NCBI GenBank assembly: GCA_964508365.1 | Contig: CAZDTP010000034.1 | Span: forward strand, 1-42,855 | Length of the DNA stretch: 42,855 nt | Source: an uncultured archaeon | Lineage (GTDB): Archaea; Asgardarchaeota; Lokiarchaeia; Sigyniarchaeales; SOKP01 | Direction: 5' to 3' | Part shown: positions 1-42,855 of the stretch, one piece after another | How positions within the stretch are numbered: the stretch's first letter is position 1 | Layout of the letters: each line of letters opens with the position of its first letter | The notes under the pieces: generated by a model | Told to the model about the DNA's origin: nothing | The model's database searches: none | Seen by the model: only the letters and a program-made list of their open reading frames with translations | Position numbers and translations under genes: made by a program

Positions 1-3000
1 AATGGGGCAGGTAAATCCAATATTATTGACGCTTTAACATTTGCTTTAGGTAGGTTAAGCAAAAAAACTATGAGAGCTAAGAGTCTTGAAGATTTGATTT
101 TTGCGGGATCCCGAGGTAAAAACCCTTCAAATAGAGCTTCGGTCACATTATATTTCGATAATTCAGAACAGATTTTTCCCGGTGGAACAGAAACATTTGA
201 GATTACTCGAACAATTCAACGAGGTGGGGGCGGAGGGTATAAGATGAACGGTAAAAATGCCACTAGAACTCAGATTCTTAATGCTCTTGCAGCTGCAAAT
301 GTAGATCCTGATGGAAGTAATCAATTCGTTCTGCAAGGGAAAATAGTAGAATTAACTCACATGAACCCAGAAACACGTAGAATATTTATTGAAGAACTTA
401 TTGGACTACAGAAATACGATGAGATGAAGGATGGAACTATGAAGGAACTAGAAAAGGCTGAAAGAGATCTAGGCCAATTTGAAGCAATTTTCAAAGAAGT
501 ATCATCTCAACTAAAAAAAGTTGAAAAAGAAAAGAATGACGCTTTAGCATGGAAAGAGTTAGATGAACAAATCAACTTATACAACGCTCAATTGATAGCA
601 TTAAAGATAGAGAAATTAAGGAAGGAAGAAAAAGATCTAGAAAAAAGTATTGAAGAATCTAATACAATCTTAGAAGAATTAAAAGAGAAATTAACAAGGC
701 AGGATGAAATTTTAAAACAAGAATCATTAGTTATGGAAAATATACAAAAAACAATAACTGAAAAAGAAAAAGAAAGGGAATTAATCACTGAAAAAATAAC
801 TCAATTTAAAACGCAACAATCTTCAAATCAAACATCTTTAGCCCTAGCAAATAAATCTATTGAAAAAATTTCTCAAGAAATTAATACTTTGGAAAAATTG
901 CAGATGATTCTTGATGAAGGTCAGACATTTGATACTTTAATTGAATCAGAAATAAAGGTTGTAGCAGATACAGAGAGTCTAATTGAAGCAGCAAAAGCAG
1001 AAATTGAGAGTAAACAACAAAAACAAGCAGATATTGATGCAAAAATTAAAGATCAAAACGATGTAAAAACAACATTTAATGGAGAAATCTCAATTATAAA
1101 GCAAAATATTTCATCGAATAAAGCTCAAATTAAAATTCTGAAAGAAAATATTAAAAAAAACGAAGAAAAAAAACAAAAATTAGAATTAGAACTTAACAAA
1201 TTAAAAGGAGAATCAGAAAGCATTGAAGAGGCGATAGCCAATACAAAAAATGAAGCTGAAGTAATAAGAAAAGAAATTGATGACTTAAATATAAAAATAT
1301 CAAAAGAGAACGAAAATCAACAGGATTTAGAAAAAGTTATTGTAAAACTTCAGGAAGATAAGAATAAACTTAGTTCAAAATCAGCAGATTTCAAATCTAT
1401 GTTATCATCACTAAATACAGAGATTAAGATGAACACCGATAGGATAGAAAAGTTGATCTCTGATAAAATTAAAACTGAAGAAAAAATAAAAGAATTAAGT
1501 AAAGGGAAAGACATAGAAGAAGCTTTAAAAGAGTTATTAAAGGAAAAACAAGCCCTAACTAATGAATTAAACATTTACCGAAAACAATTAAAAGATGAAG
1601 ATTCTATTTACAGAAAAAATGAACAAGAATTAGAATTATTGTTAATGAAACAGGATTCTATTGAATCAGAAATTAATGATAACAGAAATAAAATTGATAA
1701 TATTAATACTAAGTTAAATCTATTAAAAAAAGAATTAACCAATCTTGAGAGAGAAAAACAAGATTTAGAACTAAAATCGTCAACTCTAAACGCAAATTTA
1801 ACTAAAACTAGCTCTGAATCAGAAGGGCTTAATGAAAAAAAAGATAACATTCAAAGACGATTAGGAGAGCTAACTACTGAGAAAAATAAATTGTCAGTTA
1901 AAATAGAAAATACTGAAAAAGATTACGAAAGAAATACAGAAGATATAACGGGAATCTTGCAAATATTAAACATGCTCACTCAGAACATCAATATCTCCGT
2001 CGAATCTATCAAGAGCAATATACAACAGTCTAATGCTGAGGCAATAGAGACATCAGCAGTCAACTTTAAACAATTTGTACTTGATATTATCGATATTATG
2101 AAAACGGTTGAAGACGTAAGCTCTGAAGCAGAAGCAGAAGCAGAACAGAAACCAGAAGTTGCTGAAATGTCTGAAACTCTTAAGTCTATACTTCAGACAT
2201 TAACTCTTTTTACTGAGAATGTTGACACAACGATAGATCAGTTAATTGATTCAGTAAAGGAAACTGCTGATGTAGAGATTCAACAATCTACATCAACTTT
2301 TGATAGTTTCGTTCAAGATTTAATGGAAATTCTTGAGAATGTATACTTATCATTGCGAAAACTCACTATGTCAAAATCGCAAGAGCTGTATAAACAGCTT
2401 GAAGAGATTACTGAAAATATCACATCTCAAAATATGGATCTAAACAAAATTGAGAAAGACTTAACTAGGATAAATACTCAAGAAAAGCATGATTCAGACG
2501 ACTTATCAGCAATTAATAAGAGATTAGAAGAAGTTAATAAGAGAATCAGCGAATTACATGAAAAAATAGAGAAATCTGAAGATGAGGTTAAGCAGAGGAA
2601 TATTATAATAGAAGAAAAACAAAAAGAGAATTTCAACGAAGAAATAAAAAATGTAAAACAACTCAAAGAGGCCTATTGGGAAAAAGTTTCTACTATCAAG
2701 GAAGATATCGAATTAAAGCAACAAGGGTTAGACCATCTGCAAAAACAACTTCAAGAATTGCAGGGAATACAAAATTTTTATGAAAAAATCATTGATATTG
2801 AGAATAATATCCAAGAACTAAATTCAAATATAGAAAATAAGAAAAATACTATAATTAACACTGAAGAAAACATTAAAAATCTCAATTTAGAACAAGATGC
2901 TTTAACTTTAAAAATCGAATCTCATATTTTAGAAAAAAATAAGTTTTGGGAGAATACAGAAAAGCTAAGAATTCATATTGGTGACCAGAATAAAAAATTA

Positions 3001-4368
3001 GAGAGTACAATGGACAAATTAAGAGCACTTGAAAATGTTATGATGATTATCAATTCGATTGAAGAATTAGCTAAGGAAAACTTGGAAGCTAACGCCAGTA
3101 TTACAACCAGTACTCAAGACATAGAGGGTTTTAATACCCAAGTAGAAGAGGTACAAAAGAAAGTCAATGATATCCAATTAGTCATAGATGCTTTAAGAGA
3201 AGATAAAAACAAAGAGTTGGAAGCACAAAAGAAAACTCAAAAAGAATTAAATAAATTCAATAAAGATCTTCAAAACATACAGGCAAAATTAAACGAATTA
3301 AATAAAAATAAAGAACGAGAACAGAAAATAATATCTCTTAACCAAGACATCAAAGAAACTGAGAAACAAATAGAATTAATAGTAAAAGATATTGAAAACA
3401 TTGAAATTGAGTTAAAACAAGAAGAAGATAAAAAGAACATAAAACAGGAAGAAATCAATAAAGAGATTCAAGGAAAAGATATATCCTGGCAAAAACAAAA
3501 AAATTATCAGAAAGTAATAAACGACCTACGTTCTGATCATTCGATGGAAAATTCAAAACTAAACAATTTTGAATCAAAAAAGATTATTACTACAGATCAG
3601 ATAGAAACCCTTTACCAGAGATCGAAGGATTATGGCGCTTTGCCAGCAGTGACCGAAGAGCTCTCAGAATCTGGATTACAATCAGATATTTCTACAGCTA
3701 CTAACAAGAAAAAAGCTTTGGAACCAGTTAACTTAAAAGCTATTACGCAATTTGATACTGTAAAAGAGAGGTTTGACGAAATAGATATGAGAAGGCAAAC
3801 AATACAACGTGAAAGAAAAGCAATTCTCGACGCTATTGAAAAAATCGAATTAGAAAAAACTAGAACATTTATGAAGGCTTACCACGAAATTAATCGTGAG
3901 TTTGCTCGCATATTTCAGAAGCTTTCACCGGGGGGATCTGCTAAAATGATTCTTGATAGACCAGATAAACCTTTTGAAGGAGGATGTAGTATAGAAGCTA
4001 GACCTCGTGGGAAGCGTATTTCCAGTTTAGAAATATTGAGTGGAGGAGAAAAAACACTCGTCGCTTTGTCATTTATTTTTGCGGTTCAAGAATTTTATCC
4101 TGCGCCATTTTATATTATGGACGAAATAGATGCCGCATTAGATGGCCCAAATGTTCATAGGGTAAGTATGGTAATTAAAGAATTTTCCAGTCAAGCGCAA
4201 TTTATGGTAATAAGTCACAGAGAAGAAAATATTGTTAACGGTGACCGAATATATGGAGTATCTATGCAACAGAGTGGAATAACCGACATCTTTAGTGTCG
4301 ATTTAGAAGAAGAAGCGAAAAGGTTACTCGAACTTCCGGATGTGCCCCCTAATATTGAAGAAAATTAA
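1..4368 (+). CDS. smc: SMC-family ATPase (5'-truncated), atypical: no canonical hinge domain
   Basis: Frame 1 is open from base 1 (NGAGKSNIIDAL = Walker A), so the gene starts upstream of the window and the ORF-track start at 70 is internal. C-terminal head has LSGGE signature and YIMDEIDAALD Walker B/D-loop; long coiled coils between; followed by scpA and scpB. Confidence 0.95.
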   Translation, partial: NGAGKSNIIDALTFALGRLSKKTMRAKSLEDLIFAGSRGKNPSNRASVTLYFDNSEQIFPGGTETFEITRTIQRGGGGGYKMNGKNATRTQILNALAAANVDPDGSNQFVLQGKIVELTHMNPETRRIFIEELIGLQKYDEMKDGTMKELEKAERDLGQFEAIFKEVSSQLKKVEKEKNDALAWKELDEQINLYNAQLIALKIEKLRKEEKDLEKSIEESNTILEELKEKLTRQDEILKQESLVMENIQKTITEKEKERELITEKITQFKTQQSSNQTSLALANKSIEKISQEINTLEKLQMILDEGQTFDTLIESEIKVVADTESLIEAAKAEIESKQQKQADIDAKIKDQNDVKTTFNGEISIIKQNISSNKAQIKILKENIKKNEEKKQKLELELNKLKGESESIEEAIANTKNEAEVIRKEIDDLNIKISKENENQQDLEKVIVKLQEDKNKLSSKSADFKSMLSSLNTEIKMNTDRIEKLISDKIKTEEKIKELSKGKDIEEALKELLKEKQALTNELNIYRKQLKDEDSIYRKNEQELELLLMKQDSIESEINDNRNKIDNINTKLNLLKKELTNLEREKQDLELKSSTLNANLTKTSSESEGLNEKKDNIQRRLGELTTEKNKLSVKIENTEKDYERNTEDITGILQILNMLTQNINISVESIKSNIQQSNAEAIETSAVNFKQFVLDIIDIMKTVEDVSSEAEAEAEQKPEVAEMSETLKSILQTLTLFTENVDTTIDQLIDSVKETADVEIQQSTSTFDSFVQDLMEILENVYLSLRKLTMSKSQELYKQLEEITENITSQNMDLNKIEKDLTRINTQEKHDSDDLSAINKRLEEVNKRISELHEKIEKSEDEVKQRNIIIEEKQKENFNEEIKNVKQLKEAYWEKVSTIKEDIELKQQGLDHLQKQLQELQGIQNFYEKIIDIENNIQELNSNIENKKNTIINTEENIKNLNLEQDALTLKIESHILEKNKFWENTEKLRIHIGDQNKKLESTMDKLRALENVMMIINSIEELAKENLEANASITTSTQDIEGFNTQVEEVQKKVNDIQLVIDALREDKNKELEAQKKTQKELNKFNKDLQNIQAKLNELNKNKEREQKIISLNQDIKETEKQIELIVKDIENIEIELKQEEDKKNIKQEEINKEIQGKDISWQKQKNYQKVINDLRSDHSMENSKLNNFESKKIITTDQIETLYQRSKDYGALPAVTEELSESGLQSDISTATNKKKALEPVNLKAITQFDTVKERFDEIDMRRQTIQRERKAILDAIEKIELEKTRTFMKAYHEINREFARIFQKLSPGGSAKMILDRPDKPFEGGCSIEARPRGKRISSLEILSGGEKTLVALSFIFAVQEFYPAPFYIMDEIDAALDGPNVHRVSMVIKEFSSQAQFMVISHREENIVNGDRIYGVSMQQSGITDIFSVDLEEEAKRLLELPDVPPNIEEN

Positions 4369-4391
4369 AAATTATAAGCTTAAGGTGCCTA

Positions 4392-5402
4392 ATCGTTCCA
4401 GAAAATGAGAGTGAGGAGAAAAAATTTAACTTCAGCGAATGGAGTGTAAAACAATTACGAGATTTTGCAGGTAAGAATAATATAAAAATTCCCCCTAAAT
4501 CTAAAAAGAGTGATATTATAAAGCTTCTAGAAGAAATTTCTTTTCATCCGGAATTTGTAGATAGAACTCAAGAAGATGAGGATGTGGAAGAGGAATTAGA
4601 AGAGGAATTGATTGCTGGTGTAGAAGAAGATCCCGCATTACTTCACAAAGAAAAATTGGATTTAAAATTTTGGCAAAAACCCCCCTATTCTAGCTTATTG
4701 GATCCAGAAGTAGCAAAAGAGTCCAATGTTGCATTTTATGACCTATCTTCATTAGTAGATAAATTCTTTAATAATATGCTTCACGAAGATTTAATAAATT
4801 ATAAGATAGCAGGAATAGCGCTTAAAACTTCAGCAGTATTACATCATTACAAAATTTCTAGTATAATACGAGAAGAGGAACAGATTCAGAAAAAGGAAGA
4901 ATTAGCACAATTTAGAGAAAAGCATGGTAGATCAATACCCAAATCTTTACCACAACCTATTCAACCTAAAATGTTAATCTCCACAAAAGACGAATTATTT
5001 GACGCGATGAGATCTGCAATTATAGAGACTATGCAAAATAAAGAAAAGCTAAAGAGGCGAAGAATGAGACGGGAGGAATTAAAAGATCAAAAAATTCAAA
5101 TGAAATCTAAAGCGCAACTACCAAAAGAACTTTTAAAACACATTAGCGGGAAGGATCAAACAGTAGAAGAGTTGCATGAATCTTGGTTTAATAGAATAAA
5201 AACTAAAATAAAGCTCGATGGTAAAGAAACGACTTTTTTTGAAATGGCAGAAATTATTAATTCCAAAGAAGATAGCGATATTGGCAAGAAGTTTGCTTTT
5301 GTGCGTATGTTTTTAGCTTTAATGTTCCTCTCGACTGGTAATAAGTTAGAACTATTTCAAGACGAAGATTTTAAGAATTTCTCAATAAATTTAAAAAAAT
5401 AA
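4392..5402 (+). CDS. scpA: ScpA-like kleisin with probable N-terminal HeH/SAP-like extension; start uncertain (ORF track GTG 4584, but frame is open upstream and AAGGTG RBS lies at 4382-4387)
   Basis: Kleisin-like N domain (DLSSLVDKFF...IAGIALKTSAVLHHYK) and C-terminal winged helix (FVRMFLALMFLSTGNKLELFQDEDF); located between smc and scpB. The upstream in-frame sequence translates as protein-like VPENESEEKKFNFSEWSVKQLRDFAGKNNIKIPPKSKKSDIIKLLEEI. Confidence 0.8.
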   Translation: MVPENESEEKKFNFSEWSVKQLRDFAGKNNIKIPPKSKKSDIIKLLEEISFHPEFVDRTQEDEDVEEELEEELIAGVEEDPALLHKEKLDLKFWQKPPYSSLLDPEVAKESNVAFYDLSSLVDKFFNNMLHEDLINYKIAGIALKTSAVLHHYKISSIIREEEQIQKKEELAQFREKHGRSIPKSLPQPIQPKMLISTKDELFDAMRSAIIETMQNKEKLKRRRMRREELKDQKIQMKSKAQLPKELLKHISGKDQTVEELHESWFNRIKTKIKLDGKETTFFEMAEIINSKEDSDIGKKFAFVRMFLALMFLSTGNKLELFQDEDFKNFSINLKK

Positions 5403-5431
5403 TCAATTTTATATAATTTTGGTGATTTAAT

Positions 5432-6304
5432 TTGAACGAAAAGAATGATAAAGAACCTGAAAATCATTTTGATGCTGAAACGAATGAGGACGCATCTTTA
5501 AATGAGACTTATGGTGAAGACATTCCTCAAGAAGAAAAGAGTTCAGAAGATATTGAGATTGATTTAGAGATCACAGAAACCATAGAAGAATATCTTAAAG
5601 AAGATTTTGAAGAAGAAGAGATCAAAGAAGAGATTAAAGAAGAATTTAGTATCGAGGAAGAAGAATCATTGAGTATCGAGCCATCAGAAGAACGGTTAAG
5701 TGAACAAGATACCGAATTTGTTGGAGATGATAAGGATGAATCCCAAATACCTCAAGAACTCACGAAAGAAGAATTAGAATTACAATTAAAAATTCTACGG
5801 AGAAATTTAATAGAGGGTGCGCTCTACGCCGCTGGTAGGCCTTTGGATGTAGAAGAATTATCAACTAAATTAGAAATCCCAAAAAAAGAAGTAGAAGAAC
5901 TTGTAAGAGTTGTTGCTTTTGATTATTTAGAACATGAAGGTGCATTGATTGTAGCTCAAATTGGAGAAAAGTATCAAATGCAGCTAAGACCTGAACTTAC
6001 CGAGACAGTTTCCAAATTCGCTAAAGGTGGTGCTATTGCTGAGCGCTACTTAAGAACACTTACAGTAATTGCGTTAAAACAGCCAATTTTAAAGTCAACC
6101 GTTATTAAATTAAGAGGAAGCGGTGCCTATGAGCATATTAAATATTTATTAGAAAATGATTTAATCACAGCTGTAAAAAAAGGGAGGTCAGCTGAATTAA
6201 GCACATCTGATAAGTACGCGGAAATGTTTGGATTACCTAAAAATAAGGAAGAACTGAAAAGAATGATGATCTCACAATTAGGACTTGGAGAAAACACTAA
6301 TTAA
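5432..6304 (+). CDS. scpB: ScpB (kite) with long acidic N-terminal extension
   Basis: IEGALYAAGRPL, YQMQLRPE, TLTVIALKQPILKS, LRGSGAYEHIKYL and KYAEMFGL are ScpB tandem winged-helix motifs; GGTGA RBS at 5421 then TTG. Confidence 0.93.
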   Translation: MNEKNDKEPENHFDAETNEDASLNETYGEDIPQEEKSSEDIEIDLEITETIEEYLKEDFEEEEIKEEIKEEFSIEEEESLSIEPSEERLSEQDTEFVGDDKDESQIPQELTKEELELQLKILRRNLIEGALYAAGRPLDVEELSTKLEIPKKEVEELVRVVAFDYLEHEGALIVAQIGEKYQMQLRPELTETVSKFAKGGAIAERYLRTLTVIALKQPILKSTVIKLRGSGAYEHIKYLLENDLITAVKKGRSAELSTSDKYAEMFGLPKNKEELKRMMISQLGLGENTN

Positions 6305-6379
6305 CTCCTAAATTATGAATGTTCACATTTCAATCGAGGTTAAAATCTCCCAAAATACAAATTAAGAAAATTCAATGCT

Positions 6380-6704
6380 TTATTTAAAGAAAAAAACAGT
6401 TAAATTCAAATCCTCGGAATACTCTTGAAGTTCTGGGGTTGTTTTTATATCTTTTTCTTTTTTTCTATCAATAATTTCAAACTTTTTAATTCTTATAGTG
6501 TTCGATATGTCAGTTTTAATCTTTTCAATATCATCAATTAGATTTTGACTTGTGGAGATTACGACCTTATTAATCTCTTGATTTAACGGTATTTGAAGTT
6601 TTGATTTAAAATTTCTAAGAATTTTGATAACGCCAAAAATTATTCCACTTCTCTTGTATTTCCTTGAACTTAAATCGTTTAGGATATTCGTTCTCTTGAG
6701 ACAT
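6380..6704 (-). pseudogene. valS: valyl-tRNA synthetase remnant: N-terminal ~24 codons joined out of frame to C-terminal ~85 codons
   Basis: ATG at 6704 reads MSQENEYPKRFKFKEIQEKWNNFW (class Ia aaRS N-terminal E.KW..FW pattern) then stops. The overlapping frame reads VIKILRNFKSKLQIPLNQEINKVVI...DISNTIRIKKFEII, like the archaeal ValRS C-terminal domain. No HIGH/KMSKS core present. Confidence 0.65.
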
Positions 6705-6740
6705 TTAGACACAACATTAAAAAGATAATTAAAATAATAG

Positions 6741-6812
6741 TGGACCTGACGGGAATTGAACCCGTGACCTCTTACATGCGAAGCAAGCGATCTGCGACTG
6801 ATCTACAGGCCC
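6741..6812 (-). tRNA. tRNA-Ala(CGC)
   Basis: Reverse complement GGGCCTG-TA-GATC-AGTCGCA-GATC-G-CTTGC-TTCGCAT-GTAAG-AGGTC-ACGGG-TTCAATT-CCCGT-CAGGTCC-A folds into a cloverleaf; anticodon CGC; G3:U70 alanine identity pair; no encoded CCA, no intron. Confidence 0.93.
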
Positions 6813-6815
6813 ATA

Positions 6816-6852
6816 TTTATCATTATTAATACAATAAAAAAATAATGATAAA
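6816..6852. promoter_or_regulatory. 12-bp inverted repeat immediately upstream of tRNA-Ala
   Basis: TTTATCATTATT (6816-6827) and AATAATGATAAA (6841-6852) are reverse complements; AT-rich, so function uncertain. Confidence 0.3.
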
Positions 6853-6862
6853 CTAAAAATTT

Positions 6863-6897
6863 TTGTGATTTTGGATTGAGAAATATAGAAATCACAA
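6863..6897 (-). terminator. 9-bp inverted repeat just downstream of the glycyl radical enzyme gene
   Basis: TTGTGATTT (6863-6871) / AAATCACAA (6889-6897); possible terminator or operator. Confidence 0.25.
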
Positions 6898-6907
6898 TTA
6901 TATGTAA

Positions 6908-9286
6908 TTAAAACTCCGTTCGACCAATAATCTCGTCTTGTGCGGATTTAGATAATTCTGTAAACAATACGGAATAACCAGCGATGCGTACAACTAAACC
7001 TTGATATTCTTTTGGATTTATTTGAGCATCACATAGAATTTCTTTTCCAACTACGTTAAATTGAATGTGATAACCTCCGTTTTCTTCAAAATAGGTTCTA
7101 ATGAGTGGAAGGAACAATTCTATCTTTAGTGTGTTTGGATGAAATGCCAATATTACTGAGTTTCCATTTGTTATTAACTCATTATCCAGCTTCATAATTG
7201 AATTAAGTATCGCCGTTGGACCGTTTTTATCCCTTCCGTTGGTTGGACCAACTCCATTTGAGAGCGGTTCTCTTGCCTTCCTTCCATCAGCGGAGGCTGC
7301 AGTAAAAACTCCAAATGCCATGTGAAAAGCTGTAGAATAAATTCCGGGATGATACTTTCCACCTCTATAATTTTTGTGTTTAAGAATTTCCTTACAGAAC
7401 AATTCTGCTACATCGTGAGCTATAATGTCGACATAGTCGTTATCGTTCCCAAACTTAGGGACTTTATTAATAAAGATTTGTCTTATTTCCTCTCCCTTTT
7501 TCCCATTATAAGTACCTCGGTAATTCTTTGATACGATCTTGATCAATTCTTCCAAAGAGAATATTTTTTCCTCGTAGACCATTTTTTTAATTACAGCAAG
7601 AGAATCGGCAACCGTAGATAAACCAATTAGTTGAGTCGTAGTAAAATCATATTTAGCGCCTCCACTTGTGATATCACACCCCAGTTCAATGCAATCGTCT
7701 ATAGTTGCGGATAAAAAGGGTTGTGGATTGAGCTCAGCAATAGCTTTTTCAAGGAAAGACATCGTTTCTACCAAATTTTTAACAAAAAAGCTAAGTTGGT
7801 TCGAAAACTCGTCCCATAAATCTTGGTATGAAGTGAGCTTTTTTGTGTTTTCAATGCCATATGTCCTTCTTGTAAACATATCTGTCCCGTTGTTCAAGGT
7901 TAATTCTAAGCATTTCACAATATTTAATTGAGTGGCATTTGTACATCCAAATGATTTAAAAGTATGTGTTGGTTCTACACACCCTATTGGTGCATATTCA
8001 CGCGCATCTTCTAGAGTATAGCCAAGATTGTTAAGACCTGGAATCATAACAATGTCGTTAAACAACGCAATACTAGCTCCTGATTTAATAGCTTCTCCTG
8101 TTTTTACAAGCAACTCGTCTGGAGATTTAGTATGAATACGGACAGAAAAAGTAGGTTGAACCGTTTTTAATTTTTTGTACGAATCTAAGAATAGATACGA
8201 CAATTGATTAGTAGCGTCGTTTCCACCTTCATCAACGCCTCCTATCGTCAAATTTGCAGTAAGAGGCGGTCCTTCTGCAGCTATAATTCCTTTATGGAGG
8301 ACATAATTCCAGAGAGTTGAAAGCTTCAAGTAAAAACATTCAATTAAAAATTGTACTTCTTTATCAGTTATAACTCCCTTTTTTTTATCTTCAAAATAAA
8401 AAGGATAGAGAAGTTGATCAATGCGTCCAATACTAATAGCAAAACCTCCATCCTCGAGACCAGCAATTATATGAGTGAAAAATAATAACTGAAAGGCTTC
8501 TTTAAATGAGGATGGTGGATTACCAGAGATATTAGAACAAATTTCAGCAATTTCATAAAGTTCTTTTTTTCTATTACGATTGCCTTCTTTTTCTGCTAAT
8601 TTAGTTGCCATTATTGAGAATCTTTGAATAAACTCCTTAGAACCATCTAAAACAATTATAACTGACTCCAAAAAGTCTATTTTCTTTTGATCTTTTGAAA
8701 ATTCTTTCATCTTCTCTCTTGCTTTTTGAATTAAGCCGTTAAATCCAGCCTTTAAAACATTATGATGTCCTGGGAAGAAATGCCCCGTCCCGTTAGTTAT
8801 GTTTGTATCCACAATATAAAGTAGATTTAGCATGAGATCGGTTAATTCGGGACTTAAAAAAGAGTCAAATCTGGATTTGGTAGTCTCTTCTTCGTTTTTC
8901 CAATATGGTATAATTTCTTCGATTATGATTTGTTTATCGTTATCTGAAAGTAATAGCCGTTGAGTTTCTCGATTGTTATAAAGGTTAATATCCTGCTCAA
9001 TTGTATCAACACGTACTTCAGGATATAATGGTGTTCCAACAAATTTAGTACATCGGTTCCCAACAACGAATTCATCTTCCCATATTTTTATTGTCATATT
9101 CGTCAATAAATGATACATCGCTTTCGCAAACCTAATGTTTTGGGGTTCATTCTTTGTAGCTTTATATGACTCAGTGAAAAGTTTAGCTCTTTCTATACAA
9201 AGTTCATGTGGTTGGGAAACAACTTCTTCTTTCATTCTTAAAATGCGATCCTTATAATCAGGTGGTGAAATTTGCTCTACTTGCAT
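6908..9286 (-). CDS. glycyl radical enzyme (PFL2/dehydratase-lyase-like), substrate unknown
   Basis: C-terminal glycyl loop VRIAGYS, Cys loop PIGCVEP, ISIGRIDQ, DGRKAREPLSNGVGP; 792 aa. Confidence 0.92.
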   Translation of the reverse strand: MQVEQISPPDYKDRILRMKEEVVSQPHELCIERAKLFTESYKATKNEPQNIRFAKAMYHLLTNMTIKIWEDEFVVGNRCTKFVGTPLYPEVRVDTIEQDINLYNNRETQRLLLSDNDKQIIIEEIIPYWKNEEETTKSRFDSFLSPELTDLMLNLLYIVDTNITNGTGHFFPGHHNVLKAGFNGLIQKAREKMKEFSKDQKKIDFLESVIIVLDGSKEFIQRFSIMATKLAEKEGNRNRKKELYEIAEICSNISGNPPSSFKEAFQLLFFTHIIAGLEDGGFAISIGRIDQLLYPFYFEDKKKGVITDKEVQFLIECFYLKLSTLWNYVLHKGIIAAEGPPLTANLTIGGVDEGGNDATNQLSYLFLDSYKKLKTVQPTFSVRIHTKSPDELLVKTGEAIKSGASIALFNDIVMIPGLNNLGYTLEDAREYAPIGCVEPTHTFKSFGCTNATQLNIVKCLELTLNNGTDMFTRRTYGIENTKKLTSYQDLWDEFSNQLSFFVKNLVETMSFLEKAIAELNPQPFLSATIDDCIELGCDITSGGAKYDFTTTQLIGLSTVADSLAVIKKMVYEEKIFSLEELIKIVSKNYRGTYNGKKGEEIRQIFINKVPKFGNDNDYVDIIAHDVAELFCKEILKHKNYRGGKYHPGIYSTAFHMAFGVFTAASADGRKAREPLSNGVGPTNGRDKNGPTAILNSIMKLDNELITNGNSVILAFHPNTLKIELFLPLIRTYFEENGGYHIQFNVVGKEILCDAQINPKEYQGLVVRIAGYSVLFTELSKSAQDEIIGRTEF

Positions 9287-9394
9287 TAAAAATCAACAAA
9301 ATTCGTAATTACTAAAGTCGAATAATCACTTTGTATTAAATTTTAATATAATTATAAGACTAAATAAAAGTAATTATAATTGAATGTTATCTAT

Positions 9395-10237
9395 CTAATT
9401 TAGAATCAAAACTTCCTTAATTAGTCCCCTTTTCTGCGAATTGCTATTTATATTTCTTTTAGCTTTCAATGTAATAATTTTAAAATCTTTATATAAATCC
9501 AATATGAATTCGGAATAGGAATTACTCAGCATTAGATTACACCCTCTTCTATTAAGTTCCTTAAACACTTCAAATAATCTTATCTGCGAAGACTTGTCAA
9601 AACTCCTTTTAGTATAACTTGTAAATAAAGCAGTGTCAGAAAGTGGAAAATATGGTGGATCTAGGTAAACAAAATCATCTTTTTTTGCATAATCTAAGCA
9701 GATTTCGAAAGAACCCATAAAGATTTCAACATTCTTTAATATTTGACTAACATTTCTTAAATTTTTCTCGTCGCATATTTTTGGATTATTATGCCTACCA
9801 AAAGGAACATTAAAGAGACCTTTATTGTTAACCCGATATAATCCGTTGTATCCGCTTTTATTTAAATAAATGGATCGTGAAGCTTTATCAACATCTGATA
9901 GTTCAGCAAATTTTTTGCAATCCCGATCGAGAGCTCGAATTTCATAATAGTAATTCTTTTCGTACTTATGTTTTTTTAGAGATATTATTAAATCCTCTAC
10001 ATCTTCTTTTATAACCTTGTAGCAATTTATTAAATCGGGATTATTATCTGATATAATTGAGTTATTAGGAAGTAAATGGAAAAAAACAGCTCCACCACCA
10101 ATAAAGGGCTCAACATATTTATTAAAATTTTTAGGAAAAAATTTATCCATTTGTGAAATTAGTTGCCTTTTACCGCCAGCCCATTTTAAAAAAGGATATG
10201 GTCGAGTTTTTTGCGACAAATTTGTAATAAGGATCAA
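9395..10237 (-). CDS. dam: Dam/DpnM-family DNA adenine methyltransferase (orphan)
   Basis: FLKWAGGKRQL, YVEPFIGGGAVFF (SAM-binding), YLNKSGYNGLYRVN..G.FNVPFG, DFVYLDPPY (catalytic). Confidence 0.93.
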   Translation of the reverse strand: MILITNLSQKTRPYPFLKWAGGKRQLISQMDKFFPKNFNKYVEPFIGGGAVFFHLLPNNSIISDNNPDLINCYKVIKEDVEDLIISLKKHKYEKNYYYEIRALDRDCKKFAELSDVDKASRSIYLNKSGYNGLYRVNNKGLFNVPFGRHNNPKICDEKNLRNVSQILKNVEIFMGSFEICLDYAKKDDFVYLDPPYFPLSDTALFTSYTKRSFDKSSQIRLFEVFKELNRRGCNLMLSNSYSEFILDLYKDFKIITLKAKRNINSNSQKRGLIKEVLILN

Positions 10238-10327
10238 AATATTTTTTGTACTGTTTATACTATATAAAAATATAGATTAAAAATTAACAATTACTATACA
10301 CATAAATTAAACTAGTAGATTTTTACG

Positions 10328-11269
10328 ATGATTGATAAACAAAGATTTGAAGAATTATTCAATGAACGACTCATCAAGGACATTTCTGAAGAACAAATCG
10401 ATATCGTTTTAACAGGGCAATATGGAAAAGCTTTAGAACTGCTTAGAGATGCAGAGGCAACGGGATTATTTCCCGCTCTTGTAGGCCCTCCTGGAGTTGG
10501 AAAAACAATTCTGTGTCGATATTTTGCAAAATTAAGAGCAAAAGAAAATAAAAATAAGAACTTTCATTGGTTAACTCTTGACGAATCAATAAAACCAAGC
10601 CATTTCATTGGAAGTTTCGATCCTGCAATTACTTTAAAGAAAGGATTTGTGCTAGAAGCGTTCAATCCTGGACCTCTTTTGAGAGCTATGTTGGAGGGGG
10701 GGACGTTTTTAGCAAATGAGATTAATAGAGCTACCGAATATTCACAAAATACGCTATTAGAACCATTAGAGGAAGCATCTATCAGCATCCCTCACCTCGG
10801 AAGAATAAAAGCCGATAAAGATTTCTTTTTTATTTCTGCGATGAACCCTGAAGAATTATCTGGAACCCATCGATTATCTGAGGCATTGAAGGATAGAATT
10901 AAGGTATGGATCAAACTAACATATCCAGATAAGGCTACTGAGCTGGATATTATCAGAATAAATTTACCAGAACATTTTGAAATTGAAGAATCAGAATTAG
11001 AACTAGTTTATTCCATAATAAATGAAACAAGAAAAAATAAAATAGATATCGAGGTACCAGCCTCCATTAGAGCAGGTATTGCTATTGCTAAACTTGTAGG
11101 TCGTAGGCGTTCTTTAGAAAAAAGAGGAGAACTAAAAGAAAAAGCGTCAATATATGAATATCTTTCAGAAGTCACTCAACATGTTTTGCTAGGTTCAATC
11201 AAACCAAAACCGGGCACAAAAGTGGAAAATATAATTAATAATATCATACACAAAACTTTAGGTTCTTAG
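10328..11269 (+). CDS. MoxR/CoxD-like AAA+ ATPase
   Basis: Walker A GPPGVGKT; Walker B variant FLANEINR; QNTLLEPLEE; AMNP sensor; LSEALKDR Arg finger; lid PASIRAGI; directly upstream of a VWA gene. Confidence 0.88.
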   Translation: MIDKQRFEELFNERLIKDISEEQIDIVLTGQYGKALELLRDAEATGLFPALVGPPGVGKTILCRYFAKLRAKENKNKNFHWLTLDESIKPSHFIGSFDPAITLKKGFVLEAFNPGPLLRAMLEGGTFLANEINRATEYSQNTLLEPLEEASISIPHLGRIKADKDFFFISAMNPEELSGTHRLSEALKDRIKVWIKLTYPDKATELDIIRINLPEHFEIEESELELVYSIINETRKNKIDIEVPASIRAGIAIAKLVGRRRSLEKRGELKEKASIYEYLSEVTQHVLLGSIKPKPGTKVENIINNIIHKTLGS

Positions 11270-11287
11270 GAGGTATTTAATAATTTT

Positions 11288-13789
11288 ATGGGCGTTTTTC
11301 CAGAAAATCCTTGTGAATTTGCTGTAGATTTCATTCGTAAGATGAGAAGACATCGTGATATCGTTCAGATACCAAGTTCTCGACAAGTGCTATCTATCCC
11401 TAAATTAATTTTATCAAGGTATTATCGCAAAGGCGTGGTAACTGCTAACGATTACATAGAAATAAGCGCAGTGACTTCTTTTCCAGACAACCAAGAATTA
11501 GCAAAAAATCTAGCTTTTCAGATTCTCTTTCCTAATTATAAAAAGGACATTATGGATTCATTCTTTCAAGAAGATGATAAATTTGAAGGTGAATTTGGCG
11601 AAGAACTAGAAGAATCTGATATATTAACAGAACTTGATAAGCTACAAGAAATGATCGATGAAATTGAGATGACTAAATTACTAGATACGGACAAAATTCA
11701 AAAATTAGAGGATTTTTTGGAAGAATTAAATTCTAAACGAGAGGAAGAGCCTTATAAATCCGCTTTAAATTTTTTCAATGATGACTCAGAATTATTTAAA
11801 GAAGAGATTTCTTCTTTAGAAGAGTTGATACAAGAAGCGCAAAAAAGGTTAGAACAAAAAATTAACTCATTGAGTCCGGAAGATTTAAAAGCCGGTTCTA
11901 ATTTAGGTTTAAACGACATGATTCAGCAAAAATCCATACGAGAATGGGAAAAACTTGCAAGTAAGGCTCTCACTGATCAAAGCATCGTAGAAGATTTAAC
12001 GAGGTTAATTAATGCGAATAAACTTGACGATCTTTTAAAATCTATAAAATTTATTGGGGATACATCGGACAATCAAAATATACAGGAACAGATAAACCAG
12101 GTTAAAAATCAACTACAAAACCAGATTAATAATCTAGATCAACTATTTAATGCAGCGAAAACATTAGGTGAAACACCTAAATTTGATCAAGATAAAATTC
12201 TAAATAGCTCCTTAAACCAGTCCTCCTTTGAGCATAATTTCAATCTAGCTGACTCATTAGATCAGTATTTTGGAACCAATTTAAGAGAAGAGTTACTTAA
12301 TAAGCTAGATCAGCAATCTTTAAATTCTCAGCTAAGCCTATCATTGGAATCTTTGACAAAAAATGCCTTAGCAAATAAAACTTGGAATAGTTTATTTAAC
12401 CAAACCCTTGAAAATGCTATAAAGGAGGCAAACAATCAAAACATCAAGTTCGAAGCTCTAAAATCGCTTTCACATCAGATACAGCAATTAATGAATAGTT
12501 GTCCGAATATTCAATGTAGTCAGAAAATATCTCAAAAATTGCCCGATTTAATTTCTCAAACATTAGCGGCTTGTGATACGCCAGATCAATTAAAAAATGC
12601 AACTGAGTTCTTAAGGAAAATTGGTTTAAGCCCTAACACTGATGACATTAAAAGAATTGGAAAAGAATTAGGTATGTCAGAAGAGGATATATATGAACTT
12701 GTGGAACCTGATTATCAACTGCTAAAAAAAATGGTTGAAGAAAAAGTCGCCGATTTTCAAAGGATTAGCAATCTGATTAACCAACTGCGAGATCAACTAA
12801 ATAAAGAAAGAATCAAAGAATTACTAAGCAGCGCATTAGCCAACAATAACCGTGATGCCTTAGCTGCTATTGGCCATTACAATATGGGTGAGGCATTAAA
12901 AGGGGCGCAACAGATTGGTGGAAAAGAAGGCCAAGATAAACTGATCTCTTGTTTATCTGCGGGAAGTGGCGAAAACCTACTTAAACAATGGTTTATTCAT
13001 CGGAATAGTTTACCTGAAGAAGTTAAAGTGAAAGTAAAAGAATTAGCAAAAAAAATGTTAATTGATTTAGGTGTCTATTATTCCAGAGCACGATTAGGTA
13101 GTGCAACAACGGGTACAATACCGATTAATGTAGTAAGGCCATATTCAATCGGGGATGATTTTGAAAACATAGATTTAGAGGAAACAATATTTAACCTTTT
13201 AGAAAAAGGCAAGAAATTGGATCACATCAATTATGACGATTTTTATGTTTACGAGACTGCGAAGGGATTGCGCTCATTTTGTTTTGAACTTGATATCAGT
13301 GGTTCTATGACAGGTGAAAAACTTGCATATATGGCGATTTGTGTGACGATGTTAGTATATGGCATGAGAAAAGACGAAATTGGTGTTGCTTTTTTCGAGT
13401 CAGATACGCATGTATTAAAGAATCTATCGGAAAAAGTAGATTTGGAAAAATTAGCAGATGATTTACTTACGGTTTCTGCTAGGGGAGGTACCCGGCTTCA
13501 AAGTGCTTTAGAATGGGCAAATAAACAATTCAAAGAAAATTCTAGCTCTCGTGAAAAATTAAATGTTCTATTTACTGATGCAGAAATTTTCGATATTCAA
13601 CAGGCTAATGAAGAATTAAGAAAATTTCGTTCTTTAAATGTAGATTTCGTATTAATTTCTCCAGAATCCTCCTTTAATTTAAAAGAAGCCAAAAATATGG
13701 TAAAAAATGCTAGAGGGCAGTTGTTAACAATTAAAGACTGGAATGAATTTCCCAAACTTATCTCAGAGATTATTAAATCGAGATTTTAA
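11288..13789 (+). CDS. VWA (MIDAS) domain protein, CoxE-like partner of the AAA+
   Basis: C-terminal MIDAS: DISGSM (DxSxS), GGTRLQSAL (T), FTDAE (D); preceded by a long helical region; AGGAGGT RBS. Confidence 0.85.
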   Translation: MGVFPENPCEFAVDFIRKMRRHRDIVQIPSSRQVLSIPKLILSRYYRKGVVTANDYIEISAVTSFPDNQELAKNLAFQILFPNYKKDIMDSFFQEDDKFEGEFGEELEESDILTELDKLQEMIDEIEMTKLLDTDKIQKLEDFLEELNSKREEEPYKSALNFFNDDSELFKEEISSLEELIQEAQKRLEQKINSLSPEDLKAGSNLGLNDMIQQKSIREWEKLASKALTDQSIVEDLTRLINANKLDDLLKSIKFIGDTSDNQNIQEQINQVKNQLQNQINNLDQLFNAAKTLGETPKFDQDKILNSSLNQSSFEHNFNLADSLDQYFGTNLREELLNKLDQQSLNSQLSLSLESLTKNALANKTWNSLFNQTLENAIKEANNQNIKFEALKSLSHQIQQLMNSCPNIQCSQKISQKLPDLISQTLAACDTPDQLKNATEFLRKIGLSPNTDDIKRIGKELGMSEEDIYELVEPDYQLLKKMVEEKVADFQRISNLINQLRDQLNKERIKELLSSALANNNRDALAAIGHYNMGEALKGAQQIGGKEGQDKLISCLSAGSGENLLKQWFIHRNSLPEEVKVKVKELAKKMLIDLGVYYSRARLGSATTGTIPINVVRPYSIGDDFENIDLEETIFNLLEKGKKLDHINYDDFYVYETAKGLRSFCFELDISGSMTGEKLAYMAICVTMLVYGMRKDEIGVAFFESDTHVLKNLSEKVDLEKLADDLLTVSARGGTRLQSALEWANKQFKENSSSREKLNVLFTDAEIFDIQQANEELRKFRSLNVDFVLISPESSFNLKEAKNMVKNARGQLLTIKDWNEFPKLISEIIKSRF

Positions 13790-13793
13790 AACC

Positions 13794-16178
13794 ATGACTA
13801 AAAACCTAGTATCTGAAATAATATCTGAAAGGTTCGGAGTCGAAAAATACAAGGAATCATTAAAGTATCCAATAAATAAAATTAATATTATCTCGTTGAA
13901 AGAAAATCCGATAGAGATAAGAGCAATCATTTTTGATAAGGAACGTGAGTATCATTTAATTATTGATGAGAAGAGAAATGAAATTTTTCATGATTGCGAT
14001 ATGTTTTTTTCTGGAATGGATATCGGTAATAAAGTGTGTCCTCACTTGATTACGCTTCTTTTAATGGTAAAACCGTCAATTTCAAAGAATGTCTTAAACA
14101 ATATTAATAATTTCAACTTTACATCTGAGGACTATAATTCTAAAAAAAAAAGTAAAAACTATTTAGAATTAGCTAATACTTCTATTGAAAATAATAATTG
14201 TATCGAAGGTTTAAATTATCTCAATAAAGCTATATTTAATAATGAGGATTGTGAGCCTATAATTGAAAAATATCTAAAGACTGCTATAGAAAACAATCTA
14301 AACTTAGAACTTTTTGAATTTCTCCAATCAGCCTATAGCAGTGATTTAGGTCCATATCTTCATGCTTACGATAATTTTATAGAAGAAGGCTTCAAATCGT
14401 TTTTAAAATCAGCTTCGATATATACTTTTTTTGATCTTCTCCGAATTATTGAATTTATTGATAAAATTTTAGATTACTACGAATTTAAAAATGAATCATT
14501 TGTCTTTTCTTTAATTTCTAAATTAATTATGATGGCAAACTCCAATAAATTTAACGAGAAATATTTATCAATCTATTTTATTAAGAAAAAATACGAAATC
14601 CTCTCGAAATCTAATCCGATATTTAAAGATATTCTCACATCAAAAGATTACGAAGCTTTTAAACACAAACTGTTGAACTATTTTTTAGACGAAATTGATA
14701 ATTTTATCATATTAGACAAATTAAAGTTGATGAAAAGACAATTCGATGTATTCGAAATTCCGAAAAAACGATATTACGAAGAATATAAAACCTATAAAAA
14801 TGAAATAAAAGAATTAGAAAAGAAAGTCTATTTAAAGAAATTTGCATTTTTAAGATATTTTAAGGAGAAATATAACATTAAAAAAACAAAAATTGATTTT
14901 CGGAAAAAACGTAATGCTTATGAAGTTAATCACGATAAGGAAAACCTTAAAAATCCCGCTTATATTTACGTGATAAACCATTTAGGATTCTACGGAGTGA
15001 ATGAATCCATAATTAAACCTTCAGAAATAGGTTTAAATTACTTAATATTTGAGGAATTATTTCTAGACGATTTACATAATTATCATGATATTCTCTATTA
15101 TAAATTAAAGTTTTGGGGTGAAGAAAATAAGTACGAAATTAATACTGTTGATGTTTTCTCATTGTTAAGTAAACCTATGGAATATAATTATGATGTTGAT
15201 CAAAATTACTCTAATATTGATGAACTTACAATAATTGAATGGGATTTAGCGAGTAAACCAAGCCAAGGTAGTTTAGTCAATGCTTACGGTGTGCAAATCG
15301 TTATACCTGATCAAAACACAGCCCTTTTTCACGATATTAAACCATTTGATTTATGTTTCTGCCAGAAAAATCCAACAAAAATTGAGGGAAATCTAATTAG
15401 AACAAATATAGTTAGAACAATAAATATTATAACAAAATGTTCTTTTAAAGATGCTATAAGCAGCATAGAAAAGGGGATGAGTTTTATCGAAGGTTATTAC
15501 CCTTTTTCTTTAGTTTCATCTGTTCTCAAGAAAAAAATCAGTCCCTTCGAAGCATATGAGAAAGCTTTAAATAATGCCAATAAGCAGTTTATACCGTTTT
15601 ACGGGAAGTTCGTAAAAGCTTTTAGAAAATTCCTATTTCATTTTATTAATAAAGAAAAAGGGTATATTTACGAAATTTTAAAAAAGAACCCGAGAGAAAA
15701 TGCAAACCAATTCATAATCTTATTAAATATAACAACCGAACTTTCAGGATTAGATTTACTTTATCCTGAGATATTCTATGAATTACTCAACGAGGATACT
15801 GATTTAAATGAATTTAGAAAAAATTTAATGAAAAAAATACATTCGATTATAAAAGACATCCTTAAGTTAAGGGAAATCGGAGCAACAGAAGTGTTCAATC
15901 TTAAAAAAATGCGAAACACACCCTTTGTCAAATACTCGAATGAAATTCTTAAAATAAGAAAAGAAGAATTTGAACAATCAAAAGTTTATTGTTATACTCA
16001 GGATGAAAAATTATCGTATCAAATTTCTGAGTTAATAAAAACCTACTATGGTGGTCAATTATCGGAAATATTACATTTAAACCTGAAGACCACTATTAAC
16101 CAAGAGGTCTTCAACAAAATTTTAAATTTCGCTTCTAAATTAAATCTGAAGTTAAATGTGATTAATAGATTGCCCTAG
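13794..16178 (+). CDS. large helical protein with N-terminal SWIM-like zinc finger
   Basis: HDC-x12-CPH (13989-14045) SWIM-like pattern; ATG at 13794, four bases after the VWA stop, is more plausible than the ORF-track start 13743. Confidence 0.6.
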   Translation: MTKNLVSEIISERFGVEKYKESLKYPINKINIISLKENPIEIRAIIFDKEREYHLIIDEKRNEIFHDCDMFFSGMDIGNKVCPHLITLLLMVKPSISKNVLNNINNFNFTSEDYNSKKKSKNYLELANTSIENNNCIEGLNYLNKAIFNNEDCEPIIEKYLKTAIENNLNLELFEFLQSAYSSDLGPYLHAYDNFIEEGFKSFLKSASIYTFFDLLRIIEFIDKILDYYEFKNESFVFSLISKLIMMANSNKFNEKYLSIYFIKKKYEILSKSNPIFKDILTSKDYEAFKHKLLNYFLDEIDNFIILDKLKLMKRQFDVFEIPKKRYYEEYKTYKNEIKELEKKVYLKKFAFLRYFKEKYNIKKTKIDFRKKRNAYEVNHDKENLKNPAYIYVINHLGFYGVNESIIKPSEIGLNYLIFEELFLDDLHNYHDILYYKLKFWGEENKYEINTVDVFSLLSKPMEYNYDVDQNYSNIDELTIIEWDLASKPSQGSLVNAYGVQIVIPDQNTALFHDIKPFDLCFCQKNPTKIEGNLIRTNIVRTINIITKCSFKDAISSIEKGMSFIEGYYPFSLVSSVLKKKISPFEAYEKALNNANKQFIPFYGKFVKAFRKFLFHFINKEKGYIYEILKKNPRENANQFIILLNITTELSGLDLLYPEIFYELLNEDTDLNEFRKNLMKKIHSIIKDILKLREIGATEVFNLKKMRNTPFVKYSNEILKIRKEEFEQSKVYCYTQDEKLSYQISELIKTYYGGQLSEILHLNLKTTINQEVFNKILNFASKLNLKLNVINRLP

Positions 16179-16225
16179 CTGTAATTTCCCGTATACACCA
16201 TCGTAACCGGGGATAAACCAATAAT
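15966..16225 (+). repeat. diverged direct repeat, copy 1 (3' end of SWIM gene plus 3' end of EndoQ-like gene)
   Basis: Aligns by eye with 17931-18202 (GAATTTGAACAATCAAAAGTTTAT ... ACACCATCGTAACCGGGGATAAACCAATAAT). Confidence 0.93.
16152..16225 (-). pseudogene. C-terminal stub of EndoQ-like gene
   Basis: Minus strand reads YWFIPGYDGVYGKLQLGQSINHI*, nearly identical to the C-terminus of the 18129 gene; overlaps the SWIM gene 3' end convergently. Confidence 0.8.
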
Positions 16226-16383
16226 CTACTATTATCAATTATAATTTTTAATTTAATTCTCAAATAAAATTATTTAAATCTTTATTTCGAATAATACAAT
16301 TATAGACGAATATCTTTAGTATTAAATAATTAGAATAAAATATTAAATTTTTGTGCTCAAAGACGAAATTACTGGGCGTAACT

Positions 16384-17592
16384 ATGAAATTATCTGAATT
16401 TGGAATAAAATTTCTGCGTTTAGCACTTCGCATAGACAAACATATCAAGGGATATGTAGATTTTTATATTGGTCCTAAAAAATTATGTAAAATCGTTGAC
16501 AATGAGGTTATAACTTCACCAAACAAACTATTAACCGATTGCAAAGCTTTACAAAAAGATTTGTTTAAACAAGGTTACGAAAAAAAACGTGAGCGATATT
16601 TAGAAAAAATATTAATGGCGATGAGGACTTCGATCGGAATTCTAAACGGTATCGAGATTTCAATTAAGGAACAATTTTTAAGGCTATATGATGTAGTCTT
16701 ACAGCCAGTTAACGAATCTGAATTAGATAACTTAAAAGAAGAGTTTAACGCAGCGTATGGTGGTATTGGAAGTTTAAAAAAACGAATGAACGATTTAAGA
16801 GCACGACGAACTGTTCCTGAGGGTATGGTATTTGAATTATTTAAGAAAGCTCTCAACATCACGAGCGTGCGAACTAAAGAATTGCTTGTCGATCTCTTAC
16901 CTGAAAATGAATATATTAATTTAGAGCTAGTAAAAAATAACAATAATAATAAAATTAAATGGACGTATTACAATTGGTATCTGGGTAATTTTCGCTCCCG
17001 AATAGAAGTCAACCCGAATTATAACATGTATTGGACATCATTTTTGCCTGCTGCCGCTCACGAAGCATACCCCGGCCATCATACAGAATTTATTGTCAAA
17101 GAACAGAGACTATATCGCGAATTAAATCAATTTGAACACTCAATCCTGCTACTAAACTCGCCCAAGTTAATAATTAGCGAAGGAATAGCGAATATAGCAG
17201 TGAATATGCTTTTCAACTATCGGGAGCAAGCAGAAATTAGTTTACGAGAATTTTGTCAAGACTCGTCAAAAGAATCTTCTATTGAAGCATTAATAGCGCA
17301 AGGCAAAGTAAAAGGTAAACAATCGCTTTTTGGGTATAATTTCGCTTATCATGCTCTAATTGATGGATGGAGCAAAGAGAAATTAATTCGATACGCAACC
17401 AGTTTTGAAATCCTTAGCCAAGAAATTATAAAAAATCGAATAAATTATCTTTTAAATCCAGTACATTCAACTACTGCTTTCTCGTATAGTATAGGAAGCA
17501 AACTAATAATAAACAAATATGGGGGATTTCCTTCGGTTAAGAACTTTCGAGACCTGCTTATCAACCCAATTCTCCCCTCCGATTTAGCATAA
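16384..17592 (+). CDS. DUF885-like putative metallopeptidase
   Basis: AAHEAYPGHH motif, SEGIA downstream, YSIG near the C-terminus; ATG 16384 preferred to the ORF-track start 16351. Confidence 0.7.
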   Translation: MKLSEFGIKFLRLALRIDKHIKGYVDFYIGPKKLCKIVDNEVITSPNKLLTDCKALQKDLFKQGYEKKRERYLEKILMAMRTSIGILNGIEISIKEQFLRLYDVVLQPVNESELDNLKEEFNAAYGGIGSLKKRMNDLRARRTVPEGMVFELFKKALNITSVRTKELLVDLLPENEYINLELVKNNNNNKIKWTYYNWYLGNFRSRIEVNPNYNMYWTSFLPAAAHEAYPGHHTEFIVKEQRLYRELNQFEHSILLLNSPKLIISEGIANIAVNMLFNYREQAEISLREFCQDSSKESSIEALIAQGKVKGKQSLFGYNFAYHALIDGWSKEKLIRYATSFEILSQEIIKNRINYLLNPVHSTTAFSYSIGSKLIINKYGGFPSVKNFRDLLINPILPSDLA

Positions 17593-17930
17593 AATTACAT
17601 CCAAAAAAATTTTCATTAACATTAGCTTTAAAAAATAAAAGTTCTCTCTCTTTTTTTAGGAGTTTAAATAAATTTTATCAACTAATAAATTGTTTTAGAA
17701 GAACTTAACATAAATATTTCAGTTTGGTTTCAAATTTAAAAAAAAAAATTAGTTAAAAACAATTCATATAAAAAACAAAGTGAGAAAAAATGCCTGGTCA
17801 AACAGACGCAACGCCATAAAATGATGCTTTTTATAAGTGCATCACATATTTTCTTTTTTAAGATATTATTAATATTGTTAAATAGATCTTTTAATTTGAT
17901 AAAATTTAATACAAGTCGTTTGAAAGAAAT

Positions 17931-18202
17931 GAATTTGAACAATCAAAAGTTTATAGTTATACTTAGGATGAGTAATTATGGTATCAGATTTCTGAGTTAA
18001 TAAAAACCTATTATGGGAGCCAATTATTGGAAATACTAAAAATAAATATGAAAACCGCTATTAACCAAGAAATTTTTAACAAATTTTTAAATTACGCTTA
18101 TAAATTAAACCTAAAGCTAAATCTAAAGCTAAATGTGGATAATTGATTGTTCTAGCTGTAATTTCCCATATACACCATCGTAACCGGGGATAAACCAATA
18201 AT
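17931..18202 (+). repeat. diverged direct repeat, copy 2 (pseudogenised SWIM-gene 3' end with in-frame stops and a 12-bp tandem duplication)
   Basis: Translates EFEQSKVYSYT*DE*LWYQISELIKTYYGSQLLEIL...; contains TAAAGCTAAATC-TAAAGCTAAATG duplication. Confidence 0.93.
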
Positions 18203-19109
18203 TTCCTGATTTTATTTTATTAATTACTTCACGTAATTCATAAGAAATTGGATAAAAATCGGTAGAATTTTCCCAGATGTTAAATTCACCATTGGCAGCT
18301 TCAACAATATTTCGATATAAAGATAGATTTTTATTTTTATACTCAGGCCCTCCATAAACAATCGATATTAAATGTAGTAGTGGAACAATGTATTGAAAAT
18401 TATCATTTATAGGTATATCTGAGTCTTTTAATTCATAAACTCTAGATAAAACACCCTTAGTCAGTGTTTTCCCGCATATAGGGCAATCCATAATATTTCT
18501 TTTAGGACTACAAAAATACGAATTACTCGAAGAGTGACGACTAGAACGGTGACCATCGTAATAATACTTACCCTCTGATGGATTAAATTCGTAAGTTTTT
18601 ACAATTTTGTTTTCTCTAATTGATGTAATTATATCCCGATAAGTTACTCTGTTTAAATCTAATATGGTCGCTTCTCTTCCTAACCTATGAAAATATAGTG
18701 AGTGGCTATCAGAATTTGATATTATTGAAAAATTATTCAATTCCATGATACCTCTTATCATGGTAGGATCAGCACTTAATCCTGTATGAATTCATTCCTT
18801 CACCTAATGCTTCTCTTAATGACTCAAAATGTAAATTATTTCCCAGAATACCATAAAATGGAGTAAATAGACTTCTGATTGTAGAACAAACTTAACCTGA
18901 GATATATTTGGAAAACTGAATAGACCGTCCGAATCTTCGTCTAAATTTAGTTTAATCTCCTTAAACCATAGAGGGTGGAAGCAGTCTCCCGTACCAACGA
19001 TATCAATTCCTTTTATTCTACAATTTTGTGCTAAATTTTTTATATTTATTAAATTGCTAGTTCCTCCAGAATATCGACTATGAATGTGAAGGTCACATAT
19101 TTTCTCCAT
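18129..19109 (-). pseudogene. EndoQ/TIGR00375-like PHP-domain endonuclease, broken by internal deletions and frameshifts
   Basis: MEKICDLHIHSRYS...GTGD..HP.W...QSEV (frame 1), LFTPFYGILG...FESLREALG (frame 2), IHTGLSADP.M...SNSDSHS...RLGREA...GKYYYDGHR...CPICG...PGYDGVYG (frame 3). The central H-H-L...PAH segment of the family is missing. Confidence 0.82.
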
Positions 19110-19377
19110 AAAACTCGGAATATAATGTAAAGATCTTAGAGATGAATATAAATAGAAATATTTAATTTCCACGTTTAGTTTTTTGAAAAGTAATAAATAA
19201 CAAATTATTGATACTTATAACGGGTGATCAAAATCAAAATAACTAAAAATTCTTCTACCAGACATCTTAACCAATAAAAAGTTCTCTCAATTCATAAAGA
19301 GAGTCAATGAAATGCAATATTTTTAAATTAAACATATTTCTTTATTAATAATATAATTTTATAATAATCGCAGAATC

Positions 19378-20655
19378 ATGGTAAAAGAATTAATGAAACA
19401 CCCCTCTAAAGACATTACCGAAAGCAAGGGAACAATATTAAGAGGAAAAACTATATGTATATGTTTAACTGGCTCGGTAGCATGTATTAATTCGCCTATA
19501 ATTGCCAGAGAGTTAATGCGTTTAGGTGCTGAAGTAATTGCTACAATGTCAAAAGCCGCTACTGAATTAATAAATCCTTCTTTAATGCATTGGGCAACTG
19601 GAAATCCCGTCATAACTAAGTTAACTGGAGCAGTTGAACATGTATTTTTAGCAGGTGATAGACCAAATCATTTTGGAAAAGCAGATATAATATTAGTTTG
19701 TCCAGCAACAGCAAATACCATTTCTAAAATCGCAAATGGAATTGATGATACGCCAGTTACCACAGTAGTTTCAACCGCATTTGGATCATCTATACCAATT
19801 GTAATAGTTCCAGCTATGCATGAGAGTATGTTTCATCCTATTATTGAGAGAAATATCGCTAAATTGAAAGAATGCGGTATAAATGTATTAGGCCCACGAT
19901 TATCTGAAGGAAAGGCTAAAATTGCAAAGCTTGATGAAGTAATTGATAAAGTAATAGATCTATTGATTACTAAAAAAGATCTTGAAAGTAAAAAAGTATT
20001 AATCACAGCCGGTCCCAGTCGCGAAGCTATTGATTCTATCCGATACTTATCCAATAAATCATCGGGAAGGATGGGTATTGAACTTGCTAAGGAAGCCTCT
20101 GCTAGAGGTGCAGATGTATTGCTAGTTGCAGGTGAATGCATGGTAAAAATACCTGATTACATAAAAACCATTCATGTGGAATCTGCTGATGATTTCATAA
20201 AGGCGATAAAAAATGAGCTATCTTACTCAAATTATGATATGTTTATATCTGCTGCTGCGATATCGGATTATAAACCAGTAGATTGCATAGAAGGTAAAAT
20301 TTCCTCAGATAATGTAGAAAAATTGAATGTTAGCATGCATCTAACACCCAAAATATTGAATGTAGCACGACGGAAAGACTATAACCTTTTCATAATTGCT
20401 TTTAAAGCAGAAATCAATGTTTCAAGAACAGAATTAATCGAACGTGCTTACAGTCGACTTTTAAAATCTGAAGCGAATCTTATAGTGGCTAACGATGTAG
20501 GTCGCGACGATATAGGTTTCAATAGCAAAGATAATGAAGTATATATAATTGATAAAGAAAAACACATAACTCATATCGAAAAGTCTACTAAAAGATATGT
20601 AGCCTCAAAAATCATTGATGTGGCTTTAGATAATTACCAATCAAGAGAGAATTAA
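19378..20655 (+). CDS. coaBC: bifunctional phosphopantothenoylcysteine decarboxylase/ligase
   Basis: LTGSVA, PATANTISK, PAMHESM, ITAGPSREAIDSIRYLSNKSSGRMG, AAISDY, AFKAE, ANDV motifs. Confidence 0.95.
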   Translation: MVKELMKHPSKDITESKGTILRGKTICICLTGSVACINSPIIARELMRLGAEVIATMSKAATELINPSLMHWATGNPVITKLTGAVEHVFLAGDRPNHFGKADIILVCPATANTISKIANGIDDTPVTTVVSTAFGSSIPIVIVPAMHESMFHPIIERNIAKLKECGINVLGPRLSEGKAKIAKLDEVIDKVIDLLITKKDLESKKVLITAGPSREAIDSIRYLSNKSSGRMGIELAKEASARGADVLLVAGECMVKIPDYIKTIHVESADDFIKAIKNELSYSNYDMFISAAAISDYKPVDCIEGKISSDNVEKLNVSMHLTPKILNVARRKDYNLFIIAFKAEINVSRTELIERAYSRLLKSEANLIVANDVGRDDIGFNSKDNEVYIIDKEKHITHIEKSTKRYVASKIIDVALDNYQSREN

Positions 20656-20808
20656 AACCATCTACTACTTTTTAATAATTTTTGTTGATTAAAGAAAAGA
20701 TTTAAATAGTAATTCAATTTCTGTTCAAAATGATTGACCAAATACATTTTGTAAAATTGATTGATTTGCGTAAGTATCAGATTATTCGTGCAATATTAAT
20801 TATAATAC

Positions 20809-20816
20809 TTATAAAA
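20809..20816 (+). promoter_or_regulatory. candidate TATA box for the top6B operon
   Basis: TTATAAAA about 60 nt upstream of the inferred top6B start; AT-rich context limits confidence. Confidence 0.3.
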
Positions 20817-20877
20817 TCATTTATGTTATTATTTGATAATCGAGTTAAAATGATAAAAACAGATTGGTGTAATTGAA

Positions 20878-23800
20878 ATTTCCTCTGAAGAAGAAGAAGG
20901 CAGAATAAAGCAAGGAACGATAGCACAATTCATGAGAAAGCGAACTCAATTAGTGGGTTTTGAATTTGGCTTTTGGAAACATCAGCAATACGCCTCCGAA
21001 TTTCTAGATAATGCGTTAGATGCTATTGAAGAATTTCAGTGGAATGAGTTACAAGAGGGTGATTCACGAACTCAATTTTCTCTCGATCAAGAATTGACTT
21101 TAGAAAATTTATCGATTCTTCAAGAAGCGCAAATAGATGAAATTGATCAACCTCTATCAAATGAAGCAAAATTTGCTCTAATGCAAGAAATAGGAATAGA
21201 ACCTTCAGAACCATCTAACACTGAAATAGAATCAACCATAGATATGGAAGAAGACGAATCTGGAGAAATTATCGATACAGAAGAGATCGAAGTAGAAGAA
21301 GAAGTAAAAAGAATTGTTGATGATATGAATGAAATCATAAAACCAGTGGAGCCAATTGTAGATATTGAACCACTTGTTATTATTCGCTTGAGAGAATCTG
21401 AAGCTGCTTCCTTTTTAACATCTGAATTATCCCAGAAAAATGTTATGACTTATACATTCGAAATTTTTGATAATGGTATAGGCATGCACAAAGGAGACAT
21501 GCGAAAGTTTGGTAAATATCTAGCCTCTTCAAAAAGCCTTGAATTGAAGCAAACCCGTGGAAGTCAGGGTTTTGGAGCTCCGAGTGCATTTAGCGATGCT
21601 CAAAACACAACTGGAAAACCTATAGTAGCAGTATCAAAGTCAAAAGGTACTATATATGCTACTGTTTCAGAATTTTTTACAACCTCTAAAAATGAAAAGA
21701 AATATTTGGTTCGTCCTACAGAAGTAGACAGCAATTTCCTACATGGTACATATATAAAATTACATTATTTAAATGTAAAATACACCCGTGGTTTCGTAGA
21801 TACCTATATTAAAGAAACAGCTTTAATGAATCCGCATATAACTCTTATTTTTATCGATCCATATGGGAAAGAATGGATTTATAGACGATTAGTCTCAAGT
21901 TTTCCAAAACAACCAAAATATGCTAAACCTCATCCGTCTTCAACAAATATTGGTGACTTACAAGATCTCTTAACAAAATCAGAAAAATTAACAATATCCG
22001 CATTTTTACAGAATAATTTCGTGAGAATAAGTTCAAAGACAGCAAGAGAGATTTTGAATATTGCAGAAAGAAACATAGAAGATAAATTATCTCTAATGAT
22101 ACTTAAAAATGGATTTATAAACAAATTAGCGAAAAGAAGCGATCCAATATACTTTTTTAAGTATGAAAAAAGGGTTTATGGGCGTTCAACAAAACCTAGA
22201 GACAAATTAATTATTTACGATATTGATTCCGAAGAATTGAAGAATAACTATTGGGAATCCATGGATAGACATAACAAATTTGATAAAGATTTGGAAAGAT
22301 TATACAGAGAAATAAAAAAACATCAAGATCGTATGGATAAATCTGAGACAAAAAAAGATATAAAGAAAATTGAAAGAGAAATTAGTAATTTATTAAACAA
22401 TATAGATAAAATTTTACTAGAAAGAGATAAAATTAAAAACGAATTAGAAAAGATTTTTAAAGATAATACTGGGTTAATAGAGGCAAAAAAATTAAAAAAT
22501 CGTTCAGAACTCGAAGATTTAATCAATGAAGTTCAAATTTCTAAAGTAAAACCTTCTGAATTAACTAACAACCAATTTAATTCACTATTCCATGCTTTTA
22601 AATCTATCAAATATATGTCTCCACCAACAGATACAGCGATCCCAGTCGGAGATATTGTATTAGAAAGTACACTGATTAAAGAAATAGGGCTTAAAATATC
22701 CGAGAACATTGATGATTTTGATGATCCTATTGAAAACATAAAAACATCTTTACATATTCTTCAAGAGGATTTGAAAAGAGATCAAGACAAAAAAAAAAAA
22801 GCTAGAGAAGGTGAAATTATAGAAGATATTACCATAACACCTGACGATGTTAAAAATTTCAACTCAAGAATTCTCGCTAGTATGGATATTGAAGATCAAT
22901 ATTCAGAACTAATTGAATTTCAGGAAAAAATTGAAAAAAATATAAATTCTACTAAAGAAGTTCAGAAAGATTCTTATCAGGAAATATTTGATTTCTTCGC
23001 CGATAATTACACTAAAGATGATGATTTTGTAAGTGCAGAAACAAGACCACCTACTTCGGGCAAAGGATTAGCATATATTGTTGAAGCTGCATTAGCGTAT
23101 TGTAACGATTCGAAGAAACTTGATACACCCAAACGTTCCAGGGATGTTCTCTCAAGATTCGTTAATAGAACTCCTAAGTTAAGAGATAGTGCTGATTGCG
23201 TAATCACTAAAGCAGTTCAATCTGTGAATTGGAAAAATTATAAATTAGATGTGTATGATAATAATCTTCCAAAAGGTCCAATTAAACTTCTCGTAAATGT
23301 TTCAGGTCCATATGTTCATTTAATGTTTAAATCACAGTCAAAAAACGCATTAGCTGAAGATGAAGAATTACTTAAAGAGATAAAATTTTGTCTTGAGGCA
23401 ATAGGAAGGCGATTAAGAGTATATCTTAATCGTAAAGCGAATATTCGAAAGAGCGAGAAAAGAGCTGGTTTAATTGAGAGATATATCCCAATCTTTGTTC
23501 AAAGTGTCTTTAATATTGTATCACAAGGAGGAGGAAAATATAAGGGGAAAATTTCACAAAATGAATTGGAAAACTTGATGAAAAATGCAATTGGGATTAA
23601 AGCGCCTCCAAAAATTGAAGAAAAGTTATTACCCAAACCTGAAAAGATAGAAGCTATTGAATTAGAACCTAAAAAAGTTGAGATAAAATGGGAAGACACA
23701 GGAATTCAGACAAAAGTAATTTCTAAAACAGTAGAACCAAAGGATGAGATTCTCAGTGAAAAAACGCTTCTTAACTGGACTATAAGTCAACTAAAAGAAT

Positions 23801-24279
23801 ATTGTGTAGAAAAGAACATTTCTCTACCTTCTAACGCGCGAAAACCAGAAATAATTAGATTTATTCAAGAATTTTATGATAAGGGAGAACCAGAAAAAAG
23901 GATTCCTTTAGTCGAAGTAGTAAAAATACCTTTAACAACCGAACCAGTTACATCGGGAACCCTAGCAGAAAAGAGAAAACAATTACAAATTACTAATGGT
24001 GAAATAATTCATCAACAGCCGGTTAAAAAAGAATCAACAATTAGTACTCAACAACTTAAACCAGTACTAACTCAAACTCAATTGCCAATAATTACTACAG
24101 AGAAAATATCAGAAGTATTATCCGAAGATTGGCAACCAATAACAGCGTTAATATTTAAAATGAAAATAAAAGATATGATGGATGCTCGGTTTTTACAGAT
24201 AAAACTGAAGGAATTGGAGCGTAAGGGATTGGTAATGGTAGAAACCAAGATGGGAAAAAAACATTGGAAATTAAAATAG
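20878..24279 (+). CDS. top6B: DNA topoisomerase VI subunit B, greatly enlarged (three insertions plus C-terminal HeH/SAP-like and winged-helix-like regions)
   Basis: GHKL N-box EFLDNALDA, DNGIG, RGSQGFG, HGT; H2TH; PPT, TRPPT, RFVNRTP, NVSGPYV transducer motifs. The conserved N-terminus (TIAQFMRKRTQLVGF) begins upstream of ATG 20932; in-frame stop at 20854; start inferred at ATT 20878 after GGTG. Confidence 0.9.
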   Translation: MSSEEEEGRIKQGTIAQFMRKRTQLVGFEFGFWKHQQYASEFLDNALDAIEEFQWNELQEGDSRTQFSLDQELTLENLSILQEAQIDEIDQPLSNEAKFALMQEIGIEPSEPSNTEIESTIDMEEDESGEIIDTEEIEVEEEVKRIVDDMNEIIKPVEPIVDIEPLVIIRLRESEAASFLTSELSQKNVMTYTFEIFDNGIGMHKGDMRKFGKYLASSKSLELKQTRGSQGFGAPSAFSDAQNTTGKPIVAVSKSKGTIYATVSEFFTTSKNEKKYLVRPTEVDSNFLHGTYIKLHYLNVKYTRGFVDTYIKETALMNPHITLIFIDPYGKEWIYRRLVSSFPKQPKYAKPHPSSTNIGDLQDLLTKSEKLTISAFLQNNFVRISSKTAREILNIAERNIEDKLSLMILKNGFINKLAKRSDPIYFFKYEKRVYGRSTKPRDKLIIYDIDSEELKNNYWESMDRHNKFDKDLERLYREIKKHQDRMDKSETKKDIKKIEREISNLLNNIDKILLERDKIKNELEKIFKDNTGLIEAKKLKNRSELEDLINEVQISKVKPSELTNNQFNSLFHAFKSIKYMSPPTDTAIPVGDIVLESTLIKEIGLKISENIDDFDDPIENIKTSLHILQEDLKRDQDKKKKAREGEIIEDITITPDDVKNFNSRILASMDIEDQYSELIEFQEKIEKNINSTKEVQKDSYQEIFDFFADNYTKDDDFVSAETRPPTSGKGLAYIVEAALAYCNDSKKLDTPKRSRDVLSRFVNRTPKLRDSADCVITKAVQSVNWKNYKLDVYDNNLPKGPIKLLVNVSGPYVHLMFKSQSKNALAEDEELLKEIKFCLEAIGRRLRVYLNRKANIRKSEKRAGLIERYIPIFVQSVFNIVSQGGGKYKGKISQNELENLMKNAIGIKAPPKIEEKLLPKPEKIEAIELEPKKVEIKWEDTGIQTKVISKTVEPKDEILSEKTLLNWTISQLKEYCVEKNISLPSNARKPEIIRFIQEFYDKGEPEKRIPLVEVVKIPLTTEPVTSGTLAEKRKQLQITNGEIIHQQPVKKESTISTQQLKPVLTQTQLPIITTEKISEVLSEDWQPITALIFKMKIKDMMDARFLQIKLKELERKGLVMVETKMGKKHWKLK

Positions 24280-24289
24280 TGTGATAATA

Positions 24290-25483
24290 GTGGCGAATAA
24301 AACTGAAAGTAAAAAGTGGGATATTAAAGAAGCTAAAAAGCTATTTCAAGAATATTTAGAAAAGGGGTTAGAAGAAGAGAAAAAAGAAGCAATATTACCG
24401 GAAAACACTGTCAAAATCGACGATCTAAATAAAAAACAAACTTTAGAGCGTATCTACAAATTAACGGATTCCATAATAGAAATGATCTATGAAAATGGAA
24501 GACCCTCAATTAAAATGCCTTCGAGAACGAGTGCAAATATAATCTGGGATGAAGAAAATGATTTACTACTATTAGGACAGCAGATCATGGAAAAACATTT
24601 TCATTCGCTAGGTAGTGTTGCTGACATTACAAGATTAATGAAAGTACTTGAGAAAGTCAACGAACTATTGCTCAAGGATATGCATGCAACAAAGAGGGAA
24701 ATTTTTTATTCAGCAGTTCAACTATTTGGAGATCAGAAGAATAGCGATAAAAGTATTGAGGATGTCGCTACAATGTTATATACAACTAGGAACTCTACAC
24801 ATATAGTTGCTTCAGCTAAAGGATCATGCATTGGACGTCTTAGAATTAGAGATAAGAATGATATAATTGATTTGGAAGGTTTGGGAAGTGGCGGTTGGAC
24901 GATTAGTCCAATGCTTGATAATGTTGAAATACTTGAATCAGATGCGGAATTTATTTTAGTCCTAGAGAAAGATGCAGCAATGATAAGATTATCAGAGGCC
25001 AGATTTTGGAGAAAATACCCCTGTATAATATTAACAGCAAAAGGTGCAGCGGATATTGCTACACGTATGTTCCTAAGAAGAATCAGTAAGGAGCTCCGGT
25101 TGCCTGTTTTTACTCTAGTTGATAGCGATCCATATGGGCATTATATTCATTCAGTTTACTTACGAGGATCTAAACGTTTGAGTTATGAATCACCCTTTTT
25201 AGCAACTCCCGATATAAAACTCTTAGGTGTACTTACGAGGGATTTGGAAAAATATAAAATTCCCAACGATTGTAGAATCCCTATGAATCAAACAGATATT
25301 AAGAGGACTAAAGAGATGTTAAGCGAAGATTTTGTAAAAAAGAATAAAGCTTGGGAAACAGATCTTAAATTAGCTCTAAATTTAAAAATGAAAGCGGAAA
25401 TTCAAGCTCTCTCGACTTTTGGATTTGAATTCTTAACGGATCAATATATCCCTGAAAAATTATCAACTGGAGATTGGATATAA
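24290..25483 (+). CDS. top6A: DNA topoisomerase VI subunit A (Spo11 family)
   Basis: Catalytic Tyr in TKREIFY, TOPRIM EKDA and DSDPYG, KAEIQAL; directly follows top6B. GTG 24290 preferred (ORF track 24281). Confidence 0.96.
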   Translation: MANKTESKKWDIKEAKKLFQEYLEKGLEEEKKEAILPENTVKIDDLNKKQTLERIYKLTDSIIEMIYENGRPSIKMPSRTSANIIWDEENDLLLLGQQIMEKHFHSLGSVADITRLMKVLEKVNELLLKDMHATKREIFYSAVQLFGDQKNSDKSIEDVATMLYTTRNSTHIVASAKGSCIGRLRIRDKNDIIDLEGLGSGGWTISPMLDNVEILESDAEFILVLEKDAAMIRLSEARFWRKYPCIILTAKGAADIATRMFLRRISKELRLPVFTLVDSDPYGHYIHSVYLRGSKRLSYESPFLATPDIKLLGVLTRDLEKYKIPNDCRIPMNQTDIKRTKEMLSEDFVKKNKAWETDLKLALNLKMKAEIQALSTFGFEFLTDQYIPEKLSTGDWI

Positions 25484-25488
25484 CGTAG

Positions 25489-26019
25489 GTGATAAAACTA
25501 TTGAAAATATTTTATAAAAAAGATGGGGGAATTGTACAACTCATAGATAAAGATAAGATGAAAGAATGGCCGATTGAACTGCCGCTTATTTTTATTGAAT
25601 ATGTCCGCAATAATCAACTAAAGGTATATGATGATCCAAAAATTAAAAAGGAAATAGAGAAATATCTTGATGAAGTCCTTACTGATGTTGCTATTCCCGG
25701 TTTAATTGAGGTCCTTGATGGCGATAATTTCGAAGAAATTAATAAAGCCTTGGTTAGAATTGAGGAATTAGCAAAAAAAAACACCGATATGGTTAAACCA
25801 ATAAAGCCCTATGTAGAAAAATTAGTAAACAAGAATATTAAGGAAGTGAATAACCTTAGCAACTCAATAATAGATAGCTTTAATAAAGCAGAAAGAAAAA
25901 AGGAATTAGCTGAAAAAAGAAAAATAATGCAGGAAAAAGAAAAATCATTCTTAGCTGGTAATCTTAGTGGAGAAGAATACGCAAAGGCTCGGAAAGATTA
26001 TTTGGTTTTGAAAGAATAA
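25489..26019 (+). CDS. hypothetical protein with a HEAT-like helical pair
   Basis: 176-aa ORF co-oriented in the top6 operon with an AGGTGA RBS (true start probably TTG 25501); AIPGLIEVLDG...KALVRIEELAK is HEAT-like. Confidence 0.6.
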   Translation: MIKLLKIFYKKDGGIVQLIDKDKMKEWPIELPLIFIEYVRNNQLKVYDDPKIKKEIEKYLDEVLTDVAIPGLIEVLDGDNFEEINKALVRIEELAKKNTDMVKPIKPYVEKLVNKNIKEVNNLSNSIIDSFNKAERKKELAEKRKIMQEKEKSFLAGNLSGEEYAKARKDYLVLKE

Positions 26020-26029
26020 GTTGAATAAA

Positions 26030-26704
26030 ATGAGTTGGGAATTTGAAAAGAATAATTTTTATAATTTTATTATTAGGAACAATGTTATTGGATTTTTTGA
26101 TGAACCAATAACACTTAAATCAGGTCGAAAATCGTACTGGTATGTAAATTGGAGAACAGTTGCAGAAGATGTTTTTTTATTAAATATGGTTAGTGATTAT
26201 CTTTTATTATTTGTAAAGCATTTAAATCTAAAACCTGACCTATTTTATGGAGTACCAGAAGGAGCTACGAAATTAGGGATTATTACTCAATATAAATGGG
26301 CGTTCAAGAACAAGAAAATAAAGCCTGGTATGTATACTCTATCGATGGGACGGGGAAAACCAAAGGAACACGGTGATTTAAAGGACAAGTTTTTTCTTGG
26401 AATTCCTAAAGGGAATGTAATATTACTTGAAGATACAACTACTACGGGAGGTTCTATGCTTCACACAATTGATGATTTAGCGAAAATTAATGTAAATATT
26501 ATAGCAGCTATTGGTTTAACAAATCGAAATGAGATTAGAGATGATGGATTTACAGTTGAAGAAGCCATCAACAATAAAGGAGTACAATATTATTCAATGA
26601 GTGATGCAATAGATTTATTACCGAAATTAAAACCTAATCCAACAGTCGTTACTCATATTGAAAATTACTTCAAAAAATATGGAAAAAAGGGGATCAAATT
26701 CTAA
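26030..26704 (+). CDS. pyrE: orotate phosphoribosyltransferase-like PRTase
   Basis: ITLKSGRKSYWYVNWR, KPKEHG flexible loop, VILLEDTTTTGGS PRPP-binding loop. Confidence 0.8.
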   Translation: MSWEFEKNNFYNFIIRNNVIGFFDEPITLKSGRKSYWYVNWRTVAEDVFLLNMVSDYLLLFVKHLNLKPDLFYGVPEGATKLGIITQYKWAFKNKKIKPGMYTLSMGRGKPKEHGDLKDKFFLGIPKGNVILLEDTTTTGGSMLHTIDDLAKINVNIIAAIGLTNRNEIRDDGFTVEEAINNKGVQYYSMSDAIDLLPKLKPNPTVVTHIENYFKKYGKKGIKF

Positions 26705-26717
26705 AATTTACCCGTTT

Positions 26718-27278
26718 CTATTTATTATTTAAAAAAAAAGTTCTCCATACTTTAATTAGCTCAAACAGCTTGTTAAACAGGATTATTTCAGAAGATGTTA
26801 ATCTCCTCTCATCTTCTGAAGATAGATTAGATTTAGCTAATTTTAACAATTTTAGAAGCCGACTATCCACAATGTTTGTTGAATATGATGTAAACCTGTC
26901 TAAATCTATTTTTGGTTTGTTCTTTTCTTGTACCTCTTTTTCGATGAAAAACTTAGACTCTTTAATTTTGTTTAAGAAGTAATTGTTCTCTCTTTGTAAA
27001 AGCATCTGATTATCTCGTTCGCTTATTGCATATCTTTGGACATCAACATTATCGCATTTTTCGCTTATTGCTAACTTAAGGATGTTATTTTCTATAAAAG
27101 AGAGGGCTACAAAAAAGGGTAGGTTGTATTTTTCACCTTTCTCAAAGGGACCAAAACTTTCTCCTAGTACGGAAAAGCGATTGTAAGCATTTATACATTC
27201 GGTAGTGATTTCTTCGTTTTTGAAAATAAAATTTACCCGATTTAAAGATTCCTCTAATTTTACACCAATTTTTTCCAA
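26718..27278 (-). CDS. GINS23-like (Psf2/Psf3-type) subunit
   Basis: N-terminal B domain (GPFEKGEKYNLPFFVALSFIENN) followed by helical A domain ending RLTSSEIILFNKL...WR; mcm is nearby. Confidence 0.72.
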   Translation of the reverse strand: MEKIGVKLEESLNRVNFIFKNEEITTECINAYNRFSVLGESFGPFEKGEKYNLPFFVALSFIENNILKLAISEKCDNVDVQRYAISERDNQMLLQRENNYFLNKIKESKFFIEKEVQEKNKPKIDLDRFTSYSTNIVDSRLLKLLKLAKSNLSSEDERRLTSSEIILFNKLFELIKVWRTFFLNNK

Positions 27279-27391
27279 CTTAAAACACGCGTTATTTAAT
27301 ATTTAATAATCTTCAATTCTTTATTATACTAAATTTATCTTAAGCTATAGAAATATAAATGTATTAAATTATTAATATTCCTTAAAATATC

Positions 27392-30300
27392 GTGAATAAT
27401 TTGCTTATTGAACTTATTCTTTTTATAATTTTTTTATTTTTATCCGTAGTAGGATTCTTCATAATCTATAAACAAGTAGCCTTAGTTAAAAAAGGAGAAT
27501 TTAACCTTAGAGATCGCCTTCAGTGTTTAATATATGGGGTTATCTTTGGTGCGGGGGTGATGATTGTCATTGCGATGGCATTCATTTTTGCCGTAAAGAC
27601 TCCCGAATTTTGGCAAAATAGTAACTTAACTCCCCCCAATATCAGCCCTCTTGCATTACTAATTCCTTTTGCTTTTTGCATTGGATATATATCGTTCTAT
27701 CCATTGATTGATTTCCTTTTCATTGCTTTAAGTTCCGAATTAGACGAAGGACTCACTCCATTTCACAAATTTATAAGTAATAAAATTATCAATTTTTCTA
27801 ATAGTAAGATAATCTCTGTGTTAATGGCAGTTTTCTTATATAGTTTATTTATCATACCACCTCTGTTGTTGACTTTTACAGGTTTACCATTTTTAATGAT
27901 ATGGATTTCCTGGTTACTTGTTTACCCTTTAATGATTCTTACTTTTTATGGATCTAAGGGTTACATCGCAGGGATTTCTAACGAATACTATCACATCCCT
28001 GAAATCAAAAGGTCTATATTTTTAAATTTCGAAGATAGAAAAAGAGGTCTGAAACAATTTATTTCAAATCCCAAACCATATATCATGTTAGGTTTGATGT
28101 TATTCGTGTTTATATGGGCATGGATTTCATTATTTCAGACGATTATTTTCTTTTTTTCAGGATCACTTGCAATTTCTACGATGATGACATCTTATTTTGT
28201 TTTTGTTACTCTTTTATTTGGCATTATCGGCTATTTTACGCGATTTTGGGGTCGTAAGATTAAATATCGCGGCATTGATATTTATTTCGCAGCTTATTTA
28301 ATGGCAACTATTGGAATTAATGTGCTAGTAAATTTTTTAATAGTTAACATAGATAAATTAACGGAAACTTTTAACTATTTGATTATTTCAGCTGAACTTA
28401 TTCCTAATTCATATATGTTTGCTTGGGCAGCTGTAATAGAAGAAATTTTTATGCTTACATTTACAACCTATTATTTCTTGTCAAAAAAGAATAGTTTTAC
28501 TAAAAATCTTAAATATTCTAAGATTATTGAGTACGGTCAAACATTTGATGCTATACCTTTGTTTAATTTCATAAAAAGTTCTGATCCCTTAATTAGGGAT
28601 CACGCAGAGAAGACCCTTTTAATGATGTACGAACGAATTCCTTTAAAATCAGAGATTTCTCTAGACGATTGGGAATATAAAGATTCTTTATTGGATGGAA
28701 TTAGTGATTCAAATCCGAATTCAAGAAGAATTTCTATTCAAATATTAAAAAAATTGGAGAAAGATACCTCTGAAGTAATTATACCATGGATACTAGAAGC
28801 TCTCGAATCACCGAATTACGATAAAAGCATACCTATTGCTGAATCAATACTTCGTGCTGAAGCCTCTTTAATAAAAAAAATACCTATAAAAATCATTAGA
28901 AACCTAATATCAGATTCTGAGTGGAGAATGAAACTGATCGGGTTAAAATTATTAACCAAATTAATCGAAATTGAAAAAGATTCAGTTCAAAATATAAATT
29001 TAATGAAATTTTTAAACGATCCAAGCAGTTTCGTTCAAATTGAAATTCTAAATCTGCTATCAAAGACAAAGTTGAATGTGAAACCTGAAATATTACTAAA
29101 TAAAATTCATCACCCTAATCAAAACATTAGAGCAGCTGCAATTCGAAACTTGAAAAATCTCAATCTTGAAAAACTTGATTCCAATATTGTTAAAACATTA
29201 ATTCCCTTGATGTGCGATACTAACAGTAAAATCCGAGCCTCTATATTTGCCGTAATTTCTAAAATAGGGAACTTTAAGAAATATTCTATTCCTGTCTCGT
29301 CTTTCTATGACGGATTATTAGATACAGATGGAGAAGTAAGGAAGGCATCAGTCTTAGCTCTGGAAAAATATTATGCTGAAGAACCCAAGTCCATCGATCT
29401 AGAAAAAATTATCAGTCAAATTGATACTGAAAATTTAGATTCATTAAATAGTATTTTATCTCTATTAGGGAAAATTTGGCAAAGTAATCCTGAAAAGATT
29501 TTAACAACTTTATTAATATTTATAAAATTCAACAATTCCGAGTTAAAAAAAGAAATTTCAGATATTATTGTTAAAAACTTTAAGAAAAACCCAATTCTAA
29601 TTTTAGATAAATTAATTCGAATTAAAGATGAAACAAAATTTATATCAAAAGGTATTATTACTCAAACGATTATAAAGATATGCAGACAAAACCCTAATGA
29701 AGTAATCCCAAAACTAATTGATCAGTTGAATTCGGAAGATCTTGATATAAAAATTAATATTATCTCTTCGCTGGATGGATTAATAGACGATTTTATTGAT
29801 TTAATAGCCCTTAATTCAATAATAAGAATTATTAAAGGTGAAAATGAGATTGTTCTCAAGAAAGAAGCCGCTCACTTAATTTCTAAAATTTCAAAAACCA
29901 AACCCCTAGCATTAAAATCTGTATTATCAGAATTATTACAATTTCTCCCTAAACAAGAATTGTCTGTTAGAATTGTTTTAACTAAATCTATATTGGAAAT
30001 TTCAAAAAATTTACCGGATATGATACCTGTTCCTCTCGTTTTAGAATATTTATCTGATTCCGATTCATTTATTAGAGAAACAAGTGTGAAAATTTTAGGC
30101 TATATTGGAAAAACTCTGCCGATCCCTACTATTAATGCTCTAATTAACCAAGCTTTAATTGACGAAGAATGGATCGTGCGTGACGCTACAGTTACAAGTT
30201 TAGGAAAACTAATCCTATTTATTGAAGACAAGGAAGTAATTATTAAGAATTTAGTAAATTTAATGGATGACGACAACAGTTGGGTCCGGCGATCATCAAT

Positions 30301-30751
30301 GAAAATTCTTTCTTCAATTAAAGAAATTTCCGAATCCAAAATTCCCTTTATAAAAGTTTCGGAAAACTTACTGAACGAAGACCCAAAGGTTAGAGAAGGA
30401 GCAGCTAATTTATTAAATATTTACAGCTTTGAGGATATTGAAAAAGTTTTTCAGAATATTATATCATTATTAGGAGACGAAGTAGAAGATGTTAGAGCAA
30501 CCACCGTAGATGTAATGGTGAAAATCATCCAAAAAAGGGGTATAACTAAAATACTCTCGAAATTATTAAAAAATTTAAGCGATGAATCCACTTTAGAAAC
30601 ACAACAATCAATAGCAATTATATTGGGGCGAACAGTTAGATATGCAGATGAAAAAATAAAAAAAAGGGTAATCTCTCTACTTAAAATTAGATGTGAAATG
30701 TCACAAGATAAAATTATTTGCAAAATCCTAAATAAATTAAGAGAAGGTTAA
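27392..30751 (+). CDS. polytopic membrane protein with long C-terminal HEAT-repeat solenoid
   Basis: About 9 hydrophobic segments in the first ~365 aa, then recurring L.D....VR..A HEAT motifs (DPLIRDHA, DSEWRMKL, DTNSKIRAS, DGEVRKAS, DSFIRETS, DEEWIVRDAT, DPKVREGA, DVRATT). Confidence 0.85.
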   Translation: MNNLLIELILFIIFLFLSVVGFFIIYKQVALVKKGEFNLRDRLQCLIYGVIFGAGVMIVIAMAFIFAVKTPEFWQNSNLTPPNISPLALLIPFAFCIGYISFYPLIDFLFIALSSELDEGLTPFHKFISNKIINFSNSKIISVLMAVFLYSLFIIPPLLLTFTGLPFLMIWISWLLVYPLMILTFYGSKGYIAGISNEYYHIPEIKRSIFLNFEDRKRGLKQFISNPKPYIMLGLMLFVFIWAWISLFQTIIFFFSGSLAISTMMTSYFVFVTLLFGIIGYFTRFWGRKIKYRGIDIYFAAYLMATIGINVLVNFLIVNIDKLTETFNYLIISAELIPNSYMFAWAAVIEEIFMLTFTTYYFLSKKNSFTKNLKYSKIIEYGQTFDAIPLFNFIKSSDPLIRDHAEKTLLMMYERIPLKSEISLDDWEYKDSLLDGISDSNPNSRRISIQILKKLEKDTSEVIIPWILEALESPNYDKSIPIAESILRAEASLIKKIPIKIIRNLISDSEWRMKLIGLKLLTKLIEIEKDSVQNINLMKFLNDPSSFVQIEILNLLSKTKLNVKPEILLNKIHHPNQNIRAAAIRNLKNLNLEKLDSNIVKTLIPLMCDTNSKIRASIFAVISKIGNFKKYSIPVSSFYDGLLDTDGEVRKASVLALEKYYAEEPKSIDLEKIISQIDTENLDSLNSILSLLGKIWQSNPEKILTTLLIFIKFNNSELKKEISDIIVKNFKKNPILILDKLIRIKDETKFISKGIITQTIIKICRQNPNEVIPKLIDQLNSEDLDIKINIISSLDGLIDDFIDLIALNSIIRIIKGENEIVLKKEAAHLISKISKTKPLALKSVLSELLQFLPKQELSVRIVLTKSILEISKNLPDMIPVPLVLEYLSDSDSFIRETSVKILGYIGKTLPIPTINALINQALIDEEWIVRDATVTSLGKLILFIEDKEVIIKNLVNLMDDDNSWVRRSSMKILSSIKEISESKIPFIKVSENLLNEDPKVREGAANLLNIYSFEDIEKVFQNIISLLGDEVEDVRATTVDVMVKIIQKRGITKILSKLLKNLSDESTLETQQSIAIILGRTVRYADEKIKKRVISLLKIRCEMSQDKIICKILNKLREG

Positions 30752-30930
30752 AAAAAACCAAGATTTTGTTGATATTTCTGTGGAGTATTTCACTAAACCA
30801 ATTCTCTCCTATTATTTTTTTCCGACAAATTTTATTTACTGCTTAATAAGCTTAAATCGTTAATATATCGGATTAAAATATCACCAAAAATAATTTGGGT
30901 ATATCAATGTTAAAATAAAGGTGATCTCGT

Positions 30931-33057
30931 TTGACAACGCCAATGTCCAGCCCTAGTATACCTATTCATAAAATTCAGCGTTTTGAAGAATTTTTTAGAT
31001 TATATGAAGAAAAACCAGGAGTATATAAATATCTAGACTTGATTAATGATGTTATTTCAAAAAGTGGCAACACGCTAACTATTTTCTACGAAGATTTATT
31101 AGCATTTGATCCACAAATTGCTGAGCTTTTAAGAAAAGAGCCAAGTTCCGTTTTAGAAGATATTACTGATGCTTTCATGAATATAATGAAATTTCAAGGC
31201 GGTAATATAATTGATCAAGATTACTTTGTAAGGATAACAACCAAAGACGAACTGAGTCCCCTATTTATAACTTTAAGAGGTTTAAGAGCAAAAAACATAG
31301 ATCGTCTTGTGTGGACTAATGGAATTTTAGTGAGGAGTTCAACGATAAGACCAAAATTAATTAAAGCAGAGTTCGAATGTATGACATGTGGTGCCAAATT
31401 TGAAGTTTTACAACTTACATCTAGAATAAAATGGCCAAAATTTTGTACTAATACACGATGCAAAGCAAAATCTCAATCAGATTTCAGGCTTATTTCTAGA
31501 AATTCTGAATTTATAGATTGGCAAAGCGTCACGGTTCAAGAAATACCGGAAGATCTTCCTCCTGGTAGAATACCTAGAGCGATTCAAGCAATATTAACTT
31601 ACGATTTAGTAGATACTGTAAAACCTGGTGATAGGGTCACTTTAATGGGGACATTTAAATCAGTACTAGCGCAATCTACAAAAAGTATGAATAGTACACT
31701 CTTCAAAACTTTTATCGATGTCAATTACATCGATCCAGAAGACAAAACAGAAGGATTTATCGAATTATCTAAAGAAGATAAAGAGGAAATTGAAAGATTA
31801 TCAAAAGAACCCATGATACAAAAGAAAATAGCAAGGTCTATATCCCCAGTTATCTATGGAAGAGACGAGCTGAAATTGGCCACAGCATTAAGTTTATTTG
31901 GGGGTACTAGAAAAATACGACCTGGGGGAGGATATAAACGAGGGGATATACATGTTTTATTTGTGGGGGATCCAGGGACTGGTAAATCAGAGATTCTAAA
32001 AAGTGCAATCGAAGTATCACCTCGCGGTTTGTATACATCAGGGAAAGGTTCAACGGCAGTTGGTCTAACAGCTGCGGTTATTAAAGACAATGAAACCGGT
32101 CAAATGAACCTTGAGGCAGGGGCCATTATACTAGCTAATGGAGGGGTCGCTGCTATAGATGAATTCGATAAAATGGACACATCTGATAGATCTGCTCTAC
32201 ATGAAGCAATGGAGCAACAAACTGTTAGTATAGCTAAAGCAGGAATTGTTGCTACGTTAAAAGCCCAAACAGCAATTATAGCGGCAGCAAATCCTCGCAC
32301 TGGAAGATATGATCGCTATAAAACACCGACGCAAAATATTAATCTTCCACCTTCACTCTTATCTCGTTTCGATTTAATTTTTATCGTTACGGACAAACCA
32401 GATCCCGCTAATGATGCACAAATGGCAGAGTTTATATTACAAAATTCAATGCAGGGACCAAAGGATAAAACAAACAGTAAATCTAGTAATGTAGCTCCTA
32501 TTGACAATGAACTTCTAAAAAAATACATTAAACATGCAAGAAGGAAATATTTTCCTGTATTGAGTGAAGAAGCAAAGGAAACAATTAAAGAATTCTATTT
32601 ACAACTACGAGGTCAATACGATAGTGAAGATGCGATTGTTTCGATTTTAGCAAGAAATCTAGATGCTCTCGTGCGATTGAGTGAAGCTTATGCAAAAATG
32701 GCATTAAGAAATAAGGTAATCAAAAGCGATGTTGAAGAAATTATCAAATTATTTAAGAGGTATTTAAAAGACACAGGTTACGATGAAAGCACGGGAAAGA
32801 TTGATATGGATAGGCTTTTAGTTGGCCAATCTCGGAGCTCTATCAGTAAACTTGATAAAATGCTTACCAGATTAAAAGAAATATTTGAAGATAACAATTG
32901 GAAAGCCTTAGAAAAAAATAATGTTATTCAAATTCTTGAGCTTGAAGAAGATTTAGATGAAAAATGGATTAAAGATGCTTTGGAAGAACTTGTTAAAGAG
33001 GGTACTCTTTATGAACCAAGGAATAATATGATAAAATTTACTTATAAAGAGGATTAA
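30931..33057 (+). CDS. mcm: MCM replicative helicase
   Basis: Zn finger CMTC...CTNTRC, GDPGTGKS, IDEFDKM, AAANP, SRFD, C-terminal winged helix; no intein; GGTGAT RBS then TTG. Confidence 0.97.
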   Translation: MTTPMSSPSIPIHKIQRFEEFFRLYEEKPGVYKYLDLINDVISKSGNTLTIFYEDLLAFDPQIAELLRKEPSSVLEDITDAFMNIMKFQGGNIIDQDYFVRITTKDELSPLFITLRGLRAKNIDRLVWTNGILVRSSTIRPKLIKAEFECMTCGAKFEVLQLTSRIKWPKFCTNTRCKAKSQSDFRLISRNSEFIDWQSVTVQEIPEDLPPGRIPRAIQAILTYDLVDTVKPGDRVTLMGTFKSVLAQSTKSMNSTLFKTFIDVNYIDPEDKTEGFIELSKEDKEEIERLSKEPMIQKKIARSISPVIYGRDELKLATALSLFGGTRKIRPGGGYKRGDIHVLFVGDPGTGKSEILKSAIEVSPRGLYTSGKGSTAVGLTAAVIKDNETGQMNLEAGAIILANGGVAAIDEFDKMDTSDRSALHEAMEQQTVSIAKAGIVATLKAQTAIIAAANPRTGRYDRYKTPTQNINLPPSLLSRFDLIFIVTDKPDPANDAQMAEFILQNSMQGPKDKTNSKSSNVAPIDNELLKKYIKHARRKYFPVLSEEAKETIKEFYLQLRGQYDSEDAIVSILARNLDALVRLSEAYAKMALRNKVIKSDVEEIIKLFKRYLKDTGYDESTGKIDMDRLLVGQSRSSISKLDKMLTRLKEIFEDNNWKALEKNNVIQILELEEDLDEKWIKDALEELVKEGTLYEPRNNMIKFTYKED

Positions 33058-33113
33058 TTCCTCTTAAATTAACCATTCCTTTTTAAATTCAATCAAAACT
33101 AAATTGTTTTATA

Positions 33114-35303
33114 ATGATGGAATTACCTAATAACAGGAATAAATTCAAAAAAGTGGAAGAATTTGTCTTTGAATTTTATGATGAGGCCTATACTGAATCC
33201 TTAGATGGTGTAGAAGCACCAAAAATAACCGAGGAATCCAATGAAGTTGATTTTAAAACAGATTTAAACGAAGAACAACTCAAAATCGTGAATAACATTC
33301 AAGGTCCAATGTTGGTTATTGCAGGAGCCGGTTCTGGAAAAACGAGGACTATCGTTTATTCTGTTGCTAAACTGTTAGTATCAGGAGTAAAACCTAATGA
33401 AATAATGCTTGTTACATTCACGAATAAAGCTGCTAAAGAAATGATCAAACGAATAGAAAATTTACTTGGAAAAAAACCAAAGGGTATATGGGCGGGTACT
33501 TTCCACTCAATTGCTAGCCGATTTTTGAGGATGTATGCAAAAACGCTTGGATTAAAACCCAATTATACGATTATGGACGAAACTGATGCGAAAGGATTAA
33601 TGAAGTTATCGATTGATAAAGCAGATACAAAAGATCTCGAAGAAAGATTTCCTACATCCGCAATGGTAAAATCCATTTTATCGTTTTCAATCAACTGTAA
33701 TAAGACAATTCGTGAAATAATTCAATGGAAACATGAACAGTTTGATAGCGATGCTGTCTTTGCGAAATTACGCGAAGTCATCAATATTTATAAGACTAAA
33801 AAAGCAGAAGATAGTTTAGTAGATTTCGACGATTTATTAGTTTTCTGGAATAGGTTATTAGACGAAAGATCTATTGCGAAATTAATAGCTAAGAAAATCA
33901 AATATGTTTTGGTTGATGAGTATCAGGATACAAACTATATACAAGACGAGATAATCTATAAAATTGTACAACAAAATCCAAAACATAATTTAATGGTTGT
34001 TGGTGACGATTCACAAAGTATATATGCGTTTCGAGGCGCCAATTTTCAAAATATATTGAATTTTGAGAAAAAATATAAAGAATGCAAAAGATATACTATA
34101 ACTCAAAATTATCGTAGTGTTCCTGAAATTTTAGATTTAGCTAATGAGTCAATAACACATAACTTTTCTCAATATAGGAAAGAGATGCATACAACACATA
34201 AAAATGGAATGAAACCTATTCATGTTTTAACTGAGTCTGATGAATACCAAGCAGAATATATAGTAGAAATGATAAACCAATTGAAATTTGAAGAGTTTGA
34301 TTTAGATGATATTGCTGTTTTGTACCGCGCTGGTTATCACTCATTAAGAATAGAATTGGAATTACAAAAATATAAAATTCCTTATGTTGTGCAATCAGGG
34401 GTATCCTTCTTTGAAAGAGCTCATGTCAAAGATTTACTAGCACATTTACGTATTATTCAAAATCCGCAAGATGAGATCTCTTGGTCAAGAATACTTTCTT
34501 TGTTTCAAGGCATCGGAAAAAAGACTTCCTCTAAAATTTTCGATATGATATCGGTTATAAACAACCCTTTAGAAAATTTAATTTCAAATAACCGTTTCTC
34601 TATTATGTTAGATAAATTGAAAATTTCTAAGCTTGTAAGAGAAGAAATTTGTGATTATTTAAAGAAATTTTTTCTCTCTATTAAATATAACAAACCTAAC
34701 GAAGTTATTAATAAACTAATTCTTCAATTAAGAAAATACTTAAAAATTCAATATGGTAATTGGCAAGATCGCTTAGAAGATCTAAAACAAATTAGTATTT
34801 ATTCCCAAAATTATGATTCTATTCCTATTTTTTTGGATACTATAACACTGAATAAATCTACCTTTGAATCAAAGAAAGTGGGTTTATCATCTTTAGACAA
34901 CCAATCATCATTAACACTTTCCACAATTCATAAAGCAAAAGGATTGGAATGGAAAGTTGTGTTCATTCCGATGTTATCCGATAATCTATTTCCATCGAGC
35001 AAGGTTAAGATTAATTCCCCTGCATATGAGGAAGAACGGAGAATATTTTATGTAGGAATTACCAGAGCGAAAGACAGATTATTTTTAATATCTCCTAAAA
35101 ATATTAAAGTTTTCAAAGGTCAAAGAGAGTTAAACACCTCACAATTCATAAGAGAATTAAATCCAAAAGTATACAAAAAAAAGATATTTAGCTCTATTAA
35201 TCTAAATCAATTAAATCAAGAACAAAATTTAAATAAAAGAAAACCAGAAAGAAAAAAAGACTTTCCTTTATTTACAACAGCAGATTCCTTATTAAAAGAA
35301 TAA
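33114..35303 (+). CDS. UvrD/PcrA/Rep superfamily 1A helicase with C-terminal FTTA motif
   Basis: AGAGSGKT, TFTNKAA, DEYQD, VGDDSQSIYAFRGA, NYRS, STIHKAKGLEW, EERRIFYVGITRAK. Confidence 0.95.
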   Translation: MMELPNNRNKFKKVEEFVFEFYDEAYTESLDGVEAPKITEESNEVDFKTDLNEEQLKIVNNIQGPMLVIAGAGSGKTRTIVYSVAKLLVSGVKPNEIMLVTFTNKAAKEMIKRIENLLGKKPKGIWAGTFHSIASRFLRMYAKTLGLKPNYTIMDETDAKGLMKLSIDKADTKDLEERFPTSAMVKSILSFSINCNKTIREIIQWKHEQFDSDAVFAKLREVINIYKTKKAEDSLVDFDDLLVFWNRLLDERSIAKLIAKKIKYVLVDEYQDTNYIQDEIIYKIVQQNPKHNLMVVGDDSQSIYAFRGANFQNILNFEKKYKECKRYTITQNYRSVPEILDLANESITHNFSQYRKEMHTTHKNGMKPIHVLTESDEYQAEYIVEMINQLKFEEFDLDDIAVLYRAGYHSLRIELELQKYKIPYVVQSGVSFFERAHVKDLLAHLRIIQNPQDEISWSRILSLFQGIGKKTSSKIFDMISVINNPLENLISNNRFSIMLDKLKISKLVREEICDYLKKFFLSIKYNKPNEVINKLILQLRKYLKIQYGNWQDRLEDLKQISIYSQNYDSIPIFLDTITLNKSTFESKKVGLSSLDNQSSLTLSTIHKAKGLEWKVVFIPMLSDNLFPSSKVKINSPAYEEERRIFYVGITRAKDRLFLISPKNIKVFKGQRELNTSQFIRELNPKVYKKKIFSSINLNQLNQEQNLNKRKPERKKDFPLFTTADSLLKE

Positions 35304-35355
35304 TTTAAAATTAATTCTGAATTTAATAAAATTAGAATTTTTAAATACAATTAGT

Positions 35356-35937
35356 GTGATTATAATCTCAGAAGTAATTGAAAACCTAAAAGAAGCTATT
35401 ATTGGAGAAAGTAATGCCAAGGAAAAATATAAGTTTTTCGCACAAAAAGCTATAGAAGAGGGTTTTGATCAGATAGGGAAATTATTCAATGCGATTTCTT
35501 CCGCAGAAGCCATTCATATAAAGAATCATTTGAAAGCGATCGAAAAAATCACCAACTCCGCAGTATCATTAGAAAAAATAGTAAAAATAGATGATGTGGA
35601 TCTATTAGACTCAGTTAGAACCACACGAGAAAATCTAATTCAAGCAATTAAAGGTGAAACATTTGAATTTAAGAAAATGTATAAAGCTTTTATTAAAAAT
35701 GCTAAAAAACAAGATTTATATCTAGCAGAATTTTCATTTAATTTATCTAGGAAAGCTGAAATTGTACATAGCAAACTTTTTATTAAATTTTTAAAAAAAC
35801 TTGATGAACCAGAAAAATTTGAAGATATCGATATTTATGTTTGTCAAATTTGTGGAAATGTTGAATTAGAAAAAATCCCCGAAATTTGTCCAGTGTGCGA
35901 GCATGATAAAATGTATTTCAAAAAATTCTTATCTTAA
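35356..35937 (+). CDS. rbr: rubrerythrin
   Basis: GESNA, EAIH, GETFE, EIVH di-iron motifs; C-terminal CQIC...CPVC rubredoxin-like domain. Start possibly ATC 35365. Confidence 0.92.
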   Translation: MIIISEVIENLKEAIIGESNAKEKYKFFAQKAIEEGFDQIGKLFNAISSAEAIHIKNHLKAIEKITNSAVSLEKIVKIDDVDLLDSVRTTRENLIQAIKGETFEFKKMYKAFIKNAKKQDLYLAEFSFNLSRKAEIVHSKLFIKFLKKLDEPEKFEDIDIYVCQICGNVELEKIPEICPVCEHDKMYFKKFLS

Positions 35938-35953
35938 ATTAATAGAATAATGA

Positions 35954-36661
35954 TTAAATTGATGGTATTAATCCTTCTAATAATCCTCCTATGAAATAAG
36001 AAACAACAAAAGCCAACACACCAATAATCACCATTTCCAAACCTCCTTTCAACTTAGATTCACCAGTTATTTTAGTTTTTATACTCCCAACGAGAAACAA
36101 AGATCCAAAAGAAAGGATTGATGATATCAATAATGATATTGCATTTAAATTGAGAAAATAAGGAAACAGTGGGATAAGCGCACCTATTATAAAAGAAAAA
36201 AAAGTTAATAACGCACCCATAATAGGATTTTCAGGCTCATCTAACCCCAATTCAGATGTAATCAGAAATTTAAGCCAAGTCTCCTCATTGGATGTAATAA
36301 CATTTACACATGCATTTAAAATTTCTCCCTCTAACCCCATTTTCTCAAATTCATCTCTAACCTCTCGCTTTTCTTCCTCGGGAAATAGAAATATTTCCGC
36401 TTTTTCTCTTTTGATTTCATTTTTTATATAATGATATTCAGATTTAGACGAAATATACTCCCCAAGACCCATACTTACTGCTCCTGAGACCATTGCTGCT
36501 ATTCCAGTTAATATTACAATTATTGTTCCACTTGATATTAATGTAGCTGCTGCAACTCCTACTAATAATGTAAAAGTTGATATTAAGCCATCGTTTAATC
36601 CTAGGATTATACTTCTTATTTTACCTCCTCCAGCTATATGCTCTTCTTCTCTTTTTGACAT
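35954..36661 (-). CDS. VIT1/CCC1 family Fe/Mn transporter
   Basis: ILGLNDGL, SGAVSMGLGEYIS, EIKREKAEI metal-binding region, ELGL, P...ALLTFFSFIIGALIPLFP. Confidence 0.92.
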   Translation of the reverse strand: MSKREEEHIAGGGKIRSIILGLNDGLISTFTLLVGVAAATLISSGTIIVILTGIAAMVSGAVSMGLGEYISSKSEYHYIKNEIKREKAEIFLFPEEEKREVRDEFEKMGLEGEILNACVNVITSNEETWLKFLITSELGLDEPENPIMGALLTFFSFIIGALIPLFPYFLNLNAISLLISSILSFGSLFLVGSIKTKITGESKLKGGLEMVIIGVLAFVVSYFIGGLLEGLIPSI

Positions 36662-36794
36662 AACGATCAAAATTGATAATAAAATATTAATATTCTAATT
36701 CAATAATTCATGCATAATTTAAAACTTTTAAATTAAGAGATTAATTTAATTCTATTGATTTTATTAACAAAAATTGATAATTGGAAAGATTTTC

Positions 36795-37775
36795 ATGAAA
36801 GCAGCAGTATTTATTGATGTAAAAAAAATTGAATATAGAGAGGATTATCCAAAACCCTCTCCAGGAGAGGAGGATGTAATCGTAAAAACGCATTATTGTG
36901 GAATTTGCGGAAGTGATATAACTAATTATAAATTCAAGATGTATCAAGCACCTTTAATAATGGGCCATGAATTTTCGGGGGAAGTTGTAGAAATCGGCTC
37001 TAATATTACTGATATAAAACAGGGAGATAAAGTATGTGGAATAAATGTTGCGTTAGATATTGATCAAGGACAATTAGACGGTATGGGAATTTTTAAAGAT
37101 GGAGGATTTGCTGAATTCGTAAAAGTTCCAAGAAAATACTTATTCCAAATACCGAAATCTGTTTCAACTAAAGAAGCTGTAATGATTGAGTCATTTGCTA
37201 ATGTTTGTAGAGCAGTAAAATTATCTACTATTACTAAAAACCAAAATATAATAATAATTGGGGCGGGAAATATTGGATTATGTTTTTTATATTATTTATT
37301 AAAAGAAAAAAATCCTAATTATATCGTCGTAATTGAGCCACAAGCATTTTTAAGAGAAAAAGCAAAAGAATTTGGGGCAACTGAATCTTTTCCCCCAAAT
37401 CCAGCAAAAATTAAAAAATTTTTAAAAAGAAATGGAAAACCAACTTACATTTTTGATTGCGCTGGAAATCAAAAATCAATCTTAATGGCAATAGATTTAA
37501 TAAAAAAAGGGGGGGCTATTATCTTGGAGGGCGTTTATAAAGGTAAAGTTACATTTCCAATGTTTCTATTAAATTCTAAGGAAGTTAGTATTAAGGGTGT
37601 TTTAGGTCATGATCGTGAAGATATTCTTTGTGCTATAGAGTTTTTTTCTCAGGATAAAATAAATGCAAATGAGTATATATCTCAAATTATTCCTATTCAA
37701 GATATTCAACAGGCTTTTGAAAAGTTTCTTGATCCTGGTCAAAGAGAATTTATAAAACTCGTTATTGAAATATAA
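36795..37775 (+). CDS. zinc-dependent medium-chain dehydrogenase (structural Zn loop absent)
   Basis: CGICGSD, GHEFSG, GGFAEF, IIGAGNIG Rossmann motif; no CxxCxxC lobe. Confidence 0.9.
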   Translation: MKAAVFIDVKKIEYREDYPKPSPGEEDVIVKTHYCGICGSDITNYKFKMYQAPLIMGHEFSGEVVEIGSNITDIKQGDKVCGINVALDIDQGQLDGMGIFKDGGFAEFVKVPRKYLFQIPKSVSTKEAVMIESFANVCRAVKLSTITKNQNIIIIGAGNIGLCFLYYLLKEKNPNYIVVIEPQAFLREKAKEFGATESFPPNPAKIKKFLKRNGKPTYIFDCAGNQKSILMAIDLIKKGGAIILEGVYKGKVTFPMFLLNSKEVSIKGVLGHDREDILCAIEFFSQDKINANEYISQIIPIQDIQQAFEKFLDPGQREFIKLVIEI

Positions 37776-37804
37776 CGCTTAATGCATAATATAATAGATT
37801 TATT

Positions 37805-38317
37805 CTATACACTAGATGTAACGATCGCTTCAGCTATTTGATGAAATGCTTTTTCAACATTTTGACCATTTTTGGCAGATGTAAAAATTGTAGCTTTTAC
37901 ATCGATAGTTTGAGCTAATTTTTCAATACCATTATTAGAAATAATAGGATCCAAATCTACCTTATTTACAACTAAAATTTTTGGAATATCTCCACAATAT
38001 TTTTTGAGATCTTGATACCAAAACTCTTTTAATTGTTCAAATGTATTTCCTCTCGTGAGATCTCCGACAATCAGAGCGCCATGAGCTCCTCTATAATACA
38101 TATGTCTCATCTTTATCCATTTTTCTTGACCAGCAATATCCCAAATTTGGATAGTGACATTCTTTCCTGATTTTAAATGTAATTCCTTAACATATAAGTT
38201 CGTTCCTATTGATGCCTTATAATCCTGAGAAAAATGACCGGATATAAATTTTTTTACTAAGGATGTCTTCCCTACTCCTGCTTCTCCTATTATAATAACT
38301 TTGATATGATAACCCAT
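37805..38317 (-). CDS. Rab-like small GTPase (Ras superfamily)
   Basis: GEAGVGKTS, SIG switch I, WDIAGQE, YYRGAHG, NKVD, TSAK; no C-terminal Cys. Confidence 0.93.
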   Translation of the reverse strand: MGYHIKVIIIGEAGVGKTSLVKKFISGHFSQDYKASIGTNLYVKELHLKSGKNVTIQIWDIAGQEKWIKMRHMYYRGAHGALIVGDLTRGNTFEQLKEFWYQDLKKYCGDIPKILVVNKVDLDPIISNNGIEKLAQTIDVKATIFTSAKNGQNVEKAFHQIAEAIVTSSV

Positions 38318-38452
38318 TATTTTTAGAACTTTCTATAACATTATTAATTTATCTAGAATTTCTACATAATAAGAAATTATAAATATTTTATTAATTAAAT
38401 CCTTCATTATGAATGACAATTATCTTCTAGTATTAAATGTGAGGATATCTTT

Positions 38453-39541
38453 ATGAAAACAGGTTTAATTTACGACCCTATTTATTTAGAACATAGAATA
38501 GGAGTCCATGTTGAAAGTCACGAAAGACTAATTGGAATAATGGAGTTTCTAGAAGAAAAAGGTATACTTGATAACGAAAATTTTAAACTTATTCGACCGC
38601 GAGAAGCTACCTTGGAACAACTCAAATATGTTCATCAAGAGAGCTTAATTAAAGAAGTTAAAGAAGTTAGCGAGATATCTAAAGTTACGGGACATATTCA
38701 GCAGCTTGATATGGATACAGCTGTATCAGCAAAGACATATGAAGCGTCACTTTATAGCGTTGGTGGAAATTTAATTGGTGTTGATGAAATTATTGAAGGA
38801 AAGGTAAAGAATGCTTTTGCTTTAGTAAGACCTCCTGGTCATCATTCAAACTCATACAAATGTGCGGGTTTTTGCATTTTTAACAATGTAGCGATTGCTG
38901 CTGAATATCTTCTTAAAGAAAAGGGACTAAAAAGAGTGGCTATAATAGATTGGGATTGTCACGCTGGAAATGGGACTTCGGATATTTTCTATAATGGTTC
39001 CAAAAACGGTGAAGTAATCTTTTTTGACTCACATCAGGATGGTAGGACACTTTATCCAGGCACTGGATTTATTAATGATATCGGGGCGGAGGGGGGACAA
39101 GGGAAAATAATAAATTTTCCAATGCCTCCGAGAGCTGCTGATGATGTTACTATAATATTTTTTGATGAAATTATAGCTCCCATTTGCCGAGAATTTAAAC
39201 CCGAATTTTTCCTAATATCTGCTGGATTTGATACTCACTGGACGGACAGACTTACTAATATGGGTTGGACCTATCAAGGACCGGCTAATTATTTGAAGAA
39301 AATCAAAGAGATAGCTAGAGAATACGCTAAAGATCGAATTTTAATTACTTTAGAAGGCGGATACGAAATTGATAAACAAGCTAAAGCTGTGTATAATTGT
39401 ATGCAAGTTCTCGATGACAGTGAAAATGAACTAATAGAAGAAAATGCTAGAGTATCCGATAATGATGTTCTGAACTATGTAAGTAATAAGGTTATTCCTA
39501 AATTAAAAGAACATCTTAACCCTTATTGGAATTGCTTTTAA
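38453..39541 (+). CDS. zinc-dependent histone deacetylase-family (HDAC/AcuC) protein
   Basis: RPPGHH, GFCIFNN, DWDCHAGNGT, SAGFD, LEGGY. Confidence 0.93.
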   Translation: MKTGLIYDPIYLEHRIGVHVESHERLIGIMEFLEEKGILDNENFKLIRPREATLEQLKYVHQESLIKEVKEVSEISKVTGHIQQLDMDTAVSAKTYEASLYSVGGNLIGVDEIIEGKVKNAFALVRPPGHHSNSYKCAGFCIFNNVAIAAEYLLKEKGLKRVAIIDWDCHAGNGTSDIFYNGSKNGEVIFFDSHQDGRTLYPGTGFINDIGAEGGQGKIINFPMPPRAADDVTIIFFDEIIAPICREFKPEFFLISAGFDTHWTDRLTNMGWTYQGPANYLKKIKEIAREYAKDRILITLEGGYEIDKQAKAVYNCMQVLDDSENELIEENARVSDNDVLNYVSNKVIPKLKEHLNPYWNCF

Positions 39542-39657
39542 TTTTTTAAGAAGAAATTTAACGGCATCGCTCATTTGTGCTATAGTTTATAAACAAAATT
39601 CACTATTAAAGTTACAATTATTGGTATTATTAAGTATAAACATAAGAGAAGATTATT

Positions 39658-40500
39658 ATGTCGGATGAATATGAAAAAGACGAGGAAGAAGAATACAAAC
39701 CTCGTGGTCCTCCCCCTATACGACCACCTCCCACACCACCTCCTTCTATGCCTCCACCCTCAATCCCGCCCCCCACACCTCCTAATTCGTTTGAACCTCC
39801 TGCATATCAACCCGAACCAACTATAGCAAGTGGTCCCTCACAAGCAGAATACAATGCTGCTGTATCTCAAGCCCAAGAAAAGGATAATGTCATTGGACAA
39901 TTACAGAATCAGGTAAGTATGGTAAATGCTCAATGTGCAGATTTAAATTCACAACTCTTAGCTAAAGATAACCAAATAACTCAATTGAATAACCAAAACA
40001 AAAGTTTTCAGACAACCATTGAAGGGTTTCAGAATCAAATTACCCAAATTAATAATGAGAAAGCTCAACTACTAGTACAATTACCTCAATTACAAAATCA
40101 ACTACAACAAGTTCAACAAGAAAATTTAAACCTCCAACAACAAATCGGGCCACTACTAGCTCAAATTAACAAATTGCAAGAAGAATTATCCTATAAAGAG
40201 AAACGAATCCAAGAATTAAAAGAACCAAAACCAGTTATGCCATCAAGTTTAGCTCAAGGAATAACCTCACAAAGTCCAACATTTGGGAGTAGTCCACCCA
40301 TTCCAACAACTTCAACTCCATCAACAGCTACACCTAGTATCGATGCTGGATTCGGTTCAGGACGGAGAATTTGCCCCAATTGTGGGGCTACTGGATTTGC
40401 TATTAAGGAAGTTGAGGATAAATCAAAAATATTAAGTTATATTCCTAAACCACAATATGCTAAGAAGAGCATCTGCACGAAATGTGGTTTTGAATTTTAG
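39658..40500 (+). CDS. acidic/polyproline - coiled-coil - Zn-ribbon protein
   Basis: Acidic N-terminus, PPPIRPPPTPPPSMPPPSIPPPTPP, Q-rich heptads, S/T/P linker, CPNC...CTKC. Confidence 0.8.
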   Translation: MSDEYEKDEEEEYKPRGPPPIRPPPTPPPSMPPPSIPPPTPPNSFEPPAYQPEPTIASGPSQAEYNAAVSQAQEKDNVIGQLQNQVSMVNAQCADLNSQLLAKDNQITQLNNQNKSFQTTIEGFQNQITQINNEKAQLLVQLPQLQNQLQQVQQENLNLQQQIGPLLAQINKLQEELSYKEKRIQELKEPKPVMPSSLAQGITSQSPTFGSSPPIPTTSTPSTATPSIDAGFGSGRRICPNCGATGFAIKEVEDKSKILSYIPKPQYAKKSICTKCGFEF

Positions 40501-40540
40501 TTTTTTAATTAACCCCCCTTTTTTTAACTTTTTTTTTTGA
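40501..40540 (+). terminator. T-rich archaeal terminator-like tract
   Basis: Multiple T-runs directly after the 40500 stop codon. Confidence 0.5.
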
Positions 40541-40684
40541 AAACCTATATCATTTTCTACTTATCCTATTCATTTTAAGTAATATTTCATATGAATCAGA
40601 AATATTAGGAAAATTATTTATACGATAATTTTAATTAATATTGCAAACTTAGGATGGAAAAGTTAAGGGTAAAATAGAGTAGAA

Positions 40685-42855
40685 ATGTCAGAATTTCGTG
40701 AAGATTTATTAGTTACTGCAATAAACAAAAAGAGAGTGATTAAAATCATTCTTACAGCAGTACTATTGGTATTTGCGTTTGCTTTTTCAACATTCTTCTT
40801 TAGTTTGCTTTGGGATAGTCAAAGACCCCCTCCGAGCGACTATTTACTTGAAGCAGATCATGAGGAAGGCATACCTACGCATATCCCTTTCCCTTATAAT
40901 ATTTCAGATTTTCTAGATTTATTTTCTGATCTCAATTTAACACAAGACCAATTATCTGATCTTATAGATACATTAGCAGATATGTTCGATGGTGATATCG
41001 ATGACTTGGACTTAAGCGATTACGCACAAGCCCTTGCAGCTCTTATGTTCTCTGAAGTTGAAGTATTCAGAATATATGACTACGATAATTACAATGAGAT
41101 TTTAACGAAATTTTGGAAATATGAAAGTTTTGACGAATATACGGGAGACGGATGGCACTCCTCTGCTGCTATAGTACCTTATTCTTATTACAACTATAGT
41201 GATTATTATTCCCGACATTGGGATAAGGACCTCCTTTCTTTAAAAATACCACTTACTCCCAGTTGTGGTATAAATTCTATGGTTATTCCAAACCTTTTCC
41301 CTACTCCTTTTATTATGGAAAATAGTGTTCAAGCGAATAATATGCAAGGAACACCCAATTTATATAAAGACGAATTTAATTGTACAACCCTCGATATTGA
41401 CTTTAGTATGGAAGAGGATGTTAATATGACATACGAAATGTTTGGATTGGATTTACCAACTAGTTCAGAGATAGACGCAGTAGCAATAGAACCTTCATAT
41501 ACTCCTATTCCTATACAAAATAAATATTTACAGTTGAAAGGGGATACAATAGAAGTGTATATAAGCAATAATGATGATTTTGCTTATCATTACAGTCAAA
41601 TAAATGCGACAATCTTAAGTTCTGATAATACTTTCATTGTTGCTGATAAAATTAGAAATTATCTGCAATATAATTTTATAAGAATTACCGACCCAAGTCA
41701 ATACAACCCAGCTCCAGACGGATATGATCAAGTGGAATGGTTTCTCGAAGACGGAACTGGTTATTGGTCTGATTTCACTTCAGCTTTTTGTGCTTTTGCA
41801 AGAGCTTTTGGTATAGCAAGCCGTTTTGTTGATGGGTTCAATAGTTTTTTTGCTGAAGAACAATTTGACGATAGTCCGGGTGTAAATAAAAACACAATTG
41901 CAATAAAATATAAAAACCTGTATAATTGGGCGGAAATATATGTCCCAACAGATGTAAGTGGTGATGGCATATGGATTCAAATGGATGTTTATTACGATAA
42001 TTATGGAAGCGCTCCTCCTAGCTTCGCCAATTACGCTCTCATATTAAATTCAAATTTTACCGCAGGATATAGAGGAACTACAGCATTTCTTACGGCTTCA
42101 TTAACGGTTGATGGTGCTCCTGTAGAGGGTGCGACGATTTCTTTTTATGATTTAACCTCTTTCCAATCCCTTGGTCAATTCGATACAGATCTAAATGGCA
42201 ACGCTTCAATCATAGTAAATATTGATGATTTACAAGTCGTTGGTCCACATCAAATTTTTGCTCAATTTAATCCAGATGTCAACGACACGACAACATACAC
42301 AGTATATGGAGATATTGAAGTAAATCTTCAGAATATAAATCCTCAACAAGTAAATATTTCAATTGACACTTCTACAAACATTCAAGGCTATGTAATCGAC
42401 TCGGTTAATAGTCAAAGGGTTAGTGGGGTAACAGTAGAATTTGTACTCTTTCAAAAAGGCACAAATTTGAGAGTTGGAACGCCACCATTTGACATACTTG
42501 GAACTCCACCATTTTTGGGTTCTACTTGGAACACCGATTTTAACGGCGATTTTAACGTAGATGTAAATATTAATCCATCAGTTCCGGTAGGTAATTATGA
42601 TTTACGAGTAGATACGAATGGAAGTTGGTATTTTAATCCTTTAGCGCTCGGTTATGTTAATGATTCCAGTAATAAAATGGATTTAGATGTAACAGAGGGT
42701 GAAGTCGAAAAGTTGTGGTTTTACATAAACGATATTCCATCAGATGTACCAGATGCCCCAATCGTTCAGAGAAATTCCAATATTAAATTAAAAGCTATAG
42801 TAGTAAATGAAACCAACCATCCCATAATAAATAAAAATGTAGATTTCTACGATTA
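40685..42855 (+). CDS. membrane-anchored surface protein with inactive transglutaminase-like domain and Ig-like repeats (3'-truncated; absent from ORF track)
   Basis: Hand translation is open from ATG 40685 to the window end. N-terminal TM segment (IILTAVLLVFAFAFSTFFFSLLW), FWKYESFDEYTGDGW, GYWSDFTSAFCAFARAFGIASRFVDGF, YNWAEIY, WIQMD; many N-x-S/T sequons; beta-rich repeats. Confidence 0.85.
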   Translation, partial: MSEFREDLLVTAINKKRVIKIILTAVLLVFAFAFSTFFFSLLWDSQRPPPSDYLLEADHEEGIPTHIPFPYNISDFLDLFSDLNLTQDQLSDLIDTLADMFDGDIDDLDLSDYAQALAALMFSEVEVFRIYDYDNYNEILTKFWKYESFDEYTGDGWHSSAAIVPYSYYNYSDYYSRHWDKDLLSLKIPLTPSCGINSMVIPNLFPTPFIMENSVQANNMQGTPNLYKDEFNCTTLDIDFSMEEDVNMTYEMFGLDLPTSSEIDAVAIEPSYTPIPIQNKYLQLKGDTIEVYISNNDDFAYHYSQINATILSSDNTFIVADKIRNYLQYNFIRITDPSQYNPAPDGYDQVEWFLEDGTGYWSDFTSAFCAFARAFGIASRFVDGFNSFFAEEQFDDSPGVNKNTIAIKYKNLYNWAEIYVPTDVSGDGIWIQMDVYYDNYGSAPPSFANYALILNSNFTAGYRGTTAFLTASLTVDGAPVEGATISFYDLTSFQSLGQFDTDLNGNASIIVNIDDLQVVGPHQIFAQFNPDVNDTTTYTVYGDIEVNLQNINPQQVNISIDTSTNIQGYVIDSVNSQRVSGVTVEFVLFQKGTNLRVGTPPFDILGTPPFLGSTWNTDFNGDFNVDVNINPSVPVGNYDLRVDTNGSWYFNPLALGYVNDSSNKMDLDVTEGEVEKLWFYINDIPSDVPDAPIVQRNSNIKLKAIVVNETNHPIINKNVDFYD
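42474..42514 (+). repeat. short in-frame tandem duplication (GTPPF x2)
   Basis: TTGGAACGCCACCATTT (42474-42490) and TTGGAACTCCACCATTT (42498-42514), 24-nt period. Confidence 0.7.

Follow-up and report, generated by a model that had tools for sequence, protein, structure and literature searches.

The stretch of DNA analysed here (the window, 42,855 nt) is contig CAZDTP010000034.1 (GCA_964508365.1) of an uncultured Lokiarchaeia archaeon (SOKP01, Sigyniarchaeales), whose genome is a draft of 149 contigs. The window opens with an SMC gene, followed by a divergent kleisin gene and then ScpB, in agreement with the smc-scpA-scpB operon described in an initial annotation. The features of this operon are as follows.

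1..4368, + strand: hinge-less condensin-type SMC gene; 1455 codons visible; matched by PF02463 and TIGR02169, unmatched by PF06470
1..510, + strand: N-terminal half of the ATPase head, with the tail of Walker A (GAGKSN) at the very start
511..1944, + strand: N-terminal arm, a coiled coil of about 480 aa (canonical Smc: about 340 aa)
1945..2109, + strand: apex unit 1 (ORF residues 649-703), a conserved, charge-poor, hydrophobic helix of 55 aa; conservation 0.83-0.94
2110..2178, + strand: acidic variable linker, a break in the AlphaFold2 (AF2) model; conservation 0.38
2179..2400, + strand: apex unit 2 (2179-2343, residues 727-781) with its conserved continuation, YLSLRKLTMSKSQELY; conservation 0.73-0.92
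2401..3690, + strand: C-terminal coiled-coil arm, an AF2 helix up to the end of the modelled region
3691..4365, + strand: C-terminal half of the ATPase head, with the signature LSGGEK, Walker B FYIMDE and H-loop SH in the translation
4392..5402, + strand: divergent kleisin in the ScpA position, with an N-terminal HeH/Ish1-type domain; extended start at 4392, ORF caller start at GTG 4584
5432..6304, + strand: long ScpB-type kite, extended at its N-terminus by an acidic segment of about 120 aa; PF04079 3e-32, TIGR00281 91.6 bits

The 5' end of the SMC ORF (about 30 codons) lay beyond the start of the contig, and the missing start was seen in the orthologues, which are 1475-1487 aa long. The N-terminal head is therefore incomplete in the window. 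The heads had been called intact; this held for the ATPase motifs, which are present, but not for the N-terminal head, which is cut by the contig start.

Against Pfam, the ORF gave 98.7 bits with PF02463 (SMC_N). Positions 33-135 of this model corresponded to ORF residues 1-104, and the C-terminal match (3832-4284) gave 106.8 bits. Conservation was 0.8-0.97 in the N-terminal head and 0.9-0.97 in the C-terminal head. TIGR02169 gave 534.4 bits over four stretches, which did not reach the NCBIfam equivalog cut-off of 729.4. An SMC-type ABC head was found, with both halves of PF02463 and the motifs GAGKSN, LSGGEK, FYIMDE and SH. Judged by its sequence, the gene encodes a true ATP-driven SMC, and one of the condensin-like Smc-ScpAB type.

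The extended reading of the kleisin gene matched Pfam Ish1 (3e-6). Seven orthologues gave weak matches to SMC_ScpA and Rad21_Rec8, and the PDB profile matches were kleisins in five cases of five (the N and C domains of ScpA and the C domain of Scc1; E 0.07-1.4). These matches supported the kleisin assignment weakly but consistently, and we interpreted the kleisin and kite partners of the hinge-less SMC to be present. The ScpB at 5432..6304 was the sole ScpB match in the genome. Seven loci of relatives from different families were examined, and six of them kept the order SMC-kleisin-ScpB. This conserved operon encoded neither a nuclease nor a partner for the apex.

The hinge is regarded as universal in SMC proteins proper, as one of their defining parts and as important to their mechanism, with roles in dimerisation, in DNA binding and perhaps in gating DNA. 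A search with SMC_hinge (PF06470) found nothing in the window protein at E<=1, and six diverse orthologues were also unmatched. In hhalign, the middle region of the SMC protein aligned with 20 canonical Asgard hinges at a probability of 2%, and the Gly and Pro residues conserved in the hinge alignment were missing from it. No CxxC was present in the middle regions of 40 orthologues, whose apex contained 0-1 Cys. A profile search of PDB sequences with the middle region returned coiled coils only, and AF2 gave one long helical hairpin (pLDDT 83.9) with no beta strand. The absence of an SMC hinge and of a Rad50-type CxxC hook, and the all-helical nature of the apex, had all been claimed in the initial annotation, and all three were upheld.

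The confidence of the AF2 model was lower in the apex (pLDDT about 74-77) than in the flanking arms (about 95). This fits an unsatisfied interface, and fits plain uncertainty equally well. In Foldseek, the best matches of the model were chemoreceptor cytoplasmic hairpins (E=3e-4), and a Rad50 coiled coil was also among the matches.

Pfam models can miss very divergent domains, and the hinge of a paralogue in the same genome, encoded on contig C22, scored just 38-43 bits. A canonical hinge might accordingly be present but too diverged for sequence models. On the other hand, AF2 produced uninterrupted helices without a beta strand, the profile-profile probability was 2%, the Gly and Pro positions conserved among hinges were absent, and the region was an internal sequence repeat. 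We consider such a hinge extremely improbable. As candidates for the middle region, a cryptic or overly diverged hinge was ruled out by PF06470, the AF2 helices and the 2% profile-profile probability, and a zinc hook by the lack of CxxC in the 40 orthologous middle regions.

The apex had been described as two gapless 55-aa repeats with a period of 78 aa, and the coordinates, sequences and offset were reproduced. In an ungapped, in-register comparison, units 1 and 2 gave a BLOSUM62 score of 83 with 14 identities (z=11.2 against 2000 shuffles, of which the maximum was 49). Either unit scored 43 or less at best against the rest of the SMC protein. BLASTP between the units gave E=3e-8, and hhalign of the unit sub-alignments (40 sequences each) matched 60 columns in register (probability 97.8%, E=1e-12). 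Within the modelled region, AF2 placed helices at 2-181 and 186-342 with a break between them; the predicted hairpin turn, at ORF residues 715-718 (EQKP, nt 2143-2154), falls at the midpoint of the protein.

Conservation of the apex units (0.83-0.94) was like that of the heads, with 0.55-0.8 in the arms and 0.38 in the linker. Charged residues made up 15-24% of the units and 37-40% of the arms. Conserved hydrophobic columns made up 36-40% of the units versus 17-21% of the arms, about a twofold difference, and the units were without a simple a/d heptad pattern. On the evidence of this conservation, the low charge and the hydrophobic columns, the apex is functional. A look-up of the apex in the ESM Atlas gave a best score of 0.81, below the useful level.

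The N-terminal arm showed a clear a/d heptad pattern and was a continuous helix in AF2 over ORF residues 535-714. In the orthologues, positions 1-498 of TIGR02169 corresponded to the first ~505 residues, with further helix beyond, and positions 673/746-1165 to the last ~420-480 residues. The hinge-less SMC has about 500 helical residues where canonical Smc has about 180 hinge residues. The arms should therefore be roughly 1.6 times the normal length, about 85 nm, as estimated from the sequence and the partial AF2 model. The proposal that a duplicated unit replaced the hinge had to be amended here: the duplicated apex is present, but the units alone are not the replacement, which is mostly added coiled coil.

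Secondary matches of TIGR02169 to arm positions 230-486 and 682-916 were seen in the added arm segments. They hint at a tandem duplication of arm segments as the source of the extra length, although coiled-coil composition could mimic this signal.

The apex was present in 130 of the 160 Lokiarchaeia genomes searched, including three closed ones, and the hinge-less architecture was found uninterrupted in more than 120 protein clusters. The distinct architecture suggested for an Asgard lineage was thereby found to be a conserved one. One of the apex-bearing genomes encodes a protein 100% identical to a named one of Promethearchaeum syntrophicum, and another, closed one was tentatively identified as Lokiarchaeum ossiferum. 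If these identifications hold, the proposals made here can be tested at the bench.

The draft state of the source genome and the truncation of the gene by a contig end could suggest an assembly artefact or a decaying pseudogene. Against an artefact, the architecture recurred in these clusters and genomes, single-contig genomes among them; against a pseudogene, the heads and the apex were under strong constraint. The probability of either is negligible. Misassembly, which the initial annotation had named as fatal to its reading, was ruled out by the breadth of conservation.

A separate canonical smc, whose existence had been raised as a question, was found in some genomes and not in others. In several relatives, among them closed genomes from the MK-D1 family, a canonical Smc of ~1200 aa with its own separate, short ScpB was encoded beside the hinge-less operon. 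These canonical paralogues scored 797-851 bits on TIGR02169, and some relatives had three SMC operons. No canonical Smc-ScpB was found in the window genome (a draft) or in most of its family. The hinge-less complex is therefore the only one of Smc-ScpAB type found in the window genome. This genome also encodes one hinge-bearing, divergent SMC, on contig C22, which gave 166-181 bits with Smc models and is probably of an SMC5/6-related type.

A tree of the head domains was built with C22-type sequences imposed as an assumed outgroup (stem 3.05) and eukaryotic SMC5/6 left out. The hinge-less proteins grouped together with 100% support, inside the radiation of canonical Asgard Smc and far from this outgroup, in a polytomy with the canonical Smc of the same order. 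The hinge-less SMC is thus monophyletic and, with a canonical Smc kept alongside in several relatives, a paralogue of the canonical Asgard protein, not simply a modified orthologue.

An exhaustive search of 1.84 billion representatives with a profile of the apex returned only 40 proteins. The matches examined were long SMCs of the hinge-less type, fragments of these, a family with tandem modules and one HEAT-repeat false positive; few carried a source name, and those were Asgard. The tandem-module protein, which occurs in the MK-D1 family, is a non-SMC protein of ~920-1180 aa with two tandem copies of the whole apex module and a lysine-rich tail like that of histone H1/HC2 (DSAG12_01461 in MK-D1). 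Its model had a helix-turn topology, and Foldseek of this model gave no interpretable match (TM-scores against the query at most 0.31). The gene neighbourhood of the tandem-module protein in one genome (G083) was uninformative. From the 40-protein search and the tandem copies outside SMC, the apex is, at the level of sequence, an autonomous module.

No tandem-module protein was found in the window genome, and a single match (G276) was found in the other searched genomes of its family. Conservation of the apex was equally strong in the genomes without this protein.

The best explanation of these results as a whole is a hinge-less Smc-ScpAB-type complex with a dimerising helical apex, to which we assign a probability of about 0.6. 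Within the Lokiarchaeia, in an ancestor of the order to which the MK-D1 family belongs, one copy of a duplicated Smc would have lost its alpha/beta hinge. It would have gained instead about 500 all-helical residues, that is, roughly 170 extra coiled-coil residues per arm and an apical hairpin in which a variable acidic loop connects two homologous helices of 55 aa each. This structural part, the loss of the hinge and the gain of helical arms and a duplicated hairpin, is very probably right.

Each monomer would fold back at the acidic loop, and the hydrophobic faces of its two charge-poor units could pack with the hairpin of the second monomer, producing a four-helix bundle like those formed by chemoreceptor or ROP hairpins. 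The bundle would close a ring or rod of SMC and kleisin whose arms are about 85 nm long. The apex itself is unlikely to bind DNA because it is acidic to neutral; DNA contacts of the hinge type may be supplied elsewhere, e.g. by the kleisin through its HeH or basic extension at the N-terminus. The complex would act beside the divergent hinge-bearing SMC of contig C22. Homodimerisation through a four-helix bundle is the most likely mechanism of those proposed, and we would give it an even chance. When the apex (residues 75-295 of alignment A1) was submitted as a pair, the complex prediction scored 0.00, below the mark for reading it either way.

The broad hydrophobic faces of the units would suit any helical-bundle partner. 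The apex could thus be a docking module for another protein with helices of this kind, or for some different factor, with the SMC chains joined only by heads and kleisin, or by zipped arms. The tandem copies of the module on an MK-D1-family protein with a histone H1/HC2-like tail are in keeping with this, and heterotypic bundling between modules could tether the SMC tip to DNA. On the other hand, the tandem-module protein was missing from the window genome and nearly all of its family, where the apex was conserved equally strongly, and the conserved operon encoded no partner for the apex. Docking in place of dimerisation therefore appears unlikely.

The two ideas may also be combined. A complete but hinge-less SMC-kleisin-kite motor would use the autonomous, hitherto unnamed module to close or pair its ~85 nm arms, and the tailed protein of MK-D1 would dock on the tip and tether it to chromatin. 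We regard this combination as speculative and somewhat doubtful. If true, the nearest relatives of eukaryotes in culture would couple SMC to DNA in a new way.

The long arms and small helical tip also recall the architectures of Rad50 and RecN, and a Rad50 coiled coil was among the Foldseek matches. The complex might be a repair or tethering machine of this kind, bridging DNA ends or sisters tip-to-tip, and not a loop-extruding or segregating condensin; the coexistence with canonical Smc in some relatives would permit such specialisation. However, the protein lacks a zinc hook, the operon pairs it with a kleisin and ScpB and contains no nuclease gene, and the heads were closest to Smc (534 bits), with 57 bits or less for Rad50. 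Furthermore, no other complex of Smc-ScpAB type was found in most of the family, so that the hinge-less one probably carries a housekeeping role. A repair machine is thus quite improbable.

No description of a hinge-less condensin-type SMC of Lokiarchaeia was found in the literature searched. With the hinge replaced by coiled coil and a helical hairpin, the two arms would have to meet through a kind of junction that is so far undescribed. A natural, strongly conserved hinge-less Smc-kleisin-kite complex tests which functions of the hinge SMC action needs, and its longer arms and sole Smc-ScpAB-type status in many genomes bear on the same test. Lokiarchaeia, a lineage used in reasoning on how the cohesin, condensin and SMC5/6 of eukaryotes arose, would gain a third, structurally distinct SMC complex.

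Compared with canonical Smc (TIGR02169/TIGR02168; PF02463 with PF06470), the window protein shares the split ABC-type head, the long antiparallel coiled-coil arms and the kleisin and ScpB kite downstream, and it branches within canonical Asgard Smc. It differs in the lack of a hinge, the arms about 1.6 times longer, the duplicated helical hairpin at the tip and the score below the equivalog cut-off.

In chemoreceptors, two cytoplasmic hairpins form a four-helix bundle. The cytoplasmic signalling hairpin of PDB 2ch7, a long antiparallel helical hairpin, was the best Foldseek match (E=3e-4). On the other hand, it showed no notable sequence homology (E=0.11) and its function is unrelated, so it serves as an analogy for the mode of dimerisation only.

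Rad50/SbcC resembles the window protein in its SMC-like heads, in the length of its arms and in its tip, which is small and non-globular. Unlike Rad50/SbcC, the window protein has no CxxC, its partners are a kleisin and a kite and not an Mre11-type nuclease, and NCBIfam models of Rad50 gave 57 bits or less versus 534 for Smc. A B. subtilis Smc carrying the zinc hook of Pyrococcus Rad50 for its hinge was described as functional (Burmann et al. 2017, PMC5344682). This chimera, like the window protein, is an Smc without a hinge and with a small alternative tip module; the window protein, on the other hand, is natural, has no Cys or zinc hook, and has arms that were lengthened, neither kept at their length nor shortened.

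A cluster of 'hinge-less' SMCs of marine Actinobacteria was reported from ocean gene catalogues, with partner genes not described (Sussfeld et al. 2025, PMC12153180). These share SMC-type heads and arms with neither hinge nor zinc hook; they are bacterial, and are set apart here by the published description. Sharing of the apex module was not seen in the 40-protein result, so the loss of the hinge was probably independent in the archaeal and actinobacterial SMCs.

Asgard and TACK archaea possess, in addition to their condensin-like SMC complex, a second one with an SMC5/6-related SMC (Yoshinaga & Inagaki 2021, PMC8665677; bioRxiv 10.1101/2024.01.07.573240). The complexes in these two reports are duplicated SMC5/6-type complexes, not hinge-less condensin-type ones. 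The gene on contig C22 is likely the member of this group in the window genome. The window protein differs from it in giving 534 bits on the Smc models, versus 166-181 for the C22 gene.

The SMC gene opens contig C34, which belongs to a draft genome of 4.07 Mb estimated to be 100% complete. It forms an uninterrupted reading frame of 1455 codons over bases 1–4368; the first ~30 residues lie beyond the contig end and are visible in orthologues of 1475–1487 aa. Three reading frames were considered in the window:

1–4368: SMC; PF02463 (SMC_N), divided between both termini, is the sole Pfam family matched
4584–5402 as called, with an extended reading from 4392: middle ORF, read as a kleisin
5432–6304: ScpB; PF04079 at 3e-32, TIGR00281 over its cut-off; the only ScpB found in the genome

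On the SMC, the archaeal Smc model of NCBIfam (TIGR02169) scored 534 bits in four stretches, short of its cut-off of 729, and the NCBIfam Rad50 models scored 57 bits or less. The middle ORF as called gave no Pfam match. Read from 4392 and aligned with six orthologues, it carried an Ish1/HeH/SAP-type domain at its N-terminus, and some members of this seven-sequence alignment matched SMC_ScpA and Rad21_Rec8 weakly. A profile search of PDB sequences with the middle ORF returned five matches only, and all five were kleisins (ScpA N-domain, ScpA C-domain and Scc1 C-domain; E = 0.07–1.4). From these matches we read it as a putative divergent kleisin. The smc-scpA-scpB gene set proposed in the initial annotation was recovered as an SMC, a putative divergent kleisin and a clear ScpB.

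The annotation had also described the SMC as lacking a hinge. A search with PF06470 gave no SMC_hinge match in it even at E ≤ 1, nor in six diverse family representatives. When a profile of the middle region (40 sequences, window 1600–2700) was compared with one built from 20 canonical Asgard hinges, the probability was 2%, and the alignment was limited to flanking coiled coil. Searched against all PDB sequences, the middle-region profile matched coiled coils only; many hinge structures have been solved, and not one was among the matches. Across 40 orthologues, the apex lacked a CxxC and had hardly any cysteine, in agreement with the claimed lack of a Rad50-type CxxC.

An AlphaFold2 model of the middle region (40-sequence alignment, mean pLDDT 83.9) consisted of two long helices, at residues 2–181 and 186–342 of the modelled region, with no beta strand, as expected for the all-helical apex that had been proposed. 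The turn was predicted at ORF residues 715–718 (EQKP), in the acidic linker, halfway along the full-length protein. Foldseek matched the model best to cytoplasmic hairpins of chemoreceptors (2ch7, E = 3e-4) and next to coiled-coil pieces of MukB, Rad50, Smc5/6 and Smc.

The two 55-aa segments said to be duplicated were found at 1945–2109 and 2179–2343. Aligned in register without gaps they scored 83, with 14 identities, which lies at z = 11.2 relative to 2000 shuffles; elsewhere in the SMC protein, no match to either unit scored above 43. BLASTP between the units gave E = 3e-8, and profiles of the two from 40 orthologues matched with a probability of 97.8% (E = 1e-12, 60 columns). Judged by these sequence comparisons, the repeat is a genuine internal duplication and cannot be put down to coiled-coil noise.

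In the orthologues, the first ~505 residues corresponded to TIGR02169 positions 1–498, and the last ~420–480 residues to positions 673/746–1165. This mapping indicated that ~500 residues occupy the place of ~180 hinge-region positions in canonical Smc. The central ~150 of these are the two units and the linker, and the remainder is additional coiled coil, roughly 170 residues per arm. At 0.15 nm per residue, the head-to-tip distance would be ~85 nm rather than ~50 nm. We put at about 0.9 the probability that this is a real, conserved hinge-less SMC–kleisin–kite complex whose apex module is new and whose arms are longer than usual.

Shorter versions with the same apex module at the midpoint were seen in P0148, a database protein of 1296 aa labelled Sigynarchaeota, and in ORFs of 1307–1349 aa in two genomes of family f29 (G314 and G315). 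This indicated that arm length varies while the tip is kept.

Conservation was computed per block over 43 full-length sequences. It reached at least 0.9 over most of the heads, and was 0.83–0.94 in the units, 0.55–0.8 in the arms and 0.38 in the linker. Charged residues made up 15–24% of the units versus 37–40% of the arms, and conserved hydrophobic columns 36–40% versus 17–21%. The arms showed a clean a/d heptad pattern, whereas in the units hydrophobic positions covered most heptad positions. The case for packing of the apex against additional helices is based mainly on these broad faces, which a lone two-helix hairpin cannot bury. In the monomer model, confidence was lower at the apex (~75) than in the arms (~95), which would be compatible with such packing but is no proof of it.

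Two chemoreceptor hairpins join into a four-helix bundle. The two apex hairpins might likewise form a four-helix bundle joining two SMC chains; we give dimerization by this route an even chance. A B. subtilis Smc with its hinge swapped for a Rad50 zinc hook has been described as functional (PMC5344682), so in principle a different, small tip can be enough.

An exhaustive search of 1.84 billion representative proteins with the apex profile gave 40 matches: long SMCs, fragments, one HEAT-repeat false positive and one non-SMC family. Proteins of this family (~920–1180 aa) contain the whole module twice in tandem (about residues 68–235 and 321–475). A beta-rich region comes next and, in several members, a tail that is rich in lysine and resembles histone H1/HC2; Pfam found no domain in the family. 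Named members are DSAG12_01461 of Promethearchaeum syntrophicum and WKT22_04228 of Lokiarchaeum ossiferum. One such gene was read in genome G083:

L107:6178–9255 (-), contig C26 of G083: tandem-module gene; proteins of the family: P0140, P0135 and P0147

AlphaFold2 on the first 520 residues of a tandem-module protein (pLDDT 86.3) predicted consecutive long helices with turns within the linker of each module. The occurrence in non-SMC proteins indicated that the module is an autonomous, undescribed helical domain. Tandem occurrence is compatible with self-association of the module, but also raises a rival reading, in which the SMC tip would dock onto the tandem-module proteins. Members were found in genomes of family f2 and in one genome of the window's family (f1); none was found in the window's genome.

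More than 120 protein clusters of 1475–1487 aa had 58–91% identity across the middle region. Those with a named source came from Promethearchaeota/Lokiarchaeia MAGs, a few labelled Thor- or Hodarchaeota, and bore only the annotation 'AAA family ATPase' or 'chromosome segregation protein'. In a 201-genome sample of the phylum, the middle region was present only in 37 of 40 f1 genomes, in all three genomes of a sister family from the same order and in one odd genome. The apex profile matched 130 of all 160 genomes of the class (f1, 113/134; f2, 13/13; f28, 1/1; f29, 2/4) and none of the seven genomes in three further families of the class. Within family f22, one genome alone (G193) had the hinge-less operon, on an 8.6-kb contig (L022, contig C70). 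In the tree its SMC almost coincided with that of the f2 genome G162; the operon was probably binned into G193 by contamination and would not represent a lineage of its own.

The window's genome encodes a second SMC elsewhere:

L015:7268–10771 (-), contig C22 of the same genome: hinge-bearing SMC of 1167 aa; the genome's only hinge match

This protein is divergent (166–181 bits on Smc models, hinge 38–43 bits), and the ORFs flanking it (425 and 217 aa) matched no Pfam family. It probably belongs with the SMC5/6-related proteins reported from Asgard and TACK archaea, and the locus probably encodes an SMC5/6-related complex with putative kleisin and kite.

In the phylum sample, the window's genus and genera g2, g3, g5 and g7 gave only a weak SMC_hinge match, in an ORF of ~1150–1170 aa. 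Genera g4, g6 and g8 and family f2 gave an additional strong match (E about 1e-34) in an ORF of ~1200 aa. Each of five such genomes had three separate SMC genes: a canonical one (797–851 bits on TIGR02169) adjoining a short ScpB (191–199 aa), a hinge-less one adjoining a kleisin and a long ScpB (279–339 aa), and a divergent one. Three closed f2 genomes had the same three genes. One of these, G217, encodes a protein 100% identical to DSAG12_01461 of P. syntrophicum (NCBI), a species placed in order CR-4, family MK-D1 (supplementary table of bioRxiv 10.1101/2024.01.07.573240).

In a tree of head domains (35 sequences, root set on the divergent paralogues), all hinge-less proteins formed one clade (support 100%) on a stem of 0.97, and the branches inside it were short. 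The clade was nested within the canonical Asgard Smc radiation, where its sister group was not resolved. We conclude that the whole Smc–kleisin–ScpB set was duplicated and one copy rebuilt without a hinge, and that in most of f1, the window's genome included, a canonical copy can no longer be found.

Two evolutionary studies of archaeal SMC complexes (one of them bioRxiv 10.1101/2024.01.07.573240) describe condensin-like and SMC5/6-like sets, with a further duplication of the SMC5/6 type in certain Asgard archaea, and make no mention of the hinge-less form. 'Hinge-less SMC' has been used for a marine actinobacterial cluster (PMC12153180) and for engineered constructs. Searches on Asgard kleisins and Lokiarchaeota condensin/ScpB gave nothing further on such an SMC. 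Within the literature searched, the hinge-less Lokiarchaeia SMC is undescribed; it is an unusual form of the SMC–kleisin–kite kind, having a novel apex module and longer arms.

The partner proteins also carried extensions. The ScpB paired with the hinge-less SMC had an acidic N-terminal extension of ~120 aa (window 5432–5800); ScpB lengths were 279–375 aa beside the hinge-less SMC versus 191–199 aa beside canonical Smc in relatives. The kleisins of the hinge-less complex (window 4392–4583; loci L016, L019, L021 and L022) always had an N-terminal extension, the kind of which varied: HeH/Ish1 in the window's genus, g6 and g8, a CPYCGK...H zinc-ribbon-like motif in genome G144, and long basic tails rich in Lys/Ser/Thr in f2. 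The extension, HeH in the window's genus and basic tails in f2, looks DNA-binding and is a candidate substitute for hinge–DNA contacts. At locus L025 (G030:C1:113000–123000), the gene directly after the hinge-less SMC was on the opposite strand and not kleisin-sized, which indicated that the SMC–kleisin–ScpB order is not universal.

Follow-up and report, generated by a model that had tools for sequence, protein, structure and literature searches.

A predicted helix-extension-helix domain upstream of the called start of an Asgard archaeal ScpA-type kleisin

In the MukB-Topo IV and condensin-Topo II pairs, a type II topoisomerase cooperates with an SMC complex through direct interaction or functional dependence. 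The helix-extension-helix class, represented in Pfam by SAP, HeH, Rho_N, and Ish1 (PF02037, PF12949, PF07498, and PF10281), comprises domains of about 35 residues with two helices and an extended basic loop, which serve as add-on tethers on chromosomal proteins; examples are the SAP domains of Tho1, PIAS1, SLX4, and Ku70, the LEM domain of emerin, and the N-terminal domain of Rho. Rho-N binds RNA or single-stranded DNA, LEM binds BAF, and the SAP-like domain of MANF binds BiP. The bacterial infC gene is translated from a Shine-Dalgarno-directed near-cognate AUU start. In cohesin, the N-tail of the kleisin (Rad21/Scc1) touches DNA and steers its passage through the N-gate (PMC7507959), and CAP-H of condensin I also has a kleisin N-tail (PMC9797191).

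The smc-scpA-scpB and topoisomerase VI genes

The window is the whole stretch of 42,855 nt analyzed here, and the genes and domains to which coordinates are given below lie on its forward strand. The smc gene (1..4368; stop codon TAA at 4366-4368) is truncated at its 5′-end by the window edge and matched the NCBIfam models SMC_prok_A/B with E about 1e-145, under the equivalog cut-offs. It is followed by the full kleisin gene of ScpA type (4392..5402; 336 codons plus stop) and by scpB (5432..6304), so that the kleisin gene lies between smc and scpB. The ScpB product matched Pfam SMC_ScpB (111.8 bits, residues 126-276) and TIGR00281 (91.6 bits, above the cut-off of 89.2), and it has an acidic N-terminal extension of about 125 residues. 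Topoisomerase VI subunit B (Top6B) is encoded at 20932..24279 (1115 codons; NF003218, 316.2 bits, above the cut-off of 274; Pfam Topo-VIb_trans, 102 bits), with the subunit A gene directly 3′ of it (24281..25483; Pfam TOP6A-Spo11_Toprim, 194.9 bits; TP6A_N, 61.4 bits). Throughout the Promethearchaeota family, smc-scpAB and top6BA lie on one contig at a distance of 16-28 kb. This constant linkage is compatible with a functional link and is no evidence for one.

The kleisin shares with ScpA of SMC-ScpAB (PDB 6ivh, 4i99, and 5xns) the gene order smc-scpA-scpB and, by profile, an N-terminal helical domain and a putative C-terminal winged helix. A profile of 18 kleisin orthologues searched against PDB sequences matched the ScpA N-domain 6ivh_A ("Segregation and condensation protein A"; E = 9.3e-5, 108 positions). 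At the C-terminus the matches to ScpA/Scc1 winged helices were weak (5xns_C, E = 0.023; 4i99_C, E = 0.031; Scc1 6qpw_B, E = 0.057; range 0.02-0.1) and sat at the expected place. The single kleisin sequence gave no ScpA match at E ≤ 1 in Pfam or at E ≤ 0.01 in NCBIfam, being too divergent for those ScpA models; this absence is a detection limit and not a missing feature. Close relatives are named "Rec8/ScpA/Scc1 (kleisin family)" by JGI. The protein differs from ScpA in an additional N-terminal HeH domain, an acidic linker, and a near-cognate start.

Start codon and translation of the kleisin extension

The kleisin frame is open from position 4359, and ATG, GTG, and TTG are absent from it until the GTG at 4584..4586. 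This first canonical start is used by ORF lists and lies downstream of the HeH domain, so its use truncates the kleisin. Public clusters of 272-273 aa in close relatives begin at the equivalent GTG, and the closest public gene calls shorten the kleisin to 272-316 residues, by which the domain is lost or halved. Surveys of Asgard SMC complexes built on such public gene calls would overlook it.

A Shine-Dalgarno-like AAGGTG (4382..4387) is located 4 nt upstream of an ATC codon (4392..4394); no other codon between that sequence and the Trp codon at 4440 differs from ATG by a single base. Almost every orthologous locus keeps the GGTG core, placed 3-7 nt ahead of the start position. When orthologues were aligned, ATC-GTT-CCA-GAA at 4392 corresponded to ATC-CCA-GAA in loci L013 and L014 and to ATG-CCA-GAA in L016; an in-frame stop stands immediately 5′ of the ATH codon in L010, L011, L013, and L014, and ATG occupies the predicted start site in L016, L022, L047, and L062. 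A census of 35 orthologous loci counted ATH (ATC, ATT, or ATA) at 31 and ATG at three, constantly 15-16 codons 5′ of the Trp codon and 3-7 nt 3′ of the Shine-Dalgarno core; at L040, a near-cognate codon was absent at the usual spacing. From this comparison, ATC 4392 is most likely the initiation codon, rather than GTG 4584. The sequence-only reading began its upstream extension at exactly this position.

Near-cognate starts appear to be a habit of the genome as a whole. Genome-wide, GGTG was found ahead of ATG, GTG, and TTG at ORF 5′-ends, and behind GGTG at such ends ATT, ATA, and ATC were enriched 4- to 10-fold over AAT, TTA, and TTT. In 54 unshadowed ORFs, at least 40 coding-like codons preceded the first canonical start, and near-cognate starts are used by a few per cent of the genes of the host genome. 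The arrangement resembles that of infC, with a weak AUH start, long conserved, behind a good ribosome-binding site; it differs in that the host is an archaeon, and no autoregulatory loop is known for the kleisin.

Two other origins of the upstream reading frame were considered and rejected. Fusion of SMC and kleisin through a frameshift is out, since several orthologues have kleisin-frame stops past the SMC stop and since some genomes without an adjoining upstream smc retain the Shine-Dalgarno sequence and the ATC. Starts at ATT 4371 or ATA 4374 are out as well; both lie 5′ of the Shine-Dalgarno sequence, and in orthologues the conserved ATH codon is separated from them by stops.

The lack of ATG, GTG, and TTG from 4359 to 4583, together with the use of the equivalent GTG as the start in many public gene calls, could also mean that the extension is untranslated, either a decaying remnant or a conserved noncoding leader, and that the kleisin begins at GTG 4584. 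The comparative data make this extremely improbable. The extension is kept in at least 20 genomes of the genus, with 63-94% identity starting at residue 1-2, and its open frame is preserved in every orthologue, some of which have ATG at the predicted start. Its dN/dS was about 0.14 across 28 loci, with synonymous change saturated (mean pS 0.72), and likewise about 0.14 in the subset of loci without canonical starts. The extension is thus conserved genus-wide under purifying selection; in addition, the encoded peptide exceeds a Pfam cut-off and has a confident predicted fold, and near-cognate initiation recurs across the genome. A lack of conservation in orthologues, which the sequence-only reading had named as refuting its proposal, was not observed, and the comparison confirms 4392-4583 as real coding sequence that would be translated.

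Fold of the kleisin domain and of the Top6B tail

Residues 1-64 of the kleisin include the tryptic peptides FNFSEWSVK and SDIIKLLEEISFHPEFVDR. The predicted HeH/SAP-type domain spans 4431..4541 (residues 14-50), with helix 1 at 4446-4475, a basic extended loop, and helix 2 at 4506-4541; codons 4440-4535 encode WSVKQLRDFAGKNNIKIPPKSKKSDIIKLLEE. When translation was begun at 4392, Pfam Ish1 matched residues 14-46 with 27.9 bits, above its curated cut-off of 26.6. The AlphaFold2 model showed two helices joined by an extended loop (residues 19-28 and 39-50; pLDDT about 85), and pLDDT fell below 50 past residue 60. The domain has a net charge of +4 (residues about 14-50), and its loop is basic (PxKSKK). 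It shares with the HeH class the hydrophobic pattern W/L-x-V-x-x-L-K/R ... K-x-x-I-I-x-L-I and differs from it as a distinct subfamily, W-T-V-K-x-L-K-x-[FY]-[CA], found in one Asgard family.

SAP, Rho-N, and LEM domains were overrepresented in the lists of structure matches. The VIA-align scores for the kleisin domain (SLX4 SAP, Z = 5.1, rmsd 2.1, 46 aligned; PIAS1 SAP, 5.1; Rho N-domain, 4.7; Tho1 SAP, 4.0; emerin LEM, 3.9) belong to a set that reached 5.6 at most, which is low, as is usual for a domain of ~40 residues, and too low to be decisive for one so small. Foldseek with the 72-residue kleisin model returned no match at E ≤ 0.001, and its best rows were the SAP-like domains of CDNF/MANF bound to BiP (TM 0.78, rmsd 1.6 Å, E > 1). 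When the module profile was searched against PDB sequences, it gave weak rows alone (Tho1 SAP, E = 0.17; R2D2, E = 0.003 without a passing stretch). Taken with the Ish1 match, the helix-loop-helix arrangement of the AlphaFold2 model supports placing the kleisin extension in the HeH/SAP/Rho-N/LEM class, and the resemblance to helix-extension-helix domains noticed in the earlier reading was upheld by it.

Directly 3′ of helix 2 is a conserved HPEF[VI]DRT motif (4545..4568), which is near-invariant in 28 orthologues and in P0099, a relative with two modules; the motif was absent from the remaining module-bearing proteins. An acidic linker, flexible by the AlphaFold2 model, connects the HeH domain to the kleisin core (4569..4634).

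In the Top6B tail, a module of the same type is predicted at 23758..23883, with helices at 23782-23811 and 23842-23880. This piece scored 26.0 bits with Pfam HeH (E = 7.8e-6), under the cut-off of 28.9, and 74 bits with a module HMM derived from the genome. Its AlphaFold2 model likewise had two helices (model residues 16-25 and 36-48; pLDDT about 80), followed by a disordered linker (23884..24063; model residues 50-109, pLDDT 31-44).

Copies of the module and the question of coupling

Kleisin 4440-4535 and Top6B 23776-23871 aligned without gaps as the sequence-only reading had noted, with 10 of 32 positions identical, 23 of 32 positive, and a BLOSUM62 score of 75; 200,000 shuffled alignments gave no score as high. 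When all six frames of the genome were searched with phmmer, each of the peptides matched the other (E = 0.001 and 0.02), so the claim that both proteins carry the same type of module holds; the data support homology of the kleisin extension with the Top6B-tail module. The same search found two further proteins. In the genome, five copies occur in four proteins, namely, the kleisin, Top6B, a gelsolin-like protein with two copies, and a GIFT-like protein. The paralogous gelsolin-like copies exceed the Ish1, HeH, Rho_N, and SAP cut-offs. Among 36 module sequences, Ish1 matched 29 and Rho_N 29 (E ≤ 0.01), HeH 25, and SAP nine. The subfamily is confined to one Promethearchaeota family. In the sister families, kleisins have basic N-tails rich in K/S/T in place of the module, one of them with a Cys/His motif, and the Top6B linkers are basic low-complexity stretches.

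We found no description in the literature of this architecture (SAP/HeH on an Asgard kleisin, Top6B C-terminal domain, non-canonical starts), nor in papers of a module hosted by ScpA kleisin, Top6B, gelsolin-like, and GIFT-like proteins. The domain class is already well known, and the use made of the module involves no new principle.

The earlier reading had gone on to propose a coupled SMC-Topo VI system, in which a shared targeting tag would bring SMC-ScpAB and Topo VI to one place or to each other in the manner of MukB-Topo IV or condensin-Topo II. What is common to those systems and this one is that a type II topoisomerase works on the same chromosome as an SMC complex. The module type is indeed shared by the two proteins, chromosome topology is the business of both complexes, and the loci are linked within 16-28 kb in the family and also in genome G026 of another family. 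The distribution of the module did not bear the proposal out, and we regard it as quite unlikely. Besides the gelsolin-like and GIFT-like hosts, the kleisin and Top6B copies form the most divergent pair (24% identity, against 33-44% for other pairs); in the module tree, sequences clustered by host protein, the kleisin was nearer to the gelsolin copies, and kleisin and Top6B were not sisters. Top6B has lost, or never acquired, the module in six members of the genus (G003, G010, G013, G018, G019, and G022), whereas the kleisin has it in all five of these in which its N-terminus was recovered (G003, G013, G018, G019, and, in part, G022). Thus, unlike what the specificity of a MukB-Topo IV type of coupling would lead one to expect, the two modules do not co-vary. 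Sister families use unrelated basic tails, and the presence of a DNA-binding tag on each of two DNA enzymes calls for no special explanation.

The reading that we prefer, with a probability of roughly 70%, is that the ATC-started kleisin carries its HeH domain as a general, interchangeable DNA tether and not as a Topo VI coupler. ATC 4392 would be read as initiator Met behind the Shine-Dalgarno-like AAGGTG, giving a protein built of the HeH domain, the HPEF[VI]DRT motif, the acidic flexible linker, and an ordinary ScpA-type core. The Promethearchaeota family would have attached one module subfamily to several unrelated proteins, and it is because the same domain also occurs on unrelated proteins that the module looks like a general tether, presumably for double-stranded DNA. 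The kleisin domain is probably DNA-binding. On the kleisin, the tether would sit on a flexible leash beside the SMC neck/N-gate and might supply an additional DNA contact for loading or anchoring.

The N-tails of cohesin and condensin offer a parallel in that they, too, are appendages that precede the SMC neck-binding helices of the kleisin. The lysine-rich N-tails of sister Loki kleisins occupy the place of the cohesin-type N-tail, and they and the cohesin N-tail would serve the same role; the analogy of the latter with the Asgard kleisin appendage is one of position only, and the form differs, since the appendage here is not a short basic peptide but a domain that is folded and borne by a long acidic linker. 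The HeH kleisin may offer an analogue of the cohesin N-tail that is open to experiment. More broadly, one Asgard family would have a eukaryote-style SAP/HeH tether on kleisin and Top6B where its sisters use basic tails, a small natural experiment in the acquisition of additional DNA contacts by SMC complexes and topoisomerases.

The ligand of the module cannot be read from the fold, because Rho-N, LEM, and the MANF SAP-like domain bind different ligands. The module could instead be an adaptor that binds protein, RNA, or single-stranded DNA and recruits unrelated proteins to one family-specific partner, to which the BiP-bound CDNF/MANF domains at the head of the Foldseek rows, with emerin LEM and the Rho N-domain next in line, would correspond, as would the Rho_N matches in 29 of the 36 modules. 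The gelsolin-like and GIFT-like hosts have no obvious need for DNA, and confinement to one family fits a co-evolving partner. We nevertheless consider an adaptor rather unlikely: at the same place, sister lineages have tails rich in lysine, or a Cys/His motif, which are typical of nucleic-acid binders and not of adaptors for a specific partner, the module itself is basic, above all in its loop, and no candidate partner was identified.

It is highly unlikely, although conceivable, that the HeH modules all recognize a common landmark, either a DNA feature or a partner, at which SMC-ScpAB, Topo VI, and an actin-regulating gelsolin would be gathered into a hub, with the dose of kleisin tuned by its conserved, weak AUH start. 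If this were true, an Asgard archaeon would possess a primitive segregation hub that joins chromosome and cytoskeleton. The module on the gelsolin-like protein is, in any event, a candidate link from actin to the chromosome.

Under the general-tether reading, the likeness between kleisin and Top6B would reflect parallel use of one mobile module and not a coupling device, and on Top6B the module would add DNA affinity next to a C-terminal winged helix. A C-terminal domain of Asgard Top6B has been noted before, without further detail (PMC9665070). In the window, this winged-helix domain spans 24097..24276 and was modeled by AlphaFold2 as three helices and a beta hairpin (pLDDT 88-94). Foldseek matched it to the winged helices of ArsR/SmtB, Sso10a, and HlyU (probability 1.0, E = 0.03-0.1), and its sequence was conserved in all families examined, across the order.

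The kleisin module and its fold class

The window is contig C34 of a metagenome-assembled genome (G000; 4.07 Mb, 31% G+C). It holds SMC (1-4368, the 5′ end lost at the window edge), a kleisin-sized frame open from 4359 to 5402, ScpB (5432-6304) and, approximately 16 kb downstream, Top6B (20932-24279, 1115 aa) and Top6A (24281-25483). The sequence-only reading had placed a small domain, shared with the Top6B tail, upstream of the gene-finder start of the kleisin, and this observation stands. Codons 4440-4535 encode the peptide described there, and its gapless alignment with Top6B (23776-23871) contained 10 of 32 identical and 23 of 32 positive positions (BLOSUM62 score 75, reached by 0 of 200,000 shuffles). 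When all six frames of the genome were searched, each peptide recovered the other, and two more proteins were found.

The assignment to the helix-extension-helix class was also borne out. Read from 4392, the kleisin matched Pfam Ish1 at 27.9 bits (cut-off 26.6), and the Top6B piece matched HeH at 26.0 bits (E 7.8e-6), under the cut-off of 28.9; Rho_N, SAP and HeH were weaker alternatives for these pieces. The AlphaFold2 model of the kleisin module, built from an alignment of 36 module sequences, had one helix at residues 19-28, an extended basic loop and a second helix at 39-50 (pLDDT approximately 85), with disorder on either side. At the head of the Foldseek list stood the SAP-like domain of CDNF/MANF (TM 0.78, rmsd 1.6 Å), with emerin LEM, the Rho N-domain and the SAP domain of a plant SUMO ligase; for so small a query, none was significant. 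An independent VIA search of 48,161 chains gave, near the top, the SAP domains of SLX4 (Z 5.1), PIAS1 (5.1) and E1B-AP5 (4.7), the Rho N-domain (4.7), Tho1 SAP (4.0) and emerin LEM (3.9). Among the 36 modules, Ish1 and Rho_N each matched 29, HeH 25 and SAP 9. The HeH/SAP fold class is clear, and several families within it fit.

In the AlphaFold2 model of the last 180 residues of Top6B, a two-helix module of the same type (helices at 16-25 and 36-48) was followed by a 60-residue disordered linker and a C-terminal winged helix (pLDDT > 88; window 24097-24276, +) resembling ArsR/SmtB/Sso10a-type domains. Every family examined within the order had kept the winged helix; this did not hold for the HeH module. 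At roughly double its usual length, Top6B also contains a long acidic insertion close to the N-terminus (residues approximately 40-150).

Conservation and start codon of the kleisin extension

Searching 40 related genomes recovered the extended kleisin genus-wide at 63-94% identity, the alignment beginning at residue 1 or 2. Over 50 codons around the module (28 loci), mean pS was 0.72, mean pN 0.17 and median dN/dS 0.14, with an equal value in the subgroup without a canonical start. The extension is protein-coding and under purifying selection, so the check set by the earlier reading, conservation in orthologues, went in its favour. The analysis shows a domain that exists, is translated, is conserved and belongs to the HeH/SAP class. 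That reading had also called it hidden, accurately, because public gene calls of the closest relatives begin downstream of it or inside helix 1: clusters of 272-273 aa begin at the GTG equivalent to 4584, and clusters of 315-316 aa at a TTG within helix 1.

The kleisin frame contained no ATG, GTG or TTG from 4359 up to GTG 4584. DNA alignments revealed a conserved Shine-Dalgarno-like GGTG core upstream, followed after 3-7 nt by ATC, ATT or ATA in 31 of 35 loci, by ATG in 3 and by an unclear codon in 1, always 15-16 codons ahead of a conserved Trp. An in-frame stop lies immediately 5′ of this codon in four loci (L010, L011, L013 and L014), so that initiation is not possible further upstream. 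ATC-CCA-GAA of L013 and L014 aligns with ATG-CCA-GAA of L016 and with ATC-GTT-CCA-GAA at window position 4392; ATC 4392 is the sole codon one base from ATG between AAGGTG (4382-4387) and the Trp at 4440. The GGTG core and ATC were retained in some genomes with no SMC gene directly upstream, and the start is therefore independent of coupling to SMC termination. The weak start has been kept at a divergence where synonymous sites saturate, with ATG one mutation away, which suggests that low kleisin output may be tolerated or favoured.

In this genome, near-cognate initiation seems to be a routine event. Genome-wide, 54 ORFs that were not shadows of a longer gene had at least 40 codons of coding-like usage ahead of the first ATG, GTG or TTG (for example C8:40156-41004(+), C47:13201-14727(+), C17:18930-19937(-), C60:12678-13271(-) and C14:23973-25145(-)), and several of them showed recognisable N-terminal motifs, such as a GKGGVGKT P-loop, a GLIGAGG Rossmann start and an IPAIDIRKGK HisA/F-like start. 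At ORF 5′ ends behind GGTG, ATT, ATA and ATC were 4-10 times commoner per occurrence than AAT, TTA and TTT, and ACG was perhaps enriched too. The listed start codon of ScpB is TTG; its Pfam domain is preceded by a strongly acidic N-terminal stretch of approximately 125 residues (window 5432-5806, +).

Distribution of the module and the SMC-Topo VI link

The shared module had been taken as a hint of a coupled SMC-Topo VI segregation system. The smc-scpAB and top6BA loci shared one contig, 16-28 kb apart, throughout the family and in a single genome from another family (window 4392 and 20932; G002:C84, G008:C11, G015:C222, G017:C53, G047:C63, G195:C58, G232:C6 and G026:C133). Between them in the window are unrelated genes (a glycyl-radical enzyme, a Dam-type methylase, MoxR/VWA, CoaBC and unknowns), including four ORFs of 118-811 aa without a Pfam match at E ≤ 0.001 (13743-16178, 16351-17592, 18129-18761 and 18816-19172).

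A profile of the module copies in this genome found exactly five of them in four proteins; kleisin and Top6B both carry it, but so do two other hosts. One is a gelsolin-like protein (C41:29765-30895 = L001:5769-6896, +; Pfam Gelsolin weak, E 0.01) whose two tandem C-terminal copies exceed the cut-offs of Ish1, HeH, Rho_N and SAP. Similar in architecture to the Asgard 'gelsolin plus domain X' proteins (PMC7444086), it is a candidate for connecting the regulation of archaeal actin to nucleic acid. The other, conserved genus-wide at 420-450 aa (C36:2086-3375 = L002:2086-3366, -), has an N-terminal IFT52-GIFT/ABC_transp_aux-like domain (36 bits, cut-off 27.2) and, after an acidic linker, a single HeH module at the C-terminus.

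Pairwise identity was lowest between the kleisin and Top6B modules (24%; other pairs 33-44%). The tree of 69 modules, a rough guide given the short alignment, grouped them by host, the kleisin clade adjoining the gelsolin clades and Top6B lying furthest. Module-bearing Top6B occurred in three genera, but Top6B of six genomes (G003, G010, G013, G018, G019 and G022) had no module, whereas their kleisins carried it wherever the N-terminus was recovered; both fusions are thus old, yet gained and lost independently. Kleisins of sister Loki families (L071-L081) had an ATG start and a K/S/T-rich basic N-tail of 30-170 residues in place of the HeH domain, one of them (L073:671-1711) with a zinc-ribbon-like CPYCGNEF...HKC motif at that position, and the sister-family Top6B linker was a basic S/T/K/P-rich stretch. 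The same positions thus seem to be filled by different generic nucleic-acid binders across families of the order. The module subfamily was present in 64 of 68 genomes of its own family, 0 of 6 of the nearest family and 2 of 28 of one other family; approximately 200 further Asgard genomes searched had none. Four host proteins, the low similarity of this pair, module-less Top6B beside module-bearing kleisins and the basic tails of sister families all speak against the module being a dedicated bridge from SMC to Topo VI, and the answer on this evidence is no.

Position in the kleisin and possible role

The HeH/SAP/LEM/Rho_N class is already well known; the literature searched gave no description of the module fused to a prokaryotic kleisin or Top6B, and the window adds a clean case of two phenomena meeting, a weak start that conceals a domain. 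We infer that the module binds DNA. In the chain it precedes the helices with which all kleisins bind the SMC neck, and it is attached through a flexible acidic leash. The cohesin kleisin N-tail occupies this position, touching DNA and steering it through the N-gate (PMC7507959); a condensin I kleisin N-tail is likewise reported to regulate loading (PMC9797191). By analogy, the module may provide a further contact with DNA during loading or anchoring, and it and the basic tails of sister lineages could be interchangeable.

Directly after helix 2, the kleisins carry an HPEF[VI]DRT motif (window 4545-4568, +) that is nearly invariant across the family and missing from the other module-bearing proteins; it may cap the HeH domain or itself serve as a short motif for binding. 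An acidic linker and the kleisin core follow. Single-sequence Pfam and NCBIfam searches of the kleisin gave no ScpA match; a profile of 18 orthologues matched the ScpA N-domain 6ivh (E 9.3e-5) and, more weakly, the C-terminal winged helices of ScpA and Scc1 at the correct end. Some kleisins of the family (public proteins P0099, 410 aa, P0098, P0106 and P0109) had two tandem N-terminal HeH modules and an ATG start.

Follow-up and report, generated by a model that had tools for sequence, protein, structure and literature searches.

The window analysed here is a stretch of 42,855 nucleotides from the genome of an uncultured archaeon of the Lokiarchaeia (contig CAZDTP010000034.1). It carries a gene for a UvrD-type helicase of 729 residues, P0001, which lies 56 nt behind mcm on the same strand. 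The features considered in this analysis are the following, with the evidence for each in brackets:

30931..33057, forward strand: mcm, the upstream neighbour (Pfam MCM 2.4e-93, MCM_OB, MCM_lid, MCM_N)
33114..35303, forward strand: gene of the SF1A UvrD/PcrA-type helicase P0001, 729 aa (list of open reading frames, translation, Pfam)
33153..33194, forward strand: conserved acidic/aromatic N-terminal segment, residues 14–27, VEEFVFEFYDEAY (alignment A3)
33246..35198, forward strand: folded helicase core, residues ~45–695 (AlphaFold2 model, alignment to PcrA)
35199..35267, forward strand: disordered K/R-rich linker, residues 696–718 (pLDDT, variability among orthologues)
35268..35294, forward strand: putative RadA-mimic peptide, L719-F720-T-T-A723-D-S-L-L727 (conservation, co-fold, likeness to the host RadA)
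35271–35282, forward strand: F-x-[TS]-A core of this peptide (conservation)

By its sequence, P0001 is a member of the SF1A UvrD/Rep/PcrA helicase family, with matches to UvrD-helicase (PF00580; 5e-75, 253 bits) and UvrD_C (PF13361; 6.7e-59, 200 bits) that exceed the Pfam cut-offs of 23 and 25.6 bits, respectively. The nearest PDB matches are PcrA (1pjr, 1.5e-87) and UvrD; the alignment covers PcrA residues 10–641, and the match stops at query residue 682. The motor motifs AGAGSGKT (Walker A), DEYQD, GDDSQSIYAFRGA, QNYRS, TIHKAKGLEW and VGITRAK are intact in P0001 and invariant in the 46 sequences of alignment A3, as is GDDSQSIY, which is equally readable in the protein. Scores against the NCBIfam equivalog models fall far below the cut-offs for PcrA (TIGR01073, 446 vs 911 bits), UvrD (TIGR01075, 368 vs 1144 bits) and Rep (TIGR01074, 367 vs 951 bits); on these profiles, P0001 is a helicase of this family, yet an equivalog of none of the three. 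The AlphaFold2 model has a mean pLDDT of 82.6 and a confident core. Residues 1–39 are modelled with pLDDT < 50, and the conserved segment at residues 14–27 is missing in DPANN-like and bacterial relatives, as seen in the N-terminal columns of alignment A3.

Beyond its core, P0001 has no folded Tudor-like C-terminal domain, either in the alignment to PcrA or in the AlphaFold2 model; a few distant relatives have an FG.G.V-type ending. The place that this domain takes in bacterial UvrD/PcrA is occupied by the linker, and residues 696–720 all have pLDDT < 50. The protein ends in KRKPERKKDFPLFTTADSLLKE followed by the stop codon, the last codons (35262–35303) being ttt cct tta ttt aca aca gca gat tcc tta tta aaa gaa taa, which translate to F717-P-L-F720-T-T-A723-D-S-L-L-K-E729-stop. 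The translation, the K/R-rich stretch and the Pfam matches bear out the initial annotation, which had described a UvrD-like helicase ending in FTTA after a basic linker. It had also called the motif terminal, a description that holds for P0001 but not for the many orthologues that add 5–20 basic residues beyond it; these extensions lack conservation. The tail fits the A-motif, with Phe at position i, Thr/Ser at i+2 and Ala at i+3 in a disordered segment. A second BRC module, of the LFDE type or BRCv motif 2, is absent, the chain ending six residues past the Ala. A PIP box has the form Q-x-x-h-x-x-a-a. The C-terminal peptide was also considered as a PIP box that would contact PCNA, and this reading was rejected: Phe and Ala are invariant, [ST] precedes the Ala, and there is no Gln and no aromatic pair.

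Because about 1% of the ORFs of the genome (30/3141) have F-x-[TS]-A within their last 40 residues, against 1.1% predicted from composition, a single copy of the motif is unremarkable. Its conservation, which the initial annotation had proposed as a check, tells more. The motif is retained near the C-terminus by 117 of 120 close homologues, despite linkers of varying sequence and length, so the refuting pattern named in the initial annotation, a motif lost while the rest of the tail varies, is not observed. F720 and A723 never change, and position 722 is [TS] in 117 of the 120. In an alignment of 37 tails, F and A are the sole invariant columns past the helicase core. The motif persists across 45–93% identity: some orthologues have exactly FKTA, and paralogues and orthologues of the family at 45% read NFITADKLL, QFLTADELL or GFQSAFDLL. 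A chance resemblance, in which the conserved C-terminus would be functionless or purely structural, could draw on the ~1% background and on a motif too short for significant profile matches, but it is disfavoured because the motif is conserved: nearly all homologues (117/120) keep it, with F and A fixed amid an otherwise free-running linker, and it is found again in another archaeal phylum. We regard it as highly improbable. Among 5932 stop-terminated ORFs, four end in the motif, namely the helicase and three frames of 85–92 aa; since no further real protein ends in it, no wider RadA-binding proteome emerged from this search of the genome.

The peptide resembles the polymerisation motif of the host RadA, GF84-K-S-A87-D-I-I-W, which follows the pattern GF[KEQ][ST]AD[IVL]IW of Asgard RadA linkers (n=118). 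The helicase F-T-T-A-D-S-L-L and the RadA F-K-S-A-D-I-I-W have a common core, followed by Asp and a hydrophobic pair, the shared core amounting to only 4–5 residues. When 68 distinct windows from the helicase tails were made into a profile HMM and compared with 4338 ORFs of the genome, the matches were weak (best foreign match E = 0.35), and the RadA linker was outside the top 15. A regular expression matched RadA and the helicase alone in the genome, and it had been composed with both already known. Sequence statistics cannot deal with so short a motif, so the case for likeness to RadA is made by inspection, by conservation and by the co-fold.

For the co-fold, the ATPase core of RadA (residues 96–332) was modelled together with the 52-residue tail of P0001, alongside three controls. 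The scores were 0.80, 0.79 and 0.80, whereas no control exceeded 0.00, and as similar complexes have been solved, they speak for likeness rather than for binding. Of 80 solved complexes, 58 reached the co-fold mark, as did 2 of 110 mismatched pairs; these counts apply only roughly here, since our own alignments were used. The runs share at least 72% of their contacts, and the pLDDT of the partner is at least 44. In the models, the tail touches RadA through L719–D724 and L726–L727 only. The RadA residues contacted include 156, 188, 189 and 208, which correspond, with an offset of +13, to I169, Y201, V202 and K221 of Pyrococcus furiosus RadA, residues that belong to the published site of FxxA epitopes (PMC4856416). 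The prediction is thus that the tail of P0001 docks on the ATPase core of the host RadA, in its canonical FxxA pocket; the initial annotation had inferred docking on RadA and proposed a model of this kind as a check. The co-fold may simply echo known structures, because RAD51–BRC4 and many RadA–peptide complexes are in the PDB. A second RadA paralogue of the genome has 15 of 20 pocket residues identical to RadA, and so that paralogue could be the true partner.

Comparable tails occur in another archaeal phylum. In a small-genome, DPANN-like phylum, 4 of 13 UvrD-like helicases end in LFKRADEL-stop or DFVSAD[TQ]LL-stop, and the RadAs of the genomes that have such tails read GFETADVIF or GFESAD[VK]IL. 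None of the 30 bacterial or unnamed relatives in the tree has such a tail, and a tail of the RadA-mimic type is missing in the second Asgard helicase clade. The DPANN-like helicase P0326 is without close relatives; its nearest are bacterial, at ≤ 47% identity, and tail-less except for P0441, the only one of 118 to bear the tail, which falls in the archaeal clade of the FastTree tree. In that tree, the Asgard f1, DPANN-like, Asgard f2/f9 and bacterial clades join at a fork without resolved order, a topology that would fit one origin as well as two. A bolder reading, to which we give somewhat less than an even chance, is that regulating recombinase filaments through a motor with an FxxA decoy did not originate in eukaryotes, and that at least two archaeal phyla (a Loki-type Asgard family and the DPANN-like archaea) took up bacterial UvrD motors by horizontal transfer and equipped them with a copy of the polymerisation motif of their own RadA. 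If so, these helicases would be the first archaeal anti-recombinases in the style of Srs2 or FIGNL1, and BRC-type mimicry would be older than eukaryotes.

The position of the gene directly downstream of mcm, to which the initial annotation drew attention, is real at this locus; elsewhere the adjacency is retained in 8 of 30 related loci, in the nearest relatives only, and mcm linkage was therefore rejected as a general functional clue. In other subclades, the gene next to the helicase encodes either a HerA-like ATPase or a protein resembling the CoiA nuclease, and in one of them a HerA-like DUF87 ATPase lies directly downstream.

The genome also encodes UvrB (988 bits), UvrC (532 bits) and MutL (484 bits), so P0001 may be a general UvrD. 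No further PcrA/UvrD-type helicase was found there; the one remaining match to the UvrD family is a helicase-IV-like fragment. P0001 could accordingly be read as an ordinary UvrD of nucleotide excision or mismatch repair, whose tail binds PCNA, RPA, MCM or a scaffold RadA paralogue, or has no role in recombination. The three repair genes and the lack of a second such helicase fit this reading, as do the other short terminal motifs borne by distant relatives; tails would then be interchangeable adaptors. The signature of the tail, with invariant Phe and Ala and Ser/Thr before the Ala, is nevertheless that of an A-motif and not of a PIP box; it copies the RadA linker of its own genome in two distant archaeal phyla, and the modelled contacts sit on the published FxxA site. 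An ordinary repair role may be the main role of P0001, yet we consider the reading as a whole, with a tail that binds another partner or plays no part in recombination, improbable. P0001 may additionally serve the UvrBC and MutL pathways of the genome.

A conserved peptide that copies the subunit-contact motif of RadA on a floppy basic tail indicates that P0001 probably regulates the recombination filaments of this Asgard archaeon, most likely as a stripper and as a regulator of an undescribed type, with binding predicted from the co-fold. P0001 is a bacterial-type SF1A ssDNA translocase/helicase in which a flexible basic linker (~25 residues) stands in for the usual folded domain at the C-terminus and ends in the peptide L-F-T-T-A-D-S-L-L, an imitation of the host polymerisation motif G-F-K-S-A-D-I-I-W. 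The Phe and Ala of the peptide would enter the FxxA pocket of a RadA protomer, a site normally occupied by the neighbouring protomer, and docking would both tie the motor to RadA–ssDNA filaments and compete with the contact between subunits. The 3'-to-5' motor could then clear RadA from ssDNA, by analogy with UvrD/PcrA on RecA and Srs2 on Rad51. We infer disassembly of RadA filaments by P0001 on these grounds, and we give the joint reading, in which the tail docks in the pocket, competes with the subunit contact and the motor clears RadA, a little better than an even chance. The RadA/Rad51 literature searched is silent on which end of the filament has its pocket free with respect to the 3'-to-5' movement of the motor.

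The evidence for docking is equally applicable to a helicase that promotes recombination, either by unwinding invaded strands in an SDSA-like manner after recruitment by RadA filaments or D-loops, or by carrying monomeric RadA to ssDNA. The FxxA motifs of Rad52 and BRCA2 are assembly chaperones (PMC12218292), and by this analogy the peptide could deliver or chaperone RadA instead of removing it; the BRCv motif of MCM9 recruits RAD51 (PMC7949153), and HerA, the homologue of the DUF87 ATPase found downstream in one subclade, acts in archaeal end resection. Set against this are the single A-motif without a second BRC module, the description of A-motifs as filament-disruptive (PMC11229353), and the SF1A relatives UvrD, PcrA and Srs2, which are known strippers. 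A pro-recombination function consequently appears rather unlikely to us, and removal of RadA is the reading that we retain.

No description of a dedicated anti-recombinase that docks on RadA in archaea was found in the full-text literature on archaeal UvrD and RadA and on Asgard anti-recombinases, and Hel308/HelQ is the sole archaeal helicase named as acting on recombination in the reviews searched (PMC4999840). If the tail binds RadA, P0001 would offer a minimal and experimentally tractable FxxA decoy of the kind found in BRCA2, RECQL5, MCM9, FIGNL1 and Rad52, with one motor, a linker and a peptide. Such binding would also mean that a horizontally acquired bacterial repair helicase has been rewired to a recombinase of the archaeal/eukaryotic type through the swap of a terminal adaptor.

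The long C-terminal region of Srs2 from Saccharomyces cerevisiae carries PCNA and SUMO modules, whereas the tail of P0001 comprises ~35 residues and one motif. The two proteins are alike in joining an SF1A UvrD-type motor to a non-catalytic C-terminal region that contacts, or in P0001 is predicted to contact, the recombinase. Srs2 strips Rad51 from ssDNA (PMC10709652) and has a predicted BRC-variant motif (PMC7949153). The label "Srs2-like" in the initial annotation is a functional analogy; by sequence, as compared with NCBIfam profiles and PDB chains, P0001 is nearest to bacterial PcrA/UvrD, and no Srs2 chain appears among its PDB matches.

The best relatives in sequence and structure are Escherichia coli UvrD (2is1) and Geobacillus stearothermophilus PcrA (1pjr). 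UvrD actively clears RecA from DNA (PMC4417151), and the usual partners of the bacterial enzymes, UvrB, UvrC and MutL, are likewise present in the genome of P0001. Unlike UvrD/PcrA, P0001 has a disordered basic linker and an FxxA peptide that replace the folded Tudor-like domain, and its target would be RadA rather than the RecA of bacterial UvrD.

The peptide itself compares with a series of FxxA motifs: F1524-HTA in BRC4 of BRCA2, FxTA(S/T) in the BRCv motifs of RECQL5 and MCM9, FKTA in FIGNL1 and FVTA in yeast Rad52. BRC-like A-motifs are known in RECQL5, MCM9 and FIGNL1 (PMC11229353, PMC7949153, PMC7617353). In all of them, as in P0001, Phe and Ala lie three residues apart in a disordered segment with Thr/Ser before the Ala. 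In the described cases, the binding site is the oligomerisation pocket on the ATPase core of the recombinase, where these motifs are in competition with its own (PMC11229353, PMC7949153, PMC7617353, PMC12218292), and those of BRC repeats compete with the RAD51 A-motif and disrupt filaments (PMC11229353). The described carriers are all eukaryotic, whereas P0001 is archaeal and a helicase of the UvrD family. BRC-type motifs continue past the Ala with S-G-K and, after a spacer, with another module of hydrophobic/acidic character (LFDE or BRCv motif 2). P0001 has no counterpart of that module, and D-x-L-L follows its Ala, as in archaeal RadA linkers. The polymerisation motifs of the recombinases, F97-MRA in P. 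furiosus, FKTA in Sulfolobus solfataricus and GF84-KSA in the host, lie between the N-terminal and ATPase domains, and the corresponding motif of P0001 is placed at the very end of the helicase.

The helicase gene lies in an AT-rich window (GC of ~30%) with the following neighbors:

33114–35303, + strand: helicase ORF, 729 residues
56 nt upstream of the helicase ORF, same strand (+): mcm (ORF list, Pfam)
Downstream of the helicase ORF: rubrerythrin gene

Directly upstream of mcm, a 1119-residue protein rich in HEAT repeats is encoded (27392–30751; Pfam HEAT_2, 2e-31; Cnd1, 1e-10). Going by the names under which its homologues are recorded, the organism belongs to the Loki-type Asgard archaea (Lokiarchaeota/Promethearchaeota). 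The helicase matches the Pfam families UvrD-helicase (5e-75) and UvrD_C (6.7e-59), and its top NCBIfam match is PcrA, with 446 bits versus an equivalog cut-off of 911. The closest solved structures are those of PcrA and UvrD, with a matched span of query residues 46–685, and the complete set of helicase motifs is present and invariant in a 46-sequence alignment. The AlphaFold2 model (mean pLDDT of 82.6) consists of a confident core, approximately residues 45–695, followed by a segment with pLDDT below 50 (residues 696–720) and a short helix (residues 723–728); no folded C-terminal domain is found in this model. The terminal FTTA described in the initial annotation is borne out, as codons 35262–35303 read F-P-L-F-T-T-A-D-S-L-L-K-E-stop. 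A second conserved short segment, the acidic and aromatic [FY][VI]FEFYDEDY, is located in the disordered N-terminal extension (residues 14–27; window 33153–33194). It is confined to the Asgard family clade, being absent in DPANN-like and bacterial relatives, and in most orthologues its sequence is compatible with a Q-less PIP-like box (x-x-x-V-x-x-F-Y), to which the equivalent segment of one subclade, ISFEVFDD, is a poorer fit.

The pattern F-x-[TS]-A is found in the last 40 residues of 30 of the 3141 ORFs of the genome (~1%), and a lone copy is no more than expected by chance. A single copy being insufficient, the significance of the motif derives from its conservation among homologues. It is kept in 117 of 120 close homologues (57–93% identity); the other three comprise a truncated protein, a protein that ends differently, and a 791-residue form with a Cys-rich C-terminus (P0075), in which a longer C-terminus with a zinc-ribbon-like CxxC...CxxC motif takes the place of the FxxA ending. 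Past the helicase core, an alignment of 37 tails has just two invariant columns, F and A, and the linker ahead of the motif varies in length and sequence. The consensus of the tail is [LFNG]-F-x-[TS]-A-x-[DEKST]-[LIM]-[LIVFY], with 5–20 extra basic residues beyond the motif in many orthologues. When 300 genomes from the phylum were searched, the helicase turned up in 64 of the 68 further genomes belonging to the same family as the window; second copies of 45–49% identity among them retain the endings NFITADKLL, QFLTADELL or GFQSAFDLL. A separate helicase clade (~40% identity), found in one sister family (4 of 6 genomes) and in another (3 of 76 genomes), lacks the FxxA tail, and its proteins stop in an acidic stretch just after the core.

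The genome contains three strong Rad51-family genes:

Contig C9: canonical RadA, 332 aa
Contig C114, 1498–2781, minus strand: second RadA (L001), 427 aa, 64% identical, with a Cys-rich (CEEC...H..H), strongly acidic N-terminal extension
Contig C51, 1231–2523: third Rad51-family paralogue (L003), 430 aa, with an additional C-terminal helix-hairpin-helix-like part

Two RadA clades have been reported for some Asgard archaea (PMC12722695). The linker motif of RadA/RAD51 is established to dock into the ATPase core of the neighboring protomer (PMC4856416, PMC12280074). This motif is M-G-F84-K-S-A87-D-I-I-W in the canonical RadA, GFKSAEVVW in the second RadA, EFVAAEDI in the third paralogue and G-F-[KEQ]-[ST]-A-D-[IVL]-I-W among 118 Asgard RadAs; the helicase tail and RadA's polymerization motif thus have F, [ST], A and D in common, plus a hydrophobic pair two residues on. 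RadA was not singled out when the proteome of the genome was searched with a tail-only profile.

The C-terminal 52 residues of the helicase (37-row alignment) were co-folded with the RadA core deprived of its own motif (residues 96–332; 40-row alignment). Three runs scored 0.80, 0.79 and 0.80, with 0.00 for the best of three controls; the applied mark was attained by 58 of 80 solved complexes and by 2 of 110 mismatched pairs, counts that apply only roughly here because our own alignments were used. The runs show at least 72% contact agreement with a partner pLDDT of 44–48, and the only confident tail contacts are L719, F720, T721, T722, A723, D724, L726 and L727. The contacting RadA residues are 139, 156–157, 164, 166–167, 169–170, 181, 184–190, 200–201, 204 and 208; the second RadA shares 15 of these 20 residues and the third paralogue 8. 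By alignment (+13), residues 156, 188, 189 and 208 correspond to I169, Y201, V202 and K221 of Pyrococcus furiosus RadA, four of the six residues mutated at the published binding site for the FxxA epitope (PMC4856416). Solved structures already exist for RAD51-BRC4 (1n0w) and for dozens of RadA-peptide complexes, so the pass may reflect structures that the model has memorized, and the predicted complex shows that the model treats the tail as a pocket ligand, which is likeness and not binding. Overall, the tail is probably a ligand for the pocket of RadA-family proteins.

Across 50%-identity representatives, searched exhaustively, the motif is lost below ~45% identity apart from two proteins, terminating in GFVRADEL and LFKRADEL. 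The contig encoding the latter (P0326) is archaeal, bearing genes for archease, L7Ae, S28e, L24e and NreA, and belongs to a 1.2-Mb genome whose RadA carries GFETADVIF. A UvrD-like helicase occurs in 13 of 201 genomes (0.7–1.5 Mb) of this DPANN-like phylum, and four of the 13 terminate in LFKRADEL or DFVSAD[TQ]LL. In the three genomes with a DFVSAD ending, RadA contains M-G-F-E-S-A-D-[VK]-I-L, nearly a copy of the tails of their helicases. Only one of the 118 nearest relatives of P0326, by name mostly bacterial, has such an ending (FFTSADKL; P0441). An exploratory FastTree tree places this protein and the GFVRADEL protein within the DPANN-like clade, with FxxA tails in 17 of 18 Asgard family rows, 6 of 12 DPANN-like rows, none of 30 bacterial or unnamed rows and none in the second Asgard clade; given its unresolved backbone, the tails may have arisen once or twice. 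Other distant UvrD-like helicases (P0246–P0392) terminate in [SG]FL[RK][DN][IV]D[ED]L, in ...D[DE]PF, which resembles the bacterial SSB tail, or in a Tudor-like FG.G.V domain. These differing short motifs suggest that terminal adaptors are swapped, seemingly freely, in this helicase family.

The initial annotation had proposed an Srs2-like anti-recombinase docking on RadA and encoded downstream of mcm. This interpretation is partly supported: the motif is conserved and the predicted co-fold contacts fall on the FxxA pocket, but mcm adjoins the helicase in only 8 of 30 loci. In 8 loci the neighbor is a HerA-like ATPase gene and in 5 it is CoiA-nuclease-like, and the neighboring genes give no consistent functional clue. 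The HerA-like (DUF87) gene directly follows the helicase on the same strand in one subclade (L021, L023–L025, L028, L029, L031, L034; e.g., L024:3755–5101), and the CoiA-nuclease-like gene adjoins it in another (L022, L032, L033, L036, L038). Genes for eukaryote-like signature proteins, a Ras-family small GTPase (L033:787–1356) and a gelsolin-repeat protein (L029:717–1067), also lie beside the helicase in related genomes.

Under the most economical reading, the UvrD motor would tether to RadA via a decoy of the peptide by which RadA itself is glued together and clear RadA from ssDNA. RecA is removed by UvrD (PMC4417151), and Rad51 is stripped by Srs2 (PMC10709652). Alternatively, the FxxA peptide could serve to chaperone or recruit RadA; an FVTA is used by yeast Rad52 (PMC12218292). 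Clearance by a tethered motor, filament stripping included, is our best complete explanation, with chances slightly better than even. The genome also encodes the following proteins, the first three of them bacterial-type and each of these three exceeding the curated cut-offs:

C2:206–2179: UvrB
C43:2676–4421: UvrC
C32:41885–43534: MutL
C110:1168–1842, cut by the contig end: another UvrD-family gene (L087), helicase-IV/HelD-like, with a ~110-aa N-terminal extension

Since UvrB, UvrC and MutL are present and the helicase is the sole PcrA/UvrD-type helicase in the genome, it likely performs ordinary excision and mismatch repair too.

In full-text literature searches, neither an archaeal UvrD-type helicase bearing a RadA-type motif nor an Asgard anti-recombinase turned up. 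In BRC repeats, FxxA A-motifs compete against that of RAD51 and disrupt filaments (PMC11229353), and BRC-like A-motifs are present in RECQL5, MCM9 and FIGNL1 (PMC11229353, PMC7949153, PMC7617353). The principle of an FxxA decoy is already known from eukaryotes, and what would be new is its archaeal UvrD-type carrier.
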